Part shown: one piece after another, positions 1-64,000 of the stretch | How the letters are laid out: each line of letters begins with the position of its first letter | Numbering within the stretch: the first letter of the stretch is position 1 | From: a virus | DNA length: 64,000 nucleotides | Virus record (IMG/VR): IMGVR_UViG_3300020048_000023 | Span: 32,001 to 96,000 of that record | Strand: one strand, 5' to 3' | Made by a program: the position numbers and the translations under genes | The notes under the pieces: model-generated | What the model saw: only the letters and a program-made list of their open reading frames with translations | Told to the model about the DNA's origin: nothing | Databases searched by the model: none

Positions 1-2163
1 AATACGTCAGTCTTTCAACATTTGAAAGATACTGCGTATATTATGAACATACTATCACGCCACTTTAAGTTTAATAAGTGGGTGAGTAAAAATGGCGCAT
101 TATTGCACGACATAGGCAAATGCCACCCAGTATTTCAATCAAGGCTCAGTACACCGTATGACGGCTCCGACCTCTGGATAATACCGTTTAGACACGAAAT
201 ATCATCCATACTTTTTATCTCGTTATTTAAGCCAAAATACTGGGATATACTTATTGAACTTATTATTGGGCACCATAAATCTGTTTATCTACGGGGCGGA
301 AATGAAATAGGTAGTAACCATAAGGGGCTACTAACTTTAATAGCCAATAACCCAGACGTATTTGAACGCCACGCTGGAACGGAAGAGGAATGGAATGAGT
401 GGTCAAAAACAGCTTTATCTATACTTGGCTATCTTAAAATTAAAACTAAGCCTATTAGCTACAGCGAAGCCAGAGCCAACTATGATTACGTTGTATCGTA
501 TTGTAGAGAAATAAGGAAAACAGGTAAGGGTATATCTAAATGGCGCGGAATACTCAATGCCGCCGACCATATATCATCGCACCTTGATCTATTTAGGGAT
601 TCATTTGAATCAACTAAAAAAAGTATGTTTGTAAAGCCAGACGTTAGTGTTTATGACAAAATGGCTAATTCCTTATATCCTCTTTCGGTTATAGATATGA
701 AAAAGGAGAAAAAGCATAAGCATACACTTATTATAGCACCTACTGGGGCTGGTAAAACCCAAGCTCTTCTAAGGTGCGCAACTGGTAGAATATTTTATAT
801 TCTTCCGTTCCAAGCGGCAATTGACGCTATGTTTAGGCGTTTTAAACACGATCTAACAACAACAAACCCAAACTTGGCTATTTCTATACTTCACTCAAAA
901 TCGGTACCTATTATAGAAAGAGAGGGTACCGTAGCGGAAGCAGTACTGCGGGATAAAATTGGATGCGGACTGAAAGTAGCAACACCATACCAAATATCAA
1001 AAATACTTGTTGGGTCGTCTGGATTTGAGCAGACCATACTTGATATAAGCGGGCAGGATATAATAATGGATGAAATACACTCCTATAATAGAGAGGCTAA
1101 ATCTTTTATATTAACGCTTATTCGTGTTTTACTGCTATTTAATTGTCGTATACACTTCGGAACCGCCACACTTCCAACGGATTTAAAAAATAAGATCATT
1201 AAAATACTTGGCGGAAAAGATAACGTTGATATAATTGAATTAACGAGCGAGCAGCAAGACACATTTGATAGACATATAATTTATAAAAGAGATAGTTTTA
1301 CTGACTGTCTTCCAACTATAGACGAAGCAGTGGCTAATAAGAAAAAAATCTTGATAGTAGCTAATACTGTAGGCGTTGCCCAAAGAATATATAATGATAT
1401 ACTACAAAGGTATCCACATTATAAGTCGTCGCTACTTCACAGCCGATTCAGACGTAAAGATAGGTCTGTTAAAGAAAACGAATTGTTTGATAATAATGCT
1501 TGGAAGGACGGTGGTATTCTCGTAGCAACACAAGTGGTTGAGGTTAGCCTTGACATTAATTACGATGTATTATTTACCTATTGTGCTCCATTTGACGCAC
1601 TCATACAAAGAGGTGGTCGTATTAATAGAGATAGAAATAGACCCCCAGACCGTATTTGCCCCATATACGTAATAAAGACACGAATGAATCATACTAATCG
1701 GGGTGAAGTTATTAGAACCGAGCTTGGCGGTTATAACGAAGGTATAGTAAATGCCACGTGGAATATTTTAAAAGATGGCGAAATACTAAAAGAATCAAGC
1801 ATACAGGGGATGATTGATGCAATATACCCTAATACAGTGGATGATCAAAACCTTATCACAAACTGTATATTTGACGCAGATGGTAACTGTATTATGCAGA
1901 AGCTAACTAATCAAAAAAACGACATACTCGAACAGATATTCACCCAGTCCAATGATATCTTGATTTTGGAAAGCGACGTGGAAGAATATAGGAGAAATTA
2001 TAAATCCAGAGCCGAACTTGAAATACCAGTGTTCTATCTGTCAAGGCATATAGAGAATGTGCTTATACATAATGAGTTAGGTGAGCTAAAGAAAATGGAC
2101 TGCGGGCTCGAACCGTACATTTTACCCAATGCAAACTACAGCTTTGAACGCGGAATTATTTAA
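1..2163 (+). CDS. cas3: CRISPR-associated helicase/nuclease Cas3 (HD + SF2), 5'-truncated by the window edge
   Basis: HD motifs LLHDIGK, GHHK, AADH; helicase motifs APTGAGKT, DEIH, TAT, HSRF, ATQVVEVSLDI, QRGGRINR. The frame is open to position 1 (..FQHLKD), so the true start lies upstream. Confidence 0.95.
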   Translation, partial: NTSVFQHLKDTAYIMNILSRHFKFNKWVSKNGALLHDIGKCHPVFQSRLSTPYDGSDLWIIPFRHEISSILFISLFKPKYWDILIELIIGHHKSVYLRGGNEIGSNHKGLLTLIANNPDVFERHAGTEEEWNEWSKTALSILGYLKIKTKPISYSEARANYDYVVSYCREIRKTGKGISKWRGILNAADHISSHLDLFRDSFESTKKSMFVKPDVSVYDKMANSLYPLSVIDMKKEKKHKHTLIIAPTGAGKTQALLRCATGRIFYILPFQAAIDAMFRRFKHDLTTTNPNLAISILHSKSVPIIEREGTVAEAVLRDKIGCGLKVATPYQISKILVGSSGFEQTILDISGQDIIMDEIHSYNREAKSFILTLIRVLLLFNCRIHFGTATLPTDLKNKIIKILGGKDNVDIIELTSEQQDTFDRHIIYKRDSFTDCLPTIDEAVANKKKILIVANTVGVAQRIYNDILQRYPHYKSSLLHSRFRRKDRSVKENELFDNNAWKDGGILVATQVVEVSLDINYDVLFTYCAPFDALIQRGGRINRDRNRPPDRICPIYVIKTRMNHTNRGEVIRTELGGYNEGIVNATWNILKDGEILKESSIQGMIDAIYPNTVDDQNLITNCIFDADGNCIMQKLTNQKNDILEQIFTQSNDILILESDVEEYRRNYKSRAELEIPVFYLSRHIENVLIHNELGELKKMDCGLEPYILPNANYSFERGII

Positions 2164-2177
2164 CATCTAAAAATAAA

Positions 2178-2209
2178 TTTGGTAGATTCAAAAATTAGTT
2201 ATATATTTG
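2178..2209 (+). promoter_or_regulatory. Bacteroidota sigma70-type promoter (TTTG -33 / TAnnTTTG -7) upstream of cas8
   Basis: TTTGGTAGATTCAAAAATTAGTTATATATTTG. The same architecture recurs at about 9235, 10236, 21388, 22161, 27174, 29144, 32532, 33995, 36047, 40428, 49056, 53554, 55479, 60768 and 62458. Confidence 0.85.
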
Positions 2210-2228
2210 CCACGTTAATCCAAAACAT

Positions 2229-3566
2229 ATGGAAGCCATAAATTTAGGTAGAATACTTTTACGTCAATACAATAAGGTTAATTCAACGAATTACTCAGCA
2301 AAGGAGTTTTTTGAGAATCATTTTGAAGTGTTCCATAGCCCAAAGTCTGAAAAGAATTTTATAAGCATAACAAATAGCCCATTTCATAATAATGGTGGCA
2401 AAAAACCAAAACCATACGAAAAACGTATGGCTGAATATCTGGAAAAAATAGCGTCTGGTAATAGAACTACTTCAATAGGTCGTGATTTTCCAGCGGAAGG
2501 GGAATCACAAGCGACCAGATCACAGGTTGATATGAGAAACATAGACGCATTAACTACGGAAGATATCTATTTGGCTCAGATTGGTGATAATCTATTTGTT
2601 AACATAGAATCATATTCGGTCGGAATAGGGCACCCAGAAGTGTTGTATGAAATCTACCAAGGGTGGTTGGTATACCGAGATAAAATATTGGATAATACGT
2701 TTTACAATTACAAAGGCAACCAGTGTGATACGTGGAACGGTATATGGTTATTGGCTAATACCGAAGACCAATCAGTTGATATGACCGTAAATGATATAGT
2801 AAACAGCTATACGGCAAAGAAAAAAGATAAAAGCGGCAACGAAAAACCTATTGTTGATGAACATAAGTGTTTAAGGTTTGAATCAGTTCGCTGGCACCAA
2901 TTTTTTATTAACCTCGCGGTAAAGTATGCAGATGAATCATTTAACATTAATGTCAAATTATTTAGTGATACAAATAAAGCGTATGGTGATATTACCGTCG
3001 ACCTTAAAGACCTGCGTTACGTGTACGACTTCCTGAAATTGCATACCGAAATAACTGGTAGTAAAAGAGCGTATATTCAAAAGATATTTGAGTCTTGGGA
3101 TATAAAAAGCTTTCGGTATATACTTGAAGGAGATACCTTGGAAAAACATTGCTTTGAACCAAATAATTTTTATGATATCATTCATAATCTCAAACAAGAT
3201 AAAAAAGTTAAACAGAAAGATATAATTAATCTTAAAAACTACTACTTTATGATACTGAGTACCCCAGAAATAATAGCTACAACCGATAGACTATCAACGC
3301 AGTTAATTAATTTCGCCAAAAGTAAGGCTGGTATGAGAAATAGAATAACTGACGTTGAAAAGTTGGTTAATTCTTGGTCAGTGGCTCACTTTAGTAAGAA
3401 CTTAGCTGAAATGGCTAAAACTTATGAAGATGATTTTACAATCGATATATTGGATAATAACACTATTATACAGCTCAATAAGGACTGCTTCAATGTGTTT
3501 ATATCCCAGCTTAAACTTAAATTCTATTTATCCACCTCTAAATCAAACAAAAATGTTAAATTCTAA
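2229..3566 (+). CDS. Putative Cas8 large subunit (Bacteroidota type I-B-like)
   Basis: Lies between cas3 and cas7; the N-terminal GRILLRQYN..YSAKEFF..ITNSPF resembles Bacteroidota type I Cas8 from memory; helical C-terminus. Confidence 0.7.
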   Translation: MEAINLGRILLRQYNKVNSTNYSAKEFFENHFEVFHSPKSEKNFISITNSPFHNNGGKKPKPYEKRMAEYLEKIASGNRTTSIGRDFPAEGESQATRSQVDMRNIDALTTEDIYLAQIGDNLFVNIESYSVGIGHPEVLYEIYQGWLVYRDKILDNTFYNYKGNQCDTWNGIWLLANTEDQSVDMTVNDIVNSYTAKKKDKSGNEKPIVDEHKCLRFESVRWHQFFINLAVKYADESFNINVKLFSDTNKAYGDITVDLKDLRYVYDFLKLHTEITGSKRAYIQKIFESWDIKSFRYILEGDTLEKHCFEPNNFYDIIHNLKQDKKVKQKDIINLKNYYFMILSTPEIIATTDRLSTQLINFAKSKAGMRNRITDVEKLVNSWSVAHFSKNLAEMAKTYEDDFTIDILDNNTIIQLNKDCFNVFISQLKLKFYLSTSKSNKNVKF

Positions 3567-4692
3567 AAGATTAAGAATCAAACAGGTTATTTATTACAAT
3601 AACCCAACCCTATTTTGCGTGGGTAAAGAAGGGCAAAAACGAGTATATGATAAAACATATGGAAAATACCTTGCGTATTCGTCTGGGCAGCAACAAAAAA
3701 CTACCCGCGTAAACGAGGTGTGTGAATTGCTTGGTATACCACTTGCGGATTTTGTGTTTTACTACAATGAAAAGCACAAGCAAGCGTCAAAAGGTATTTC
3801 ACAAGACCCGAGGCACGTAGAGGCTATGACACGTGGGTATATGAATGTAACCACTAATAATATTAAACGGGAAAGTCCACTTAATATTAGTACTATGTTT
3901 CCAATACACCCATTATTGGTTGAATCCATCGATGATTTAATTGCCGTAGGTCACGGGGTAAGGGAAAAAAGTTTTACCCTTATACAGGAAAAGAAAAAGA
4001 CCAAAAAAGCTGGCGAGGATGATGATGAATCAGAAAAATCAGACGGCTCAAAGACAGAAGGTAAGTACGAAGAGGTTCCAAAAACAACCGATGAATACAA
4101 AAAATTTCTCGACGAAATGGCTGATACTCGAAAAAAAGGTATAGAACATAGTTTAGCTGGTGGTAAATTATTAACCCGTGGGGTGTTCGAAAGATATATT
4201 GAAATTGACCTAACCAGATTGTTCGCATTTAACAATGATATCTTACTTCCGAGCAAAGAGATTGCCGCTGAATATATGGACGCGATCATTAAGGACGGGT
4301 GGAAAGAAGTAGACACCAAATTGTATGGTAAAATGTTTATCGTACCAAAGTCAATACGCGATAAATATATCCCTGCAATTGCCGAAGCTCTGGTTATGGC
4401 TCTTCCAAACACTAATCAGTCCAGTTCATACTCAGTAGGCGAAATAGTTGCTACGGCGGTTAGTTATGACGCCTCGGAAAATTCATATGCAATTGTGTGC
4501 GAAGAAAATAATGAAACCGCTAATGTTATATTAGACAAGGATGCTGGTTCCAAATTATTCATCACGCCTATTGCCAAAAGTAGCAGGATATTCGCAGGGT
4601 ACGACCGTGAATCAGCTACCTCAAAGGCTAATAAAGAAGCCATTGCGTATATAACTCAGGAATTGCTAAACTTCGACTACGAGGGTATATAA
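3553..4692 (+). CDS. cas7: Cas7 backbone subunit (start re-called to ATG 3553)
   Basis: TLFCV..GQKRVYD..YSSGQQ.K, GYM..IKRESPL and GVFERYIEIDL resemble Bacteroidota type I Cas7; overlaps the cas8 stop; directly precedes the array. Confidence 0.8.
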   Translation: MLNSKRLRIKQVIYYNNPTLFCVGKEGQKRVYDKTYGKYLAYSSGQQQKTTRVNEVCELLGIPLADFVFYYNEKHKQASKGISQDPRHVEAMTRGYMNVTTNNIKRESPLNISTMFPIHPLLVESIDDLIAVGHGVREKSFTLIQEKKKTKKAGEDDDESEKSDGSKTEGKYEEVPKTTDEYKKFLDEMADTRKKGIEHSLAGGKLLTRGVFERYIEIDLTRLFAFNNDILLPSKEIAAEYMDAIIKDGWKEVDTKLYGKMFIVPKSIRDKYIPAIAEALVMALPNTNQSSSYSVGEIVATAVSYDASENSYAIVCEENNETANVILDKDAGSKLFITPIAKSSRIFAGYDRESATSKANKEAIAYITQELLNFDYEGI

Positions 4693-4710
4693 ACGTGAAA
4701 TAAGCCATTT

Positions 4711-4722
4711 TGTTCTTTGACA
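4711..4722 (+). promoter_or_regulatory. boxA-like antitermination element upstream of the CRISPR array
   Basis: TGTTCTTTGACA; the same motif occurs at 6312 (before the tRNAs) and 7685 (inside the tRNA cluster). Confidence 0.6.
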
Positions 4723-4767
4723 AATCTGGTGTAGTAAATTAATGTTTAAGGGGTTACACATAGGTAC

Positions 4768-6025
4768 ACTGTGCGTAACCCCATTCTGTAAGGAAATAAC
4801 AACATAATCGGTACATTTCTCTTAAACAATTGTACTGTGCGTAACCCCATTCTGTAAGGAAATAACAACTAACCATCGGGTTCTCCTTACCGTTCCCAAC
4901 TGTGCGTAACCCCATTCTGTAAGGAAATAGTAATACATATGCGGTTGAGTTTGCATTAGTTTTTATTGCGCATAAACCCATTCTGTAAGGAAATAATAAT
5001 CACTGACCAATTACCAGATCAGTCCAGTTAGAGTAACCCCATTCTGTAAGGAAATAACAACGAGTGATTTAAGGTGCCCGCCTCGAATACGACTGTGTGT
5101 AACCTCATTCTGTAAGGAAATAATAATTATGATAATTGAGCAGAGCCAGAGTCTTATACTGTGTGTAATCCCGTTCTGTAAGGAAATAATAAGTAGTAAA
5201 ATAAATGGCGCAATACCTTAAAAACTGCGCGTAACCCCATTCTGTAAGGAAATAATAATACACAAACGAAGGAGTAACCCATAACGTCAACTGTGTGTAA
5301 CCCTATTCTGTAAGGAAATAACAACATCGAAAAGATCAGGCAAATAGAAGCTTCAATTGTGCATAACCCAATTCTGTAAGGAAATAAAAACTTTTCGAAA
5401 GGGTTAAAGGTGTTGAACTATATGTAACCCTATTCTGTAAGGAAATAACAACTACCGACACCCTCGAACAAAGCTATTACCTACTGTGTGTAACCCTATT
5501 CTGTAAGGAAATAACAACTAATCGAAGTTGAACACATAAGCTCTAAAAACTGTGCATAACCCTATTCTGTAAGGAAATAACAACGACGGAATAATAAACC
5601 TCTGGTTGGAAAAACTGTGTGTAGCCCCATTCTGTAAGGAAATAATAATACATCGCAGGTAATCGCATTGCCAACTGTACGTAACCCTATTCTGTAAGGA
5701 AATAAAAATAGTTGTATTTGCACAGCGCCACAACCAGCAATGTGTGTAGCCCCATTCTGTAAGGAAATAACAATCAGAAACTCATTATGCTATGCTTAGC
5801 TAATATAACCTCATTCTGTAAGGAAATAAAAATAAGGAGCAATTCAAGAAGGTTGACTTAGATACGGTGCGTAACCACATTCTGTAAGGAAATAATAATA
5901 TGTACACCAGTGCAGTATCATCAGTGCACTGCGCATAACCCCATTCTGTAAGGAAATAATAATAATCAACACTTTAACCGAAAGATAAAACCATACATAA
6001 CCCTATTCTGTAAGGAAATTAAAAA
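4768..6025 (+). CRISPR. CRISPR array: 20 repeats of 36 nt (consensus ACTGTGYGTAACCCYATTCTGTAAGGAAATAAYAAY) and 19 spacers of 23-30 nt
   Basis: Repeats start at 4768, 4834, 4899, 4965, 5026, 5092, 5158, 5224, 5290, 5356, 5417, 5483, 5549, 5614, 5674, 5739, 5798, 5864, 5928 and 5990. Invariant core TTCTGTAAGGAAAT; unique spacers. Orientation is inferred from the cas genes and boxA. Confidence 0.97.
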
Positions 6026-6051
6026 TAATTTAAAGTTTTTTTCACAAAAGC

Positions 6052-6082
6052 TTGTTTTATTCAAATATTATGTCTACATTTG
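6052..6082 (+). promoter_or_regulatory. Promoter for the leader peptide / tRNA operon
   Basis: TTG..N..TACATTTG (-7 element at 6075-6082). Confidence 0.75.
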
Positions 6083-6123
6083 CAGCACTTTTTGAAACTA
6101 ACAACTATATATAAGAAAATACA

Positions 6124-6249
6124 ATGAAAAAGATCACCTACATAACCAGTTCCAATAACCTTATTCTGAAAGGAAATAACAATAGTTGTTTGGAAGCATC
6201 GTCAGAGGCGTTAGCCACTACGAATGGAATCGGTATGTACGTGAGGTAA
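6124..6249 (+). CDS. 41-aa putative attenuator leader peptide MKKITYITSSNNLILKGNNNSCLEASSEALATTNGIGMYVR
   Basis: ATG 6124 to TAA 6249, between the promoter and a terminator; contains the antiterminator strand and a run of codons matching the downstream tRNAs. Confidence 0.75.
   Translation: MKKITYITSSNNLILKGNNNSCLEASSEALATTNGIGMYVR
6148..6183 (+). repeat. Isolated degenerate CRISPR repeat inside the leader ORF
   Basis: TAACCTTATTCTGAAAGGAAATAACAAT matches about 25 of the last 28 nt of the array repeat. Confidence 0.85.
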
Positions 6250-6278
6250 AGAATTTTTGATTACCAGAGCTCGATCAG

Positions 6279-6312
6279 CCCGATTCCAAAAGAGTCGGGT
6301 TTTTTGTTTTTT
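6279..6312 (+). terminator. Intrinsic terminator (attenuator) before the tRNA cluster
   Basis: CCCGATTC-CAAAA-GAGTCGGG hairpin followed by TTTTTTGTTTTTT. Confidence 0.85.
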
Positions 6313-6340
6313 GTTCTTTGAATGTCTGGAAAAATATTGT

Positions 6341-6481
6341 GTGCGTCGTGGCGGAATTGGTATACGCGCTTGTCAGTGTACCCTACAAGGCAGGAATTGG
6401 GGAAAACAGGTGGACAACGGAAACTGCATTCCGTGGGCTTTATAGATTAAATCCGCGCTGGTTCGAGTCCAGCCGCGCACA
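6341..6481 (+). ncRNA. tRNA-like RNA with an expanded anticodon arm and a long variable region
   Basis: Leu-type D arm TGGCGGAATTGGTATACGC; T arm GCTGG-TTCGAGT-CCAGC; acceptor GTGCG(T)CG/CGCGCAC; TTGTC/GACAA stem enclosing about 38 nt. Confidence 0.65.
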
Positions 6482-6488
6482 CAAACAT

Positions 6489-6564
6489 GGGTCGTTAGCT
6501 TAGTCTGGCTTAAAGCGTCTGCCTTGCAAGCAGAAGAGCAAGGGTTCGAATCCCTTACGATCCA
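6489..6564 (+). tRNA. tRNA-Ala(TGC)
   Basis: Cloverleaf; TCTGC-CTTGCAA-GCAGA; G3:U70; no encoded CCA. Confidence 0.92.
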
Positions 6565-6593
6565 CAATACCGTCTGGAAATTCCAGACAAAAT

Positions 6594-6663
6594 GGGTCTG
6601 ATCCCGAAGGTAGGGAGCTTCACTTGCAATGAAGACATTTGGGTTCGATTCCCACAGTATCCA
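6594..6663 (+). tRNA. tRNA-Ala(TGC), atypical or possibly pseudo
   Basis: CTTCA-CTTGCAA-TGAAG anticodon arm and TGGG-TTCGATT-CCCA T arm; imperfect acceptor stem. Confidence 0.6.
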
Positions 6664-6668
6664 CAAAC

Positions 6669-6752
6669 GGTGCGTTATACAAGCGGTTCAAAGTAGGCAG
6701 CCCTTCAAGCTGTCCCTGTAAAGGTTCGTGGGTTCGAATCCCACACGCACTA
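6669..6752 (+). tRNA. tRNA-Glu(TTC)-like with C33 and a long variable arm
   Basis: Acceptor GGTGCGT/ACGCACT; GCAGC-CCTTCAA-GCTGT; variable arm CCCTGTAAAGGTTC; canonical T arm. Confidence 0.7.
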
Positions 6753-6963
6753 CACTAATAAAAATCGTCTGGAATTTCCAGACAAATTAAAAAAAGAAAG
6801 GAAATATTATGCTAAAAGCACTAAACACGAAAGGATAGAAAACCGAAAAAAAGAGATCGGAAGCCGAGAAGAAAGAAGGCGGCAAAAACACTCTAATAAG
6901 TTCATTGAAATTTTTAACTTTTTCTTACATTCATACCGCAAAGGAATACTGGATTTCTGCGGT

Positions 6964-7272
6964 ATGGAAGTAAAAGTCACGTACAACGTGAACGGTAAAG
7001 ATGGTATGGTGTCTTTCAAAGAATACGAAAACGGTGTTATGAAGCTGTATAATTTAAGCACGCGGCACCCAAATATATTGAAAGGGGTTATTATCGGTAA
7101 AAAAAGCTGGGGTCTTTGGTTACAGGAATGGACTGACGGAATATCTGAGGGGTCATTCACAACCAGAGAAATCATATCTCAGTTCGATGGTATAAAAATA
7201 CCTGAATCGCTAATGACGGACTTTTATAACGTGTTACATAAAAAAATAATGGCGCGTTCGTCTAGGGGTTAG
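6964..7272 (+). CDS. Hypothetical protein (frame open upstream; 3' end runs into tRNA-Glu)
   Basis: 102-aa ORF in a tRNA spacer. Confidence 0.5.
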   Translation: MEVKVTYNVNGKDGMVSFKEYENGVMKLYNLSTRHPNILKGVIIGKKSWGLWLQEWTDGISEGSFTTREIISQFDGIKIPESLMTDFYNVLHKKIMARSSRG

Positions 7273-7322
7273 GACGTTTGGTTTTCAGCCAAAAGACAGG
7301 GGTTCGATTCCCCTATGCGCTA
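7251..7322 (+). tRNA. tRNA-Glu(TTC)
   Basis: Cloverleaf; TTTGG-TTTTCAG-CCAAA; T arm AGGGG-TTCGATT-CCCCT. Confidence 0.92.
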
Positions 7323-7359
7323 CCTTGAATAAAATCGTCTGGATATTCCAGACAAAACT

Positions 7360-7447
7360 GGAAGATGAAACTGGCGTGGGCTGGTCGCGGTCTTGAAAAC
7401 CGAGGGGACGGGTAAAACTGTCTGGTAATCGTGCTATCCTTCTTCCG
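7360..7447 (+). tRNA. tRNA-Ser(TGA), non-canonical 8/4 fold
   Basis: GCGGT-CTTGAAA-ACCGA; 8-nt acceptor GGAAGATG/CTTCTTCC; 4-bp T stem GGTA-ATCGTGC-TATC; long variable arm; G73. Confidence 0.75.
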
Positions 7448-7499
7448 CTTAGCCGAAACAACTGCGAATATATAAATAAGCGGTTGTTTTGGACAAAAT

Positions 7500-7585
7500 G
7501 GGGCTGTGCTGTAACTGGTAGCCAAGACGGACTTAAAATCCGTTGTGCCGTAAGGCACGTGTGGGTTCGAATCCCACCAGCCCTA
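7500..7585 (+). tRNA. tRNA-Leu(TAA)
   Basis: ACGGA-CTTAAAA-TCCGT; long variable arm; canonical T arm. Confidence 0.93.
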
Positions 7586-7593
7586 CAATAATT

Positions 7594-7679
7594 GGAAGCG
7601 TGGGAGAGTGGTTTAATCCACCAACTTGGAAAGTTGGCAGCCTCGCAAGGGCTCGTAGATTCGAATTCTACCGTTTCCG
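7594..7679 (+). tRNA. tRNA-Ser(GGA)
   Basis: CCAAC-TTGGAAA-GTTGG; long variable arm; G73. Confidence 0.92.
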
Positions 7680-8363
7680 CTAATAGTTCTTTGACATTTT
7701 TATGTTAATAATATTAATAATAATTTGTAGGTATTTGTTGGCTCTATCTGGTTTAAAGTATTTCAAACCAGAAGCATCAACAATACACATTTCAATACCG
7801 CGTTCGATACACGCTTGAAATTTACGTGTATCGTTATTTTGAATTTGAGATAGTTTATCGGTTCCGTAAATGGGCTCATAATGAAATATACCATTCAATT
7901 CAAAAGCCAGTTTAAGTGACGGTATGTAAATATCCAATTCGGAGTTGATTGCGTCTTTTTTGTTGTAGTGTATTTCTAATAACGGAAATTGAATGGGTAA
8001 TTCCTGTTCCAGATAAATTTCGAGTTTTGAACGCCTGTTACCAGTTGTTTTATGCGTATTGTTATACGTAGCCGCGCAGGATTTAGTGCAGAAATCGTTT
8101 CCTTTAGTTGATTTTTGCTGCGAAAGTAGTTTACTAAAATTTTTACCGCAATTAGCACACGTGGTTTGTTTTCTGGTTCTTTCGTATACACCCCAGCATT
8201 TCATTGAGCAAAAATCACCAATATCTAATTTATTAGGATTAAAAACGTCTTGTATTCTCTTTTTAGTTAAATAAAAAGTTTTTTCACATTGTTTACATTG
8301 GCACGGAAGCTTATCATATGATTTTGCCGTACTAAATTCTAATTCGTTAAATAGCGCTTTCAT
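7680..8363 (-). CDS. Putative free-standing homing endonuclease (Zn-finger repeats + PD-(D/E)xK/Vsr-like domain) inserted antisense in the tRNA cluster
   Basis: CxxC..FCSxxC repeats; ELDIYIPSLKLAFELNGIFHY..D..K..C motif; start re-called to ATG 8363. Confidence 0.75.
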   Translation of the reverse strand: MKALFNELEFSTAKSYDKLPCQCKQCEKTFYLTKKRIQDVFNPNKLDIGDFCSMKCWGVYERTRKQTTCANCGKNFSKLLSQQKSTKGNDFCTKSCAATYNNTHKTTGNRRSKLEIYLEQELPIQFPLLEIHYNKKDAINSELDIYIPSLKLAFELNGIFHYEPIYGTDKLSQIQNNDTRKFQACIERGIEMCIVDASGLKYFKPDRANKYLQIIINIINIKMSKNY

Positions 8364-8440
8364 TAATTGTTTTATTATAAATAGTCTTTGGCGGAGCAAA
8401 ATTCGTATTTTCGAAAAATAAACTTACCGCTAAATAAATT

Positions 8441-8524
8441 GCCTTAGTGGGGGAATTGGTTATACCCAGCAGTTTCAAAAACTGCCGCGCTTAGCGCATA
8501 CAGATTCGACTTCTGTCTGAGGCA
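8441..8524 (+). tRNA. tRNA-Leu(CAA)
   Basis: GCAGT-TTCAAAA-ACTGC; long variable arm; acceptor GCCTTAG/CTGAGGC. Confidence 0.9.
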
Positions 8525-8531
8525 CATATAG

Positions 8532-8617
8532 GGAAGGTGAAACCGCCGAGGGGTGGTCGATGCCTGCTAAGCATACGGTACCCGTAAGGGTATGGGAATC
8601 GTGCTCTCCGCCTTCCG
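8532..8617 (+). tRNA. tRNA-Ser(GCT), non-canonical 8/4 fold
   Basis: GATGC-CTGCTAA-GCATA; 8-bp acceptor GGAAGGTG/CGCCTTCC; 4-bp T stem GGGA-ATCGTGC-TCTC. Confidence 0.8.
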
Positions 8618-8625
8618 CAAAAAAT

Positions 8626-8696
8626 GCCGTCTAAGTCAATTGGGTTGGCGCTGGTCTGCAAAACCAGTTTGGTGAGTCCGATTCTCACAGACGGCT
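8626..8696 (+). tRNA. tRNA-Cys(GCA)
   Basis: CTGGT-CTGCAAA-ACCAG; acceptor GCCGTCT/AGACGGC; U73. Confidence 0.88.
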
Positions 8697-8795
8697 CAAA
8701 ATTACCGTTGTAACGGTAACATTTAACAATAAAATTACCTATGGGTAGTTTTAGCTCTAATTCAGAGCTTAATGTTCGCTGTAGCTGGAAATTAC

Positions 8796-9053
8796 TTACT
8801 TTACCTGAGATAGGTAAATAGTGTTATTTGAAAGGTTGACAGTCGTATCATTGTAGGATATGAGCGATACGCGGGCTTGTTTGTTTGGTCGGTATTCAAA
8901 TTTACCGTCCATGTCTGTATATACTGTATTTCCATCCACCTTAACGGCAACGCCGCATAGTGTTTCGTGAGTTATTGCGTCTTTTACCTGATAGGTTTTA
9001 GGTGTGGAGAATAGTTGCAAGATGAATGCGAAAATAACGAATGTCTTTACCAT
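8796..9053 (-). CDS. Small secreted protein with a carboxypeptidase-regulatory-like (TonB receptor N-terminal) domain
   Basis: Hydrophobic signal peptide followed by VKDAITHETLCGVAV..TDMDGKF..VSLISY. Confidence 0.6.
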   Translation of the reverse strand: MVKTFVIFAFILQLFSTPKTYQVKDAITHETLCGVAVKVDGNTVYTDMDGKFEYRPNKQARVSLISYNDTTVNLSNNTIYLSQVK

Positions 9054-9139
9054 ACTTAATGTTTTAAAATAAGTATGAGTTGAATTAAAGAAAGTCTAAC
9101 TTACAGATTAAGTTACTGTTACCTACAGGTTAAATAATT

Positions 9140-9224
9140 GGAAGATTGACCGAGTGGAAAGGTACCCGCCTCGAAAGCGGTGGTCGGGGTAATTCCCGCG
9201 CAGTTTCGATCACTGCATCTTCCG
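9140..9224 (+). tRNA. tRNA-Ser(CGA)
   Basis: CCCGC-CTCGAAA-GCGGT; acceptor GGAAGAT/ATCTTCC; G73; long variable arm. Confidence 0.88.
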
Positions 9225-9281
9225 CAAAATTTTATTTGGTTATTACTATTTTTAGTTTTATATTTGCAAAAAAATATTTAT

Positions 9282-9872
9282 ATGATGGCTCGGGAACCTA
9301 TGAAAACCACTAAAAAGCAAATTGTTGCTTATTGGGTAAATAAAGGTATTGACGAATGTGAGTTAAATTTTGACTGGTCTGAAGCTGATGGTGTGTGCTG
9401 GAATTGCGGGCATTTAACAAAACACGCTCAAAGATGCCATATCATACCTGATATGTTAGGTGGTGAAGATACACCAAGTAATTACGTTTTATTATGTGAA
9501 GAATGTCACGAAGAAGCCCCGAATATAAATAATTCGGAAGCTATGTGGGATTGGATTAAACACAATAAAAACGATTTTGGTATGTATAATACTTATAAAG
9601 CGTTTAAAGCGTTTAAAGCATTTAAAAAACGAAATGGATTTGACTTTTTTGAAAAAGCGATATACATCACAAATTTTGCTGAATTATTTGTTAATGGGTT
9701 TAAAAATATTGGACTGCACGGAGCGAAGCTAACCATTAGTACTTATATATATATGTTTGAAGATATAATAAAAAAAGGTATTTATAGTGATATCCCACAG
9801 AATATTGGTTTTTTTGAAATATCTGATTTAGTAGAAAAGTCAAATTTAGTGAAAAAGGAAGTACCGCAATAA
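9282..9872 (+). CDS. HNH endonuclease (start re-called)
   Basis: CWNCG..RCHIIP..LGG.D..NYVLLCEECH; lies downstream of the promoter at 9235-9266. Confidence 0.85.
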   Translation: MMAREPMKTTKKQIVAYWVNKGIDECELNFDWSEADGVCWNCGHLTKHAQRCHIIPDMLGGEDTPSNYVLLCEECHEEAPNINNSEAMWDWIKHNKNDFGMYNTYKAFKAFKAFKKRNGFDFFEKAIYITNFAELFVNGFKNIGLHGAKLTISTYIYMFEDIIKKGIYSDIPQNIGFFEISDLVEKSNLVKKEVPQ

Positions 9873-9876
9873 CCGA

Positions 9877-10203
9877 TTATTTACCTAATAGTTTATTTGC
9901 TTCTTTTTCCCCAGCTTTAAGCTCGGTTTTTTGTTCGCCGTCCAGTTTAAGAAGCATGGCTTCAAATTCACCAACGTGTGTTTTTTCTTCTTTGGCTACG
10001 TCCAGCATAAGTTTTTTAACTTGTGGGTCTGTGGCTTTGCTTGCCATTTGTTCATATAGGCTAACGGCGTCCAGTTCGGAAATAATAGCCATACGCAGCA
10101 CCTGTTTATTAACATCTTTTCCTGATATGTCGGTGGGAACGGCTGAGGTTATCTCATTGAGCTGCCTAAACCTGTTCAGTTCTTCGAATAAAAGCTTATC
10201 CAT
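9877..10203 (-). CDS. Ferritin-like (encapsulin-cargo Flp / rubrerythrin-like) protein
   Basis: LRMAIISELDAVSLYEQ..DVAKEEKTHVGEF diiron motifs. Confidence 0.85.
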   Translation of the reverse strand: MDKLLFEELNRFRQLNEITSAVPTDISGKDVNKQVLRMAIISELDAVSLYEQMASKATDPQVKKLMLDVAKEEKTHVGEFEAMLLKLDGEQKTELKAGEKEANKLLGK

Positions 10204-10284
10204 AATGCGTTATTTTCTATAAATATTACGTAACATTTGGTAGTGTCGAATATTAGTTATATATTTGCAGCTAAATAAAAAAAT

Positions 10285-10752
10285 ATGAAGACCGCAGTAG
10301 TAAACAGAATTATCAACGAGAAGGGCGAAATGCTCTTTCTGCTCAGGACTACCAGACCATTCGGATGGGGTTTAGTGGGTGGTAAAACAGAACCCGATGA
10401 CAAAGATGCTCTTGCGGCTTGCATTCGTGAAACTGAGGAAGAAACAGGTATTATGCTGCAACGAAGTCAGGTGGTATTAATTGGCGAAGAAAAGTCGATT
10501 AATGGCACCCCTATTACCGTGTTTGAAACCGTACTGGATTATACCCCAAGTGTCAAGCGTGACCCAAGGGAGCACCTTAATTACGTTTGGATTAAAACAC
10601 ATACATATAAATATAAACGGAATTATACCACCGATATTTACAGCCGTTCTTTTGCAGGCAAAACGCTTGATTTCGTTGATCTGGGTCGCGAAGATTTTAT
10701 CCCAGAATTTCTAACCCGTCCGTTCGGTCAAAGACCAACCGAAGACGAATAA
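10285..10752 (+). CDS. NUDIX hydrolase
   Basis: Nudix box GGKTEPDD..ACIRETEEETGI. Confidence 0.9.
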   Translation: MKTAVVNRIINEKGEMLFLLRTTRPFGWGLVGGKTEPDDKDALAACIRETEEETGIMLQRSQVVLIGEEKSINGTPITVFETVLDYTPSVKRDPREHLNYVWIKTHTYKYKRNYTTDIYSRSFAGKTLDFVDLGREDFIPEFLTRPFGQRPTEDE

Positions 10753-10762
10753 TACTAAAAAT

Positions 10763-11137
10763 ATGTCAGAATTACACAAAAAATGGGTTGACGCGCTGGA
10801 CGTAGCGACGTCAAGGCGGTGTTCCAATCATATGGAGTTATCACCGAGAATAGCTAACGCTATGATTGGGGCTTCGGAGTTTCAAAACCGACTACTGAAA
10901 AAGTTGCAAGAAAAAATCGACTTATATCCGCAGTCAGTTTTCGAAGAAAATTCTCCTATTATATCTGCCGACGGCTACAGGGAGATAATAAAAATGGTAC
11001 AAAACTTGGAGCCGCACGTACCAGTTATGGCGCATTCGACTACAATACGTAATGGGTGCCCAAATTGTGGCGGTGATGTTTTTGACGGAACTGGTACTGG
11101 CTGGCGCATATGCCATAAATGCGGATTAATGTTTTAA
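10763..11137 (+). CDS. Hypothetical protein with a C-terminal Zn ribbon
   Basis: CPNCGG..CHKCG. Confidence 0.65.
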   Translation: MSELHKKWVDALDVATSRRCSNHMELSPRIANAMIGASEFQNRLLKKLQEKIDLYPQSVFEENSPIISADGYREIIKMVQNLEPHVPVMAHSTTIRNGCPNCGGDVFDGTGTGWRICHKCGLMF

Positions 11138-11205
11138 GTATTTATTTTTTGTGGGGTGATGTTTATATTTATAGGAAACCAATAAATATTTAAAACCTTA
11201 CAACA

Positions 11206-11283
11206 ATGAATACTTGGGTAACCGTCCGTTTTATGTTGCGCCGTATCGCGCATTGCTCTTCTTGCACACAAGGGGGCTGTTAA
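11206..11283 (+). CDS. 25-aa Cys-containing small peptide MNTWVTVRFMLRRIAHCSSCTQGGC
   Basis: ATG after an A/C-rich initiation region and a TATTTAT motif (11166); followed by three hairpins. Confidence 0.5.
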   Translation: MNTWVTVRFMLRRIAHCSSCTQGGC

Positions 11284-11311
11284 CTCAGGCGGGTAACGCC
11301 CGCTTTCAATG

Positions 11312-11379
11312 TTCTGTAACTTCGGGATAAAGAATCAATTATTAGGGCTGCGTAACTTCGGGATAAGTAAGCCCTTTTT
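11312..11379 (+). ncRNA. Two tandem hairpins carrying GTAACTTCGGGATAA (23S rRNA helix-62-like); the second ends in a U run
   Basis: 15-nt direct repeat at 11316-11330 and 11352-11366, closed by different stems (TTCT/AGAA and AGGGCT/AGCCCT). Confidence 0.6.
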
Positions 11380-11401
11380 ATTTATACTAATATTTATTAA
11401 T

Positions 11402-12820
11402 ATGGCAAATAGATATGTAATGTATAATAGTACACAGAAGGTCGTACTTAAAAAAGATGTTGAATCGGGGAATATACGTTTAGTACATTTGAATGATGTA
11501 GCCAGTCCGTTTGTACTTCCATTCGAAAATTATTTAAGAATGGCTGTGGTTCGTAACACTCAGTTAGATAATTATAACGTTGCTGGGGAGAATCGTTTCA
11601 CCATTGCATCAATAGACACCACTAATAGAAGGATTGTTCTTAATCAAGCCATTCCAGAAGTGGTAAAAACTGGCGTTGCGGTATATGGAAGCGGTTATAA
11701 ATGGGGATTATGCAAAGATTATGCAAATGCAAAACTTGTTGAGTATTTATCTGGTACAACTTTAACATATTCGGCTACTAAAACTGTTGGTACCTTGGCA
11801 GCTGGAAACACAGTAACATTTTTTAACCCGTTTATTAATTATGCATTTACACAACTTACAGGCATTGCGGCTTTAGGGTCAGCTGGTACTTGGAATTCAC
11901 TTGGTATGCAAACAAATGGTATGTGGCGCGGGGTCGACGGTGTTTATAGAATGATTGTTGGCGGAACCAATACAAATGGAAACCCTATTAGATTAGGCTT
12001 GATGACAAGCAACGACTTAAATACGTGGTCATATGCTAATGGGGGTAATTATATGTATACAGGTGGTGAGGGGGTATTTAATATACCTGGGGTTTCTATA
12101 GCTAATTCCGTTGTTTACCCTATGTCTAATCCTATTAAACTTGCAGATAATTCTTACCTTTCATTTTTTACGACGGTTCCATCAACTGGTCTGGCGGCTA
12201 TAGCGCCAGTATATTTTGATGATAACTTCATAGTTACTTCCGTTGGGGCTAATTTAATTATTCCTGATTATCCCATAGACTACGTTACGATATCTGGCGG
12301 TGCCGTTATGCTTAACGGTGTTTGTCATCTTTATTTTTGCGATAGGTTAAACTCTACTCCATCAACGTGGAAGCTTATTGAGGCAATTATTCCAGATTTA
12401 AGTACAATGGAAGTTACCGATTCTAATATAGTTTTATCAAATAATACCGCGGATGTTTGGCATAATCTTCATACAGACGCTATTGTACCGTTTTTATGGA
12501 ATAACACAATATATTTATGGGCATTTGGAACAGGTATAAACACTACTAATAGTATTTACCAAGGGAATAGGGAGTTAGGTCTTATAAAACGTAATCAAGA
12601 CGGTAGTTTTACCATTGACCCAAGATCGCCATTATACTTAAATCCTATTTTAGGAAACTATTTATGGGACTCTGCAATGTCTATTGCAGCTGACCATACA
12701 GGCGGTGGTTGTTCCATGTGGGCTGACGGTCAAGATATGCATATGTTTTCTACTATGAATGCTTCGTCAAACACATATAAGATTTTTCACACAAAAATAT
12801 TATTAAAAGACCAAACATAA
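11402..12820 (+). CDS. Putative virion-associated protein with a beta-propeller / glycosidase-like C-terminus (start re-called)
   Basis: G/T/S/N-rich beta composition; Asp-box-like TSNDLNTW; TATTTAT upstream. Confidence 0.55.
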   Translation: MANRYVMYNSTQKVVLKKDVESGNIRLVHLNDVASPFVLPFENYLRMAVVRNTQLDNYNVAGENRFTIASIDTTNRRIVLNQAIPEVVKTGVAVYGSGYKWGLCKDYANAKLVEYLSGTTLTYSATKTVGTLAAGNTVTFFNPFINYAFTQLTGIAALGSAGTWNSLGMQTNGMWRGVDGVYRMIVGGTNTNGNPIRLGLMTSNDLNTWSYANGGNYMYTGGEGVFNIPGVSIANSVVYPMSNPIKLADNSYLSFFTTVPSTGLAAIAPVYFDDNFIVTSVGANLIIPDYPIDYVTISGGAVMLNGVCHLYFCDRLNSTPSTWKLIEAIIPDLSTMEVTDSNIVLSNNTADVWHNLHTDAIVPFLWNNTIYLWAFGTGINTTNSIYQGNRELGLIKRNQDGSFTIDPRSPLYLNPILGNYLWDSAMSIAADHTGGGCSMWADGQDMHMFSTMNASSNTYKIFHTKILLKDQT

Positions 12821-12879
12821 TAAACTATTACAATAACCAAACTATTTATTGATATAAGAATTCTTAAACTTACAAAAAA

Positions 12880-13152
12880 ATGACAACAGCAAATTTTGCA
12901 CAGGTAGGTATAGCTAACCAACCAGCTCTTGACCCAATCCCAACAGGTACAACAGTGTCGTTCAATAACGACAAATCAAACGTGTACGGTAGCTTAACTA
13001 TTACCAAGCCATCAATGAAAAAGCAAGTTCAGGCTTCAACTTCGGCTGATATATCAAGCGTTGGTGGAGCATTGACCTACACAGAGGTAACACCAGCAAT
13101 GGTTAGAACCGTGTCGGATCGTGTTGACAACCCAGCACAGGTTCAGGTGTAA
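12880..13152 (+). CDS. Small putative structural protein
   Basis: T/S/V/A-rich 90 aa; TATTTAT upstream; terminator downstream. Confidence 0.55.
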   Translation: MTTANFAQVGIANQPALDPIPTGTTVSFNNDKSNVYGSLTITKPSMKKQVQASTSADISSVGGALTYTEVTPAMVRTVSDRVDNPAQVQV

Positions 13153-13241
13153 CAACCGCAAGTATCAAACCAAAATACCCCTATTTTAGGGGTTTTTTGG
13201 TTTTTGGATGATTGTTTCGTATATTTAAGTAAAATTATAAT

Positions 13242-13799
13242 ATGGATACAACAACAAAATACCTGATATATGGGTTACATTGCCCAGTAACAAACAATTT
13301 GCATTATGTAGGTAAGAGTACAAGTTATCTAACCAGACCTATGCAACATATGTCAGCGTCACATTCTGATAAAATACGTGAATGGGTTGGTCAATTAAAA
13401 GAATTTGGGCAAGCGCCCATTATTAGAGTTATTGAGTACGTGGAATACCCAGAGGACTTAGACGAGAGAGAAAAATATTGGATATATAAATCGCTTGAAG
13501 ATGGCTGCTATTTACTGAATAAACAACATAATACAGTTAAAGATTTAATAACAGCTAAGTTAGATGCAAAAACTGCGTATGAAGATAATTCATATAAAAT
13601 AATATCAAATTTCGTAAAAGGTAAACGAAAACAGTTTGGGCTTTCCCAGCCAGAATTAGCCCAAAAATCTGGTGTTGGTCTTAGGTTGCTACGGGAAATA
13701 GAGCAAGGTAAGAAATGTACATTAAGAATGGATAAAGTTAACCAAGTTTTACAAATGTTTGGCGTGGAACTATCAATAAAGGTTAAAGATAGAATATAA
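13242..13799 (+). CDS. GIY-YIG nuclease domain fused to an XRE (HipB/y4mF-like) HTH
   Basis: YLIYGL..HYVGKS..R..QH..E.YWI..LLN; C-terminal KRKQFGLSQPELAQKSGVGLRLLREIEQGK. Confidence 0.85.
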   Translation: MDTTTKYLIYGLHCPVTNNLHYVGKSTSYLTRPMQHMSASHSDKIREWVGQLKEFGQAPIIRVIEYVEYPEDLDEREKYWIYKSLEDGCYLLNKQHNTVKDLITAKLDAKTAYEDNSYKIISNFVKGKRKQFGLSQPELAQKSGVGLRLLREIEQGKKCTLRMDKVNQVLQMFGVELSIKVKDRI

Positions 13800-13800
13800 G

Positions 13801-16800
13801 TTACGTCCTACGAATCTTCCCGTCTTGGCAATTGTATAAATCGTAGGTAATACCCTTCTTACGCAGGGCGTTTCGGACGTCCGTAATATTCTTTTCCTGA
13901 TCATCGTAGAAAGCCACGTAGCGTATGCTCGGGTTTTCTTTTAGTATCTGTAGTATGCGTTCGCCTTTGTTCTGCATCGCATAGGACGCCATATTCAGGG
14001 CGTCAGGGTTTATCCTGTTTAATCTGAGTACCCGTTTAACTTGTCGTTCCAGCGTATCCAGCCTGTTAGTCATAACCACAACCATTGTATCGGATCGGCG
14101 CTGTTCGTCGCGCATTTGGTTGAATACTGGGGCTATAGCTGTAATTTCAAAGACGTTGGTATCTAAGCTTTCAGGCACGCTCCACCAAGCTTTTTCGCTC
14201 GGGAAATCGCCACCTGTTTTTTGTTTGTATTCTTCCCTGCCGAACTCGGGCATAGGGCTATTGATAAGCGTGCTATCCATATCAAACAATACCAATCTCT
14301 TTAGCTGGCTTCTCTGTGCTTCCATAATTGCTTCTTGTAGTTGTTGTTTTGTAAACTTTGTTTTTTTCTCTTCCGCCTGTAGTTTAAACATTTGCTTTAT
14401 CTGGGCAATTTGCTTGGGATAGAAATATTGCTGCAAGGCGTATTCATCATTATTTTTTACAATATATTCGATGAATTGATCAACGCTCCATTGGCGTTTT
14501 TCGAGCTCTGATTTAAGACGATCCATATTCAGATCGTCATTTGGTTGGAATAACTTGTTGATCTTATCGTAATATTTATCACCCTTACGCACCAAATCTT
14601 TGGTATATTTTTGTAAGAAATCCTTACGGCTCATTCTAACCCATTGACCGCCCCATCTATCGTTTAGAAGTAGTGCTTCATTAACCCAAACGGCGCGTAT
14701 CATATTGGGGTTTAAGTTGCCTATGAATAACGCCTGCTTTTCAGCATTTTGGAATAATGTTTGACCAAGTTCTGGTCTTTGGCTTTGTGATATGGCTGGG
14801 TATGGACTTGCCTGATACCTACCCCTGTTTTGTATGCGTTGTGCTTCGCGTTCTTCATCATTTGAAAAACCACTGGTGTAGTCACCCTGTACAAAATAAG
14901 AGCCACCGCCAGCCCATACTGGTGCTTCAAGGTTTGAAACCTTTGTGGCGAATTCTATGATAATACCTGAGCCAGCAAATTCCTTTTTAACTATGTTAAA
15001 ATCAATACTAACGAATAATCCTTTTGGGTTATTAACATTTTCATAACTATAAATTCTACTAACATTTTCCTGACCAGACAGCCCAAACGTTATCGCTAAC
15101 TTGGCGTCAGTTGTGCTATGCCTGCTAAATCCGTGATATACTATCAGAGTTTCATCGTCGTTTATTGGCTCCATTGATTTAACATCGTAGTTTTTGTAGT
15201 TTTCGTGGCGAACTTCTAATATGGTCTTGGTTATATTTTCTACAATATTTTTGGTATAATTCTTTTTAGATTCATTCCAGTATTCGCTATCGTCATATTG
15301 TTCTGGTTTTTCACCGTACAAGAAAAATCGCTTAATAGCTTCGATTATCATATCTGTTGGTGTATCTTCCTCAAATCTAAGGTAAGTTTGTTCATCACCA
15401 TAAACGTCAATTAGGCTTTCACCTCGTTTTTGCTGAAAAAATCTACGTAGTTGGGTAAATTGGTCTTGCGTCGGCATTGAACGCATTTCTATATTACCAG
15501 ATTCTGGTATAACACGAATGAAGCCCATATCGAGAGCGATATATAACCATTTTGAGAACGAGTTCTCATAAGCCTTTCCGTTATATAACCCCCAATCTAT
15601 TGGTAAATTCTCAATAGTACCCATAATATTCCTATGGTCATTTCCACCAGCGCCGCGTATATTAATGCAATACCCACTTGGTGAAATATACCCACATTGG
15701 GTAACATTTGTTTCGCCGTATTCGGCTAATATAGCTTTCTCTACCTTGAGTATGTCGTAGTCCTTGAACTGCTGCTGTGGCGCTTCGTGGAGTTTTTGCT
15801 CGAATATCTCAGTGCGGGTAAAGTTATTAACGTGATCTTCAAACTCAAATGTTTTACGGTTTATTTCGTTTATGATCGCATCAATGTCTGCTTGCTGGTA
15901 GGTAGACGTTTCGGGAACCATTAGTTCCTTATGGTACGAATACTTATCGTTCAGCATATTGAACGCCGTCTGCATAACAAACCGTTCCATATCAGAGCCA
16001 AACGTGTCGGGTATATCAAAGAAAATCTGGTTTTTCAGTGTGAAGTTATACCATTTCTTTTCGTTGAAGTTTCGGTAGCTCATTTTGAACTCAGACATAA
16101 TAGCCACGTTAGTTAGGGTCACCTGCTGGTTATGCCAATATACATCGGCTTTACCAATTCTCTTACTTAGCTGGAAGTGGTCGTAGTTCTCTTCAGGGAA
16201 TTCGTTATACTTAGCCAGCGACGGTACACGCTGTTTAACCTGTTGTACCAGAGCTTCGAAATTACCATCCAGATTACCCTCGGCTTCATTTAACGACTCA
16301 CGGTTTTTGTAAACTGGGTCAGGAATCCTTTGGTGTATAAATTCGATACTTGGATTCTTTTGTCTGGCTAATGTTAAACCGTTTTTTATTTTAGCAAGCA
16401 TTTCACGCCTACCGTTAATATCAGTATCAAAATTATTGGGGTATAATTCACCTAACTTAAATGCGTCAGTATTGCCAGCCCTTTGAACTGGAATCAACAC
16501 ATCGGGGCTTTTATATATTAGACCGTAATCTGTTGGAAAACGCATATTCAATTTATTGTTCACCCATTGAATTATTTCATTATGAAAATATCCAGTGCCA
16601 TTTATAACATATAAATCACCAGTCTTAGCATCAATAAAACCCCTAATATTTTGTATTAAATTTCTGATTGACTTTGGGTTTTTAAATGCTTCTATAGTTT
16701 CAATATCGTCGCCGTTATTGATATAATTAACTACACCCAAAAAATCTTCACGCAATATTTTAGCCGTAAGCTCTTGTATTTTCTGTGGAGTATTAGTTAT

Positions 16801-19800
16801 TTGGTTAGGGTACCTGTTAGCCATTTTTAATTTAACCTCGCCGTCGTCATCGCGGAATTGATCAAAATATTCGATCTGTTGCTTGGCTTCCGACAGCTTC
16901 CCGTCGATCAAGTTAAAAATTAGTTGCAACGCCACCTTTTGCGCTTCTGTTACCACTGGCTGTATTTCATAGGCGTGGCGCAGGGCTTTTAAATTATCAG
17001 CATTCAATATTTTGAGCGTGCTGTACTTGTCGTCGTAATGCAGTCTATTTTCGTTTCCGAAGGCATTAATAAATGATTCGATTTTATTAATCTTTTCGAA
17101 TATATAATTTCCATCCAAAAATTGGTTATGGTATTTACCCAATTCCCGCAATATGTCGCCAGCGTTTTCAAACCTATATCTCCACTGATTACCACCAGCT
17201 CCATTCCAAGATGTATGTATTATTTTTTCGGCGTGTCTGTCTTGAAATTCGTATACGTCTGGTATATTATTGCTATTTTCTTTGAGTATTTTAACCGCAA
17301 TCTCGCGTATTTTCTGCGGGGTTGACTTGTACTTATCGAAGTTTTGCTGTATGTAGCCCATAACGGCATCACGGGTGTTTTCAAGTTTATCACCGTAGAT
17401 AAGATTCAATAAATCGGTGTTTAGCTGACCGTGCTGACCACCAGTAATACCCATAGCGTCAATTTCGCCCCCTGTAACGGCTAAATCAGCCGCTTTGCGG
17501 GGGTATTTTTCTTCTGGATGCATTGATGCGTCTTTTAGCTTATCTTGCACCACAAAGCTTCCTACGGCTTTTGGATCGATTTTATTGACTGCGTTCATTA
17601 GCCATCTTTCCTCAGCTGGCGTATTGATCTCTTTTCGGGTCAATTCAAAGGCTGTAATAATCTTTGACAGGTTGCCCCAGTTGCCGAAACGTTGAACATA
17701 AAAACTTGACGGCGATTCCTTGGAATCCTTTGTAAGTAGGAAGATAAACTCAGCAAGCGTTTTAACCTTAGGGAACTGTTCGTATGTACCCCTAAAATCG
17801 TCGCCGAAAATAGCTCTATATAGCCCAGATGAAACCAACAATTCGGCTGATTGCTTAATGTCGGTTTTGTGAACTATTTTATCAAATTCAATAACGAAAC
17901 GCTCGTCTTTGATATGTTTAATGTCTTCAGCATTTTGCCTGATCATATTCCACGTATTCGGCTCAATGGTAAACCCGAACCGTGCGGCGAACTGTACGGC
18001 ACGCAGCATCCTGAGCGGGTCTTCCGCAAAGGCTTTTGGGCTGACCATTCGTATGATCTTGTTTTTAAGGTCTTCCCGACCGTTAAACGGGTCGTATATC
18101 TGACCGTGTATATCCTTGGCAATAGCGTTGATCGTGAAGTCGCGGCGTTCCAAGTCTTGATTAAGTGTTATACTCGGGTTGGCTGTAACTTCAAATCCGC
18201 CGTACCCCTGACCTACCTTCTTTTCGGTGCGGGCTAATGCTACGTCAATATCTTCTTTATCGCCGAACGGTTTGAACTTGATTACGGCAAAGCTACCGCC
18301 GACAAATCCAGTATCATTCTTTTCGTTCTTGGCTATATTACCAAATTTCGATAATATGTTAATGACAACCTGCGCATCCAAGCCAGCTACCATAATATCC
18401 AAGTCCTTGGAAACTGTGTTTAGGAAGGTATCGCGCACGGCTCCGCCAACCTGATATACCCTACCGCCAGCTTTTTCTATTTCGGTTACGAAAGGTAATT
18501 TTGCTATGTCGGTATGTTCTATCTCTCTAAGGTTTTCATCGCCAGCCCTGTCAGTCCAGCTGTCGTATGTTGCCTGAGCGCTCCCCACGTTGTATGGGAA
18601 GGTACTTACAATTTCTTTAAGTGCTAATTTTTTCACGATATCTTCTGTTACTGAATTTCCGTTGGCAAAGATAAACCATTTTGGTTTATCATACGGAAAT
18701 CTAAAATGATAACTTCCACGGTTTGGTATATCAATGAAAAATTGCGGTGCTGGGTATTTCGCCATAAATGGGTAGTATATTCTAAGTAGAATATTTTTGA
18801 TTCGTTCCTTGTCATTACCTTCAAGACTTAGGTGAGGCCCGCCGCTCAAAAATGCATAACTAAGCCTTATATATCCGTCATTAAATGCGCGTTTATATAG
18901 TTCAGCCAGATACCCATTTGTATCTTTTTCCATTCTTTTTACGTCTATTTTGTAAAGTGGGTCAAACAGGTCAAAGTGCGACCCCACTTTTATAAACTTA
19001 TTATCTGGGGTAATCCAGCAGAAATGCCGTGTTGTTAAATCAGGACTATATTTGTACTCTAATTCTTCTTTAAGTATATTTTCATTTACTTGTTGAACCT
19101 TATTTAAAAAATTATCGAGTGCTTCGACGTATTTGCTCGATAATTGATCACGAAATTTATTTAACAGTGCGCTCACATATATTTTTTGGTGTTCTGGCGT
19201 TAAGTTATGTAAACCGTCAACGGATAAAAATAACCTTAATTTAGGGAACTTTAACATATTCATATAATATGTAAATTTTTCTGGCTCTGTTAATGTGCTG
19301 AATAAAATGCGTGGCACGTTTGTAGAATTATTTAAAAAATATGGCTTTAATGACTGCTGTAATGATGGTGATAAACTATCGTATAGTAAATCTATTAATC
19401 TTTGACTATCAATCCTAAATTTGTTATCCAGTTCTATGATAATAGATGGTTTTTCTTTATCCGAAAACATACTAAATATTTGTAGATAGAAATTATTTTG
19501 TTCAGATAAAGCGCCTCTATCAAAAAATTGTTCATTCTGTTTATCAAAAAAGTCCATAATCTTATATAAGACATTTTTTCTATTTTCAAACGGCACAGCA
19601 TTCCACCTACGCGCTAATAACCTTTGTTCTTGGTCATAAGTATTAGAACGGGTGTCCTGATTTATTATTAATTTTTCTAATATTTTTTCTTTATCTTGGT
19701 CGTTCAGCAAACTAAATAATTTATCATTTTCTAAATGTTTGCGCTCAAACCCCATAAAAAATATTATTTCGTTAGAACTCAGAAATTCCAGTTCATTTGG

Positions 19801-21366
19801 GTTTATTCTAACACCCCAAGCTTCGTGGTTCATTATCTGGTCGGCTTTGATACGAGCCATATGTGCAAAGTATTTTATAAGCTTATCATTGCCGCGTATA
19901 GTATTAAATTTAGCATCAGATAACCCGAGCCCGAGTCCTATATACTTATTTTTTAGATCGTCTGGCAAAACACTAAACTTATAATCAGATATACCGTTAT
20001 TTTGGGTATTTGGGTATATTTCTAAAAATGCTTTTTTTTCTTCGTATGATAATGCGGCGAATTCTGAATCAGGTATATCTTTTTTAAACCGTTCATAATT
20101 ATTCTTTTCGGTGTCAGTTAATGGAACGGCTTTGAATAATTCCTGTAACCCATTAAGTTTAGGTTCAAGCTTAACTATATCATCCCATTTCATTTCTTTA
20201 TCACCGTCGTTATTGGCTGAGGTAACAACGTATCCATTGTATTGAGCCTGTACAACGAATATATGGTATTTATCTTGAAAGGTTCCACCTTTCCATTTTG
20301 CCAACTCAGCATTTGTTCTCTCAATGTTTTTAACAAAGTAGAACGCAGGCTCGTTTCCAGCGTACCTGTAGCTATTGTACATATTAGACGCGTCATTTCT
20401 GGCTATACACCAACCATACGGTATTTTACCCTTATATTGGATGCAAGCTTTCGCACTATCCGCGTAGAAAACTTCGATGCCATTTTGGTTATATATTAAT
20501 TTACCTGAAATTTCGGCGTTTTCTTCTGGATCGGTATCTATGTTAGTAGCAGTAGACCTTTGACCCCTAACATAATCTACTACCTGTTCTAACTCCCTAA
20601 AATCCTTATAAGCGTCTATGTTATTACGTTGGTTAACTGGTACAGATATATGAACATTCTGTGAGTATAATTCTCTCAGGTTTTTATTTTTTATTTCTTT
20701 AAAATAAGTCACATACTGATTTACAATATTTTGATCGAAACCCTGTTTTATGTAGTTAGCTTGTTGACTTTTAAAATCTTCTTCCAGCAACTTCTTTGTT
20801 AATGATTTAACAATAGACTCACTCATAGACCCACTATATTTTACGTGACCTGTTGACGGGTATAGGGCTGATGTTGTGTAGTCGCCACCGTCCAGCTGGT
20901 CATTCCATCGGTCGCCCATAGGAATAACGGTATCCGAGGTTAAATCAATCTCGCCAAGCACTTCACCAGCATCGCCGTTGCCCATAATGGTTCCGTGCAT
21001 AGTGAAACTCTTTATTTTCTTCCAGTTAGTGATTAAATTTGAGTTCTTTGGCGAGCCGCCTTGTGGGGTTGCCAATGTGACGTGAGCCAGTTTACCTTCA
21101 AGCGGGTATCCTTCTACCTTAACGGCAATAGCTTGGTTTGATAAACCGATATGTGTTGCTACTAAAGCTACTTGCTTGCGTGATCGTGCCAGTTCCCCAT
21201 ATGGTTCAGGAAAATCTTCGGAGTACATCGGGTCGTAGGAAAATTTGATGGTCATATGATCACCATACCAAACCCAATCCTTTGGTACAAAGCTCCTTAG
21301 CTTACCGAGAGCACCTTTGGAATTTTGGTCTAAAAATATGGCAATGTAGTTGGATAGGAAGCTCAT
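13801..21366 (-). CDS. 2521-aa multidomain protein: 2H phosphoesterase, CCA-adding/poly(A) polymerase, ART-like and HAD RNA-repair phosphatase domains plus unknown domains
   Basis: HMTI..HVTL (N-terminus); VGGAVRD..DLDI..DLERRDFTINA..EDPLRMLRAVQFAARF; VYHGF..GLFVS..IIEF; LVLFDMDSTL..MTNR..K..FYDD (C-terminus). Confidence 0.9.
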   Translation of the reverse strand: MSFLSNYIAIFLDQNSKGALGKLRSFVPKDWVWYGDHMTIKFSYDPMYSEDFPEPYGELARSRKQVALVATHIGLSNQAIAVKVEGYPLEGKLAHVTLATPQGGSPKNSNLITNWKKIKSFTMHGTIMGNGDAGEVLGEIDLTSDTVIPMGDRWNDQLDGGDYTTSALYPSTGHVKYSGSMSESIVKSLTKKLLEEDFKSQQANYIKQGFDQNIVNQYVTYFKEIKNKNLRELYSQNVHISVPVNQRNNIDAYKDFRELEQVVDYVRGQRSTATNIDTDPEENAEISGKLIYNQNGIEVFYADSAKACIQYKGKIPYGWCIARNDASNMYNSYRYAGNEPAFYFVKNIERTNAELAKWKGGTFQDKYHIFVVQAQYNGYVVTSANNDGDKEMKWDDIVKLEPKLNGLQELFKAVPLTDTEKNNYERFKKDIPDSEFAALSYEEKKAFLEIYPNTQNNGISDYKFSVLPDDLKNKYIGLGLGLSDAKFNTIRGNDKLIKYFAHMARIKADQIMNHEAWGVRINPNELEFLSSNEIIFFMGFERKHLENDKLFSLLNDQDKEKILEKLIINQDTRSNTYDQEQRLLARRWNAVPFENRKNVLYKIMDFFDKQNEQFFDRGALSEQNNFYLQIFSMFSDKEKPSIIIELDNKFRIDSQRLIDLLYDSLSPSLQQSLKPYFLNNSTNVPRILFSTLTEPEKFTYYMNMLKFPKLRLFLSVDGLHNLTPEHQKIYVSALLNKFRDQLSSKYVEALDNFLNKVQQVNENILKEELEYKYSPDLTTRHFCWITPDNKFIKVGSHFDLFDPLYKIDVKRMEKDTNGYLAELYKRAFNDGYIRLSYAFLSGGPHLSLEGNDKERIKNILLRIYYPFMAKYPAPQFFIDIPNRGSYHFRFPYDKPKWFIFANGNSVTEDIVKKLALKEIVSTFPYNVGSAQATYDSWTDRAGDENLREIEHTDIAKLPFVTEIEKAGGRVYQVGGAVRDTFLNTVSKDLDIMVAGLDAQVVINILSKFGNIAKNEKNDTGFVGGSFAVIKFKPFGDKEDIDVALARTEKKVGQGYGGFEVTANPSITLNQDLERRDFTINAIAKDIHGQIYDPFNGREDLKNKIIRMVSPKAFAEDPLRMLRAVQFAARFGFTIEPNTWNMIRQNAEDIKHIKDERFVIEFDKIVHKTDIKQSAELLVSSGLYRAIFGDDFRGTYEQFPKVKTLAEFIFLLTKDSKESPSSFYVQRFGNWGNLSKIITAFELTRKEINTPAEERWLMNAVNKIDPKAVGSFVVQDKLKDASMHPEEKYPRKAADLAVTGGEIDAMGITGGQHGQLNTDLLNLIYGDKLENTRDAVMGYIQQNFDKYKSTPQKIREIAVKILKENSNNIPDVYEFQDRHAEKIIHTSWNGAGGNQWRYRFENAGDILRELGKYHNQFLDGNYIFEKINKIESFINAFGNENRLHYDDKYSTLKILNADNLKALRHAYEIQPVVTEAQKVALQLIFNLIDGKLSEAKQQIEYFDQFRDDDGEVKLKMANRYPNQITNTPQKIQELTAKILREDFLGVVNYINNGDDIETIEAFKNPKSIRNLIQNIRGFIDAKTGDLYVINGTGYFHNEIIQWVNNKLNMRFPTDYGLIYKSPDVLIPVQRAGNTDAFKLGELYPNNFDTDINGRREMLAKIKNGLTLARQKNPSIEFIHQRIPDPVYKNRESLNEAEGNLDGNFEALVQQVKQRVPSLAKYNEFPEENYDHFQLSKRIGKADVYWHNQQVTLTNVAIMSEFKMSYRNFNEKKWYNFTLKNQIFFDIPDTFGSDMERFVMQTAFNMLNDKYSYHKELMVPETSTYQQADIDAIINEINRKTFEFEDHVNNFTRTEIFEQKLHEAPQQQFKDYDILKVEKAILAEYGETNVTQCGYISPSGYCINIRGAGGNDHRNIMGTIENLPIDWGLYNGKAYENSFSKWLYIALDMGFIRVIPESGNIEMRSMPTQDQFTQLRRFFQQKRGESLIDVYGDEQTYLRFEEDTPTDMIIEAIKRFFLYGEKPEQYDDSEYWNESKKNYTKNIVENITKTILEVRHENYKNYDVKSMEPINDDETLIVYHGFSRHSTTDAKLAITFGLSGQENVSRIYSYENVNNPKGLFVSIDFNIVKKEFAGSGIIIEFATKVSNLEAPVWAGGGSYFVQGDYTSGFSNDEEREAQRIQNRGRYQASPYPAISQSQRPELGQTLFQNAEKQALFIGNLNPNMIRAVWVNEALLLNDRWGGQWVRMSRKDFLQKYTKDLVRKGDKYYDKINKLFQPNDDLNMDRLKSELEKRQWSVDQFIEYIVKNNDEYALQQYFYPKQIAQIKQMFKLQAEEKKTKFTKQQLQEAIMEAQRSQLKRLVLFDMDSTLINSPMPEFGREEYKQKTGGDFPSEKAWWSVPESLDTNVFEITAIAPVFNQMRDEQRRSDTMVVVMTNRLDTLERQVKRVLRLNRINPDALNMASYAMQNKGERILQILKENPSIRYVAFYDDQEKNITDVRNALRKKGITYDLYNCQDGKIRRT

Positions 21367-21447
21367 AAACGATTTTTTTATAAATAGTTTGCAAAGGTCG
21401 AAAAAGAGTTGTACATTTGCAAACGGATTTCTTAATATTTATTGTAA

Positions 21448-21753
21448 ATGGTTCAAGATAAATACATACAGGACTTTACAAACTGGTGCCTTCGGGAACA
21501 CATCAGGGTTACGCCGAATAATGAGATATTCTTTATTAACGAGCGTAAGACGTTGAAACCGATGTTTAAGCTCGGTAATAATGTGTTTGTGCATATAGTA
21601 GACAACGATATTCCGCCCGAAGACGAGTCAATGTATCAGGCATTTGCTCACTCATTCCAGAGTATTATTGTAATACCCAAGGATGATATAGACGATATGA
21701 TCAAGCACATAAGCCGCAAAGATATTACTACTCACTTTAAGATCAGCTTATGA
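21448..21753 (+). CDS. Hypothetical protein
   Basis: ORF after the promoter at 21388-21419. Confidence 0.6.
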   Translation: MVQDKYIQDFTNWCLREHIRVTPNNEIFFINERKTLKPMFKLGNNVFVHIVDNDIPPEDESMYQAFAHSFQSIIVIPKDDIDDMIKHISRKDITTHFKISL

Positions 21754-22154
21754 TAATGACCGATTTTATTCATAGGTACATCAAAGACCATAATGTAAAG
21801 GATTTTGAAAAGGACGTAACGGCTCAAAAGGGTGTAACAACCACATTTGCGCTTTCTTATTATGATACCTATGTTTTATTAGCTGCAACACAAAAAAATA
21901 TTAAGTACCTAAATGAAGATATTATTAAAGAAGTGAAGGTACACAAAAATAAGCTTTATTTCGTGATTTCATATAACAAACATTCAGACGTATTTGAATT
22001 GGAAAAAATCATATATGACGCCCCGATAGGTAAATGCATCAGGGTAATTACAGCTATAAGGCGGGCGTTAGTTGGTCAGGGTATCGGTACCATTATTGAA
22101 GACGCGAGAAAAGGAAAGACGCAGTACACCAAAATCTTTTTAACGAAATTTTAA
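21750..22154 (+). CDS. Hypothetical protein
   Basis: ATGA overlap with the upstream gene. Confidence 0.6.
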   Translation: MIMTDFIHRYIKDHNVKDFEKDVTAQKGVTTTFALSYYDTYVLLAATQKNIKYLNEDIIKEVKVHKNKLYFVISYNKHSDVFELEKIIYDAPIGKCIRVITAIRRALVGQGIGTIIEDARKGKTQYTKIFLTKF

Positions 22155-22207
22155 TAATTGTTTGGTTTTTTCGAAAACATTGCATATATTTGCAGAAAAA
22201 TTATACG

Positions 22208-23281
22208 ATGAAATACCAAGACCTCGACCCTAAAAACATTCTCTTCCTGTCAAAATCAGGGAGCCACGCCTATGGGCTGAATACGCCGACTTCAGATGTC
22301 GATCTACGCGGTATTTTCATTGCACCTAAAAACGTGTTCTATGGGCTCAATTTGCCAGATCAGGCTTCCGACGACACCAACGACACCACTCTGTATGAAC
22401 TAAGGCGTTTTATCGACCTATTGTCCAAGCAGAACCCTAATATCGTGGAGTTGCTGGGTGTGCCAGAAGATTGTATCCAGTTTAAGCACCCGTTGTTCGA
22501 CAAAATCTTGGCTCATAAAGACAAGTTTATTACGCGTAACATTCGTAATACATTTGGTGGATATGCTATTGCCCAGATCGGGAAGTCCCGCGGATTGAAC
22601 AAAAAGATTGTTAAGCCGATGGATTTAGCTAAAAAGACCCCTATGGACTTCTGCTACGTTCCAAACCAGAAAGGTGAAACCTACAGCCTTACCGAATGGC
22701 TTGACCGCCGCAACCTGAAAGCCAAATATTGTGGCTTGGCGGCACTCTCACATATTAAGGATGGTTACGGCTTGTTCTATGACTGGTGTTCGCTCGATAG
22801 CGGTACTTCGGTTCTACGCGGTGTCTGCTTCGACGATTCAAACGAAGTTCATTTGAGCTCAATCCCGAAGGATTTTGTGATGATGACTACGATGTTCTAC
22901 AATAAGGACGCGTATTCAACGTATTGCCGAGAGTACAAGGAGTACTGGGAATGGGTTGAAAAGCGTAACCCGCACCGATATGACAAGAATATGGAAGTCG
23001 GCAAAGGGTACGACACCAAAAATATGATGCACTGTATCCGACTTCTCAGAATGGCGGAAGAAATGCTTCGTACTGGTGAGCTTAATGTAAGGCGCCCAGA
23101 CAGGGAATACCTGCTCGATATCCGTAATGGAAAATTCGAACACGCCGAACTATTGGAATACGCCGAAAACAAGATCAAATTGCTGGACGAACTCGTACCA
23201 GTATCACCACTTCCTACAGACGTGGATATCGATTTGCTTAATAATCTATTAATTGAAATACGCGATGAATTCTACGCCTGA
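22208..23281 (+). CDS. Pol-beta-superfamily nucleotidyltransferase (YcgL-like)
   Basis: SGSHAYGLNTPTSDVDLRGIF; NPNIVELL; YDTKNMMHCIRLL. Confidence 0.9.
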   Translation: MKYQDLDPKNILFLSKSGSHAYGLNTPTSDVDLRGIFIAPKNVFYGLNLPDQASDDTNDTTLYELRRFIDLLSKQNPNIVELLGVPEDCIQFKHPLFDKILAHKDKFITRNIRNTFGGYAIAQIGKSRGLNKKIVKPMDLAKKTPMDFCYVPNQKGETYSLTEWLDRRNLKAKYCGLAALSHIKDGYGLFYDWCSLDSGTSVLRGVCFDDSNEVHLSSIPKDFVMMTTMFYNKDAYSTYCREYKEYWEWVEKRNPHRYDKNMEVGKGYDTKNMMHCIRLLRMAEEMLRTGELNVRRPDREYLLDIRNGKFEHAELLEYAENKIKLLDELVPVSPLPTDVDIDLLNNLLIEIRDEFYA

Positions 23282-23753
23282 TTTACCCGAAGATGCTATT
23301 GATCACTACCTGTATGACGCCACTAAATTACTTCTGGACGACGATAAAAAACGGACTCCCGAAGTAATTTATGGTTATACAAAAAATACCATATATACCT
23401 ACCCTAACTGGGACATAGTGAGAAACTACGACCAGTTTGTTGAGTATATAAAAAATAACCCTATGCCTAAGCTGATAAGTTTCGATCATGACCTTGCAGA
23501 TATTCACTACAAAACATTCTTAACGCCACCGACAGAGGCTGAAAAGCAAGCCGCTTGGACTGCATACCACGAACGTACTGACGAACGTGAAATGACAGGC
23601 TACGACTGCCTGAAGTGGTTGACTGAATATTGCCACGATAATACGATCATATTCCCGCAAATTCTGATTCACACGATGAACGTCGTAGGGTACAATAATA
23701 TGGTGTTCTATTACCGTGCCGCGTTGCGCAATAAGTTTATAAGAATTAACTAA
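23265..23753 (+). CDS. Cyclic-phosphate-processing receiver-like domain protein
   Basis: LLLDD.KRTP..WDIVRNY..ISFDHDL..TGYDC..IHTMN.VG. Confidence 0.75.
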   Translation: MNSTPDLPEDAIDHYLYDATKLLLDDDKKRTPEVIYGYTKNTIYTYPNWDIVRNYDQFVEYIKNNPMPKLISFDHDLADIHYKTFLTPPTEAEKQAAWTAYHERTDEREMTGYDCLKWLTEYCHDNTIIFPQILIHTMNVVGYNNMVFYYRAALRNKFIRIN

Positions 23754-23916
23754 GTATGAACCCAGTTAAAGTTGAAGAAATTGAAACACTTATAAAACAA
23801 AAGCTTAATATAACTGATCCAATAGAAGAACCAATACAGCTACATATAGCTGAATTACTCGAAGAGCCTATGGACGACCCGCAAATGCCGCTCAAACGCT
23901 ATTCACTCACTGATTA

Positions 23917-24645
23917 ATGGCTGATATATTCCTAGCATCTACTCCGCCTTTTGACGCTGAGATCAATGCCGATCCTCAGCGCCAAAAGGATTATATCAAC
24001 CTTAAATCAATGTTGAGAAATTGGGACGTGGAGTTAACCGAAATGGACGCCTATTTCAGACATGCCGATACTGAGGAAGAAGCCGAAGAGTTTGAATACG
24101 CCAGCCATCGCATACCAGTAAAGAAGTCTATAGCAATAAACAACTATGCTAATATATATGCCAAATTTAAGCTATTTGACGACGTACAGGTTATTGAAAA
24201 CAATAGGGTTTTATATCTGGGTCAGATACGCAGGGTTGTGGTAGCTTTATCTTTCAAAGATATTGAGAAAGCCAGAAACATACAGCCTAGGGATATTCAA
24301 TTTGTTCACCAAACTGACACCATTTATCATATTGAGAATGAATTTATTTATATCATTTACAGCCACAGCAACACTATTAGCAAGAGCGGCTACAATAAAA
24401 GGTCACCACGCATAATAATGAAAGTTCCGCGTGTTATGCACCGTTTTTGCCCCGTATGTATAACATACGATAAACCTTTAATAGACACCGTTATAGGTAA
24501 AGCTGACAAGGTTATATGTCCTGACTGCAATCAACTGCTCAGGGATATGTTCGGCGACGACTACGTGACTAATACAATGAAATTCGATACCATTTCAGAC
24601 CTACCAGAATACGACCGTATCTGGAAAATTTCAAGCAACCTGTAA
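23917..24645 (+). CDS. Hypothetical protein (C-terminal CxxC pairs)
   Basis: 242-aa ORF; CPVC..CPDC. Confidence 0.6.
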   Translation: MADIFLASTPPFDAEINADPQRQKDYINLKSMLRNWDVELTEMDAYFRHADTEEEAEEFEYASHRIPVKKSIAINNYANIYAKFKLFDDVQVIENNRVLYLGQIRRVVVALSFKDIEKARNIQPRDIQFVHQTDTIYHIENEFIYIIYSHSNTISKSGYNKRSPRIIMKVPRVMHRFCPVCITYDKPLIDTVIGKADKVICPDCNQLLRDMFGDDYVTNTMKFDTISDLPEYDRIWKISSNL

Positions 24646-24648
24646 TGA

Positions 24649-25380
24649 TTATTCGTATTGATACCCAGCGAATTTTTTATTTAAACTCAGAACCCGCCAC
24701 CTAATAGTAACCATAGGTATGTTTAATATTGTGGAAGCATAACTGGCTGATCGGTATTTTACACCGTCAATTATTATTGGTTTATTTTGTTCACCAAAGT
24801 ACTTTCCGATGCGTTGAGCGGCTATTTTATCTTTAGCCTCTTTTGTATGTGTTTTTTCGTAGAAGGGGTTTTTTTCCTTATTACGATCTCTACATTCACG
24901 GCAGGTCTTATTTATTGGTGCTATTTCTTTACCACATTTACAATATTTAACTGAGCTTCCGTTTCTCCAATTTGGGTTTAATTCTTGAGGACGCGAAAAT
25001 TTAAACTTTTTTTCTTCAGCGGTCATAGAGTCAAATGTTAATTTAACCGTAGTTCGAATACGTTCAATTATATCAATTTTATCTGGATTTTTACTTAAAT
25101 TATCCCCGCCGCTGGCTTTCAACCCTATATTATATGCTGGGTTCTTATCTAAATAATGCTGTTCAGTTTGCAGTAATAAGTCGAACGTGCATTCTTCAAC
25201 CAATTCAAATGTGAAGTTTTCGTTACCATATTTATCCCAAGCCCGTTGTAGGTGGGAGTTATGGTGTTTATTATTTTGCAATTCATTGCGGTGTCGAATT
25301 AATCTTTTATCAACATCTTTAGACGAGCCGTAATATGCGTCGCCGTTAGCTGTATTAACTATTCTATATACGCCTATCAT
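24649..25380 (-). CDS. GIY-YIG homing endonuclease with a NUMOD3-type DNA-binding region
   Basis: GVYRIVN..YYGSS..R..H..HHNSHLQRAWDKYG; NPFYEKTHTKEAK; start re-called. Confidence 0.9.
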   Translation of the reverse strand: MIGVYRIVNTANGDAYYGSSKDVDKRLIRHRNELQNNKHHNSHLQRAWDKYGNENFTFELVEECTFDLLLQTEQHYLDKNPAYNIGLKASGGDNLSKNPDKIDIIERIRTTVKLTFDSMTAEEKKFKFSRPQELNPNWRNGSSVKYCKCGKEIAPINKTCRECRDRNKEKNPFYEKTHTKEAKDKIAAQRIGKYFGEQNKPIIIDGVKYRSASYASTILNIPMVTIRWRVLSLNKKFAGYQYE

Positions 25381-25492
25381 AGGTCTACCTTTTAATATAA
25401 ATATCAACACAAATAGAAAAAATTCAATATCGCATTTGTTTTTCTAATAATTATTGCATATATTTAAGCCATAAATTATTAAACACACAAAA

Positions 25493-26173
25493 ATGAAGCT
25501 TATTAAACCGTCTTATGAAATCATCAGTAAAATAGATACTGATTACCTACTTCAGCTGATTGAAGAAGCTGGGAGAACTTGTTACAAAAGTGAAGATAAA
25601 ATAACACCTACTTCAGCCAAGGATTTTATTAAAATGATACTTGGAAGACACCACGAATCTGTTATTGAACACGGCGGTATGACCGTAAGATTTATAGTAG
25701 ATCGTGGGGTGTCGCACGAATTAGTCCGCCATAGATTAGCATCATTTTCGCAAGAAAGTACACGTTATTGCAATTATTCAAAGGATAAATTTGACAATCA
25801 GATCACATTTATACTACCTAATTGGATAAATGAAGATGATTTGGGTAAAGCCATAAATTGGAAAGACGGCGACCCGTCATATACGCCAGCAATAGAAGCC
25901 GCTGACATATGGCATTCACATATGTCAATTCTGGAAGGTGCGTATAATGACCTTATAAAATTAGGGTGGCAGCCACAACAAGCACGATCGGTGCTTCCAA
26001 ACTCACTTAAAACTGAAATAGTAGTGACGGCTAATTTCAGGGAGTGGCGCACAATATTCAAACAAAGATGTTCGTCTGCGGCACACCCGCAAATGCGCGA
26101 AGTAATGATACCTTTATTATCAGAGGTAAAAGAACTGGTGCCAGTAATATTTGACGATATTACTACGGACTAA
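25493..26173 (+). CDS. thyX: FAD-dependent thymidylate synthase
   Basis: HESVIEH; RGVSHELVRHRLASFSQESTRY; ARSVLP. Confidence 0.96.
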   Translation: MKLIKPSYEIISKIDTDYLLQLIEEAGRTCYKSEDKITPTSAKDFIKMILGRHHESVIEHGGMTVRFIVDRGVSHELVRHRLASFSQESTRYCNYSKDKFDNQITFILPNWINEDDLGKAINWKDGDPSYTPAIEAADIWHSHMSILEGAYNDLIKLGWQPQQARSVLPNSLKTEIVVTANFREWRTIFKQRCSSAAHPQMREVMIPLLSEVKELVPVIFDDITTD

Positions 26174-26196
26174 TAAGTATCTAATACCTACTATTT

Positions 26197-26349
26197 ATGA
26201 AATGCCCACACTGCAACTCGGAGTTAACTTATAAGTTAACCCAGTACAAGAACGAGAAAAATAAACTTGTTAAAATTTACCGTTGCGTGAATTGCCAAGG
26301 AAACATTGTTGTTCCGCCAAAAGAACCAATAAAAACTAAAACAAACTAA
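26197..26349 (+). CDS. Small Zn-ribbon protein (50 aa)
   Basis: MKCPHCNS..YRCVNC read directly. Confidence 0.6.
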   Translation: MKCPHCNSELTYKLTQYKNEKNKLVKIYRCVNCQGNIVVPPKEPIKTKTN

Positions 26350-26350
26350 T

Positions 26351-27172
26351 ATGTCAACATTAAAACCAACATTTAAAGACTGGGTTATACGAACATGGTT
26401 AGAGTTAAAATCAAACGTTAGGTATATTCTGGGTATTAAAAGGAAAGGCGCTCTTGTAGTACCTACCGAGTATAATCAGGTTTTTTCAGACGACTTTACC
26501 ACGCCATATCAAGCTAATTGGGACACTGGGGCTGAATGGGGTATACCGCCTTATCACACGTCTTACCTCAAACAGTGGTACGATAATGCCCAGATAAATC
26601 AAAATACCGATGGTTTTGTTGGCGCGATATTTAATGCTGTAATGAAGCCACAATATTTCCCAGAGATAGATACTACGATTCCAGTTGCCATTGGGGTAAT
26701 GAGGACAAAGGGTTCTTGGAAATACGGTATATTTACATTTCGCGCAAAATTACCTAAAGGAACGTACTTATGGTGCGCATTATGGCTGAGCGGAAGATGG
26801 AACTGGCCGCCCGAAATTGACCTCAACGAGTCATATTCTGATGATACCGTAGACTACCATAAAAATAAGGAACTAAAATCCAATGTGCATATAAGTGATG
26901 GAACTGGCGGGAGTATTTCAGCTGGTGCAAGAACTCATAGGTTACCGAATAAGGTAACACAGGATTATGTTGATTATACTGTATGGTGGGAAGCCGATTT
27001 CATCAAAATATACTACAATGGATACTTAGTTAGACACATAACTGACAGACGTATTCTTGACGGTATGTTTGAAGAACAGCGTATTATTATTGGAACTGGG
27101 GTACAGGAAGGCTTTGACACCGACAACTTAGAACCTATGGCTGTACGTCACGTGAAAGTGTATCAAAAATAA
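26351..27172 (+). CDS. Glycoside hydrolase family 16 protein
   Basis: FSDDF; KYGIFTFRAKLP; LWCALWL; catalytic WPPEIDLNE. Confidence 0.88.
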   Translation: MSTLKPTFKDWVIRTWLELKSNVRYILGIKRKGALVVPTEYNQVFSDDFTTPYQANWDTGAEWGIPPYHTSYLKQWYDNAQINQNTDGFVGAIFNAVMKPQYFPEIDTTIPVAIGVMRTKGSWKYGIFTFRAKLPKGTYLWCALWLSGRWNWPPEIDLNESYSDDTVDYHKNKELKSNVHISDGTGGSISAGARTHRLPNKVTQDYVDYTVWWEADFIKIYYNGYLVRHITDRRILDGMFEEQRIIIGTGVQEGFDTDNLEPMAVRHVKVYQK

Positions 27173-27219
27173 ATTTGGTTAATCCAAAATTAGGTTGTAT
27201 CTTTGCAAAAAATAAGACA

Positions 27220-27474
27220 ATGACTAAAGCTGAATATTTCAAACAGTTTCGCATTGACGTGATCACCAACACTGTGTTCATTTCAAGCAAAAATTTTCAG
27301 TTCGCCTTCACGCCAGCCGACAGCTTGGTAAAGGAAGAATACATCGGCAAATACCGATATATTGGCGGGCTGCAATGCGATCACGACTCAGAATCAGAAG
27401 AGTATAAACGCTTGGAAAGATGGCTGTGTGAATTAGCAGAACAGACATTGTTAACGATCACAATGCTCAAATGA
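27220..27474 (+). CDS. Hypothetical protein
   Basis: ATG after the promoter at 27174-27205. Confidence 0.55.
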   Translation: MTKAEYFKQFRIDVITNTVFISSKNFQFAFTPADSLVKEEYIGKYRYIGGLQCDHDSESEEYKRLERWLCELAEQTLLTITMLK

Positions 27475-27695
27475 TCAAACTACCAGACCCGCATATTGCC
27501 GCGATAAAAGTTGTCGCTGTTATAGAGAGTTGCACTACAATGACTCAATTTGAGGCAGCCCGAGAAATGTATCGACGATACAACATATTATTCAGAGGCT
27601 CTTGGGATTGGATTTATAATGATGAATTTCACGAAGCATTAAACGAAAAATACTTATATCTTAAACAAAATGTTGACGTACAAGGGAAAATATAA
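27471..27695 (+). CDS. Hypothetical protein
   Basis: ATGA overlap. Confidence 0.55.
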   Translation: MIKLPDPHIAAIKVVAVIESCTTMTQFEAAREMYRRYNILFRGSWDWIYNDEFHEALNEKYLYLKQNVDVQGKI

Positions 27696-28890
27696 CGAAG
27701 CCGTAGTGTATACGGATAACATCGAAGAAACCGCTGCATCGCAGTTAATCGAATTGTGTAGCCAAGAATTTATGTCTGGCTCCAAAGTTCGTGTTATGCC
27801 TGACGTGCACGCTGGTAAAGGCTGTGTTGTCGGTACTACATTGACCATCGGTGAAAAGATTGTCCCGAACTTAGTCGGCGTGGATATAGGGTGTGGTATG
27901 CATACAGTTAAGCTGGATGTACGTGCTCACGAAATTGACTTGGCTAAACTGGATAAGAATATCAAGAAGTTCGTACCGTTGGGAACCAGCGTGCGTAACG
28001 TGCCGTTCTTAAAGTACTACAACCAGATCAAGGACGAAATGGAATCTATGGCTTCGGCTGCCAATGTGGACTTAGTGCGAGCTAAGTTGAGTATGGGTAG
28101 CTTGGGTGGTGGTAACCACTTCATTGAGCTGGACGTTGACGACGACGGGTACGTGTACCTTGTTATCCATACTGGTAGCCGTAAGGCTGGTACCCAAGTA
28201 TGTGAATTTCACCAAGATTTGGCTTACAAGCTGTTAAAGCAGCGAGGTAAGGAAAAGAGCCAGCTTGTTGATTCGTTGAACTCACAGGGTCGTCAGAAGG
28301 AAATTCAGGCTGAGTTGAAGAAACTTGCGCCAGTTACGAATATCCCAAAAGCTCTGGCTTACTTGGAAGGTGATCAACTGAAGGCTTACCTGAATGATAT
28401 GGGCGTAATGCAGAAGTATGCCGACTTGAACCGTAAGGCTATCGCTGAAACGATTATAGTTGGTATGCGTTGGAAGGCGGTGGCATCGTTCACTACAATC
28501 CATAACTACATTGACTTGGATACTATGATTCTGCGTAAGGGTGCTATCTCAGCTCAGAGCGGTGAACTGGTACTTATCCCAATGAACAATGAAGACGGAT
28601 CGTTGATTTGTACAGGTAAGGGTAACCCAGATTGGAACTTCTCGGCGCCTCACGGTGCTGGTCGTTTAATGAGCCGTTCAAAGGCTAAGGCTTCCTTATC
28701 CTTAGAATTGTACCAGCAGGGGTTGAAGGATGCTGGCGTATACAGTACGACTGCCAACCAATCAACCTTAGACGAATCGAAGCAGGCTTACAAGCCAATC
28801 GACGAAATCATGGCTAACATTGGCGATACCGTAAATATCGTCAAGCGTATCAAACCTATTTTTAACATCAAGGCTGGGGACGAAGATTAA
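27670..28890 (+). CDS. rtcB: RtcB family 3'-phosphate RNA ligase
   Basis: MPDVHAGKG, VGVDIGCG, GSLGGGNHFIE, IHTGSR, HNYI, RKGA, SAPHGAGR. Confidence 0.96.
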   Translation: MLTYKGKYNEAVVYTDNIEETAASQLIELCSQEFMSGSKVRVMPDVHAGKGCVVGTTLTIGEKIVPNLVGVDIGCGMHTVKLDVRAHEIDLAKLDKNIKKFVPLGTSVRNVPFLKYYNQIKDEMESMASAANVDLVRAKLSMGSLGGGNHFIELDVDDDGYVYLVIHTGSRKAGTQVCEFHQDLAYKLLKQRGKEKSQLVDSLNSQGRQKEIQAELKKLAPVTNIPKALAYLEGDQLKAYLNDMGVMQKYADLNRKAIAETIIVGMRWKAVASFTTIHNYIDLDTMILRKGAISAQSGELVLIPMNNEDGSLICTGKGNPDWNFSAPHGAGRLMSRSKAKASLSLELYQQGLKDAGVYSTTANQSTLDESKQAYKPIDEIMANIGDTVNIVKRIKPIFNIKAGDED

Positions 28891-28911
28891 TCCCCAGCTT
28901 TTTCTTTTCTT

Positions 28912-29142
28912 ATGAAGCTAAAACCGCTTAAAGAGCAGCCTATTGTTGGTGAAATTAAAAAGACCAGCGACGAATGGTATAAAGAATTGTACCCGACAGG
29001 TGAGTTTATTATATATGACCCAGATGGGTGGGATCGCCGAAATTACCATTATTCTTATTTCGAAGAGAAGATTACAGTAATGGAATTTACTGGCAGGGTG
29101 ATGCGCTCAACCTGTTTACATAGCCCTCGCACAATAGAATAA
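28912..29142 (+). CDS. Conserved small phage protein
   Basis: IYDPDGWDR motif typical of a small phage family. Confidence 0.6.
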   Translation: MKLKPLKEQPIVGEIKKTSDEWYKELYPTGEFIIYDPDGWDRRNYHYSYFEEKITVMEFTGRVMRSTCLHSPRTIE

Positions 29143-29196
29143 ATTTGGTTTTCTCATTTTTATTGTTTATCTTTGCTGAACTTTAATAAAACAAGT

Positions 29197-29694
29197 ATGA
29201 CAAACGTAAGACCTCATGGAGTTATGACTACACGAAGTGGCGATTCCATTGACTTAAATAACCCTAATGTCGATCCAGTTAGTATTGATGATGTAGCGCA
29301 CAATTTATCACATATTTGTCGTTGGGGCGGCAAACCAGAAGATTATTTTTCGGTTGCCGAACACTGCGTAATGGCGGCTGAAAGGGCGCCAAAGCATAAA
29401 AGGCTTGGTATATTGATGCACGATTGTGAAGAGTCAATACTTGGTGATAATATTCAACCGCTTAAAGAAGTTATTCCAGAACTGGTTGAATTAGGTGATA
29501 AAATCCGCCGCCTATTACTGATCAAATTTGAAGTGCCGTATGACCCAGAATTAGTTTTGGTTCTGGACAAACAACAGCTTGAGTGGGAGCGGTTTAATAT
29601 TATAAAACACCAAAACCATGTAGGGTTACCGCCTAAAATAGCTAAGGCGTTATTTTTAGGTAAATTTCAAGAGTATAAAGAGTATGTAAAATAA
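29197..29694 (+). CDS. HD-domain phosphohydrolase (YfbR/5'-deoxynucleotidase-like)
   Basis: DVAHNLSHICRWGG..FSVAEH..LMHDCEE..GD. Confidence 0.85.
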   Translation: MTNVRPHGVMTTRSGDSIDLNNPNVDPVSIDDVAHNLSHICRWGGKPEDYFSVAEHCVMAAERAPKHKRLGILMHDCEESILGDNIQPLKEVIPELVELGDKIRRLLLIKFEVPYDPELVLVLDKQQLEWERFNIIKHQNHVGLPPKIAKALFLGKFQEYKEYVK

Positions 29695-29698
29695 AAAT

Positions 29699-31144
29699 AT
29701 GCCAGCAAGTAAATTTAAGAGTAAACCTAAAAAGGGTGGGGTAAATCATTTAAAAGCGGCGTTTAAGACTACGGAAGTATACGAAGATATACTACTGGAA
29801 TTACAACTAAGTCAATACAAAGCTTTCGACGAGATTATCGAATTTTTCGACCCGAAGAATAAGAACAAATTTATGTTACTTAGTGGTAGTGCTGGAACAG
29901 GTAAAACATACCTATCTGGTAAAATTGCTGACTACCTTAAAAAAGCTTATTTTTGTAATATTCTACTATGTGCCCCGACCAACAAAGCAGTTAAGGTACT
30001 TAGAAAAACGCAGCATATCAAGTCTACTTTAGATTTTATGACTATTCATTCGGCTCTCGGGCGACAGGTCTTCATAGACGATGATGGTAAGGAAATTTTT
30101 ACTAATCAAAAGGTTGAATCTATTAAGATAAACAACTATGATTATGTTATAGTGGACGAGGCTTCTATGATTGACGACGAGCTATTTCATATGTTATTAA
30201 CCGAAATAAAAGATTATCAGATTAAGGTATTATTCGTTGGTGATAAAGTTCAAATACCGCCTGTTAACTATCCTGAAAGTATGGTTTTCAAAGAAGAAAC
30301 CAAGGCTGAGTATAATATCAAGGAAGTTGAGCTTACAGCTATCATACGTCAGCACCACGGCAACCCTATTATCAGCTTTGCTAACAAGATCAAGCATGGA
30401 CTGGAAAACCCAAAGATTATTTCTGAGTTAACCTGTATGCCCGAGTTCCAAAATGTGTCACAGATAACCTTTATGCATAAGCAGAAGGAAGCTCTGGTCA
30501 GCGTAATCCGTAAGTATTTCCTTACGGAAGAGTTTGATCAGGATGCTGACTACTGCAAGGTACTGGCGTGGACGAATACACGTGTCAATAAATTCAATAA
30601 GATTATCCGTAAAATGAAGTACGGCAAGGACGCCGAACAGTTGGTTATTGGCGAAAAGCTTATATTTGACCGCCCGTGGTTGGTACACCGTAAAATGATA
30701 TATGGGACAAACGACGAGATTACTGTACGTGGTTTTGTTGATGGTGAGTTGAATGTATTTGATAAAACCTTTGAGTACTATGATACAAAGGTTAGCAGAG
30801 AGGGCTCCGATACAATTGAAAGTTTAAGCGTACCGATACTCAAAGAAAAGTGCTACCCAGACTATTTTGCGGTTAAGAAATACCTTACTGATCAGGCTTA
30901 CCTGTACCCAAAAGGTTCGCAGGAGTTTAAGGGGTGGTTTGCCACTTGGTATACCTTTCGAGATAAATTTGCCGCAATCAAATACAACTATGCTATTACG
31001 GTACACAAGTCGCAGGGCTCTACGTACACCAACGCCATTGTCGCCAATTACGACATAAACAACAACCCGAATTTGATCGAGCGTAACCGAATAAAATACA
31101 CGGCGGTTACCAGACCCAAAGATAAATTATTCATAATCGTTTAA
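29699..31144 (+). CDS. dda: Dda/RecD-like SF1B DNA helicase
   Basis: GSAGTGKT, APTNKA, TIHS, VDEASM, GDKVQIPPV, YAITVHKSQGST, YTAVTR. Confidence 0.9.
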   Translation: MPASKFKSKPKKGGVNHLKAAFKTTEVYEDILLELQLSQYKAFDEIIEFFDPKNKNKFMLLSGSAGTGKTYLSGKIADYLKKAYFCNILLCAPTNKAVKVLRKTQHIKSTLDFMTIHSALGRQVFIDDDGKEIFTNQKVESIKINNYDYVIVDEASMIDDELFHMLLTEIKDYQIKVLFVGDKVQIPPVNYPESMVFKEETKAEYNIKEVELTAIIRQHHGNPIISFANKIKHGLENPKIISELTCMPEFQNVSQITFMHKQKEALVSVIRKYFLTEEFDQDADYCKVLAWTNTRVNKFNKIIRKMKYGKDAEQLVIGEKLIFDRPWLVHRKMIYGTNDEITVRGFVDGELNVFDKTFEYYDTKVSREGSDTIESLSVPILKEKCYPDYFAVKKYLTDQAYLYPKGSQEFKGWFATWYTFRDKFAAIKYNYAITVHKSQGSTYTNAIVANYDINNNPNLIERNRIKYTAVTRPKDKLFIIV

Positions 31145-31161
31145 TCCTAATCTTAACAACA

Positions 31162-31896
31162 ATGCCTAACAAATTCAGAACCCGACTAAAAGAATCCATT
31201 GTGCACCTATTTGGCGGCACTGTAATTCAGGACTACGGCGCAACGCTAAGTAGTAGCGAGTCGCTAAGTGACAACTTCCTGTTCGACTTCAAACAGGGCT
31301 ACAGAACCAGTTGGAATGGCGGCGGTACCATTGCCGTTAACGGTCAATACAGCAGTGGTGAACCATTTACACCGCCTGCAAAGATCATTATCAAACCTAT
31401 TGACGTGATCAATGAGTTGCAGACCGTACCCACCCCGTTCGATGTAAACTATCTGGACGAGAAAATTTCGGTGTTACAAGCTAAATCTGAGCTTATTCGC
31501 CAGACCTACGCAAAGCAGGAAGTTACAGCTCTTATTGAGCGTTTAACCAACCGCAAGCAGTATGCCGAAAACAAAGCGTTTTTCGACAAATTTGAAAACA
31601 CCACTCAGGAAAAGATCGACGAGTTACTGGCTAAATACGCCTTGGAAATGCACCCGTCCGATATTTTTGTACCAGAGTTCCCAGACGATGCTATCAAAAT
31701 AATGAAGGACTACACCAAGAAGGTAAAAGCCATTTCTGGTAAGAGCCCTGTTTATTACGTGATAGCTGAGCCCGCTGATTTCCGTAAGGCTTACGAGAAA
31801 CGCGATCCGATCTTACTTGCTCAAAGTCCGTTCGGTTTCTACTACCAAATTTTGGGTGCGTGGGATAAAGAAATGCTAATCTTATCAGAGCTATAG
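31162..31896 (+). CDS. Conserved phage protein
   Basis: 244 aa; C-terminal DPILL..YYQILGAWD.E motif. Confidence 0.65.
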   Translation: MPNKFRTRLKESIVHLFGGTVIQDYGATLSSSESLSDNFLFDFKQGYRTSWNGGGTIAVNGQYSSGEPFTPPAKIIIKPIDVINELQTVPTPFDVNYLDEKISVLQAKSELIRQTYAKQEVTALIERLTNRKQYAENKAFFDKFENTTQEKIDELLAKYALEMHPSDIFVPEFPDDAIKIMKDYTKKVKAISGKSPVYYVIAEPADFRKAYEKRDPILLAQSPFGFYYQILGAWDKEMLILSEL

Positions 31897-31985
31897 TAAA
31901 ATATTTTATAGTAAATTTGGTTTTCTAAAAACCGTTTACTATATTTAAGGCAAAATAAATAATATAAACTTAAAAATCAATTACA

Positions 31986-32531
31986 ATGAAAAAATTTGAT
32001 GTAGAAAAGTATGCCAGTGTGTTACAAGTGGTATTAAACAAGTTAAACACCAGAAAAGGTGAAAAAATTGCGTGGAAAGAGTTCACCAAAACCAATAAGG
32101 TTAGTAGTTCTTTTGGCACCGCATTACAGCGAATAGGGCTGGTTGAGAAAATGGGCGATGGTAAATGCCGCAGCAACACCAGCGTTAATTATATTAGCCG
32201 CAAAAATGCTGTTTCTATCGCAACCGTTATTAATGATAACGATATTCTGAGCAATCTTCAAAATGATGTTGTGCTTGGAACCGCGAAAGACGCCATCGCC
32301 AAATTGGGTATACTGAGGTTACAGGATAAAGCCCCTAAGGTTAAAGTAGTCAAACCTGCACAGGCAATGCAACCAATGCAACCAATGCAACCAATACAAG
32401 CAGCACAACCAGCACAGGCTCCGCCGCCAGTTGTAGTAGCTAAAGCCACGCCGCTTTACCTTCCTGACCTGAGTAATTACAGCACACAGGCATTATTAAC
32501 AGAAATAGGCACAAGAATAATTTCAAAATAA
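31986..32531 (+). CDS. Hypothetical (possible DNA-binding) protein with a Q/P repeat linker
   Basis: Basic N-terminus; 9-bp tandem repeats encoding MQP at about 32365-32400. Confidence 0.6.
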   Translation: MKKFDVEKYASVLQVVLNKLNTRKGEKIAWKEFTKTNKVSSSFGTALQRIGLVEKMGDGKCRSNTSVNYISRKNAVSIATVINDNDILSNLQNDVVLGTAKDAIAKLGILRLQDKAPKVKVVKPAQAMQPMQPMQPIQAAQPAQAPPPVVVAKATPLYLPDLSNYSTQALLTEIGTRIISK

Positions 32532-32611
32532 TTTGGTAGTTCCAAATATTAGTTGTATTTTTGCCGTTCTATTAAAAAAGAAAACTTTGTTTAACCTAAA
32601 ACTTTAACGTT

Positions 32612-33394
32612 ATGAAGCAAAAGCTCAACACCCTCTTAGCATTGCGGGAGAAGTTCGAAACGACTTTTAAGAATGCACTCAACGACCTTGTAAACAAATT
32701 CAAAAGTGAGCAAGGTTTATTCCAAGGCACACGTAAGACATACGAAGCCCTTGACAGTTTTGCTGATGAACCTAATAAACGTGTTTTTCGTAAGGTTGCT
32801 TCAACCGTACAGGAACAGCTGGATTGGTTCAGAAAGTATAATACTGAATACCTGAAACAACTCTTTACCATTGAGAAAACCAACGGTTCTGGTTTGGCTA
32901 AGGCTGAGCTTACCGTAGGCGGAACATCGTGGGGCGAGTTCACCTCAACCGAATTACTCCGTTTGAAAGGCTTTCTGGAAAACAACCAGTTGAAAGCTAT
33001 GTACAACACCATTCCTGTTCGTTCGGAAACCACCCTGTGGAAACCAACCGCCGACGACATTTACGCCGACCGTGGCGGAAAAATCTTCGAAGACACAATC
33101 GACGAAGGTTTCGCAAAAACCACGCTGAAAACGCAGTATATACTTACTGACCCACACCCTGACGCAAAACGCGCCCCGATTGTAGCCGACAAAACCGAAC
33201 AGGTAAACATCGGTCACTACACATCGCAGGACTTTTCAGGCGCCGCTTCCATCCGTGAACGCGCAGAAATGATCGCCCGTCTGGATTTGCTCCACAAGGC
33301 TGTTGTTGAAGCTCTTGAAAAAGCCAATGACGTTGAAGTTGTTGAATCAGTACTTGGCGACAAGCTGTTCAGCTACATTCACGACGGCAAATAA
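32612..33394 (+). CDS. Conserved coiled-coil protein directly upstream of a structured ncRNA
   Basis: 260 aa with its own promoter (32532-32563); motifs KLNTLLA, G.RKTY, FSGA, EKAN. Confidence 0.75.
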   Translation: MKQKLNTLLALREKFETTFKNALNDLVNKFKSEQGLFQGTRKTYEALDSFADEPNKRVFRKVASTVQEQLDWFRKYNTEYLKQLFTIEKTNGSGLAKAELTVGGTSWGEFTSTELLRLKGFLENNQLKAMYNTIPVRSETTLWKPTADDIYADRGGKIFEDTIDEGFAKTTLKTQYILTDPHPDAKRAPIVADKTEQVNIGHYTSQDFSGAASIRERAEMIARLDLLHKAVVEALEKANDVEVVESVLGDKLFSYIHDGK

Positions 33395-33514
33395 AAGTAT
33401 GTTGCTGGGGTAACGATCCAATCTGTGTCGGGTCATAGTCGATATAGCAGAAAATGAATTAGACTACCAGCAACATCTTTTTTACTTTTACAGTTCTTAA
33501 AAATATTGAAAATA

Positions 33515-33810
33515 ATGCTCAAGCATCAATGTTAGCTTAACTAAACCGTGATATTAACTTTACTTGTTAATGTCGTTGAGCACTAACATAAGCTTGAGAT
33601 TTATCCATTGATGCTACGAAATCACACTCAGGCAGTAAGGTCGTTTGTTCAAATCAAATCGAGCCCTCAAATAATAATGAAAATATATGGGCTCGGGGTG
33701 CGGGGGTTGCACGTACTGTAGTCTTGTTAGCATAAGTTTTCGTAAATGCATTGATAAACATTGATCGAAAGATCAGTTATGCCTTAGAAGCATAATACAT
33801 ATGTTAAACT
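33515..33810 (+). ncRNA. Y-RNA-like ncRNA with a circularly permuted tRNA core (33633-33718); outer ends approximate
   Basis: Order: CAGTA, T arm GTTTG-TTCAAAT-CAAAT, acceptor CGAGCCC-loop-GGGCTCG, D arm GTGC-GGGGGTT-GCAC, TACTG. Flanks pair (TACGAAA/TTTCGTA, TTTATC/GATAAA). Confidence 0.7.
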
Positions 33811-33849
33811 TCGGTAGGTGTCCACAGGATATAAGGGCACCTACCATAC

Positions 33850-33926
33850 GCGGGTCTGAAGGCAATTGGTTAGACCTATAGGAAGCACGGTTCCTATGCG
33901 TGGTGGTTCGAGTCCACTAACCCGCA
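33850..33926 (+). ncRNA. tRNA-like RNA without a canonical anticodon loop
   Basis: Acceptor GCGGGT/ACCCGC; D loop AATTGGTTAG; 7-bp ATAGGAA/TTCCTAT stem with a 6-nt loop; T arm GGTGG-TTCGAGT-CCACT. Confidence 0.65.
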
Positions 33927-34042
33927 CTTAATTTAGCGTCGATATAAGAACTGGTGGGGATTTAATCCCCCCAGTTTTTCCATTTTAGGATAAATTTGGT
34001 AGTGTCAAATATTAGTTGTATCTTTGCTGAAACTTTAAAACA

Positions 34043-34699
34043 ATGAGTAATTTAAGCGCAGTAGAAAAACAGGTAAAACGTGATGCAGAACGCAGACGTG
34101 CTAACGACAAAGCCGATGCCAGAGCGGAAGAGCGCGAATACCAAGCTTCGCTCAGAAGTATGCCTTGGAGCGACAGAATCGAAAATACTATTGAAAGTGG
34201 CAAGGGTGGTCGGTTCCTTAATTGGATATACGACACATTCTTTGGCGCTGAGTGCAATATGCCGAGCCACAAGCGATCTTCATATATAAAACGTCAGACT
34301 GATGCCCAAAAGCTGGCTCTTGCCGAACGTGTAAGGAACTTGGCTATTAAGTATGATACCACAGCGGAAAACGTTGTGCTGAGCTATTTTCGGATGCTTG
34401 GTGAGTACGTCGAATTAAAGCGTATGGGTTCCACCGCTGATCAGGGGTATATTTTGAACCTTAAAAGACAGCTTGACGAACTCTTTGCTGGTATGCTTAT
34501 TGCACCGTTACTTGAACTCGGTATACCTTATTGGATTGAAAGGGATTGGATAGCCTGTACCCGCGTTAAAAGCGAAGCCCAGTATCACTATGAAATTGAG
34601 CGGCGTAAGAACACACCAAACCATAATTTCGGTGAGGCGCCTAAAATAGGGTACAACTGCACATCTTTTTTGCGTGAGGCGGGATTTAAAGAAAATTAA
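34043..34699 (+). CDS. Hypothetical protein
   Basis: ORF after the promoter at 33995-34026. Confidence 0.65.
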   Translation: MSNLSAVEKQVKRDAERRRANDKADARAEEREYQASLRSMPWSDRIENTIESGKGGRFLNWIYDTFFGAECNMPSHKRSSYIKRQTDAQKLALAERVRNLAIKYDTTAENVVLSYFRMLGEYVELKRMGSTADQGYILNLKRQLDELFAGMLIAPLLELGIPYWIERDWIACTRVKSEAQYHYEIERRKNTPNHNFGEAPKIGYNCTSFLREAGFKEN

Positions 34700-34759
34700 T
34701 ATTTCCTTTTTCTTAATAGCCTGTATATTTGTGGTATAAAAACTTAAAATTTTACCACA

Positions 34760-34972
34760 ATGGGAAGATTAAAATTATTCCAAGCGGCAGTTGTCTGGCA
34801 TCCAGACCTTAATAAAGAGGAAGAAGAAAAAATGGACTCCATTATTCTGGTTGAGCCGTACACAGTGCTCGAAAAAGACGACAAAACTCTCGCCTATAAA
34901 CTCGTAAGAGCTCTGGACGAAAAGTACATTGACCAAATGAACCAAATCGAACTCATTATCCGCCCTTTTTAA
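34760..34972 (+). CDS. Small conserved phage protein ending in IRPF at a slippery site
   Basis: 70-aa ORF; ends CGC CCT TTT TAA. Confidence 0.75.
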   Translation: MGRLKLFQAAVVWHPDLNKEEEEKMDSIILVEPYTVLEKDDKTLAYKLVRALDEKYIDQMNQIELIIRPF

Positions 34973-35361
34973 CTTGGGACTTGATCTTAGATGGCAGCCC
35001 TTGGTTCAACCCAGCGGGGTTAACATTAGGAAGCGTGGGTAGAAATGGTTGTAGTGGTATGGCTGGAACATCAGGCACATATGGTGTAGGGGCAACTGGT
35101 TCTGTTGGAGCACAAGGCGTAGGCGGTACAAGTCGTATAGGCTATGCAAGTTCACCAACCTTAGACTTCCACAACAATAGTGAATATCTTATGGACGTAA
35201 GCGCCTTCCAAGGTCTGAATGAAGAATCCACACTAACGTATGCGAGCGGAAACGTACTATGTAGTGACGTTATAGGAAACGCGGTCTGGTCAAGTCCCCA
35301 ACAAAATGCAAGAGTCAGCAACTTTTACAATGCGGCTGATGTTTTTTCGAACAAAATTTAA
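34963..35361 (+). CDS. Gly-rich -1 frame extension of the preceding gene (putative programmed frameshift product)
   Basis: The -1 frame is open from CCCTTTT to TAA 35361; it has no convincing start of its own; a terminator follows. Confidence 0.55.
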   Translation, partial: PFLTWDLILDGSPWFNPAGLTLGSVGRNGCSGMAGTSGTYGVGATGSVGAQGVGGTSRIGYASSPTLDFHNNSEYLMDVSAFQGLNEESTLTYASGNVLCSDVIGNAVWSSPQQNARVSNFYNAADVFSNKI

Positions 35362-35429
35362 GCAAGAAGCCCCAGTAATATGGGGTTTTTTGTTATTGTA
35401 TTTAAGTATTTATATGAAAAAGCAACGCT

Positions 35430-35990
35430 ATGATTGACGATGTTAGAAAAATGATTGATAGGGTAAAGCTTATTAATGAGAATATTGACGCTAATGGTAA
35501 CTCGGCGGTCAATTTTGTGTACCAACAGCACCCTGAATTGGCTAAGATAGGTACACAAGAACAGTATTCTCGGTATCTTGGCACTATATTTCCAAGTAGT
35601 AAAATAAAGGATATTGTTTACCATAGTAGCCCTGAAAAAATTGAAAAATTCAGGGAAAATATGTTCGGTACGTATTTTGCATATTCACCTATACAAGGTA
35701 CTTATGGAAATGTTGTTAATTGCGTACTTTTGAATGTTACAAATCCGTTAATCATACCAAAATCAGAAGATAGCTCAGAAACAAAAGAACTCTATAATAA
35801 AGAATACAGGGCTTATAACAACCCGTCTTCTTTCTCCCCAGAAGGAATTAGATCATATAAGTACGATGCAAGTATTGAACGATCTACTGTAACCAAAGAA
35901 GGGATTCAAATTACAGTTAGAAGCCCAGAGCAGATTTACATACTGGGTTCGCAACAAGATATAGCTGGATTTACCAATTTTGTAAGGTAA
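35430..35990 (+). CDS. Putative ADP-ribosyltransferase-fold (ART-PolyVal-like) protein with a helical leader
   Basis: IVYHSS..F..GTYFA..YG..LNVTNPL..YDA.I..V.SPEQI; TATTTAT upstream. Confidence 0.55.
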   Translation: MIDDVRKMIDRVKLINENIDANGNSAVNFVYQQHPELAKIGTQEQYSRYLGTIFPSSKIKDIVYHSSPEKIEKFRENMFGTYFAYSPIQGTYGNVVNCVLLNVTNPLIIPKSEDSSETKELYNKEYRAYNNPSSFSPEGIRSYKYDASIERSTVTKEGIQITVRSPEQIYILGSQQDIAGFTNFVR

Positions 35991-36101
35991 TATTTTTGTT
36001 TTAAAAAGCGTGATAATTAAAAATATCATGTGAAAATGTGATTTTATTTGTATTTCTCATTTCTTTATTGTATATTTGCGGCAACTTTAAATACAATTAT
36101 A

Positions 36102-38924
36102 ATGATAACGTCAGATTCTACCGAACATTTAGGCAAAAGTATTGCAGACTATGAACTCAATATCGGTAAAAGGGTATGCAAAGCTACCCAGAGAAAATAC
36201 GGAAACGGTAAACCATTCAGAAGCGGTAACAAGGTAAACACCATTAAGGGTGTTATTATGCACCCTATAATGCACATTCCATCTTACACGTTCGTTGAAG
36301 ATGATAGCTACGTGGAATGCCGCCGATGTGTTATTGTTGTGGACAACGAAAAGACTAATATTACTATTGGTATGGATTTAACGCTGCTACAGAATGTTGC
36401 TGGCGCCGATGTTTATAATAAAGACTTGGTAATGCGTATGTATAGCGAAGGTGATGCAAAGATCATCACTCGGGAAGGTCGTAAATACCTTGCCAAAGCA
36501 ATAGACCAAACGCAGCTTATAGCTGAGATCAAGGACATAACCGAATTAAAACCTACAGAATGATAAGCAAAACTGACCTCTGGCAAATCTTCAAAGACCA
36601 CGAACAGGAAACTGGTCAGGTTATACCGCCGTTGATGCGCAACCATTTCTTGGAAATACTGCAACGGGTTGAGGATCGTCGTTCGCAACCCAAAAAGTGC
36701 TTAAAAAGCCCGACTGGTAAGCACGAATACATACCAGCGCCAGACAGTTTTGACGACCCATATTGCAGATTTTGCGGAAAAAAATAATACTATGAAAATA
36801 CCATTCGAATACAACGGAAGAAATCTAATACTAACCTACAATGAAAGGGGTATATTGGATAATGTACTGGACACCGCCACTGACTGCAATATGATGATGG
36901 AATATACCCAAGTGGGAACTGGCTACGAGTTTAGCACCCATAATGGTTATGTAAGAATGGATATGTGCAACGCCGTCTATATCAGAATAATGGAATTGGA
37001 CGTATTTGTACCAAAATTCATTTTCATACCAAACAGCGTAGATCGATATTGCCAGTGCGAGAAGCCTTGGGATGATCACGGAAAATGTGTAATTTGTGAA
37101 AAACCAATTAAAATAGTGTAAAATATGAGCAAAATAGAGGCAACAATGGAAGTGGTGCCAGTTACCAAAATCAAGATTGACGACACGGAAGTATTATTGG
37201 AAGACCTTGAACCTAATCAAGGAAAGTTAACCATTACCAGCTTTCGAAACAATTACTCCACGTATTGGGGTGCTATGGGCGGCGATTTAAAGTCGTTTCT
37301 CTGCGGTACAAATTCAGACTATTTTGCCAGTAGGTTAATGGGTCACAACAAAGACAACGTAATGGACGTAAGAGCCACGTTTACCGCGCTCAGGAAGCAT
37401 ATTGCCGACGAGATAATGCCTTGGTATCAGCATATGGAGTTTCAGAAGGAAATGCGTGCATACCTGAAAGACTTTCAGCGTGAGTGTGAAGGTTATGAAG
37501 ACTCACGTGCTGACGAGTTTTTCGTTAATATGTTTGAACACAGCTTTACCAACCGATTGGACTATTATCTGATAGAAGATAGGTTCGACAGAAAGGACGC
37601 CGAGGAAGCATTTAAAATAGGTGAGGTGTGGAACTTTATCTGTACCAAAAGAAGCCCAGAGTTCATTTGGTTGCAAAACCTGCATACCAAAATTGTTAAA
37701 ATACTAAATACGACGGTATATTAAAATAACGACAATGAAAGTAGAAAGAGTACACGACGGAATACGCTACACCCTATCAAATGAGTGTTTACATCACGGC
37801 GACGAGGTTTATCCTATAGCCCAAGGAAGGCAAACCGAAAACGATGGGTGGGTTATACATAATTTTGACTTTCGCGACTTTATATCTGGGTTCCCCGCTG
37901 ATCCGCATATAATCAAAAGTTTTGATAACAGCCACCCAAAAGAAAAGATTATCGACACGAATAAAGGGCATGCCTTTTCCGAGTGTTACTACAAAATAAT
38001 CAAGTGCGAGAAACAGGTAAAGGAAAACCAGAATCCGTATTCACGGTATGTCTGGGTAGAAACCGAAAAGCCTGTATTTCCACAGCCTTGGATATGCAAC
38101 CAATGTAATTCCGAGGAATACAGTGGGTATGTTTCGGAAGACGACATACAAAACTTAGCCTGCTCCACTTGTGGTGGCGTTGAGTTCCATAGAAATAATA
38201 AGTAATACAAAACAATACGAATGAACACACTTGAAAACAATGATTGGCGTTTTATCAATTATAGTGATGAAAACCTAAAAGCTATGCCGAAAGATAGGGA
38301 TTTTGAAGTATTATTCGACGACGGAACGATACTCAATTTCGATAATGAAAAATTTCCTTTCGCTGAAATTATCGCGTGGCGTGAATTAACCAAATAATAA
38401 ACTCAATACTTACAAATATGAAATTCAAAGTAGTTAAAGGCACGGAAACTTTTGAGAAGCTTGCCGCCTTCAGAGAACGTGTTAAAGATGTTAGTAAACA
38501 GGCTACAAATATGGCTACACTACTTGGCGGAGCCCGTTATTGTCATAGGTCAAATAAATTGGCTGGCGGTCTGAGTGCCATTGAATTTGAAACAAAGCCA
38601 GAAGGTTATAAAGTTGTTGGTAAAAAATGGCAACACCTTTACTACCCCAAAGCTTCTAACAAAAAAGACTGTGCTTTGATTGAAGGACTACCTACCATTG
38701 ATTACGACGAGCTGAACACAATAGTTAATTTCGAAGCTCCGCAAACCGTTTCGAGTGAACGAGGTATAGCTTGGATTAGTACAGTAGGTTTAACCTTTGG
38801 CGATGATGAAATGTTAATTTCCGTCCCTACTGGATGCAAATACACCCCACCAACCGACGTAGTAGAAATACTGGAATCTGAGTACGATAAACTCAAGAAG
38901 AAATTAAACCCAGACAAAGAATAA
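36102..38924 (+). other. Run of small hypothetical genes: 36102-36563, 36560-36787, 36792-37121, 37125-37724, 37735-38205, 38221-38397, 38418-38924
   Basis: Tightly packed co-oriented ORFs after the promoter at 36047; several have CxxC motifs. Confidence 0.65.
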
Positions 38925-38951
38925 TAAGTAATACAAAACAATACGAATGAA
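38194..38951 (+). repeat. 32-bp exact direct repeat (38194-38225 and 38920-38951) flanking two genes
   Basis: AATAATAAGTAATACAAAACAATACGAATGAA at both positions. Confidence 0.9.
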
Positions 38952-40374
38952 AGCAGTTGACCTTGTAACAATCGAGCGGTTTATCCCTATCTTCAAGGAA
39001 GGGGTACCTGCTAACGCCATTGAAGTAGCCCGAGTTAAGGGCTCCGATGGTGAGTCCATACAGTACGATATTGTCGTAGGTAAGGGACTACATCAAATTG
39101 GGGGTCAGGGTATTTATATCCAGCCCGACTACACTATTCCATTGAACGAACTGTTCTTGGAGTACCACGCACCGTTCGGCGAGCCTAAAAATAGCCGCTT
39201 GGGTAAGAAGGGTCGTGTCCGTGCCATAAAGTTTAACCTGAGCTTTGAGAACTCCACTGAGCCTATCTATAGCAATGGTATTCTGGTGCCGTGGAGCAAC
39301 TTTCTTGACTGGTTTTCCGCAGAATTGGATAAAGAAGGTAGTGCTATTAGAGATATAGAATTTCCTATGAATGATGCTATGTATACCCATCCAAGTACTG
39401 ACGTTGATGTAATGCGTACTAATTTTTTATACGACATTAATTTTAACCACCCTGAGTTTCCTTGGATGGAATTAATAGGTGTGGAGAAATACGTTGCCGA
39501 CGACAATCTGGAAGGTAGCCAGCCGAAGGGTATGACCGAACGTGAGTTTCCGTCGTTCCTGTACAAGACTGACGAGGAAACCATTCAGAACCACCGCAGG
39601 GCAGTTGACCGATGCTACGCCGACGAAGAGGTACTGGCTTTCACACAGAAGCGTGACGGTTCCAGTATTACAGAGTACTGTCGTATTAATCCTATTGCCG
39701 ACGAGTCACTATTGACAGAATACGAATTTGGCATCTGCTCCCGTAAATGGGAAAAGAAACTTGACCAGCAATACGTTGCTGGATACAAGGATGGGGAAGT
39801 TGTTCTGCACAAATATTTTCACCCAGAGCTTAAAATCAGGGGTTGGATGAACGACCAGAGCCGCGACTTCTATACCGAAGCCGAAGCAGCTGAAAAGTTC
39901 GAGCCAGTTATGGAAATTCAGAAGGACGCTTGGATTGATACCGATAAGAAATTCGGGTACCTTGCTAAACTTATAGAATTCTGTAAAAAGTATGAACGGC
40001 AACTGTGTATGCGCGGCGAGCTTATAGGCGCTGGCAACAAGGGTAGCGGTAATAAGCTTAATTCTGACGCACGAACCGAATCCCACGTGGTATGGTTCGG
40101 GGTTGACGATCTGAGCCAAGGCTTCTCTCGACGCATTCATTATGGTCAGGAACACAATCTTGAAACCATATGCGAAGAGCTTGGCTTCGAATATACCAAG
40201 GAGTTATTTAGCGGGGTATTCAGCTATGACGAGATAATCGCCAAGGCTCACGAATACTTTAAAAAGGTGAAGGACGAAACTGGTATTATAGTTGAAGGCG
40301 TGGTTATACGTACCAAGTACAGCAATAACCTATCCGTCAAATATATCAACCCAGAATATGATGCCAAATCCTAA
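38947..40374 (+). CDS. ATP-dependent RNA ligase (DRB0094/Rnl2-like)
   Basis: N-terminal I..ANAIEVA; KTDEE.IQN; motif I TQKRDGSSIT; RGELIG; EGVVIR; KYINPEY. Confidence 0.9.
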   Translation: MKAVDLVTIERFIPIFKEGVPANAIEVARVKGSDGESIQYDIVVGKGLHQIGGQGIYIQPDYTIPLNELFLEYHAPFGEPKNSRLGKKGRVRAIKFNLSFENSTEPIYSNGILVPWSNFLDWFSAELDKEGSAIRDIEFPMNDAMYTHPSTDVDVMRTNFLYDINFNHPEFPWMELIGVEKYVADDNLEGSQPKGMTEREFPSFLYKTDEETIQNHRRAVDRCYADEEVLAFTQKRDGSSITEYCRINPIADESLLTEYEFGICSRKWEKKLDQQYVAGYKDGEVVLHKYFHPELKIRGWMNDQSRDFYTEAEAAEKFEPVMEIQKDAWIDTDKKFGYLAKLIEFCKKYERQLCMRGELIGAGNKGSGNKLNSDARTESHVVWFGVDDLSQGFSRRIHYGQEHNLETICEELGFEYTKELFSGVFSYDEIIAKAHEYFKKVKDETGIIVEGVVIRTKYSNNLSVKYINPEYDAKS

Positions 40375-40483
40375 TTGGCGCATCTTAGCGGAAAATCCCC
40401 AGCGATGGGGATTTTTTTTTATTTATATTTGGTAATGTCAAAACTTAGTTGTATATTTGTGCTCTAAATAAAATAACCCAGAT

Positions 40484-40876
40484 ATGGAAACAAAGTTTAA
40501 AGTAGCTAAGTATCAGAACGCAGACGGTGGCTTTGTTAAAACGGGCTATGACGAATATAATGTTACGTTTTTAAAAGGGTTGAAAACGCATCAATTACGT
40601 ATAGTCGTAAATGGGTATATAACCAAACAGGCTATCAATATAATTGCCTTCCAGACTGGCTATCGTGATAAAATATTATCGGCGGTAAGTGAGTATGTTC
40701 ATAAAGAGAATATAAATCCAGAATCATTGGTTAAGAAAAAAATGACCCTTGACTACCTAAGACTTTTTTACTCAAAAAAAGTTATTAAAAACATAGAGAA
40801 TTATCTCGTTAACATAAATAAATCTGACTCGCGGGACGAACTAACCAAATACCAATTAATTGGTGATAACAAGTAG
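40484..40876 (+). CDS. Hypothetical protein
   Basis: ORF after the promoter at 40428. Confidence 0.6.
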   Translation: METKFKVAKYQNADGGFVKTGYDEYNVTFLKGLKTHQLRIVVNGYITKQAINIIAFQTGYRDKILSAVSEYVHKENINPESLVKKKMTLDYLRLFYSKKVIKNIENYLVNINKSDSRDELTKYQLIGDNK

Positions 40877-40891
40877 CTAAATAAAAAATAT

Positions 40892-41236
40892 ATGCCAAAG
40901 TATAGCAGATACGTATCAGACGGCGCCAGTTTATACGGCGTTATGGATATGCCTAAACTTTTATCAATACGCAAGGTAGACTTGATGGAAATTTACGTTA
41001 ATACCAAGTATAGTTACTCATTTGAGTGCGCTATAAAAGCCGCTCTTGAAATGGGTATACTTGAACAAGAAGACCCTAACGAGGAATACAGCTACCCGTT
41101 TGATGAAATCAGGGCTACGCTGGAAGACTTCGTTAAATCAGGTATATTCACCGACGATGATTTGGCTTTCCTTGAAGAAAGGGTACTTGACAAATTGGGC
41201 GCAGACCCAGATAAAATTAACGAAAACCCTATTTAG
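40892..41236 (+). CDS. Hypothetical acidic protein
   Basis: 114-aa ORF abutting thg1. Confidence 0.6.
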   Translation: MPKYSRYVSDGASLYGVMDMPKLLSIRKVDLMEIYVNTKYSYSFECAIKAALEMGILEQEDPNEEYSYPFDEIRATLEDFVKSGIFTDDDLAFLEERVLDKLGADPDKINENPI

Positions 41237-41237
41237 T

Positions 41238-42056
41238 ATGAATGATGCTTTAAGTGAACGAATGAAGCGATACGAGAACGTTAATCGCAATTATCTTACC
41301 CCGCGCACATATACCATTATCAGGGTGGACGGTAAGGCTTTCCACACCTTTACCAAGAGGTTCAAAAGACCTTTTGACGAAGACTTGGTGAATATGATGA
41401 ATATGACCGCGCTATACCTTGCCAAAAAGGTTCAGGGGTGCAAGCTGGCTTATGTTCAGTCCGACGAAATTTCCTTGGTATTAACCGACTTTGACGACCT
41501 TAATACGTCGGCTTGGTTTGATGGTAATATCCAGAAGATCGTAAGCGTTTCGGCGTCTATGGCTACGGCTGAGTTCAACAGGTATTTACTGATGAACTAT
41601 GTTCAGTCGGGTAAAGGGTTAATTGACCCAGAAAGGCTTACAGCCACGGAAATTAGTTCAATGAAGTTCGCTGAGTTCGATTCCCGCACGTACACCATAC
41701 CGACCAAAACCGAAGTTATAAACTACCTGATATGGCGACAGAAGGACGCTACGCGCAACAGCATAGCTATGGTTGCTCAGTCCTTATGCTCAGCTTCGGA
41801 ATTAAAAAACAAAAACGGCGACCAGCAACAGGAACTGATCTTTCAGAAGGGTCAGAACTGGAATGACTACGACGATGGGTTGAAGCGTGGACGCGTTATT
41901 ATGCGTGTGCCAGAGTTTAAGCCTCATAATTCCGAGAGCTTCGACATTAACGACCCAGATACTGGTGTTACACGTATGAAGTGGCGTGTTGTTAACCCGC
42001 CGATCTTCACACAGGATCGTGAATTTTTATCTGGATTAATCCTTGAAAATAAGTAA
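41238..42056 (+). CDS. thg1: tRNA(His) guanylyltransferase Thg1-like 3'-5' polymerase (start re-called)
   Basis: RMKRYE..IIRVDGKAFHTFT..KRPFD..YVQSDEIS..FDSR..WRQKDATRNS. Confidence 0.93.
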   Translation: MNDALSERMKRYENVNRNYLTPRTYTIIRVDGKAFHTFTKRFKRPFDEDLVNMMNMTALYLAKKVQGCKLAYVQSDEISLVLTDFDDLNTSAWFDGNIQKIVSVSASMATAEFNRYLLMNYVQSGKGLIDPERLTATEISSMKFAEFDSRTYTIPTKTEVINYLIWRQKDATRNSIAMVAQSLCSASELKNKNGDQQQELIFQKGQNWNDYDDGLKRGRVIMRVPEFKPHNSESFDINDPDTGVTRMKWRVVNPPIFTQDREFLSGLILENK

Positions 42057-42057
42057 C

Positions 42058-43448
42058 ATGTTACTATTCAAGACAAAATACGTAATTGCTATCACCGAAG
42101 CGTGGATACAGGAAGATTATTCTTGCCTGTGTCTACCGCTTTTTGGTACCACTCTGACCACATTCCCAATGGAGAATAATGGTAAGGCTTACAATCTTAT
42201 CGTACCGATATTCTTTTTTGATATTGTTTTGGTATGGGGGACTAAACCGATAATAAATACTCAATGACAAAGGTAATAATTGAAGGCGAGAGCAACGTTA
42301 AAAAATGTGCTGATGAATTTGTGAACCTACATTTTGGTAACCACAACAATCTGATCCAGAAAATAATTCAAGATGTAACTAAAGAAGTGGCTGTAGAAGG
42401 TAAATTAAGCCGCGCAGGATACGATCTCTTCTCCTACTATGTACTGACCCGAGTGCGGGAAGCACTCACCTTAGCGGGCTTAATAATGACTAAAGACGAA
42501 TAATATGTTACAGTGGTTAAATACAATAGTTAATTGGTGGAGCGGGAAGGTTCCAGAACCAGTTATAACGACCCCAGTTCCAGAGGTTGAATCACCAGAA
42601 CTTATAGCTCTGAAAAAAGAACAATATCGGGCTATAATAACAAAAGCCGAGAAAGAATCGGATGCTAACTACAAAAAGGCTAAAAAAGAATACGATAAAC
42701 GTAATTCAATATGCCCCAAATGTGGTCATAATGTCGTTGTCGAGCATATTCAGAGGCTACAGGGTGAAATTAACGGTAGTATGGGCGGTAGTATCTTTGG
42801 CTTTGGCGGAAGTATACACGGGAGTATGGATACTAACGAAGTAAATTTTTGCACCAAATGTTCGCATCAATGGAAAAAGGGTGAGCTTAAAGATTGGGGT
42901 GGCGGCAATATTATTAGCGCTCATTTATCGTGGCTTCGTATAGCTATTAGTCACTATAATAAAATACATAATGTTACGTTCGACCCAACAGATATTACCG
43001 AACAGTATAATTCTGTGGAAGAAAAGCTTGAACACGTAATTAAAAACTATACTGATCTTAGTAACAGGGCTCGTAAGTTCTGGGGCGACACGTCCATTGA
43101 AGTTATTTTGCAGTTTGCTAAGGAACACCATTCTTATTACAACGACATAAACTACTATATGGAACAATATTTTCCTGAAAAAGTATTACACGACGGGCTC
43201 GAATATAAGTACGCCAAAGAAATGCTACCAGTATGAGCGATTACGTCTATACCGAAGAAGACCGCAGGCAGGAAACCGAGGCATTTATGCAATGTTGCGG
43301 GACTTGCCTGAATTTCGCTTCTTATATGACTACGGCTGGGTTCTGCAAAATTGCCGAGTGCAATTGCATATGCAAAAACCCAAAGGCAATGATCGATATG
43401 TTCGACCCTAAATGTGACAAATGGATTTTAAACCCCAAAGAAATATAA
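42058..43448 (+). other. Small hypothetical genes: 42058-42267, 42264-42503, 42505-43236 (Zn ribbon), 43233-43448 (Cys-rich)
   Basis: Overlapping or abutting co-oriented ORFs. Confidence 0.6.
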
Positions 43449-43466
43449 ATTACTTAAATCAAATAT

Positions 43467-44375
43467 ATGGGACATTTATGTGTTTACCACTCGGTAGACC
43501 TCGACGGCTGGGTTAGTGCCGCAATTGTAAAGGGCATACACCCTGACGTTGTACTTGTAGGGTACAGCTACGGCGACCCAGTACCTACCATACCACCAGA
43601 CCAGCACGTGATCATCTGCGACTGCGCCTTTGATATGGACGTTATGGACGAAATAGCCAAAAAATCCGCAAGCTTTACGTGGATTGACCACCACGCCTCA
43701 GCCATAAAGAAATTCCACGCATACTGGGATGAACAACAAGTGGACTTCTTCTGGAATGTTAAACTTCCCGAAGGCGACCAGCTTATTGGAGCCTGCGAAT
43801 TAACGTGGGAATACTACCACCCAGATCAAAAAACACCGTGGGCTGTTGAACTACTTGGTATGTATGACTGTTTCAGGCATAAACAACCAGAAAACGAATA
43901 CTACGAGTACTTTGCGTTATGGTTTAATCTGGCTGCACAGACTATTTGCGACAGCCCAGATACAGCCGATCAATTTCTTTTTATGAACGGCTCAGAAGTT
44001 CGTGAACATATGAAGAAGGGTAACGTTATATACGACTATAAAGCAATGGAAGCTAAGCAGTTGTACAAAAAGGGTATTGCCGTTGTTATAAACAACAAGC
44101 GTTTCATACTGTTTAATGCAGACCACTTCAACCCGCCCAGCTACGGAATTGATTACCACAAGGATGGATTTGACGGCAGCGGGTATTTCAGGTTCGATGG
44201 TAAAATGTGGCATTTCAGCCTGACCAACGACGACGGCAGTATTGACTGCTCAGAGATTTGCAAAGCATTCGGCGGCGGTGGACATAAGGGAGCGGCTGGG
44301 TTCGAGCCAGATTTCCATACCTTACAGGGTATTCTTGAAGGTGAGTTTAGTGAGAGAGAAATGTTTATGTATTAA
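43467..44375 (+). CDS. DHH/DHHA1 phosphoesterase
   Basis: YHSVDLDG, ICDC, WIDHH, FGGGGHKGAAGF. Confidence 0.92.
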   Translation: MGHLCVYHSVDLDGWVSAAIVKGIHPDVVLVGYSYGDPVPTIPPDQHVIICDCAFDMDVMDEIAKKSASFTWIDHHASAIKKFHAYWDEQQVDFFWNVKLPEGDQLIGACELTWEYYHPDQKTPWAVELLGMYDCFRHKQPENEYYEYFALWFNLAAQTICDSPDTADQFLFMNGSEVREHMKKGNVIYDYKAMEAKQLYKKGIAVVINNKRFILFNADHFNPPSYGIDYHKDGFDGSGYFRFDGKMWHFSLTNDDGSIDCSEICKAFGGGGHKGAAGFEPDFHTLQGILEGEFSEREMFMY

Positions 44376-44393
44376 TGGAAATTTTTTGCCAAA

Positions 44394-44648
44394 ATGAAAA
44401 TGTTAGTCATAATTTTTCTTACTGTAGTTTTATTTTCCTGTAGCCCATATAAACCAGAGCTTCAATATCCCGTGGTTTATGTAGATACATCATACGCCAA
44501 GCACGCAAGGTGGTCTGAACCAGTCATAACTATAATATTGAAAGATAGAAATGGCGAATTGCAGGAGTTATACACTCAAAGGGGTTACTATGACAAGTGG
44601 ACAGATAGTATATATTGTAACTGTAAAATAGGCGACACCATTAAGTAA
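44394..44648 (+). CDS. Small lipoprotein
   Basis: Signal peptide with an LFSC lipobox. Confidence 0.65.
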   Translation: MKMLVIIFLTVVLFSCSPYKPELQYPVVYVDTSYAKHARWSEPVITIILKDRNGELQELYTQRGYYDKWTDSIYCNCKIGDTIK

Positions 44649-44745
44649 AATATTTTCCTGAAAGTGTTGTTTAATGGAAAAAAAATGTCTATATTTAAGG
44701 CACAATATAAATCAATAAATCAATAAAAAATCAAACAAAAATCGA

Positions 44746-46986
44746 ATGAAAAATCACGTTAAAATCGATGCGAAGTTCTATTTAACCACTCAGGTTGTAT
44801 CGAACGACAAGACCGTTCAGGTCGCAAAAAAAATCAACCACATTTTCATTGTGGATGTATCAGGCTCAATGTCTGGTGAATTATCCCAAATCAGGCGACA
44901 GTTGAAAAACAACCTTTCGAACATTATGAACGAAGGGGACACTATCACTATTATCTGGTTCTCGGGAAGAAACGATTGCGGTATTCTAAAGGAAGAAGTT
45001 GAGGTGAAATCGCTGAAAACTTTGGAAGACCTTAATAATGCAATCGACCGTTGGCTTAAACCAATTGGTCTTACAGCGTTCTGCAAACCGCTAACGTTGA
45101 CAAAAGAAGTAATTGACAGGATTAAGAAAAACAGACCTGACAGCGTTTTCTCAATGGTATTCCTTACCGATGGGTACAACAACGACTGTTCCTACGAATC
45201 TGTGCTAACAACACTGAAGAGTCTGGAAAATGACCTTGCATCTGCTTGTTTCGTTGAATACGGCTACTATGCTGACTCGCAAAGACTGACCCAGATGGCT
45301 TCCGTCGTTGGCGGCGAGAAGATATCTGCCAGTAGCTTCGAAGAATTTGAACCATTTTTCAACAAAAGGATTTCATCCCCGTTGATGGGTGGCAAAAAGG
45401 TTGTCGTTGAGATTACTGACCCATTCTTGTACGACTTTGCGTACTCAGTTACCCCAGATGGCGGTGTTATCTTGTATGACATTCAAAAGGGGGAACACGG
45501 GTGCTCAGTGATGGTGGGTGGCGACGTGAAAGAGATTTATTTCTTTTCACCTGACGCCATTGGAACTGAAAATAAGCCAGAAACGGCGCTATATGCTGCC
45601 GTGTATGTCCTTGCGGACAAACTGAAGAATGACGATGCAGAGAAGATTTTCTACGTACTCGGTGATCAACACTATTACCTTGAACTATTGAAAGCCTTCG
45701 GCAAACAGAAGCTTAATGCTTTTAAAGCCAACATCAAAGAATGCGTGGGCGATCTTGCCAAAAGGTATCCTGATGGACAAGCCGCAATTTCGAAGGTACC
45801 AGATGATGCATACTGCCTGATGAACCTGATCTATGATCTGGGCTCTATCGACGGTTGCTTATTCTTCCCGAGCCACCCAGACTTCGTGTATAACCGCATC
45901 GGTCGTAAACGCGTTCAAAAAGGCGACAATCTGTCAGACGACGACCAGAAACGGTTAGCCGAGGCAAAAGACGTTAAGGGAGCTCAGGCTATCTTAGCTG
46001 AACTTGCTGAGAAGAATGTCGAGCTTAAATTCACGTCAAGCGGGGATAAGGGTTCACCTTTAACCAGCCTTGTGTGGAACGAAGAACGTGCCAACCTGTC
46101 AGTACTTGTACGCACCGAAGGCACCGTTGAGGTACCAGACAACCAGTGGGGAGTAAAAATTGTACCTACATTTAAGTACAACAACTACACCCTGATCAAG
46201 GATGGTATTGTCAACGTTGAAAAGCTTCCGCTGTCCTATACAGAAGAGCTGAAAAAGATCGTTGTGGAAAAAGGTTTGAATGCCAAGATTATCGACGGAT
46301 TCATTGTCCTTGACCTCAGCAGCCTGCCTATCGTTAACAAAGCTATGGTGAAAGCCCTGTCTGCCGATGCATTAGCAAAGCAGGAGTGGGAATTACTGAA
46401 GCTCCAAGGCGATAAAAAGGTTTACGATTACTACCGTAAACAACTGTTCCCGAAAGAAAGCACCACTTTCATCGAAGATTATGGCGCTGATGCCGCTGCT
46501 TGGTTAAAAGAGATTGGCATCACCGACTATAACGGGTTCTCACCGAAGACCGAAGCTGTTGAGTCTACTGACTTTTATATGTCGGTTCGCTTGGCTACCA
46601 AGATCAAAGGTTTGTCCTCGTTGCCTAAGGTGGAAGACGTTGCCGTAAAATTGGCTGCTGGTACTACTTTAAAAACTGGCGAATGGCTCTTGAAGTCGGC
46701 GCTGGAAGAGTACAACAACCAACTGGTATCACCGTTGTTTGTATCGTTGACCCCTGAACAGCAATTAGCCACATTACAGGCTTATCTGATCAGCAAGAGC
46801 AACGACCTGAATTACAAAAAACGCAAAATTATGCAGGAACTTGCGCAGATTAAATTTGCGCTCATTCTCTCGAAAAAATGGTTCACAGAATTCAATACAT
46901 TCGACGAGAATAAGTTAACCCTGACGTTAGACGGATTCCCACTTGAGTTCACCTTCGACCTGTTCGAAAAGGAAGAAAAAATCTAA
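44746..46986 (+). CDS. vWA-domain protein
   Basis: MIDAS motif VDVSGSM..T..FLTDG. Confidence 0.88.
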   Translation: MKNHVKIDAKFYLTTQVVSNDKTVQVAKKINHIFIVDVSGSMSGELSQIRRQLKNNLSNIMNEGDTITIIWFSGRNDCGILKEEVEVKSLKTLEDLNNAIDRWLKPIGLTAFCKPLTLTKEVIDRIKKNRPDSVFSMVFLTDGYNNDCSYESVLTTLKSLENDLASACFVEYGYYADSQRLTQMASVVGGEKISASSFEEFEPFFNKRISSPLMGGKKVVVEITDPFLYDFAYSVTPDGGVILYDIQKGEHGCSVMVGGDVKEIYFFSPDAIGTENKPETALYAAVYVLADKLKNDDAEKIFYVLGDQHYYLELLKAFGKQKLNAFKANIKECVGDLAKRYPDGQAAISKVPDDAYCLMNLIYDLGSIDGCLFFPSHPDFVYNRIGRKRVQKGDNLSDDDQKRLAEAKDVKGAQAILAELAEKNVELKFTSSGDKGSPLTSLVWNEERANLSVLVRTEGTVEVPDNQWGVKIVPTFKYNNYTLIKDGIVNVEKLPLSYTEELKKIVVEKGLNAKIIDGFIVLDLSSLPIVNKAMVKALSADALAKQEWELLKLQGDKKVYDYYRKQLFPKESTTFIEDYGADAAAWLKEIGITDYNGFSPKTEAVESTDFYMSVRLATKIKGLSSLPKVEDVAVKLAAGTTLKTGEWLLKSALEEYNNQLVSPLFVSLTPEQQLATLQAYLISKSNDLNYKKRKIMQELAQIKFALILSKKWFTEFNTFDENKLTLTLDGFPLEFTFDLFEKEEKI

Positions 46987-47139
46987 CCTGTAGTTTGTAT
47001 TTTCGCTGGAAGCCGCCATATTTATAGGATATGGTGGCTTTCTTTTTTAATCATATCACACCTTTCCGCTTAAACCTACCGCACAAGTGATCCTTTCACC
47101 TGTGCGTTTTTTTTTATAATAATACCTAAATACAATGTT

Positions 47140-47883
47140 ATGAACAGCAACAAAAAACAACCAGTACGCCGCAAATCCAAGTATAACAGCGAAGATTTTG
47201 ACGTCAGGGACGTAGTAGACAACCCTAAAACCAATGAACCAGTTATGCACAAATTCGTATTAAAGTGCAAAAACGATCACCAGAAGGAGTTTGTAAAGTT
47301 GATCGAAGATAACCAAATTACGATCTGTACTGGCGACTCTGGGGTTGGTAAGAGTTATCTATCCTTGGCTAAAGCGCTTGAACTCTATAAAGATCGCAGC
47401 AACGGGTACAGTAAGATTTTTATCATTACGCCTATCGTTGAAGTGGAAGATAATTTGGGTTTTCTTAAAGGTTCTATGGAAGATAAATTAGCCCCGTATC
47501 TGTACTCAATTTATTACATTATTGACGGAATTATTGGTGAAACAAATCGTAAGAAAATGGTTGAAATGGAGATAATTAAGCCTTTATGTATATCGTACAT
47601 ACGCGGGCAGAACATAGACAATGCCATACTCATATCCGACGAAACCCAGAATATGTCCGTAAAGGGTGTAAAGACCCTGCTTACCCGTATAGGTCATAAC
47701 TCTAAATTCATACTCTCTGGTGACATAAACCAGATTGACAGGTTTACAGATATAGACAAATCTGGGTTAGTATATGCGTATAACCACCTTAATGGAATCG
47801 ACGGTATAGGGCTCTTTGAGTTCGAGAAAAAGGATATTGTCAGAAACCCAATTATCGGGGAAATACTTGATAGATTTGAATAA
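47140..47883 (+). CDS. phoH: PhoH-family ATPase
   Basis: GDSGVGKS, LGFLKG, YIRG, DETQN, LTRIG, GDINQID, DIVRNP. Confidence 0.93.
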   Translation: MNSNKKQPVRRKSKYNSEDFDVRDVVDNPKTNEPVMHKFVLKCKNDHQKEFVKLIEDNQITICTGDSGVGKSYLSLAKALELYKDRSNGYSKIFIITPIVEVEDNLGFLKGSMEDKLAPYLYSIYYIIDGIIGETNRKKMVEMEIIKPLCISYIRGQNIDNAILISDETQNMSVKGVKTLLTRIGHNSKFILSGDINQIDRFTDIDKSGLVYAYNHLNGIDGIGLFEFEKKDIVRNPIIGEILDRFE

Positions 47884-47984
47884 GAAAATGGCGCCTACGG
47901 GCGCCATTTTTTTTTATAAATATTTATCATTTTGCATATACATTGCAAATAAAATTACTATTTATGGGTGTAACAAATTAGATA

Positions 47985-49019
47985 ATGAAAGTTTTATTTT
48001 TGCTCAAGGATAGAGCGTATAACACCAACCAATCCAAGTCTTATGGCTTGAGTAATTCTGCTTGGCAGGTAGCAGAATATTTAATGACTCTCGGGTACGA
48101 ATGTGAATTAGTTTCAGTAATAGACGCTAATGCCATTGATAGAGAGCTGTTTAGGTATAAACCAGATGTTGCTATTATAGAAGCATTATGGGTTATGCCA
48201 GCTAAACTAAATGAGCTTATGGAAATTCCGCGCTATGCCAATATTCAGTGGATCGTTAGAATACATAGTGATATTGGTTTTTTAAGTGCGGAAACTATGG
48301 CGTCTAAAATAGTGAACGGCTACATCGAACTCGGTAAACAAAACCTGTATATCAGCACCAATCATGAAGACTTTAATAAGTACTACGGCGAAGCGCTGAG
48401 GTATGACTTTGTTTGTCTTCCAAACATCATCACCATTAAGAACGAAACCCCGCCTCACAAGGTAAACAGGGAGCGCATCGACATTGCCTGCTTTGGGGCA
48501 TTACGAACAATGAAGAATCAGGCATTCCAAGCTCTTTGCGCTATTCACGCTGCAAATAAAATGGAGAAGCATTTATACTTCCACGTTACAAACAACGCAG
48601 ATATGAGCGCACCTAACGCTAAACCAAACCCAGTATTGAGTAATTTGGAACAGATATTCAAGTATAGTGGTCACGACTTGGTTGTACACGATTGGATGAC
48701 TCATGATAAATTTGAAGAGCTTATTACCGAAATGGACTTAGGGCTGCAACTCAGTTTCAGCGAGAGCTTCAATATTGTTACAGCGGACTTTGTTAATATG
48801 GGTATACCGATTATTGTAAGTCCAGCTATTTCATGGATGTCTAGCATATACATGTCATCTACAACCAATTATGATAGGGTTACACGCGACATTATATTAT
48901 TTTATAAATTAAGAAATTGGGACTTCTTACGCAACCCAGCACGCGGGTCGTTACGAAAATACAATCGTAATTCCGAGAAACTCTGGAAACATTTTATGAA
49001 ATACATTGAAAAGGAATAA
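47985..49019 (+). CDS. GT-B glycosyltransferase-like protein
   Basis: FGALRTMKN..MDLGLQLSFSESFNIVTAD..GIP. Confidence 0.8.
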   Translation: MKVLFLLKDRAYNTNQSKSYGLSNSAWQVAEYLMTLGYECELVSVIDANAIDRELFRYKPDVAIIEALWVMPAKLNELMEIPRYANIQWIVRIHSDIGFLSAETMASKIVNGYIELGKQNLYISTNHEDFNKYYGEALRYDFVCLPNIITIKNETPPHKVNRERIDIACFGALRTMKNQAFQALCAIHAANKMEKHLYFHVTNNADMSAPNAKPNPVLSNLEQIFKYSGHDLVVHDWMTHDKFEELITEMDLGLQLSFSESFNIVTADFVNMGIPIIVSPAISWMSSIYMSSTTNYDRVTRDIILFYKLRNWDFLRNPARGSLRKYNRNSEKLWKHFMKYIEKE

Positions 49020-49105
49020 AGAAAAGCGCCGCGTGGCGCTTTTTTTTTTGACTTATTTGGAAGTGTCATTTTTTATGTGTACATTTGCGGTCTAAAATTA
49101 AAACT

Positions 49106-49639
49106 ATGAGAATTGATATTAACACTATTCCTAAATGGGGTATTGCGAAAAAAGTCAAAGGCATAAAAGCGAAGCCGCTTATTAATCTACTTGTAGATAA
49201 AACCGTTACCAGCAAATTTCTTGTTGACACACTGGAAGGTAAGGAGCCCCTTGCCGATGGTGTGGTTATTTGCATTGGTGAAGCCAACGACGCTTGGCAA
49301 CAGATGCCCAGTAAGCTTATTGCTAAATATGATATCGTTGATATCGACAAAGACGGCTGGATGATATGTACCCCTAAACAGGACGCTAACAGCTCGGTTA
49401 ATTGCTTTGAAATAACTGATGAATTTACCGACTCATTATTAAACCCAAACATTCATCCCAATCGTCAACAGGACGGAAATTACTATATCATTGGTCAGTA
49501 TGGTGAACCGCACGACGACGGGTTAAGACAAAACTGCGTCGTTGGTGACTTTATTTGCCAGAACAGAATCGATACGTCCGATGTATGGATTGTTCGCAGA
49601 AAATTATTCATTAACACTTACGCTCTAATAGGAGAATAA
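49106..49639 (+). CDS. PGDYG-like protein (two similar halves)
   Basis: TLEGKE..D..ICIG and GDFI..DVWIV..F.NTY. Confidence 0.5.
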   Translation: MRIDINTIPKWGIAKKVKGIKAKPLINLLVDKTVTSKFLVDTLEGKEPLADGVVICIGEANDAWQQMPSKLIAKYDIVDIDKDGWMICTPKQDANSSVNCFEITDEFTDSLLNPNIHPNRQQDGNYYIIGQYGEPHDDGLRQNCVVGDFICQNRIDTSDVWIVRRKLFINTYALIGE

Positions 49640-49640
49640 T

Positions 49641-50516
49641 ATGGTAACCATAAACTTAGACCCAACATTCGACCCTTTCTGCTACGTATCTTCGGGCAAC
49701 TGCGGCACAAAAATTTTCAACTTTTCCAGTGGCTTTGAGCCGCACATCAAACTTCTTAATAAACTTGATAAAGCCGACGTATTGATCGTTAGCCGATTTA
49801 AAGACGGCAACGACCTTATGCTTATTCTTCTGGCTGCTGATGCCGCACGTCGCGCTGGGGCTTTCTCTGTGAGCTTATTTATACCGTTCCTACCGTTTGC
49901 ACGTCAGGACAGGGTAATGGTTGATGGCGAGCCAATGTCTATCGGTGTATTTGCTCAAATCATAAATCTACAGGGATTTAAAAAAGTTATACTGTTTGAC
50001 CCGCATTCCGACGTAGCACCAGCCCTTATTAATAATTCGCACGTTATCACAAATTACTCATTTGTTGGTGATCTTCTGGCAGGAAAAAGGGATTACCGCC
50101 TTGTGTCACCCGACGCTGGCGCATACAAAAAGATATTCCGCCTTGCTGCACACTTAGGAAAACGTATGGGCGGTCAGAACGAAATCGTAATCTGTGATAA
50201 AGTTCGTGATTTGGCAACAGGTAAAATCCTGAATACTACCGTGAACGTTGACGACCTTAAAGGTCAGGACGTATACATAGTTGATGATATTCTGGACGGC
50301 GGCAGAACCTTCATAGCTATGGCTGAGGAACTTGACACCCGCAACGCTGGCGATAAGTACTTGATCGTATCACACTACATTGGCTCAAACGGCGAAGATG
50401 AATTGAAGAAATACTTCAAGCATATTTACACCACCAACTCTGTAAAAGACGTTAAGTCTGACTTCGTTATACAGACCCAAATGGTCGACATATTAACCGA
50501 CTGCTCAATCTTTTAA
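49641..50516 (+). CDS. PRPP-synthetase-like protein (putative ADPR-PP synthetase, NARP1 Adps-like)
   Basis: PFLPFARQDR, DPHS, SPDAGA, IVDDILDGGRTF. Confidence 0.88.
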   Translation: MVTINLDPTFDPFCYVSSGNCGTKIFNFSSGFEPHIKLLNKLDKADVLIVSRFKDGNDLMLILLAADAARRAGAFSVSLFIPFLPFARQDRVMVDGEPMSIGVFAQIINLQGFKKVILFDPHSDVAPALINNSHVITNYSFVGDLLAGKRDYRLVSPDAGAYKKIFRLAAHLGKRMGGQNEIVICDKVRDLATGKILNTTVNVDDLKGQDVYIVDDILDGGRTFIAMAEELDTRNAGDKYLIVSHYIGSNGEDELKKYFKHIYTTNSVKDVKSDFVIQTQMVDILTDCSIF

Positions 50517-50536
50517 TAAACTCAAAAACTTATATT

Positions 50537-52057
50537 ATGCACGCAATTGGTTTAATTTACAACGTAACCCACCCCAATTTCGACCCTTCGGTGTTTATGA
50601 GTACAACGGAAGAAAACCCGCTGTTAGCTCTGGACGTTTATAAAATGGGTCATATGGTGCAATACGCACCTGGAACCACCAAAGTCTATTCCTACCTTAC
50701 AACCCGTAGTGACAAGACGTTCGATAAAACCGTATTCTTCGGAACTGGTTATTATCTAAAACGCTACTTTTCCAAAAAGTTGGAGCCTTGGATGGCAGAG
50801 GAATTTATCTACCACGTACAGAACATTCTTGGTTCCTGTTCGACTGAGGTAGCGCTTAAAGCTCGCGCGTTATGCCAGCTTGGTTACATTCCGTTGGAAA
50901 TGAAAGCCGTTGAAGAAGGTACCGTAATGGGTATCCACAACGTATTAATGACAATCACCAACACACATCCCGATTTTGCTTGGGCTGTTGGTTTCTGGGA
51001 AAGCCTTTTTATCAAACTGTGGTATCCGATCACCGTTGCTTCCTGCTCGTACAAGTACAGGAAACTGGTTGACCGTTATTTCGACTTGACCGTTGACCCT
51101 GAAATGTACTTCCTGAAAGATTGGACTGTACACGATTTCGGCTACCGTGGCGACCAGTCGGAAGAAGGCGCTGCACTTAGCGGTGTATGCCACCTTATTT
51201 CATTCCTTGGTAGTGATACTGTGCCAGCGTTCAACTGCGCCCGTAAGTACTACAACGCCAATCCAAAACGCGACGCTATTATGGGTTCAGTACCAGCTTC
51301 GGAGCACAGTGTTATGTGTTCGTTCGGCAGGGACAACGAATTAGCCGCCTTTGAGAATATGCTTGAACTGTATCCTACTGGCATCGTCAGTATTGTATCA
51401 GATACGTTCAACGTATACACCGTTCTCACGGACTTCGCAGTACGTCTGAAATCACAGATACTTGCCCGATCGGGTAAAGTGGTATTCCGCCCTGACAGTG
51501 GTGATCCTGAGTATATTATATGCGGCGACCCTAACGCGCCAGAAGGAACACCAGAATGGAAGGGTGCTATACGCTTAGATCGGAAGCTGGATGAAGTTTT
51601 CGGTTCAACCGTAAACAGCAAAGGGTACAAAGTACTCAATCCGAAAGTAGGGTTGATCTACGGTGATGGTATGTACTACGAAAGGTACGAGCGCACCTTG
51701 AAACGCCTTATGGAAATGGGTTATGCCACAACCAACTTGGTAATCGGTGTAGGTGGTATTCTTCGCAACTGGACACGTGATACGCTCGGGTTTGCCGTAA
51801 AAGCTACCTACGTTGAAGTTGGCGGCTCTCCACGTGCTATCGAAAAAGACCCTATTACCGACCACAAAAAGAAATCGCACAAAGGTCTGCTATCCCTAAC
51901 TTGGGACGACGAGCATAAATACGTCACACACGACGAATGCACGCCCGAGGAAGAAGATAACACGATGTTGAAGGTTATCTACAGGGACGGCGTGGTTCTT
52001 AAAACATACGCTCTGGACGAAATTCGCAAACGTGCACGTTACGAAAAGGTATTTTAA
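50537..52057 (+). CDS. NAMPT-like protein (putative nicotinamide ADPR-transferase, NARP1 Namat-like)
   Basis: DVYKMGH, HDFGYRG, SVPASEHS, SIVSDT, VFRPDSGDP, IYGDG, KDPITD. Confidence 0.92.
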   Translation: MHAIGLIYNVTHPNFDPSVFMSTTEENPLLALDVYKMGHMVQYAPGTTKVYSYLTTRSDKTFDKTVFFGTGYYLKRYFSKKLEPWMAEEFIYHVQNILGSCSTEVALKARALCQLGYIPLEMKAVEEGTVMGIHNVLMTITNTHPDFAWAVGFWESLFIKLWYPITVASCSYKYRKLVDRYFDLTVDPEMYFLKDWTVHDFGYRGDQSEEGAALSGVCHLISFLGSDTVPAFNCARKYYNANPKRDAIMGSVPASEHSVMCSFGRDNELAAFENMLELYPTGIVSIVSDTFNVYTVLTDFAVRLKSQILARSGKVVFRPDSGDPEYIICGDPNAPEGTPEWKGAIRLDRKLDEVFGSTVNSKGYKVLNPKVGLIYGDGMYYERYERTLKRLMEMGYATTNLVIGVGGILRNWTRDTLGFAVKATYVEVGGSPRAIEKDPITDHKKKSHKGLLSLTWDDEHKYVTHDECTPEEEDNTMLKVIYRDGVVLKTYALDEIRKRARYEKVF

Positions 52058-52058
52058 T

Positions 52059-53423
52059 ATGAATTTACGTGTATTAATATATATGAACCCCTTGGTGGTC
52101 GATAAGATCGCCAAGAGGTTTATTTATGATAAGGATAGCGGGTTTATCTTTACCCGAAACACCATAGCCAGCCTACCAGCTGATTGGTCGTACACCATAT
52201 TGGTGCCACCAGACGTACCGCGTGATTTCTTTCCCGCTGACAGGGAAGTTAGGCTGTTGCCGTATAACTATTCCACGTCAATACACCAGAACCGCTACCA
52301 CTTTAACCGCGAAATGCTGGCTAAGTATAGCCCTTATGGGATTGACTACGATGTAATCATTTGCAACCAGCCCGAAATAGCCGCAAATTTGCGGGTATTC
52401 TATTTCAATCAGCGCAGGGAAAAACCAATCATTCTTAATTTTTTCCATTGGATTGACTGTGAAGAGTCCAGAAAGTACGGCGCTGATTTAGGTGGGTACA
52501 TCTGGCGACAGATCGATGGAGCTATAAACTCTGATATGAATTACTTTCATACGCCGTATGCTAAGTCATTATTTGATAAAGAACTGGCTCGTTTAGGCGT
52601 AAGCGTCAAATACGACGCTGATTACTTCTACTCAAAGCCTACCATATTCGGCGATGAACCTATGGAGCTTCCGAACAAAAAGATAATTCTGTTCAACCAT
52701 AGAAACAACGAAACAACGGGCTGGAAGGAAGTACTGCAAGCTGGCGCCGAGCTTAGAAATCTTCGTGACGATTTCGTTATATGGTTTACCGATGATCAGA
52801 AAATTGAGTTAAACAATACACTCAATTCCCTTGACTATGTAAAGGTCGAAAAGATTCCATTTAAAAACTATGGATATGTAATGCGTAATGCGTACTTTTC
52901 TGTTTGTAATTTGAGCGGATATGCCACTTGGAACCTATCGGTACTTGATAGCGCTGTTAATGGTTGTCCCGTTCTCATAAGGAATACCGAGCTATTGCAA
53001 AGCCTATTTGAGAATGGTACGTATTCGTTCGAAAACTCTAAGGACTTGGCTGACAAAATGGATTGGATGCTTAGAAATGCTGTTATTACACTTACACGAA
53101 CGCCAAAAGTGACGTCAACTGTGTCTATCGAAGATACCATTATGAGGCTTGTCAGCGAACGTCTGGATGGTAAGATACCAAGCAAATACTATGATGTAAA
53201 AAAGTTCATACAAAACCGTGATTCATTTCCAGATAAGACAACTAAATTTGGTACTGAGTTAACTATGAAGGATAGTAATGTCGTGTATAAAAAGGACTGG
53301 GTTAACTATTTCTGGTCGTTCCATGCCAATGCAAATTTCTCGAAAATACGGCTACGTCTATTAACCGATGGTATAAAAGATGATATTACAAGTGTTGATA
53401 CAAAGTACATTTATGAAAGATAA
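52059..53423 (+). CDS. Glycosyltransferase-like protein (possibly DNA-modifying)
   Basis: GT-B-like ILFNHR..W..SVLDS..GCPV. Confidence 0.6.
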   Translation: MNLRVLIYMNPLVVDKIAKRFIYDKDSGFIFTRNTIASLPADWSYTILVPPDVPRDFFPADREVRLLPYNYSTSIHQNRYHFNREMLAKYSPYGIDYDVIICNQPEIAANLRVFYFNQRREKPIILNFFHWIDCEESRKYGADLGGYIWRQIDGAINSDMNYFHTPYAKSLFDKELARLGVSVKYDADYFYSKPTIFGDEPMELPNKKIILFNHRNNETTGWKEVLQAGAELRNLRDDFVIWFTDDQKIELNNTLNSLDYVKVEKIPFKNYGYVMRNAYFSVCNLSGYATWNLSVLDSAVNGCPVLIRNTELLQSLFENGTYSFENSKDLADKMDWMLRNAVITLTRTPKVTSTVSIEDTIMRLVSERLDGKIPSKYYDVKKFIQNRDSFPDKTTKFGTELTMKDSNVVYKKDWVNYFWSFHANANFSKIRLRLLTDGIKDDITSVDTKYIYER

Positions 53424-53614
53424 AAAAACGATTATATACGGGCTCATGCTTTTAATTGTACTCTGTTTCTTTATGTGGCTTTCTAACAGGGACTATAAAC
53501 TTGTATATAAAGGCAATGGGGTTTACGAAAGAATTAAATAATTTTAACAAAAATTTGGTAGTATCAAAAATTAGTTGTACATTTGCTGAGAAAATTAATA
53601 ACACATAAAATATT

Positions 53615-54361
53615 ATGGCAACATCAAACGAAAAATCGGTGAGGGGTTTCTTTAAAAATAACCCATTTTTCTCTGTCGAGGAAAAGCCCGAAACTACAAC
53701 GGCACCATCGGAGCCTGTTCAACCGTTACAGCCTTTCCAAACAAGCACTATGACAGTGCCTAATAATACAACCTTTCCTATGCCACCGCCAGTACAAGTT
53801 CCTGATCTGGGCACCGATTTTGAGAAAGAGTATCTTGACCATTTTATGAAATTTTTAGAAAGTAAAAATTTTGTTGGTCTTGACTACTTCGAGTTTGCCA
53901 ATACATTACATAAAATGTACGAAAAATCTGGTTCACAATTAACAGAATCAGGTCTTTATGAACTTGCATTTGTTTCATTTGAAGCACAGGGTGTAACGTC
54001 AAGCGCACTTATTAAAACAGCGCAACAGTACGTTGATTTAATTACCGTTCATAAACAGGAATTTGATAAATTCTTATCAAATGAGGGTTCCAAGTTACTA
54101 CAGGAAAAACAAGAAGAAAATACACGCCTTGAAAAGGGTAATTCAGAGGCAACGCTTAAAATAGCACAGCTTCAACAACAAATAGTTGATATACAAGCAA
54201 GTGTTGGTACCAATACTGTGACTATTAACACGAATTTGCAAATAATTCAAGGTGAGTCGCAAAAAAACCTGAATAAAAAATCAAAATTTGATAACGCTTT
54301 TCAGGTTGTGATTGGTAAAATCAATGGCGATATCCAAAAAATTCAATCTTACATAAAATAA
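53615..54361 (+). CDS. Coiled-coil protein, first gene of the ABC operon
   Basis: GLDYFEF motif; coiled-coil C-terminus; promoter at 53554. Confidence 0.7.
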   Translation: MATSNEKSVRGFFKNNPFFSVEEKPETTTAPSEPVQPLQPFQTSTMTVPNNTTFPMPPPVQVPDLGTDFEKEYLDHFMKFLESKNFVGLDYFEFANTLHKMYEKSGSQLTESGLYELAFVSFEAQGVTSSALIKTAQQYVDLITVHKQEFDKFLSNEGSKLLQEKQEENTRLEKGNSEATLKIAQLQQQIVDIQASVGTNTVTINTNLQIIQGESQKNLNKKSKFDNAFQVVIGKINGDIQKIQSYIK

Positions 54362-54392
54362 TTACTAATCATTAACTTAACAATAAACAAAA

Positions 54393-55472
54393 ATGGACAA
54401 CTTAATTCCTACAACACAATCAAAAGGCAAGCTGCAAGGCGGTGAGAAATACTTCGGTTATTTCGTGGGCGCTGCGGCAATCGGTGCATTACTTTATGCA
54501 ATGTATTTTTTATTCCCAGTTATAACCGCGGCTATCACTAATACCACCGATATGATTTGGGCTGCGGTTAAGCTCGCGGCAACAGTGGTTATCACTATTG
54601 GCACGGTTGTACTTATTTGGAAAAATAGAAATATGGTATCATACTGGTATAATATTTTTATTAAATTGGCGTGGAAAGCTATGATAGACGCTAATCCGAT
54701 CGCAGGTATGAGATATGCCTACGATAAGTGGTTGGAACAAAAAGAAGAACTTAACGTAACCATTACAACGTTGGAGTCTAAAAAAGCTCTACTTAAACAA
54801 AAAATGGAGAAACGCCGCAACGAAGCGAATAGTTATTTTGAAGCTGGTCTAAAAGCCAAGGAATTAGCCGAAAGTTCAGAAGGTGTAGATGCCGAAGACC
54901 TGAATGAAAAAGCAAATTCGAATGCTATTATGGCTCAACGCCGCAAAGAATCCCTTGACATATTCCTGCCACGTATACAAATGATCGAATCAGCCTTGGA
55001 TTTTTCCAAAAAACTTCATAAATCGTGGACAAATGGATTGGCTTTACTGAAGGACGATATCGATATCAAAGAAGACGATCTCAGTGTATTGAAAAGTATC
55101 GCTGGGGCGTTTGAAACAGCCAGATCAATTGTTAGTGGTAACACGAACGAGAGGGCTATATACGAAGAAGCTATTGTCGCATACGGAAAACAGGTTAGCG
55201 ATTACGTTGGTAAATGCAAAAGGTTTACCGAAATGGCAAAGGATTACGCAGTAAATATTGACGTTCAAAATGCTATGGACGCAGATAAGGGTCAGAAATA
55301 CTTGGAAGTATACGACGCTAAATCATTCTCCGAGCTAACAAACTTTAACAAGGTTCTGGACGCTTCACCAAGTCGTAAAAAACTAACAATGGCGCAGTCT
55401 ACAAATAAGCTGTCAAACGCGTTGGACACCCCTGCAACTCAGTCTTATACTGATTTTACCGCATTACCGTAA
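54393..55472 (+). CDS. Membrane-anchored coiled-coil protein
   Basis: Two N-terminal TM segments followed by a long coiled coil. Confidence 0.7.
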   Translation: MDNLIPTTQSKGKLQGGEKYFGYFVGAAAIGALLYAMYFLFPVITAAITNTTDMIWAAVKLAATVVITIGTVVLIWKNRNMVSYWYNIFIKLAWKAMIDANPIAGMRYAYDKWLEQKEELNVTITTLESKKALLKQKMEKRRNEANSYFEAGLKAKELAESSEGVDAEDLNEKANSNAIMAQRRKESLDIFLPRIQMIESALDFSKKLHKSWTNGLALLKDDIDIKEDDLSVLKSIAGAFETARSIVSGNTNERAIYEEAIVAYGKQVSDYVGKCKRFTEMAKDYAVNIDVQNAMDADKGQKYLEVYDAKSFSELTNFNKVLDASPSRKKLTMAQSTNKLSNALDTPATQSYTDFTALP

Positions 55473-55561
55473 AATAATTTTGGTAGATTCAAAAACTTGT
55501 TGTATATTTGCATCACTTTAAAAAAACACATTACTAACATTAACCTTAACACACAAACATT

Positions 55562-57124
55562 ATGACAATCAAAGGAATTACAATCAAATGGCCAGTCTGG
55601 ATACTTTTACTTATCCTTGTAGGCATCGGAACTTACTTAGTAGCACCTAAGGTGCTCGGTAAAATGGGGTTCAGCAATGAAGTCCGCAAAGTAGCGATCA
55701 ACCCTTGGAGCCCCTATGGAGCTGAATTACGTCTTAACAACGGTATGGCTTACGACCCTGAAAGCAGAAACGCTAAAGAATTCGGGTTAAAAGTGGAATT
55801 TAAACGATTTGACGATCGTGCTCCTGCAATTTCTGCACTTATATCGAAAGATATTGACGCCGCTTGGGTTACAGTGGATATTATGTCAACAGAAGTATTC
55901 GAAGGTAGCGATCTTGCCAGTTTAGGGATTAGTTTAATCGGGTTTACCGATATATCAAGAGGCGCCGACGTTGTTGTAGTAGACAGGACTATTAAAAATG
56001 TACAGGATTTTAGGGGTAAAAAGGTAGCATATACCGACGCTTCCGCTTCGCTAACATTATTACTTAATCTTTTGGAATCAGCTAAAATGACTCTTGACGA
56101 TATTGTACCAGTTCGAGTCGCCAGTGGTATCAAAGCCGCCGAAATGTTTCAGAACCGCGAAGTACCTATAGCCGTTGTTTGGTCACCTGACGACGGTGAT
56201 TGTATAGCAAAAATAGAGGGCTCTTATAAATTTTTCGGTACAGATAAAGCACGAAATATTATTATGGACGGTCTAATTGTTCGTAAAGCTGATTTGGAAG
56301 ATAAAGCTTTCAGAACGTGGGCAACTAAACTTATGACTTCTTGGCTTGTTGGTAATGCCGAATGTAATCAGAGCGAAACAGCTAAAAAAGAAGCCGCCGT
56401 CATTTTCGATAAGTGCTTCACTGGTTATGGCGTTGAGATCGCAATGGCTGGTTTAAATGGAGTTAGGCTTACCACATATGAAGATAATAAAAACCTATTT
56501 GGGTTAAATGTATCGTTCACTGGTGTTACTGGCGAAAAGCTATACAGCCGAATGGCTAACATTTATTCTAAAGTACCAGACGGTAAAGGCTCCGTTCTTG
56601 CTAAGAATCCGCTTTCTTGGAAGGAGATTTCAAACGAAAGTATCATAAAGGAAATTACCACATTAACAGGTGTAGAGCATTCAGCAGAACCTGATGTTGT
56701 TAAGTTTGACCCAATATCTCAATCGCAGGAAAAGGTGGTTTCAGAAGCCACACCCGTTACAGCCATTAAAGTTATAATTAATTTTGCCGTTGGCTCAGCT
56801 GAGTTGGATGATTATGCTAAGACCATTCTTGACCGTGATGTTATGCCGTATGCCGAAGGGTTTAGCGGGTATCGTATTAGGGTAGAAGGTAATAGTGACG
56901 CCAGTGGAAACCAAACTGAAAAGGGCGCCGCATACAATAAAAGGTTATCTTTACAAAGGGCTCAGTCTGTTGTTAATTATATGATAAAGACAGGCAATTT
57001 TGACCCTAATCGTTTTACGAAGCCTATTGGTTGGGGGTTTGATAAACCGATATACCCAATAGAAAACGGTGAAAGCGAAAGTTCCGCTAACCGTAGAACG
57101 GAGATAAGTTTTATCAACGAGTAA
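55562..57124 (+). CDS. ABC substrate-binding protein (SsuA/NMT1-like) fused to an OmpA-like peptidoglycan-binding domain
   Basis: SRGADVVV..I..VQDFRGKKVA; C-terminal INFAVGSAEL..RVEGNSD..N..LS..RA..V..NRRTEI. Confidence 0.88.
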   Translation: MTIKGITIKWPVWILLLILVGIGTYLVAPKVLGKMGFSNEVRKVAINPWSPYGAELRLNNGMAYDPESRNAKEFGLKVEFKRFDDRAPAISALISKDIDAAWVTVDIMSTEVFEGSDLASLGISLIGFTDISRGADVVVVDRTIKNVQDFRGKKVAYTDASASLTLLLNLLESAKMTLDDIVPVRVASGIKAAEMFQNREVPIAVVWSPDDGDCIAKIEGSYKFFGTDKARNIIMDGLIVRKADLEDKAFRTWATKLMTSWLVGNAECNQSETAKKEAAVIFDKCFTGYGVEIAMAGLNGVRLTTYEDNKNLFGLNVSFTGVTGEKLYSRMANIYSKVPDGKGSVLAKNPLSWKEISNESIIKEITTLTGVEHSAEPDVVKFDPISQSQEKVVSEATPVTAIKVIINFAVGSAELDDYAKTILDRDVMPYAEGFSGYRIRVEGNSDASGNQTEKGAAYNKRLSLQRAQSVVNYMIKTGNFDPNRFTKPIGWGFDKPIYPIENGESESSANRRTEISFINE

Positions 57125-57196
57125 TTAATATTGTAGGAAAATAAGAAAACGCTCGAAAGAGCGTTTTTTTTACTAACCATAAAACAAACAAATAAA

Positions 57197-58042
57197 ATGA
57201 TACAAACCAAAGGATTGTTTAAGTTCGAAGGTGACGTAAACGATAAAACAAAATGGCTTCTTGGTATTCTGGGGTGGGTAGGGTTGTTTCTATCGTGGTT
57301 ATTCATATCTTCGTCTGGCTTAATAAGTGACCGTATATTACCTTCACCATTAAAAGTAATAGCTTCCTACTGGGAGTTACTATTAGGTTCTGGGTACGAG
57401 TATAATGGCGTAAAAGACCTATTAATTCAGCTAACGGACAAAACCCATTTATTATTCCATATAGGTTTCTCAACTATGGTAAACGTGCTTGGATATTTAG
57501 AAGCCGCTGTAATAGCTATACCTTTAGGATTTTTAATTGCGTTATACCCCGCTCCGCGATACCTTTTCGAAAAAATACTTAACGCTATACGTTATTTACC
57601 TATCCCAGCGGCTATAGGCGTATTTATAGCAGCCTTTGGTATAGGTATAAGTGTAAAGGTTAACTTTTTAGCTGTTGGTATTTTGGTTTATCTTTTACCT
57701 GTCGTTGTTCAACGAGTGGTAGAAACTGAGAAAGTTCATAAGCAAACAATGAGTACACTTGGAGCGACGGCGTGGCAAAAAATGATTCACCTGTATATAC
57801 CCTCAGTTATGTCAAGAGTTTTTGTTGACATTATAGTTCTTGTGGCTATAGGGTGGACGTATATTTCAGTAATTGAAGTTGTCAATAACCAAGGTGGATT
57901 AGGCGGTATAGTTGCGGCAGCGGGGAGAGGAAGAAGTGATATCATATATGCCATACTTATGCTTATTATAGCTCTTGGCACATTACAAGATCGTTTACTT
58001 AAAAGGTGGGATAGAAGATTATTCAAATACAAATACGAATAA
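57197..58042 (+). CDS. ABC transporter permease (SsuC/TauC-like)
   Basis: ILPSP.KV, RYLP, TLGA, multiple TM segments. Confidence 0.9.
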   Translation: MIQTKGLFKFEGDVNDKTKWLLGILGWVGLFLSWLFISSSGLISDRILPSPLKVIASYWELLLGSGYEYNGVKDLLIQLTDKTHLLFHIGFSTMVNVLGYLEAAVIAIPLGFLIALYPAPRYLFEKILNAIRYLPIPAAIGVFIAAFGIGISVKVNFLAVGILVYLLPVVVQRVVETEKVHKQTMSTLGATAWQKMIHLYIPSVMSRVFVDIIVLVAIGWTYISVIEVVNNQGGLGGIVAAAGRGRSDIIYAILMLIIALGTLQDRLLKRWDRRLFKYKYE

Positions 58043-58045
58043 AAT

Positions 58046-58933
58046 ATGGAAAATTTCTTTTCAAGAACAAAGCCAGAGGTTAAATCGGTTACGCCTGTAA
58101 TAACAGAGGTTAAACCTACTCCAAAGAATAATTCAAATAGAATTGAGAATACCAACGTATTCGATCTGATTGATATTGTTCAGAAATACGACGATGGAAA
58201 AATAACCATATTCGATAAGCTTAATTTTAGTGTACCCGACATAATAGGGAAGGGCCAGTTTATAGCATTACTTGGACAGTCTGGTTGTGGTAAATCAACT
58301 ATATTGAGCTACATATCAAATATTATGTCGCCGACTTCTGGTCAATTACTATTACGCGGTAAACCGCACGACCCAAACAGTCATATACCTATGGTTTTCC
58401 AGCAATATTCATCACTGCCTTGGAAAACTGTACTACAAAATGTCGCTTTGCCGCTTATACTTGCTGGTATGTTAGAAAAAGACGCTAACGTAAAAGCTAT
58501 GGAAATGATTGAGTTAGTCGGTTTAAGCGGTCACGAAGGTAAATGGGCTAAATACCCAACATTATCTGGCGGTCAGTTACAGCGCGTAGCCATAGCACGT
58601 AATCTTGTTGCAAATCCAACTATTCTTTTAATGGACGAGCCGTTCGGGGCACTTGATGGACGTACACGGAATGAAATGCAGTTATTGCTAAGGCGTATTT
58701 TTGAAGAAAATAACGGATTAGACCCAACTGTAATACTTGTCACGCACGATACACGCGAGGCTGTGTTCCTTGCTACCGATATATTCATACTTGGCGGTAA
58801 GCCGTCTGCTGTTACGCATCATCTGGAAATTGATTTACCAGACATTCGTAATAATGATACTAAAAAAGACCCGAGATATGTATCATACATAGAGCAGGTT
58901 GACGAAATAACTACTAATTTAAAAACAAAATAA
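58046..58933 (+). CDS. ABC transporter ATP-binding protein (SsuB/TauB-like)
   Basis: GQSGCGKS, LSGGQLQR, LLMDEPFGALD, VTHD. Confidence 0.95.
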   Translation: MENFFSRTKPEVKSVTPVITEVKPTPKNNSNRIENTNVFDLIDIVQKYDDGKITIFDKLNFSVPDIIGKGQFIALLGQSGCGKSTILSYISNIMSPTSGQLLLRGKPHDPNSHIPMVFQQYSSLPWKTVLQNVALPLILAGMLEKDANVKAMEMIELVGLSGHEGKWAKYPTLSGGQLQRVAIARNLVANPTILLMDEPFGALDGRTRNEMQLLLRRIFEENNGLDPTVILVTHDTREAVFLATDIFILGGKPSAVTHHLEIDLPDIRNNDTKKDPRYVSYIEQVDEITTNLKTK

Positions 58934-58941
58934 TACATAAT

Positions 58942-59121
58942 ATGAAAAAGACATTAATCGTAGTTATACTTGTAGCGTTCGTAATTGGCGTTTTATTTAT
59001 TACCAGCCACGCATATGTGGTGGTACCATTGTTCGTCGCTTTGAAGGTTCTTGCATTTCTTATTATAGCTGGTTTAACGGCATATTTTATTGGTCGTTTC
59101 AGAGCCCGCCGTAATCTGTAA
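58942..59121 (+). CDS. Small two-TM membrane protein (59 aa)
   Basis: MKKTLIVVILVAF..; hydrophobic; not in the ORF track. Confidence 0.55.
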   Translation: MKKTLIVVILVAFVIGVLFITSHAYVVVPLFVALKVLAFLIIAGLTAYFIGRFRARRNL

Positions 59122-59143
59122 GGTCTGTGTTGTTTGTTGCCAG

Positions 59144-59270
59144 AGTGTTCAGTGGGTTTATTCTAAGAAGCTCTTCAACCCCTGCGGGAAACCTGTTCAG
59201 TATCATTGCGTGGTATTACTTTAGATAAGCTCTTCATACCAGTATCTGCGTAGGTTTCCTGTTGAACACT
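59144..59270 (+). ncRNA. Candidate structured RNA with two repeated modules
   Basis: Closing stem AGTGTTCAG/TTGAACACT; inner stem GGGAAACCTG/TAGGTTTCCT; two hairpins both looping ..AAGCTCTTC. Confidence 0.55.
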
Positions 59271-59284
59271 TAAATTCTAACTAT

Positions 59285-62200
59285 ATGAAAAACAAATTAA
59301 CAACAATAATAGTACCTGCGAAAGGTAAACAGGAGTGGTGGGGTGGCGCGTTCACACTAACATTTGTTTATGCACCACACGGCAATTTTTTGTTAAAGGG
59401 GTATAAACGTGAGGTTGATGAATACCTTAGCACCCACTTTAAACGGTATTTCTCGCGATCGGTGTTATACAGGCATGGGGCGTTCCGTACCATATTTCGA
59501 TTCAGTGACGAATGCCAACTATTCGTTGATGAACCGTCCCTTAGAAAGAGGGATTACTGCCCCAGATACAAGGTTGTACCAAGATCATACCACGCCAATA
59601 AGGATGCGATAATGCTTAAATTCAAGCGGTTCCCGACCAGATGGATTCCAGAGTTCGATTACATAATTGATAAGTACAGAATAGTAAAACCCTAACCAAT
59701 GGAATACAATAAAAATAAATTTCTAAATGTAAATATAGTCGGTATTTCTGGCGTAGAGTTTACAATATCTGACGACAGCACGGGCGAAACAATTATAGAA
59801 GCTGAGAAAAAGCTTAATTTGTTTGCGACACTTGATCTATTTGACATGCTGAGAGATAACCTGCAAACGATTGGTCATCACCTTAACCAGATGAATCTGT
59901 ACCGCCACTATGCCGACGACATTGACGCCGATCTGGACAAGCAGGAAACGCATTTCGATAAAGAAAACCAAGTATATTCCCTTGGCGGAAACTTCGCATT
60001 CTTCCTTCAAACCAAAAGGGATGTTGGGGATACGGGTATCAGTATGGCTGACAATAACGCGGCTGGCGATATACTCAAAAAAGCCTACAAAAAAGCCTAT
60101 CCGAGAAACAAAATCAGGTTTGATACCGAAATGAGCTTCTGTTATGTTGAAACAGACTCACGGAAAGAAGCTAAACGCTTTATGCTGTGGATGAACGAGA
60201 ACTACATTAAGCCTTGGGTAGACCAGTATGTAGAGGCTTGGGATGAATTTGTAGCAATTTACGATGAATCAACCGATAAACGTAAATCACGCATAGTGCA
60301 ACTTCTAAACCAATGGTAAAGATATTTAACAAAGCAATGAGTAACTGTATATTCGGCGACGAGTTCGGCTTCTGCCATTGTCCGAATATAATGTACGACG
60401 ACTGCGATGGTCTGCCGTGCGATCACTACAAAAAAAACACAAGGAAAAGAAAGAGAGAGAGTAAAAATGAAAAAACCGATAGTGTTCTACCTCACAGAAC
60501 AGAAAATTAGTGAGGATGCAGGCAGTATTAAGCTCCTGTACGTTGAAAACTTGGATTACTGGAAAGCATACGGTTGTTTATCACCACTCCCTGTCAGCAT
60601 ACCGCTGGATATGCAGTATCATCTTCATATAGGTACACAGCTCACCAATAACGTGTTCCAGATTGATGATCAGAGTATAACAGAACAGGATTTTATAGAC
60701 GTTGGGTTCATAAAGGACGGAGCGTTTGAGAATATGTTCAAAAATTATCAGGCGGCGGAAAAATAAATTTGGTTTTTAAAAGATATTTGTCTATCTTTGC
60801 TCAAAATTAACACCTATGGAAGATAAATTTGACGGTCAGGAAGAAGAAGTATTTGATTACTTGAGCGATTCCTGTAACCCAGCTTATACAGCTCTGGTCA
60901 GATTTGCATTAGATTGTAAGGTTGAAGACGTCGAGGCTCTGATGGCTCGCCGCCATTACGAACAGTGTCCACACTGTGCTTGGTGGGTAGAATCATTTGA
61001 GCTTATACCAGAAGACGAGGACGAGCCTGACGGTCACTGCGAAAACTGCCGCGTAGAAATTAACGAATAGTATGAACACACAAGACCCACTGTTTCAACA
61101 TATCACCTATGGTCGTGACGATGTACTCAATAACTTAGAGTATATAAAAAGCGCAATGCATAATATTGAACAACAAATTGTGTATATGGAAGAGCAGGGC
61201 TTAGGTCGGCGTTCCGATCTGGATTGGGAAGACACTGCGGCAAGAGTAAGAGCTTACTTTGAAGATATCCGCACAGGTTTACAACGTTTTGGTAATGACG
61301 TGGATTTCAGCGAAAATAATATAAGACACTTACCCAGAACAAAACTAGTAACCCAGCCTATTCCTGATAATGATGATTTACCATTTTAAAACATACAATC
61401 ATGGCACACGAAATGAATAAACAATTTAGCTACAGAGGTTATAATTTTAATCTATGTGTACAACTGGACACCACTGTTGAACGGTGCCTTAATGGTAAAC
61501 ACTTCCACACCATTATCTGCAACGATATGGGTGTTACCAACTACTACCATAAAAAAGAAGTAGAGGATCAATCCTTGGTGCTTCAGGTTAGTTTTGAGGA
61601 AGAGTTGGCAAAGAAGTTTGTTGATGAACGCGAAGATGGTAAGGCGCCGTTAGATCAACGCTTAGCAGACCTTGGCTTTGTATAGTATGAGAACGAAAGA
61701 CGATTTACTGGTTACTATGTTCAACAGAATATACGAAGTTGGCGATTTCGTACAGATGCTGGACGATCACGGAACTCCGTTTACGGCTCCTATAAGCCAT
61801 AAAGCCACCATACTTGGCGGTCATACACCTGTTGTTTACCTTGAAGGTAAAGGGGCTTACGCTCTCGAAAGACTAATAATTATTTAACACACAATACAAT
61901 GTACAAAAACTTAAAAGAAGACATTGAAAACGGACTAACCGTTTCTCAGGTGCTTATCGGATTTGCCCCAACACTTTGCGGTAAATTAGATCGCAAATTC
62001 AATTTGGTTCCCGATAACGAAACCCGTAAAAAGCTTAAAAGTTTGAAGGCTGAGTTGAAGCATATTAAGGGTCTAAGCGACGCCGAGGCTGAGCAGGAAC
62101 ATTCAGACCAATATGACGCGGCTATAGCAGAACACGAAGCCCTTGTAATAAAAAACACAGAGCTACGTAAAAAATATACCGATCTTATTGAAAAGATTAG

Positions 62201-63136
62201 GAACTTTAACGTGGCGCCGTATGAGGACACAATAGGTCAGATTCAATTTGTTGCCGTCCGTGACATTACCTTCTTAATGGAACAGGTTTGTTACATACCT
62301 AAGGCTTCACCTACTCGATATACTGGAGCTGAATGGAAAAAAGGTAAAATTCATGCTCTGGAAATGATGATTGCCGAGCATGAAGAAAATCTTAAAAACG
62401 AAAAAACCAACATTAATCACCTGTACGAGTTACTTTCACGCGAAAAGTAATTAAAAGTTTGGAAAAATGATTAATTAGTTGTACTTTTGGTGAAAATTAC
62501 TTATGGCACGATTAGTTGAGGATAAAACAGTTAAGATCAGGAAGCCGCACAAGTGCCTGATGTGTAGCGAGGACTTTCCCGCTGGCACAGAAATGCACCA
62601 CCAAGTTCACAACTACGATGGATTCCACTCTGTTTATACCTGCGATTCGTGCTGGCAAATCCAAAGTAAAATGAAAAGCGATACTGAGCTAACGTTCGAG
62701 TCAACACCCGAAACAATACAAGCCAGTTTCGACTATTGTTTAAAACCCGAAGAATATTTAGCGCTTAAACGCGCAGAAAGGAAATCAAATGGGAATATAT
62801 AGTAAATCACCGTGGCGTGCCTGTCATGACGGCGACTGCTTATGCGGTCAGATTTGGTCGGTAACTGACGATATCTGTATCGCTCACGTACTAAGTGCCT
62901 CTGATGAAGATTACACGGGCGGAGAAGGTGTAATAGCTGGGGGTGCAACCTTTAAGGCTAATGCCAAGCTAATGGCAGCCGCCCCTGAGTTGTACGAATC
63001 AGTACAAAACCTGCTCGGTATATTCAACAGCCCAATGTACAGGCGTAAACACAGCGGTATGGCTACCGAAGCTATTGAGTTAGCAAAGATAGCTCTCTAT
63101 AAAGCAGAAACAGGCGGCTATCCGCCAAAAAAATGA
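59285..63136 (+). other. Run of small hypothetical genes: 59285-59695, 59699-60319, 60313-60510, 60467-60766, 60816-61070, 61072-61389, 61401-61685, 61687-61887, 61899-62450, 62503-62802, 62789-63136
   Basis: Packed co-oriented ORFs with internal promoters at about 60768 and 62458; several Zn-finger-like. Confidence 0.65.
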
Positions 63137-63513
63137 ATAATATGAGCTACCTTATCCAAAAAATACGTGTCAGACTGCAAAATGCAGTTGTCACTGGGCG
63201 CGGTTTATATATCGACGGTAGTATTACCATAGGTGAAGAATTGTTGGAAGAATGTGGTATTGAAGAAGGCGAAGTTGTTGATATATCTAACTCTCAACAC
63301 ACTGAGTGGACGCAAGGTTTTGTTGCCAAAGGTAAAGGAAGAGAAATAGTAGTTAACGGTAGCCCAGCTAGAATGTTTTTTATTGGTGATAAAATTAGTA
63401 TTATTGCTTACGGATACAGATTTAGGTATGACGGCGATCTACTAAAAAACGACTTCGATACAATCACAATAAATCTGGACGGAACAATTGATAATGACAC
63501 CGTAACAAAATAA
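63133..63513 (+). CDS. panD: Aspartate 1-decarboxylase (PanD)-like protein, divergent
   Basis: A.VT...LYIDGSITI.EELLE..GI.EGE.V.I..; I.VNGSPAR....GDKI.IIAY. Confidence 0.75.
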   Translation: MNNMSYLIQKIRVRLQNAVVTGRGLYIDGSITIGEELLEECGIEEGEVVDISNSQHTEWTQGFVAKGKGREIVVNGSPARMFFIGDKISIIAYGYRFRYDGDLLKNDFDTITINLDGTIDNDTVTK

Positions 63514-63744
63514 GCTATGTTTTACTGTAACGAATGCGCCAAAGAATACAAATATCCTGAAACTATCAGCAAGTCTGGCGGCAAATGTGAGATATGTGGT
63601 AAAATAGCCATATGCAACGATAGACCATCCAGCATGCTTCCGAAGCATAAGGATAAATCGAGGGGTCATAGGTAAGGTTATTTACTTTTGCCGCGCTGTT
63701 GCTATATTTATGGTATTCCAATAAATAAGCTAAACAATACTTCG

Positions 63745-63867
63745 ATGGCAAAGAGTCACAAACCCAAACACACCAACCGCTTGAACAAGAGTAATACTCG
63801 TAAGCGTGTGAAACAAATTGAAAAAAATAGGGAAATTTTAAACCGCATCAAAGAAGCCAATGCTTAG
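63745..63867 (+). CDS. Small basic protein (40 aa)
   Basis: MAKSHKPKHTNRLNKSNTRKRVK.. Confidence 0.5.
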   Translation: MAKSHKPKHTNRLNKSNTRKRVKQIEKNREILNRIKEANA

Positions 63868-64000
63868 AATTTACTCAATAGAATTAACGAACATTTGTAA
63901 CCTCAGGTGTGATCATTGTCCCTCTCACGGCAGCGTGTATCCAAGGGGTATGATCACACCTGAAACATTTGAGAAATGCCTGCAATTCATAAATCCTAAC
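63860..64000 (+). CDS. Radical SAM protein, 3'-truncated by the window edge
   Basis: IELTNICNLRCDHCP (CxxxCxxC). Confidence 0.85.
   Translation, partial: MLRIYSIELTNICNLRCDHCPSHGSVYPRGMITPETFEKCLQFINPN

What the first reader, a model, noticed from the sequence alone, without database searches (positions are those of the whole stretch)
11166..11379. Small unit: a 25-aa Cys-rich peptide followed by tandem mimics of a 23S rRNA helix
SEEN: a TATTTAT motif, then the ORF MNTWVTVRFMLRRIAHCSSCTQGGC, a GCGGG/CCCGC hairpin, and two hairpins with an identical GTAACTTCGGGATAA top but different closing stems. The last ends in a U tract. KNOWN: CGTAACTTCGGGA(G/T)AAG is a highly conserved large-subunit rRNA segment in domain IV (about helix 62 by my recollection), at the subunit interface. 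INFERENCE: the same loop on two different stems suggests selected rRNA mimicry. It may be a decoy for an rRNA-targeting toxin, modifier or ribosomal protein, possibly combined with an arrest peptide or RiPP-like precursor.
Basis: partly seen in the sequence, partly recalled or inferred. Interest (0 to 1): 0.75.

Follow-up and report, generated by a model that had tools for sequence, protein, structure and literature searches.

The report
Phage micro-gene with rRNA-like terminator hairpins
A large uncultured phage carries a self-contained mini-gene for a conserved 25-residue cysteine-rich peptide, and in this lineage its end is marked by two hairpins that copy the tip of ribosomal RNA helix 62; relatives keep the peptide without these hairpins, so the copy looks like a reused RNA building block, not a proven ribosome decoy.

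Summary
Window 11166-11379 holds a TATTTAT motif, a 25-codon ORF, a GC hairpin and two hairpins with identical 15-nt tops. These tops match the cap of 23S rRNA helix 62 (E. coli 1687-1701, 14/15) and equal a natural U1699 variant.

Five further phage lineages from metagenomes change the reading.
- The ORF is a real gene. 15 of 23 variable columns are third codon positions, frame and stop are kept, and the His/Cys tail is invariant. It also has the A-3/-6/-12/-13 start context of Bacteroidota, the likely host group.
- The ORF and the first hairpin occur in all six lineages.
- The helix-62-like hairpins do not: two copies in three lineages, one in one, none in two. In one of those two an ordinary terminator takes their place.
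- Downstream genes differ and carry their own promoter motif.
- The same 15-mer caps stems of differing sequence in many unrelated viral contigs.

Best reading: an autonomous micro-gene cassette whose terminator region here is built from an rRNA-type hairpin module. The peptide's function is unknown; I guess a metal-binding, trans-acting microprotein. Selected rRNA mimicry is not excluded but has no support. Earlier unchecked notes of this scan report other rRNA look-alike RNAs in phages.

The parts
11148..11172 (+). Promoter-like element: TTTG (11148-11151), then TATTTAT (11166-11172)
   Evidence: TATTTAT lies within 45 nt upstream of 15 of 153 long ORFs in this genome, against 1.2% expected. 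Many copies are preceded by TTTG. It is kept in all relatives. In L086 the same promoter and leader drive a different ORF.
11178..11205 (+). Short A/U-rich 5' leader. The transcription start is inferred, not mapped.
   Evidence: It has A at -3, -6, -12 and -13 before the ATG. These positions are enriched genome-wide here and stimulate initiation in Flavobacterium (PMC6847099). It is predicted to be unpaired.
11206..11283 (+). 25-codon ORF plus stop, encoding a basic peptide with an invariant H-C-x2-C-x4-C C-terminus
   Evidence: Frame, length and stop are kept in six lineages. Against L084 there are 10 synonymous and 4 non-synonymous codon changes. 15 of 23 variable columns are third positions, P=0.0017. 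No family match in Pfam, NCBIfam, PHROGs, PADLOC or PDB.
11287..11305 (+). HP1: GC-rich hairpin starting 4 nt after the stop codon
   Evidence: Predicted at -11.8 kcal/mol, z=-3.9. The stem is invariant in all six lineages and only the loop varies.
11311..11335 (+). HP2: 5-bp stem carrying the 15-nt helix-62-type cap (11316-11330)
   Evidence: Stem changes between lineages keep pairing (G.U to G-C, U-A to U.G). HP2 is absent in L085, L084 and L087. Its cap is altered at two positions in L076.
11344..11379 (+). HP3: 8-bp stem with one bulge carrying the second helix-62-type cap (11352-11366), then a T tract. Intrinsic-terminator-like.
   Evidence: Sequence read; folds. A U-to-C change converts G.U to G-C in relatives. 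It is present in four of six lineages. In L084 an unrelated GC hairpin plus T9 stands in its place.
11379..11404 (+). Own promoter-like motifs (TATTTAT at 11379 and 11391) and start codon (11402) of the next gene
   Evidence: The equivalent motif precedes the next gene in L082, L084 and L085.

Best explanation
The stretch is a self-contained micro-gene cassette of a jumbo phage that probably infects a Bacteroidota host.

A phage promoter motif (TTTG...TATTTAT) would start a transcript of about 200 nt. After a short, unpaired, A-rich leader the ribosome would translate a 25-codon ORF. Its product is a basic peptide with an invariant H-C-x2-C-x4-C C-terminal end. I infer that it acts in trans as a small metal-binding (zinc-knuckle-like) microprotein on a host or phage target that is still unknown.

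A conserved GC hairpin (HP1) follows 4 nt after the stop codon. The transcript should end at an intrinsic terminator.

In this lineage the terminator region consists of two hairpins (HP2, HP3). Their tops are the helix-62 module of 23S rRNA: a UAA/GAN-type internal loop closed by a C(UUCG)G tetraloop. Their likely job is to give a very stable, fast-folding 3' end and terminator. The module was either captured from rRNA or reached by convergence, and it then appeared a second time within the spacer. It is not needed for the cassette's core function.

Shown: the anatomy, coding selection on the ORF, conservation of HP1, and the optional nature of HP2 and HP3.
Inferred: the transcript ends, that the ORF is translated, metal binding, trans action, and the terminator and stabiliser role.
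For: 1. Coding.
- The frame, the 25-codon length and the stop are kept in six lineages.
- Against L084 there are 10 silent and 4 replacement codon changes. Replacements fall at residues 2, 4, 6 and 21.
- 15 of 23 variable columns are third positions (P=0.0017). For codons 7-26 the count is 12 of 16 (P=0.0008).

2. Start context.
- The phage's genes avoid Shine-Dalgarno motifs (3.9% against 8.4% background).
- They are A-rich at -13 (0.71), -12 (0.74), -6 (0.65) and -3 (0.50). The micro-ORF has A at all four.
- These positions are positive determinants in Flavobacterium johnsoniae (PMC6847099).

3. Own promoter. The TATTTAT motif is about 8-fold enriched upstream of long ORFs. In L086 the same promoter and leader drive a different gene, so the module is portable.

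4. Independent unit.
- The next gene has its own TATTTAT motif in every lineage that has a same-strand downstream gene.
- Downstream genes differ and share only about 40 N-terminal residues.
- In L087 the cassette follows a NUDIX gene directly and faces a convergent TnpB-like gene.

5. The hairpins are optional.
- HP1 is present in all six lineages.
- HP2 and HP3 are present in three lineages, HP3 alone in L085, and neither in L084 or L087.
- L084 has an unrelated GC hairpin plus T9 at the same place.

6. The cap is a reusable module.
- Of 72 viral contigs with the exact 15-mer, 38 have at least 4 flanking complementary pairs. About 2% is expected by chance.
- At least five different stem sequences occur, in RNA contexts unrelated to this cassette.
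- One of them (L019) is a long hairpin shortly after a stop codon in another jumbo-phage contig.

7. The C(UUCG)G tetraloop is known from phage T4 mRNA as an exceptionally stable, autonomous element (PMC4371310).
Against: - Transcript ends, termination and translation are therefore all inferred.
- The peptide matches no known family or solved structure. Metal binding and trans action are guesses from an H/C pattern.
- Three lineages share the cassette at 100% nucleotide identity while their flanking proteins are 55-78% identical. This means either an RNA-level constraint that my model does not explain, or recent recombination.
- The likeness to rRNA goes beyond what a stable cap requires. The HP3 form found in relatives matches 28 of 29 nt of some alphaproteobacterial 23S rRNAs.
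- Two identical caps on unrelated stems are not what a simple tandem duplication leaves behind.
- Between the window and L075 the whole hairpin region is unchanged, while the flanks differ by 5%.
- Only six lineages are available, and they were found through neighbouring proteins or the peptide itself.
Confidence: 0.55

Rival explanations
1. Functional rRNA mimicry. Candidates are 16S helix 44 at bridges B5/B6, an assembly or modification factor, or an rRNA-directed toxin. The co-encoded basic peptide might take part.
For: - The cap is identical to a natural helix-62 variant. HP3 also shares the C-G closing pair and further stem bases with real 23S rRNAs.
- Two identical caps sit on different stems.
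- The HP3 cap is invariant in all four lineages that have it, while its stem shows a pair-preserving change.
- The hairpin region is unchanged between the window and L075, against 5% divergence in the flanks.
- Helix 62 is an interface element (PMC3082907).
- Earlier unchecked notes of this scan describe phage RNAs copying other 23S sites.
Against: - The caps are absent in two lineages and single in one, and all of these keep the peptide and HP1.
- The HP2 cap carries two substitutions in L076.
- No ligand specific for the helix-62 cap other than the 30S subunit is known to me.
- PMC4371310 states that no protein binds the CUUCGG tetraloop.
- The same cap occurs in unrelated viral RNAs, where a structural role is the simpler reading.
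- The host and its own helix-62 sequence are unknown.
Confidence: 0.15
2. Cis-acting leader peptide. Translation or stalling of the 25-codon ORF at its stop codon melts HP1, which starts 4 nt downstream. This would change folding of the terminator hairpins and so tune read-through into the variable tail-fibre-like gene, as in tnaC-type or attenuator systems.
For: - The C-terminal 19 residues are the conserved part.
- HP1 starts 4 nt after the stop, within reach of a terminating ribosome, and is invariant.
- Terminator-like hairpins and then a gene follow on the same strand.
- The 3' arm of HP1 contains CCCG, which could pair with the CGGG inside the caps (read from the sequence).
Against: - Each downstream gene has its own TTTG/TATTTAT promoter motif after the terminator.
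- Downstream genes differ between lineages. In L087 the cassette faces a convergent gene.
- No alternative antiterminator pairing is shared by lineages with and without the helix-62 caps.
- The peptide has no known arrest motif, for example no proline-rich end (my knowledge of SecM, TnaC and RAPP-type peptides).
Confidence: 0.15
3. RiPP precursor. The Cys-rich C-terminus is a core peptide modified by a phage or host enzyme, for example a radical SAM enzyme.
For: - The peptide is small, Cys-rich, and has a GG motif near its end.
- The contig encodes four radical SAM proteins.
Against: - No maturase, protease or transporter lies next to the ORF in any lineage.
- The radical SAM genes lie 38 kb or more away. 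None has a recognised SPASM or peptide-binding domain. Two sit with DUF3307 and MazG-like genes.
- There is no YcaO.
- The peptide matches no NCBIfam or Pfam precursor family.
Confidence: 0.06
4. Non-coding small RNA. The ORF is fortuitous and the whole 200 nt acts as a structured regulatory RNA.
For: - The nucleotide sequence is 100% identical in three lineages.
- A predicted long-range helix in the ORF region is mostly kept through one-sided changes.
Against: - Substitutions fall on third codon positions, and the peptide, frame and stop are preserved in the diverged lineages.
- The other two forward frames are interrupted or poorly conserved.
- No Rfam family matches, even at E up to 10.
- Only one both-sided compensatory change was found.
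Confidence: 0.05

Closest known systems
Helix 62 of bacterial 23S rRNA (E. coli nt 1682-1706), domain IV, intersubunit bridges B5/B6
   Same: - The 15-nt cap matches 14 of 15 nt in E. coli and is identical in natural U1699 variants.
- The cap sits on a Watson-Crick stem.
- HP3 has the same C-G closing pair and up to 28 of 29 nt in common with some 23S rRNAs.
   Different: - It stands in the 3' part of a short phage mRNA, in two copies, and the last copy is followed by a U tract.
- HP2 closes with U-A or U.G.
- Relatives can lack it.
- No evidence that it meets any ribosomal partner.
C(UUCG)G-capped hairpins of phage T4 mRNAs and rRNA (Tuerk et al. 1988, as reviewed in PMC4371310)
   Same: An exceptionally stable tetraloop closed by C-G, used by a phage in intergenic RNA. 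It is an autonomous folding element.
   Different: Here the tetraloop comes with the full helix-62 internal loop on both sides (nine further fixed bases), not only the six-base loop.
UAA/GAN internal-loop motif (Lee, Gutell and Russell 2006; recalled from memory, not found in the paper library)
   Same: The 5' UAA and 3' GAU flanks of the caps fit the motif. The N position varies G/U/A in natural helix 62. As I recall, the motif recurs in several classes of structured RNA.
   Different: Motif membership rests on sequence only and no 3D evidence. The L076 HP2 variant (CAA/UAU) breaks the consensus.
Phage 'morons': promoter-gene-terminator cassettes inserted between conserved genes (Hendrix and colleagues; my knowledge)
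   Same: It has its own promoter motif, a single small ORF and its own terminator. It lies between genes with independent promoters. Presence and neighbours vary between relatives, and the promoter module is exchanged (L086).
   Different: The product is only 25 residues. The phage is a large, probably lytic, Ackermannviridae-like phage by distant similarity, not a temperate lambdoid.
tnaC-type leader peptides and ribosome-arrest peptides
   Same: It is a 24-25-codon ORF with a conserved C-terminal part. RNA structure and terminator-like hairpins lie between it and the next gene.
   Different: The next gene has its own promoter and differs between lineages. No arrest motif and no shared antiterminator pairing were found.
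rRNA-mimicking leaders of ribosomal-protein operons (L1, S8, L20 and others; my knowledge)
   Same: A piece of mRNA copies an rRNA hairpin.
   Different: Those mimics bind the encoded r-protein and sit in the 5' leader. Here no r-protein is encoded, no helix-62-cap-binding protein is known, and the copies lie 3' of the ORF.
Unnamed RNA family in IMG/VR contigs ('group A', e.g. L045, L020, L013, L008, L040)
   Same: An identical 17-nt C-cap-G element sits on a short stem whose sequence differs between members (GCGC, CCGC, CAGC, GUAC, AUGC).
   Different: The surroundings are entirely different: a hairpin with a UGAAAGY loop, a long CACCACACG/CGUGUGGUG helix, and tRNA-like sequences nearby. There is no micro-ORF and no Rfam match.

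Membership tests
23S rRNA helix-62 look-alike (mimic) | Cap sequence identical to natural helix 62 | tested here: met
   14 of 15 nt match E. coli rrlH. The cap is identical to the U1699 variant in about 26 of 92 sampled genomes. A 22-mer of the HP3 form in relatives hits 109 genome stretches, and all those examined lie in 23S rRNA context.
23S rRNA helix-62 look-alike (mimic) | Cap carried on a Watson-Crick stem with a C-G closing pair | tested here: met
   HP3 has a C-G closing pair and an 8-bp stem. HP2 has a 5-bp stem but closes with U-A or U.G.
23S rRNA helix-62 look-alike (mimic) | Cap kept by selection wherever the unit occurs | tested here: not met
   There are two caps in three lineages, one in L085, and none in L084 or L087. 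The L076 HP2 cap has two changes.
23S rRNA helix-62 look-alike (mimic) | Shares a binding partner with helix 62 | not testable with these tools
   Needs RNA pull-down or 30S binding assays.
Intrinsic (Rho-independent) terminator | GC-containing stem-loop directly followed by a U tract | tested here: met
   The HP3 stem contains five G-C pairs, followed by T5 and then ATTT. The simple scan missed it because its loop limit is 8 nt.
Intrinsic (Rho-independent) terminator | Stands at the end of a transcription unit, and is replaceable by another terminator | tested here: met
   It is followed by the next gene's TATTTAT motif. L084 has an unrelated GC hairpin plus T9 at the same place.
Intrinsic (Rho-independent) terminator | Terminates transcription in vivo | not testable with these tools
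Protein-coding small ORF (microprotein) | Frame, length and stop conserved, with substitutions biased to synonymous sites | tested here: met
   (15 of 23 variable columns at third positions, P=0.0017).
Protein-coding small ORF (microprotein) | Host-type translation initiation region | tested here: met
   A at -3, -6, -12 and -13, and an unpaired leader. Basis: PMC6847099.
Protein-coding small ORF (microprotein) | Peptide detected | not testable with these tools
   Needs ribosome profiling or mass spectrometry.
Leader/arrest-peptide attenuator (tnaC, SecM type) | Downstream gene depends on read-through and is the same in relatives | tested here: not met
   Each has its own promoter motif. Downstream genes differ. 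A convergent gene follows in L087.
Leader/arrest-peptide attenuator (tnaC, SecM type) | Alternative (antiterminator) pairing conserved | tested here: inconclusive
   Only a 4-nt CCCG/CGGG possibility exists in cap-bearing lineages, and nothing equivalent in L084.
RiPP precursor | Adjacent maturase, or match to a precursor family | tested here: not met
   Neighbours are HNH, ferritin-like, NUDIX and Zn-ribbon proteins plus unknowns. NCBIfam and Pfam give no hit. No YcaO. The radical SAM genes are distant.
Type III toxin-antitoxin RNA repeats (ToxI-like) | Tandem full-length repeat units upstream of a ToxN/Abi-type nuclease | tested here: not met
   Only the 15-mer is shared, with 79% identity over 29 nt at 36-nt spacing. 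The downstream 472-aa protein has no Pfam, PHROG or PADLOC hit.
Any Rfam family | Covariance-model match | tested here: not met
   Nothing at gathering score. Only noise at E up to 10.

The most novel reading that the evidence does not exclude
The peptide and the hairpins form one system aimed at the ribosomal subunit interface. The basic Cys/His peptide would bind the helix-62 cap on 50S subunits, or the helix-62 contact site on 16S helix 44, to alter host translation. The two cap copies on its own mRNA would serve as an autoregulatory sponge or decoy. This is the logic of ribosomal-protein operons, reused by a phage. In lineages without the caps the peptide would act unbuffered, or through HP1.
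Probability: 0.07. Interest if true: 0.8.

Novelty: new member of a known kind. Interest (0 to 1): 0.4.

Why it matters
Proteins of about 25 residues fall below the usual gene-calling cut-offs. None of the assemblies examined had a gene called in this spacer.

This one is under clear coding selection in several lineages of large uncultured phages that probably infect Bacteroidota. It sits directly in front of the hypervariable tail-fibre-like genes. It is therefore a concrete, testable candidate for a new phage microprotein.

The rRNA-identical hairpins matter in two ways. First, they warn that an exact rRNA look-alike in a phage need not be a decoy, because relatives can lack it. Second, the same cap recurs on stems of differing sequence in other unnamed phage RNAs. 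That points to a portable RNA module whose role outside the ribosome has not been studied. If it did bind a ribosomal partner, it would add a subunit-interface element to the rRNA sites that phage RNAs appear to copy.

Tried and rejected
- DNA search of the region in the GenBank phage collection: no match. tblastn of the Zn-ribbon neighbour there: no match.
- Rfam at gathering score and at E up to 10: nothing.
- Exact-pattern scans of IMG/VR with two core 17- and 18-mers, and with a back-translated peptide pattern: no hit. The same back-translated pattern in metagenome contigs gave one locus, L087.
- Protein-guided locus search with the 472-aa family: nothing in IMG/VR or in metagenome contigs.
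- Peptide against Pfam, NCBIfam, PHROGs, PADLOC and PDB sequences: no hit. Structure and complex prediction were not possible because the peptide is under 30 residues.
- The idea that the first 140 nt are a riboswitch or sRNA, suggested by 100% identity with L076, was rejected once diverged lineages showed the codon pattern.
- The ToxI-like repeat idea, from the 36-nt spacing, was rejected.
- A lambda N/boxB-like reading of the peptide plus HP1 (5-bp GC stem with a 5-nt loop) was considered. It could not be tested and is kept only as a thought.
- 'Group A' viral RNAs were checked as a cobalamin riboswitch, tmRNA or tRNA. Rfam and ARAGORN do not support any of these.
- Host identification from the helix-62 variant failed. 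The best 22-29-nt matches are alphaproteobacterial, while the translation signals look Bacteroidota-like.

Full report
WHERE IT LIES

The window is part of a 160.9-kb IMG/VR viral contig. It is estimated about 67% complete and has 40% G+C. By one 746-aa protein the phage is distantly related (about 33% identity) to Ackermannviridae-like phages.

The finding occupies the 264-nt spacer 11138-11401. Upstream lies a 124-aa Zn-ribbon gene (10763-11137). Downstream lies a 472-aa gene of unknown family (11402-12820). All are on the + strand. Other neighbours are HNH and GIY-YIG endonuclease-like genes, a ferritin-like gene and a NUDIX gene.

All elements are at the stated places. The 15-mer cap occurs exactly twice in the contig, 36 nt apart.

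E. coli 23S rRNA nt 1687-1701 matches 14 of 15 and has the same architecture, a cap on a Watson-Crick stem. The one difference is a natural variant. Among 92 sampled genomes with a match, from the phylum of a Bacteroidales MAG, position N is G in most, U in about 26 and A in about 10.

A 22-mer of the HP3 form found in relatives occurs in 109 prokaryotic genome stretches. All those examined lie in 23S context. The best of them match 28 of 29 nt. Helix 62 takes part in bridges B5/B6 with 16S helix 44 (PMC3082907).

RELATIVES

Homologues of the two flanking proteins led to syntenic metagenomic contigs. A back-translated peptide pattern found one more. Together with the window they give six lineages that carry the unit:
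- the window and L075
- L076, L077 and L078
- L082 and L083
- L085
- L084
- L087

L086 keeps only the promoter and leader. L079 and L080 encode homologues of the 472-aa protein but have no such spacer upstream.

THE ORF IS A GENE

In the window, L076 and L082 the 78 nt are identical. In L084, L085 and L087 they have diverged, yet length, frame and stop are kept.
- Against L084 there are 10 synonymous and 4 non-synonymous codon changes. Replacements fall at residues 2, 4, 6 and 21.
- L084 against L085 gives 13 synonymous and 5 non-synonymous changes.
- Of 23 variable columns, 15 are third codon positions (P=0.0017). For codons 7-26 the count is 12 of 16 (P=0.0008).
- Invariant residues include His16, Cys17, Cys20, Cys25, Arg8, Arg12, Arg13 and the Gln-Gly-Gly before the last Cys.

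The phage's genes lack Shine-Dalgarno motifs and are A-rich at -13, -12, -6 and -3. This is the Bacteroidota pattern, and those adenines stimulate initiation in that group (PMC6847099). The micro-ORF has A at all four positions, and its leader is predicted to be unpaired. The peptide matches nothing in Pfam, NCBIfam, PHROGs, PADLOC or the PDB.

IT IS ITS OWN TRANSCRIPTION UNIT (INFERRED)

TATTTAT, often preceded by TTTG, lies within 45 nt upstream of 15 of 153 long ORFs, against 1.2% expected. One copy precedes the micro-ORF.

After HP3 further copies precede the next gene. The same holds in L082, L084 and L085. In L084 the assembly's called start lies inside the terminator. A start after the TATTTAT motif is more plausible.

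Downstream genes differ between lineages and share only about 40 N-terminal residues. That is the pattern of exchangeable tail-fibre-like proteins. One homologue is fused to a Gly_rich_2 domain and follows a Gp80-family gene.

In L087 the unit follows a NUDIX gene directly and faces a convergent TnpB-like gene. In L086 the same promoter and leader, up to the ATG, drive a different and longer ORF.

THE HAIRPINS

HP1 starts 4 nt after the stop. It is strong (-11.8 kcal/mol, z=-3.9). Its stem is invariant in all six lineages while its loop varies.

HP2 and HP3 behave differently.
- Both are present in three lineages.
- L085 has HP3 only.
- L084 has an unrelated GC hairpin with T9 instead.
- L087 has neither.

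Stem changes in HP2 and HP3 preserve pairing (G.U to G-C, U-A to U.G). This supports the drawn hairpins over the alternative fold that RNAfold prefers for HP2. The HP3 cap is invariant where HP3 is present. The HP2 cap has two changes in L076.

Between the window and its 95%-identical relative L075 there is no change in 11195-11401. So the hairpin region is not drifting freely in this lineage.

THE CAP IS A PORTABLE MODULE

The exact 15-mer occurs once each in 72 IMG/VR contigs, about the number expected by chance. Yet 38 of them have at least four flanking complementary pairs, where about 2% is expected. The 34 without a stem lie mostly inside long ORFs.

As a control, the G variant occurs in 65 contigs and only 5 have such stems. 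Of those five, one or two are rRNA and two belong to the same RNA family.

The largest stem-bearing set, 'group A', has about 20 diverse contigs. It shows the cap on stems of at least five different sequences, next to a hairpin with a UGAAAGY loop and a long helix. It has no Rfam, tRNA or tmRNA assignment. Other cases include a long capped hairpin shortly after a stop codon in a 255-kb contig (L019).

The C(UUCG)G tetraloop is a classic ultra-stable element, first noticed in T4 mRNA (PMC4371310). The flanking UAA/GAU fits the UAA/GAN internal-loop motif as I recall it (Lee et al. 2006). That paper was not in the library.

WEIGHING THE READINGS

The data fit a moron-like cassette: promoter, leader, 25-codon gene, HP1 and terminator. 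In this branch the terminator region uses the helix-62 module twice.

- Mimicry is not excluded. The identity with rRNA is longer than stability alone needs, and the two caps sit on unrelated stems. However, relatives can lack the caps, and this speaks against a necessary decoy function.
- A cis-acting leader peptide is weakened by the independent promoters and by the changing downstream genes.
- A RiPP precursor lacks any nearby enzyme.
- A pure sRNA is contradicted by the codon pattern.

UNEXPLAINED

- Three lineages share the cassette at 100% nucleotide identity although their neighbouring proteins are 55-78% identical.
- GTAAC occurs four times in 150 nt.
- The best rRNA matches to HP3 are alphaproteobacterial, while the translation signals look Bacteroidota-like.

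LIMITS

- There are no expression data.
- Only six lineages are available, and they were found through neighbours or through the peptide.
- The host is unknown.
- The peptide's function is a guess from its His/Cys pattern.

Earlier notes of this scan (unchecked) report phage RNAs that copy the 23S GTPase centre and helix 69. They also report a widespread tRNA-shaped phage RNA resembling 'group A'. I used them as leads only.

Noticed in passing
L045, L020, L013, L008, L040, L028, L012, L063, L017 and others (IMG/VR loci): An unnamed structured-RNA family ('group A'). A short stem of varying sequence carries the same 17-nt C-cap-G element. It is followed by a hairpin with a UGAAAGY loop and a long CACCACACG/CGUGUGGUG helix, often near tRNA-like sequences. 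There is no Rfam hit and ARAGORN calls no tmRNA. The U variant of the cap dominates (38 of 72 hits on stems), against 5 of 65 for the G variant.
   Followed up: partly
L086:728-958: The same promoter and 5' leader as the micro-gene, identical up to the ATG, drive a different and longer ORF in place of the 25-codon ORF. This suggests cassette exchange by recombination at the conserved promoter/leader.
   Followed up: partly
window 11402-12820; L082:3651-4769 and 5266-5730: The 472-aa downstream protein is hypervariable (about 55% identity where the flanks are 80-93% at DNA level). It shares only an N-terminal module of about 40 residues with otherwise unrelated proteins in L082. One homologue (P0004) is fused to a Gly_rich_2 domain after a Gp80-family gene. 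It is likely an exchangeable tail-fibre or receptor-binding protein.
   Followed up: partly
whole contig: Genes lack Shine-Dalgarno motifs and show A enrichment at -13, -12, -6 and -3. A TTTG...TATTTAT motif is enriched upstream of genes. Both point to a Bacteroidota-type host.
   Followed up: partly
L087:1-700: A TnpB-like (IS200/IS605-type) gene lies convergent to the micro-gene, just after HP1, where other lineages have the helix-62-like hairpins. An insertion may have removed them.
   Followed up: no
G000:C1:3666-6631 (L197:1167-4131), outside the window: A cluster of radical SAM, DUF3307, radical SAM and MazG-like genes. Two further radical SAM genes lie at G000:C1:95860-96630 and 108049-109023. 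This may be nucleotide or nucleic-acid modification.
   Followed up: partly
window 11131-11146 and 11181-11196: A 16-nt inverted repeat (94% complementary) joins the end of the upstream gene to the micro-ORF leader. In read-through transcripts it could mask the micro-ORF start region. It is partly kept in L082.
   Followed up: no
window 13802-14350: The 3' end of the 2521-aa polyprotein gene (minus strand) is 94.5% identical to L076 while adjacent DNA is about 75% identical. This shows mosaic conservation in the neighbourhood.
   Followed up: no
window 11218, 11293, 11316, 11352: The pentamer GTAAC occurs four times within 150 nt (expected 0.16, P about 2e-5): in the ORF, in the HP1 loop and in both caps. 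It is not kept in L084.
   Followed up: partly

Follow-up and report, generated by a model that had tools for sequence, protein, structure and literature searches.

A single intact open reading frame of 2521 aa (P0001) occupies 13801..21366 on the minus strand of the window, the whole 64,000-nt stretch of DNA that was analysed, which belongs to a 160.9-kb source record that is itself a fragment (67% complete). The frame, whose length agrees with the initial annotation, runs from an ATG start to its end without an internal stop, and together with its homologues (P0002–P0008, some full-length and some mosaic) it defines ten modules, M1 to M10, all encoded on the minus strand. At the nucleotide level the gene had no match among GenBank phages; related loci were found with an alignment as the query, a single-protein query having found nothing. 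The modules held in common with the homologues are 89–97% identical, while module content varies, with breaks at the linkers; the accessory modules M2, M3 and M5–M9 appear to be swapped as cassettes among related phages. Next to it are genes for a GIY-YIG/HTH protein, an NTase, a homing endonuclease and thymidylate synthase, in a region given to nucleotide metabolism and RNA repair rather than to the virion. The early cassettes, driven by host-type promoters, are on the other strand. Further genes of this phage code for RtcB, an ATP-grasp-type RNA ligase and a Thg1-like enzyme.

All four of the domains proposed in the initial annotation (2H phosphoesterase, CCA-adding enzyme, ART-fold domain and HAD phosphatase) were confirmed, and the structure prediction by segment that had been suggested as a check (AF2 with fold search) supported the 2H domain in M1 and the ART fold in M9. 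Searches of Pfam, PHROGs and NCBIfam returned no usable family for M1, M2, M3 or M5–M9. The M1 core (aa 1–131, 20974..21366) is, on its modelled fold and motifs, a CNPase-like member of the 2H phosphoesterase superfamily. The AF2 model (pLDDT 92–97) aligned with the catalytic domain of CNPase (2xmi) over 130 residues (VIA Z 11.6, rmsd 3.9), followed in the ranking by CPDase, LigT, Acb1 and ns2, all at Z 7.8 or less (phage Acb1, 7.6; viral 2',5'-phosphodiesterases match too); Foldseek paired it with 2H enzymes at prob 1.00; and two HxT motifs are present (H37-M-T and H95-V-T), which bears out the 2H domain placed at 21366–20970. The substrate of CNPase is 2',3'-cyclic ends. Among curated families M1 had no counterpart in Pfam (E ≤ 10), PHROGs (E ≤ 0.1) or NCBIfam (E ≤ 0.01), and phmmer against PDB sequences gave nothing meaningful. 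An acidic disordered tether (aa 132–181, 20824..20973; AF2 pLDDT 32–38 over residues 131–180) follows the core.

M4 (aa 919–1363, 17278..18612) is, judged by family matches and motifs, a class II CCA-adding enzyme of the PolyA_pol family with head, neck and body, in agreement with the CCA-adding enzyme read earlier at 18530–17330. Head and neck score above the Pfam cut-offs (PF01743 at aa 971–1106, 4e-20, 72.9 bits against a cut-off of 23; PF12627 at aa 1131–1187, 44.7 bits against 22), phrog_2244 matched at 4.5e-68 and all of the motifs are there (GGAVRD, DLD, RRD and EDPLR at aa 974, 988, 1074 and 1115). CCA models gave 171 bits versus 104 bits for PcnB, all of them under the equivalog cut-offs; the best match was to the E. 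coli multifunctional CCA addition/repair protein, in its NTase half, and an HD domain was not found in M4. The statement that no phage tRNA gene encodes CCA held for 27 of the 28 tRNA genes in the 160.9-kb record, the remaining one, which ends ...ctcca, being ambiguous.

M9 (aa 2052–2349, 14320..15213) consists of a domain with a VYHG motif and conserved Tyr and Glu, and a helical tail. It has, in its AF2 model (pLDDT 90), the fold of the ART superfamily, in line with the ART-like YHG domain claimed at 15200–14560: of the 50 top PDB chains in the VIA-align list, nearly all had the ART fold (Z from 7.1 down to 3.3, residues 3–202), with TreX (Z 7.1), DarT1 (5.8) and Tpt1 (5.2) as the top structural matches and protein- and DNA-modifying toxins as the closest solved structures; Foldseek matches were all weak (E 0.01 or above). 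In an alignment of 45 family members, H27 (of VYHG), Y55/Y57 and E87 (M9 numbering) are nearly invariant and are candidate active-site residues. The Pfam ART models, including ART-PolyVal (PF18760), did not match M9 or 44 relatives, phmmer with M9 against PDB sequences gave nothing meaningful and tblastn against GenBank phages gave no match; the family itself comprises more than 260 homologues at E ≤ 1e-10. M10 (aa 2350–2521, 13804..14319) is, by motifs and family model, a member of the HAD phosphatase superfamily, of the Pnkp or ‘Swiss Army Knife’ kind. It carries DMDST at 2362 (motif I), T2433 (motif II) and DD at 2488 (motif IV), and scored 31.5 bits with DUF2608 against a cut-off of 22.6, so that the HAD phosphatase claimed at 14310–13801 stands; phrog_415 (polynucleotide kinase, phosphatase part) matched at 1.7e-5, and HAD_SAK_1 (22.5 bits) and HAD-IIIC both remained under their cut-offs.

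M2 (aa 197–768, 19063..20778) represents a phage family with a predicted beta-rich core and a HEAT-like solenoid, for which 200 homologues were collected, mostly of about 770 or 483 aa and nearly all without a Pfam family. The ESM Atlas held only unnamed viral clusters for it, and fold searches turned up nothing beyond generic HEAT/solenoid matches and weak viral ones, the beta-rich core and M3 being barely probed in the 918-residue model. M3 (aa 769–918, 18613..19062) is a small alpha/beta module with the pattern WITP...GYIR, and M8 (aa 1863–2051, 15214..15780) carries YISP...GFIR. Where two or three related (W/Y)I(T/S)P...G(Y/F)IR modules had been described, two were seen, and their kinship is weak: the notion of clear repeats lost ground because pairwise BLAST was not significant (BLASTP E 0.4) and hhalign, for which this was the best among 10 module pairs, reached only E 0.014, and we therefore regard M3 and M8 as possibly related. 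M5 (aa 1364–1540, 16747..17277) also occurs in giant proteins of 2–5 kaa with LPD23, a putative metallopeptidase or ART-PolyVal. M6 (aa 1541–1696, 16279..16746) and M7 (aa 1697–1862, 15781..16278) were delimited by sequence and BLAST borders, M7 being 90–92% identical in P0003 and P0004.

The nine helical border linkers ending in (L/I)xE that the initial annotation had pointed out are at their places and coincide with module borders in the homologues, every junction carrying (L/I)xE. The junction Glu residues are E196, E768, E918, E1363, E1540, E1694/E1696, E1861, E2051 and E2349. Linker a, SESIVKSLTKKLLEE (aa 182–196, 20779..20823), is the counterpart of the free-standing M2 leader MKLSHIFKDLLNE, which is followed by DFKSQ. 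The others form the C-terminal ends of modules: linker b, VNENILKEE (19063–19089), of M2; linker c, TEDIVKKLALKE (18613–18648), of M3; linker d, TPQKIREIAVKILKE (17278–17322), of M4; linker e, TPQKIQELTAKILRE (16747–16791), of M5; SLNEAE (16279–16296) of M6; KLHEA (15781–15795) of M7; NITKTILE (15214–15237) of M8; and LQEAIME (14320–14340) of M9. The 2521-aa protein holds 35 [LI]xE sites, 9–10 of them at the nine junctions and 25 others inside modules, and 30 of 51 BLAST segment ends against homologues are no more than 10 aa away from a linker, where chance would give 10.8%. Copies of the linkers in homologues end in hydrophobic-x-E in 21 cases out of 24, the other three having no final Glu. 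In the AF2 model a helix (183–207) continues from linker a into the first helix of M2, so that linker a could belong to the M2 fold. The linker DNA was also considered as a recombination substrate, an idea weakened by the finding that linkers d and e share only a core of about 13 nt, too little to argue homologous exchange.

Free-standing homologues of M2, M8 and M9 start with leaders of 9–22 aa that end in (L/I)xE (for M8 homologues, e.g. MKIIITEQQFRYILNE). An [LI]xE end at positions 7–24 was found in 115/120 free-standing M2 proteins and 33/44 M9 proteins, compared with 42/229 ORFs of the source genome and 12–20% in internal windows of the M2/M9 proteins. Because these leaders end in (L/I)xE and resemble the capsid-targeting sequence (CTS) of T4, the linkers are very probably internalised N-terminal leaders of formerly separate proteins. 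The T4 sequence, MKTYQEFIAE, receives a single cut by gp21 after loading (PMC8442874); its targeting and processing residues have been described, together with CTS-like leaders on varied proteins of T4 relatives, its function is known only at the N-terminus, and an Asp as its final residue stops processing (PMC9026906). A linker HMM detected no TPQKI-type leader on other proteins of the source genome, the N-terminus of the 2521-aa chain (MSFLSNYIAIFLD...) has no leader, being the opening strand of the 2H fold, and in relatives the 2H, HAD and most CCA genes that stand alone are leaderless too.

Upstream of the gene, where there is no Shine-Dalgarno sequence, lies a late-promoter-like box, AAACTATTTATAAAAAAA (21373..21390, minus strand), with the core TATTTATA at 21379–21386, ending 12 nt before the ATG. 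The core occurs just 37 times on both strands of the 160.9 kb. The putative late motif of the initial annotation gains an anchor in the complete relatives, where the (G/C)TATTTATA box stands upstream of the portal gene (phrog_213), the S77 prohead protease gene (phrog_207) and other head-cluster genes; among free-standing M9 genes, 13/61 have the box ≤45 nt upstream against a background of 1.3%. Late expression of the gene is thus probable from its upstream sequence. A box of the same type precedes RtcB and homing endonucleases, and it is therefore not a cargo marker. Peptidase_S77, the T4-type prohead protease, was present in 5/5 complete relatives and in 12/20 large contigs holding M9 or CCA homologues; in the 160.9-kb fragment (67% complete) neither head genes nor an S77 or S78 protease was found.

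In each of the five complete relatives the CCA, 2H and HAD domains adjoin, whether as individual genes or as fusions with a different domain order (a 1296-aa CCA-2H-HAD protein; a 529-aa CCA-2H protein beside a separate HAD gene), and they are likewise linked at two further loci (L007 and L008). Homologues of the polyprotein also bear ART-PolyVal (in P0002 and P0003, as a separate module distinct from M9), GNAT and a P-loop kinase (AAA_33 in P0006). These homologues and M5 tie the protein, by domain content, to the “polyvalent proteins” of Aravind and colleagues, for which packaging and joint delivery with the DNA have been predicted (PMC5512222). Ten modules with mosaic homologues give the many unrelated, shuffled domains of conflict type by which that class is recognised; virion or packaging neighbours and fusion to MuF or portal, its other mark, are missing from the 160.9-kb fragment and the protein, no MuF, portal or zincin peptidase domain having been found. 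The account of Iyer, Burroughs, Anand, de Souza and Aravind (2017) makes no mention of a CCA-adding enzyme, and the 2H domains of polyvalent proteins are there held to act on nucleotide signals or as RNases, not in repair (PMC5512222).

Taken as a set, the 2H, HAD and CCA enzymes very likely serve RNA-end repair, and they fit the healing and rebuilding of tRNA 3' ends that had been read from the locus before. The 2H domain would open 2',3'-cyclic phosphate ends, the HAD phosphatase would take off the leftover phosphate, the ART-fold module may assist in a Tpt1-like, NAD-dependent manner, and the CCA-adding enzyme would rebuild the tail and also mature the phage's own 28 tRNAs. On the preferred reading, to which as a whole, with the course of events that follows included, we give even odds, the gene product is a ‘polyvalent’ multi-enzyme with a tRNA 3'-end repair triad at its core, made by a T4-like jumbo phage that infects Bacteroidota. 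The most likely course of events, because the linkers are leaders of CTS format ending in (L/I)xE and the upstream box is of the putative late, head-gene type, is late synthesis, loading, cutting and ejection: the gene would be transcribed from the late promoter of the lineage, the chain would bind the prohead core through its internal leaders and be cut after the linker Glu residues by the T4-type S77 protease into separate enzymes, and these would be ejected with the DNA, with repair activity ready ahead of any phage gene expression. By analogy with T4, packaging and cleavage of the chain together have a chance of one in two at best, the lack of an N-terminal leader on the chain and on the free-standing 2H and HAD of relatives, the absence of head genes from the fragment and the unspecific box weighing against packaging. 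More tentatively, the leaders may form a plug-and-play capsid-loading code in which any protein with a 9–22-aa (L/I)xE leader would be loaded, polyproteins would be diced by the head protease, and an injected tRNA-tail repair kit would pre-empt host nucleases or modifiers. Such a kit (2H, HAD, a possibly Tpt1-like ART and the CCA-adding enzyme) would pre-empt attackers of tRNA 3' ends, e.g. Cas12a3, a tRNA-tail-cleaving nuclease of a Bacteroidetes bacterium for which viral counter-measures are unknown according to its authors (PMC12851939).

The arrangement recalls T4 internal proteins IPI-III and Alt (CTS, with gp21 a Peptidase_S77) in its amphipathic leaders of 9–22 aa, often with an MK start and with an (L/I)xE end, which sit on unrelated proteins, one of them ART-fold, in a lineage with an S77 protease, and in a putative late promoter of head-gene type and a would-be cargo predicted to act in host conflict. 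Unlike those proteins, the leaders here are internal, joining ten modules in one 290-kDa chain whose own N-terminus has none; the cargo would be one of RNA repair, and M9 is a putative H-Y-E ART, Alt being an R-S-E one.

The strongest alternative, which we hold to be possible with somewhat less confidence than the loading code, is a late-made cytoplasmic multi-enzyme, a ‘Swiss army knife’ that would stay uncleaved, hold tRNA 3'-end healing and CCA addition together on a single scaffold, mature the 28 tRNAs and repair damaged ones, its linkers being relics of gene fusion, flexible or helical connectors and joints for module exchange by recombination. Since 27 of the 28 tRNA genes lack CCA, a cytoplasmic CCA enzyme is already explained; the location in an RNA-repair and nucleotide-metabolism region (RtcB, RNA ligase, Thg1-like), the leaderless N-terminus, the want of leaders on the separately encoded 2H, HAD and most CCA proteins in relatives, the free variation of fusion state and domain order among relatives, the promoter type common to RtcB and the continuity of the linker helix with M2 all agree with it. 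However, it leaves unexplained why unrelated M2, M8 and M9 proteins carry leaders of the same format with S77-type ends, and it sits poorly with the Glu kept in 21/24 linker copies, with the concentration of [LI]xE sites at junctions and with the domains that the homologues share with polyvalent proteins predicted as virion cargo.

A general anti-defence polyvalent effector is unlikely. Its 2H domain would degrade immune signals (cyclic-oligonucleotide or 2'-5') as Acb1 does, its ART would modify host proteins in the manner of Alt, the HAD would clear nucleotide products and the CCA enzyme would be a passenger. The match of the M1 fold to Acb1 (Z 7.6) and viral 2',5'-phosphodiesterases, the roles argued for polyvalent 2H domains (nucleotide signals or RNases; PMC5512222) and the nearness of M9 to protein- and DNA-modifying toxins among solved structures would suit such an effector, but the tight linkage of 2H, CCA and HAD, neighbours or fusions in every complete relative, the clear lead of CNPase over all other structural matches (Z 11.6, the rest at 7.8 or below) and the match of the HAD domain to the Pnkp phosphatase family speak against it. 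Packaging of the whole chain and its ejection uncleaved, with the leaders as core-binding handles only, has a precedent in the N4 virion RNA polymerase, a polyvalent-type protein packaged unprocessed (PMC5512222), and accords with the homologue linker copies that lack Glu, but is very improbable given the P1 Glu and P3 Leu/Ile conserved in most copies and the cutting of the T4 CTS after loading (PMC8442874).

Compared with polyvalent proteins (PMC5512222), the protein is similarly very large, with shuffled enzymatic domains that include 2H; its homologues have ART-PolyVal, GNAT and kinase domains, M5 occurs with LPD23, and delivery with the DNA is predicted. It differs in having no MuF, portal or zincin peptidase, in virion genes not adjoining within the fragment, and in that, under the preferred reading of loading and cutting, the prohead protease would do the processing, at linkers derived from leaders, in place of a built-in peptidase.

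E. coli Cca (NTase plus HD) unites CCA addition, 2',3'-cyclic phosphodiesterase and phosphatase chemistry in one polypeptide. Here the same chemistries are predicted on one chain, but HD is absent, 2H and HAD standing in for it at opposite far ends of the chain, and the scores of M4 are far under the equivalog cut-off. The likeness to end healing of the Pnkp kind lies in the HAD phosphatase (its HAD_SAK_1 score being under the cut-off) and in the RtcB, RNA ligase and Thg1-like enzyme of the same phage; unlike in that system, the polyprotein has neither kinase nor ligase, and the proposed target is the 3' tail, not nicks in the anticodon loop.

Injected phage proteins include Alt-type modifiers, anti-restriction proteins and virion RNA polymerases. 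If the chain is loaded and diced, RNA repair would join these classes, T4 capsid-targeting would scale from small internal proteins to polyproteins built of cassettes, virion cargo in uncultured jumbo phages would follow a rule readable from sequence, and there would be a candidate for phage resistance to immunity that clips or blocks tRNA 3' tails, the question left open in PMC12851939. The kinship of leaders and linkers, the box common to head genes, the S77 protease in complete relatives, the CCA/2H/HAD cluster and the polyvalent link are new here. Even if the chain is unpackaged, the conserved CCA-2H-HAD triad would be a non-homologous replacement of the bacterial NTase-plus-HD design for CCA repair, and a context is now available for two large phage families without a name, M2 (hundreds of homologues) and M9.

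The polyprotein gene (window 13801-21366, minus strand) is one uninterrupted ORF of 2521 codons lying on the strand opposite to nearly all adjacent genes, and the seven large homologues of its product found in public metagenomes (1445-2540 aa) show that it is genuine and no assembly accident. The host of this linear virus is probably a Bacteroidota bacterium, because some 20-35 upstream regions carry a promoter of the TAnnTTTG / TTTG type and Shine-Dalgarno sequences are absent.

All four domains proposed in the initial annotation held, the CCA-adding enzyme and HAD phosphatase by sequence models and the 2H and ART-like domains, which sequence models missed, by structure. The class II CCA-adding enzyme comprises a head (aa 971-1106, PF01743) and a neck (aa 1131-1187, PF12627; phrog_2244 at 4.5e-68), while the C-terminal HAD domain is matched by DUF2608, by HAD_SAK_1 and by phage polynucleotide kinase over its phosphatase part; both enzymes retain intact catalytic motifs (GGAVRD, DLD, RRD and EDPLR; DMDST, T and DD). 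The top NCBIfam match of the CCA module (M4) was the NTase half of the multifunctional CCA addition/repair protein, the HD half being absent from M4 in this comparison. An AF2 model of aa 1-918 placed the 2H core at aa 4-131 (pLDDT 92-97; HxT motifs at H37 and H95), closest to the CNPase catalytic domain (Z 11.6, rmsd 3.9 over 130 residues, 21% identity), with plant CPDase, LigT, phage Acb1 and coronavirus ns2 ranking after it; Foldseek supported the 2H assignment with prob 1.00. For the model of the ART-like module M9 (aa 2052-2349, from an alignment of 45 family members; pLDDT 90), the 50 top PDB chains in the VIA-align list were nearly all of the ART fold (Z scores: TreX 7.1, Scabin 5.9, DarT1 5.8, pertussis S1 5.7, Tpt1 5.2), and the His of VYHG, two Tyr and one Glu are near-invariant across those 45 members. 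M9 has hundreds of homologues, many of the closest about 300 aa long. Modules M2, M3, M5, M6, M7 and M8 matched no known family; M2 has at least 200 homologues, most of which are phage proteins that stand alone and measure about 770 or 483 aa, and its C-terminal half was modelled as a HEAT-like solenoid.

The helical (L/I)xE linkers previously placed at domain borders proved to be true borders. BLAST alignment of the homologues gave a mosaic pattern, exemplified by P0003, which shares aa 1-199 (92% identity), 755-1380 (89%), 1686-1857 (92%) and 2330-2521 (97%) with unlike material between; 30 of 51 segment ends lay no more than 10 aa from one of the linkers (chance expectation 10.8%), the significance being indicative only as related sequences share ends. 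The whole polyprotein contains 35 [LI]xE sites, 9-10 of them at the nine junctions. A small HMM built from the four best linkers found 24 copies across the family, 19 in the seven homologues; of the full 24, the hydrophobic-x-E ending is present in 21. In the AF2 model the first linker (linker a) is a helix running on into M2, preceded by a disordered acidic tether (aa 132-183). Tether and linker a are duplicated within some homologues (P0002 aa 315-372 versus aa 137-194 of the polyprotein; also P0005), as if a tether-leader unit travelled with each inserted cassette.

Our main new result is that these linkers appear to be N-terminal leaders retained after fusion, since three unrelated families (M2, M8 and M9) share one short leader type when free-standing. 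Free-standing M2 homologues start MKLSHIFKDLLNE/DFKSQ (the slash marking the join), and the polyprotein has the same join, SLTKKLLEE/DFKSQ; free-standing M9 proteins start MKLNELLLE/VEV, MRLSEIITE/VKV, MKVIITESQLKRLLE/TRV or MDINKIIKEILNE/VRY (polyprotein, NITKTILE/VRH), and free-standing M8 proteins start MKIIITEQQFRYILNE/FEY. Counted as [LI]xE ending at positions 7-24, leaders occur in 115/120 free-standing M2 and 33/44 free-standing M9 proteins, compared with 42/229 ORFs of this genome and 12-20% of internal windows of the same proteins. A 535-aa protein (L022:2281-3888) carries the leader MNIVEIIKKEIYSLIKE, then NIDNIPED..., which resembles the M5 start in the polyprotein (KILKE/NSNNIPD), and an M9 ART-fold domain at its end; this has the look of a smaller fusion whose leader sits at the true N-terminus.

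The leaders share the format of the T4 capsid-targeting sequence (CTS), MKTYQEFIAE, which brings internal proteins into the prohead and, once they are loaded, is cut a single time by gp21 (PMC8442874); residues 4 and 7 serve targeting and 8 and 10 processing, and T4 relatives carry CTS-like leaders on diverse proteins (PMC9026906). Homologues of the polyprotein contain ART-PolyVal, GNAT and P-loop kinase domains, and M5 is also found in proteins of 2-5 kaa that carry LPD23, ART-PolyVal or a putative metallopeptidase; by this domain company, the chain groups with the polyvalent proteins described by Iyer et al. 2017. Those are predicted to be packaged and delivered with DNA, and built-in peptidases possibly process them (PMC5512222), whereas here a prohead protease would do the processing. 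That study reported no CCA-adding enzyme and argued that its 2H domains were not repair enzymes (PMC5512222), and in a 2021 jumbo-phage survey CCA-adding enzymes, 2H domains and Thg1 each figure as a repair gene of their own (PMC7824862). In neither paper did we find a polyvalent chain around a triad for tRNA-tail repair, internalised CTS-like leaders serving as joints, or prohead-protease processing of such a chain.

This 160,910-bp record, estimated as 67% complete, yielded neither an S77 or S78 protease nor any head gene that could be recognised. Relatives located via a 746-aa protein (57-64% identity) include five complete genomes of 327-365 kb, all five with a Peptidase_S77 prohead protease, as have 12 of 20 large contigs holding M9 or CCA homologues. 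PHROGs identified a head cluster in two complete relatives (portal, phrog_213; protease, phrog_207; major head protein, phrog_138), in which (G/C)TATTTATA stands upstream of portal, protease and several unnamed neighbours, for example AACTATTTATATAAAAG ahead of one protease gene. Upstream of the polyprotein gene, AAACTATTTATAAAAAAA ends 12 nt ahead of the ATG start codon; counting both strands, the record holds the 8-mer of the box only 37 times, and a box lies within 45 nt upstream of 13/61 free-standing M9 genes (random windows, 1.3%). The motif earlier called late is thus a head-gene type of promoter by comparison with the relatives, but is not specific to cargo, as it also precedes RtcB and homing endonuclease genes in this phage. 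Leader-like starts (MDKLLFEELNRFRQLNE, MIDDVRKMIDRVKLINE, MVMSILTEMRRLRSIMGLSEE) on other genes with the TATTTATA box (window 9877-10203 (-) and 35430-35990 (+); genome 22052-22618 (+)) mark possible further cargo candidates. Between portal and prohead protease, complete relatives have a late-motif gene for a protein of 1672-1695 aa that bears an endolysin domain at its C-terminus (L117:11032-16119 (+); L118:3342-8360 (-)), possibly an ejected virion lysin.

Packaging followed by cleavage has, in our estimate, close to an even chance, because the leaders are kin to the linkers, the linker Glu and the P3 Leu/Ile are conserved, relatives encode an S77 protease, the promoter is of the head-gene type and the chain is kin to polyvalent proteins. 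Against it, the N-terminus of the polyprotein lacks a leader, whereas an N-terminal position is the only one at which the T4 CTS is known to function (PMC9026906); virion genes are absent from the neighbourhood, no leaders were seen on the free-standing repair enzymes of relatives, the promoter box is not specific to cargo, and linker a possibly belongs to the fold of M2. An uncleaved cytoplasmic multi-enzyme, for which a role in tRNA maturation would suffice on its own, is somewhat less probable, at roughly one chance in three. An anti-signalling role and packaging as a whole chain share the remainder.

The claim that no phage tRNA gene encodes CCA stands for 27 of the 28 in the record, which are spread over several arrays; tRNA-Thr(cgt), ending ...ctcca, is ambiguous. 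CCA, 2H and HAD are clustered in all five complete relatives, as three genes, a CCA-2H fusion adjoining a HAD gene or a single CCA-2H-HAD protein, and likewise in contigs L007 and L008; because this linkage recurs in varying order, it argues for one pathway. The 2H domain would open a 2',3'-cyclic phosphate (CNPase, its nearest fold relative, leaves a 2'-phosphate on its product), the Pnkp-like HAD would strip the phosphate and the CCA-adding enzyme would rebuild the tail, a non-homologous counterpart of the NTase and HD design of bacterial Cca. Tpt1 enzymes remove terminal 2'- or 3'-phosphates using NAD+, and by analogy the ART-fold module could act likewise; an Alt-like modification of host proteins is an equal possibility. 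The Bacteroidetes nuclease Cas12a3 cuts tRNA 3' CCA tails as a phage defence, and its authors stated that viral counter-measures were unknown (PMC12851939); a tail repair kit, injected or late-made, would be a direct candidate.

The neighbourhood is rich in RNA-repair and NAD genes, all on the plus strand: an NTase (phrog_388; window 22190-23281), RtcB ligase (27670-28890), RNA ligase (phrog_968; 38947-40374), Thg1-like tRNA-His guanylyltransferase (41046-42056) and NAMPT (50537-52057). GIY-YIG/HTH homing-endonuclease-like genes flank the region on both sides (13242-13799 (+) and 24649-25410 (-)), one of them abutting the polyprotein gene at its 3' end. In L008 (8276-14663) the CCA enzyme is split, its head ending a 1258-aa protein and its body beginning a 518-aa protein with 2H at the end, and the 353-aa ORF between them (12049-13110) is possibly a mobile insertion.
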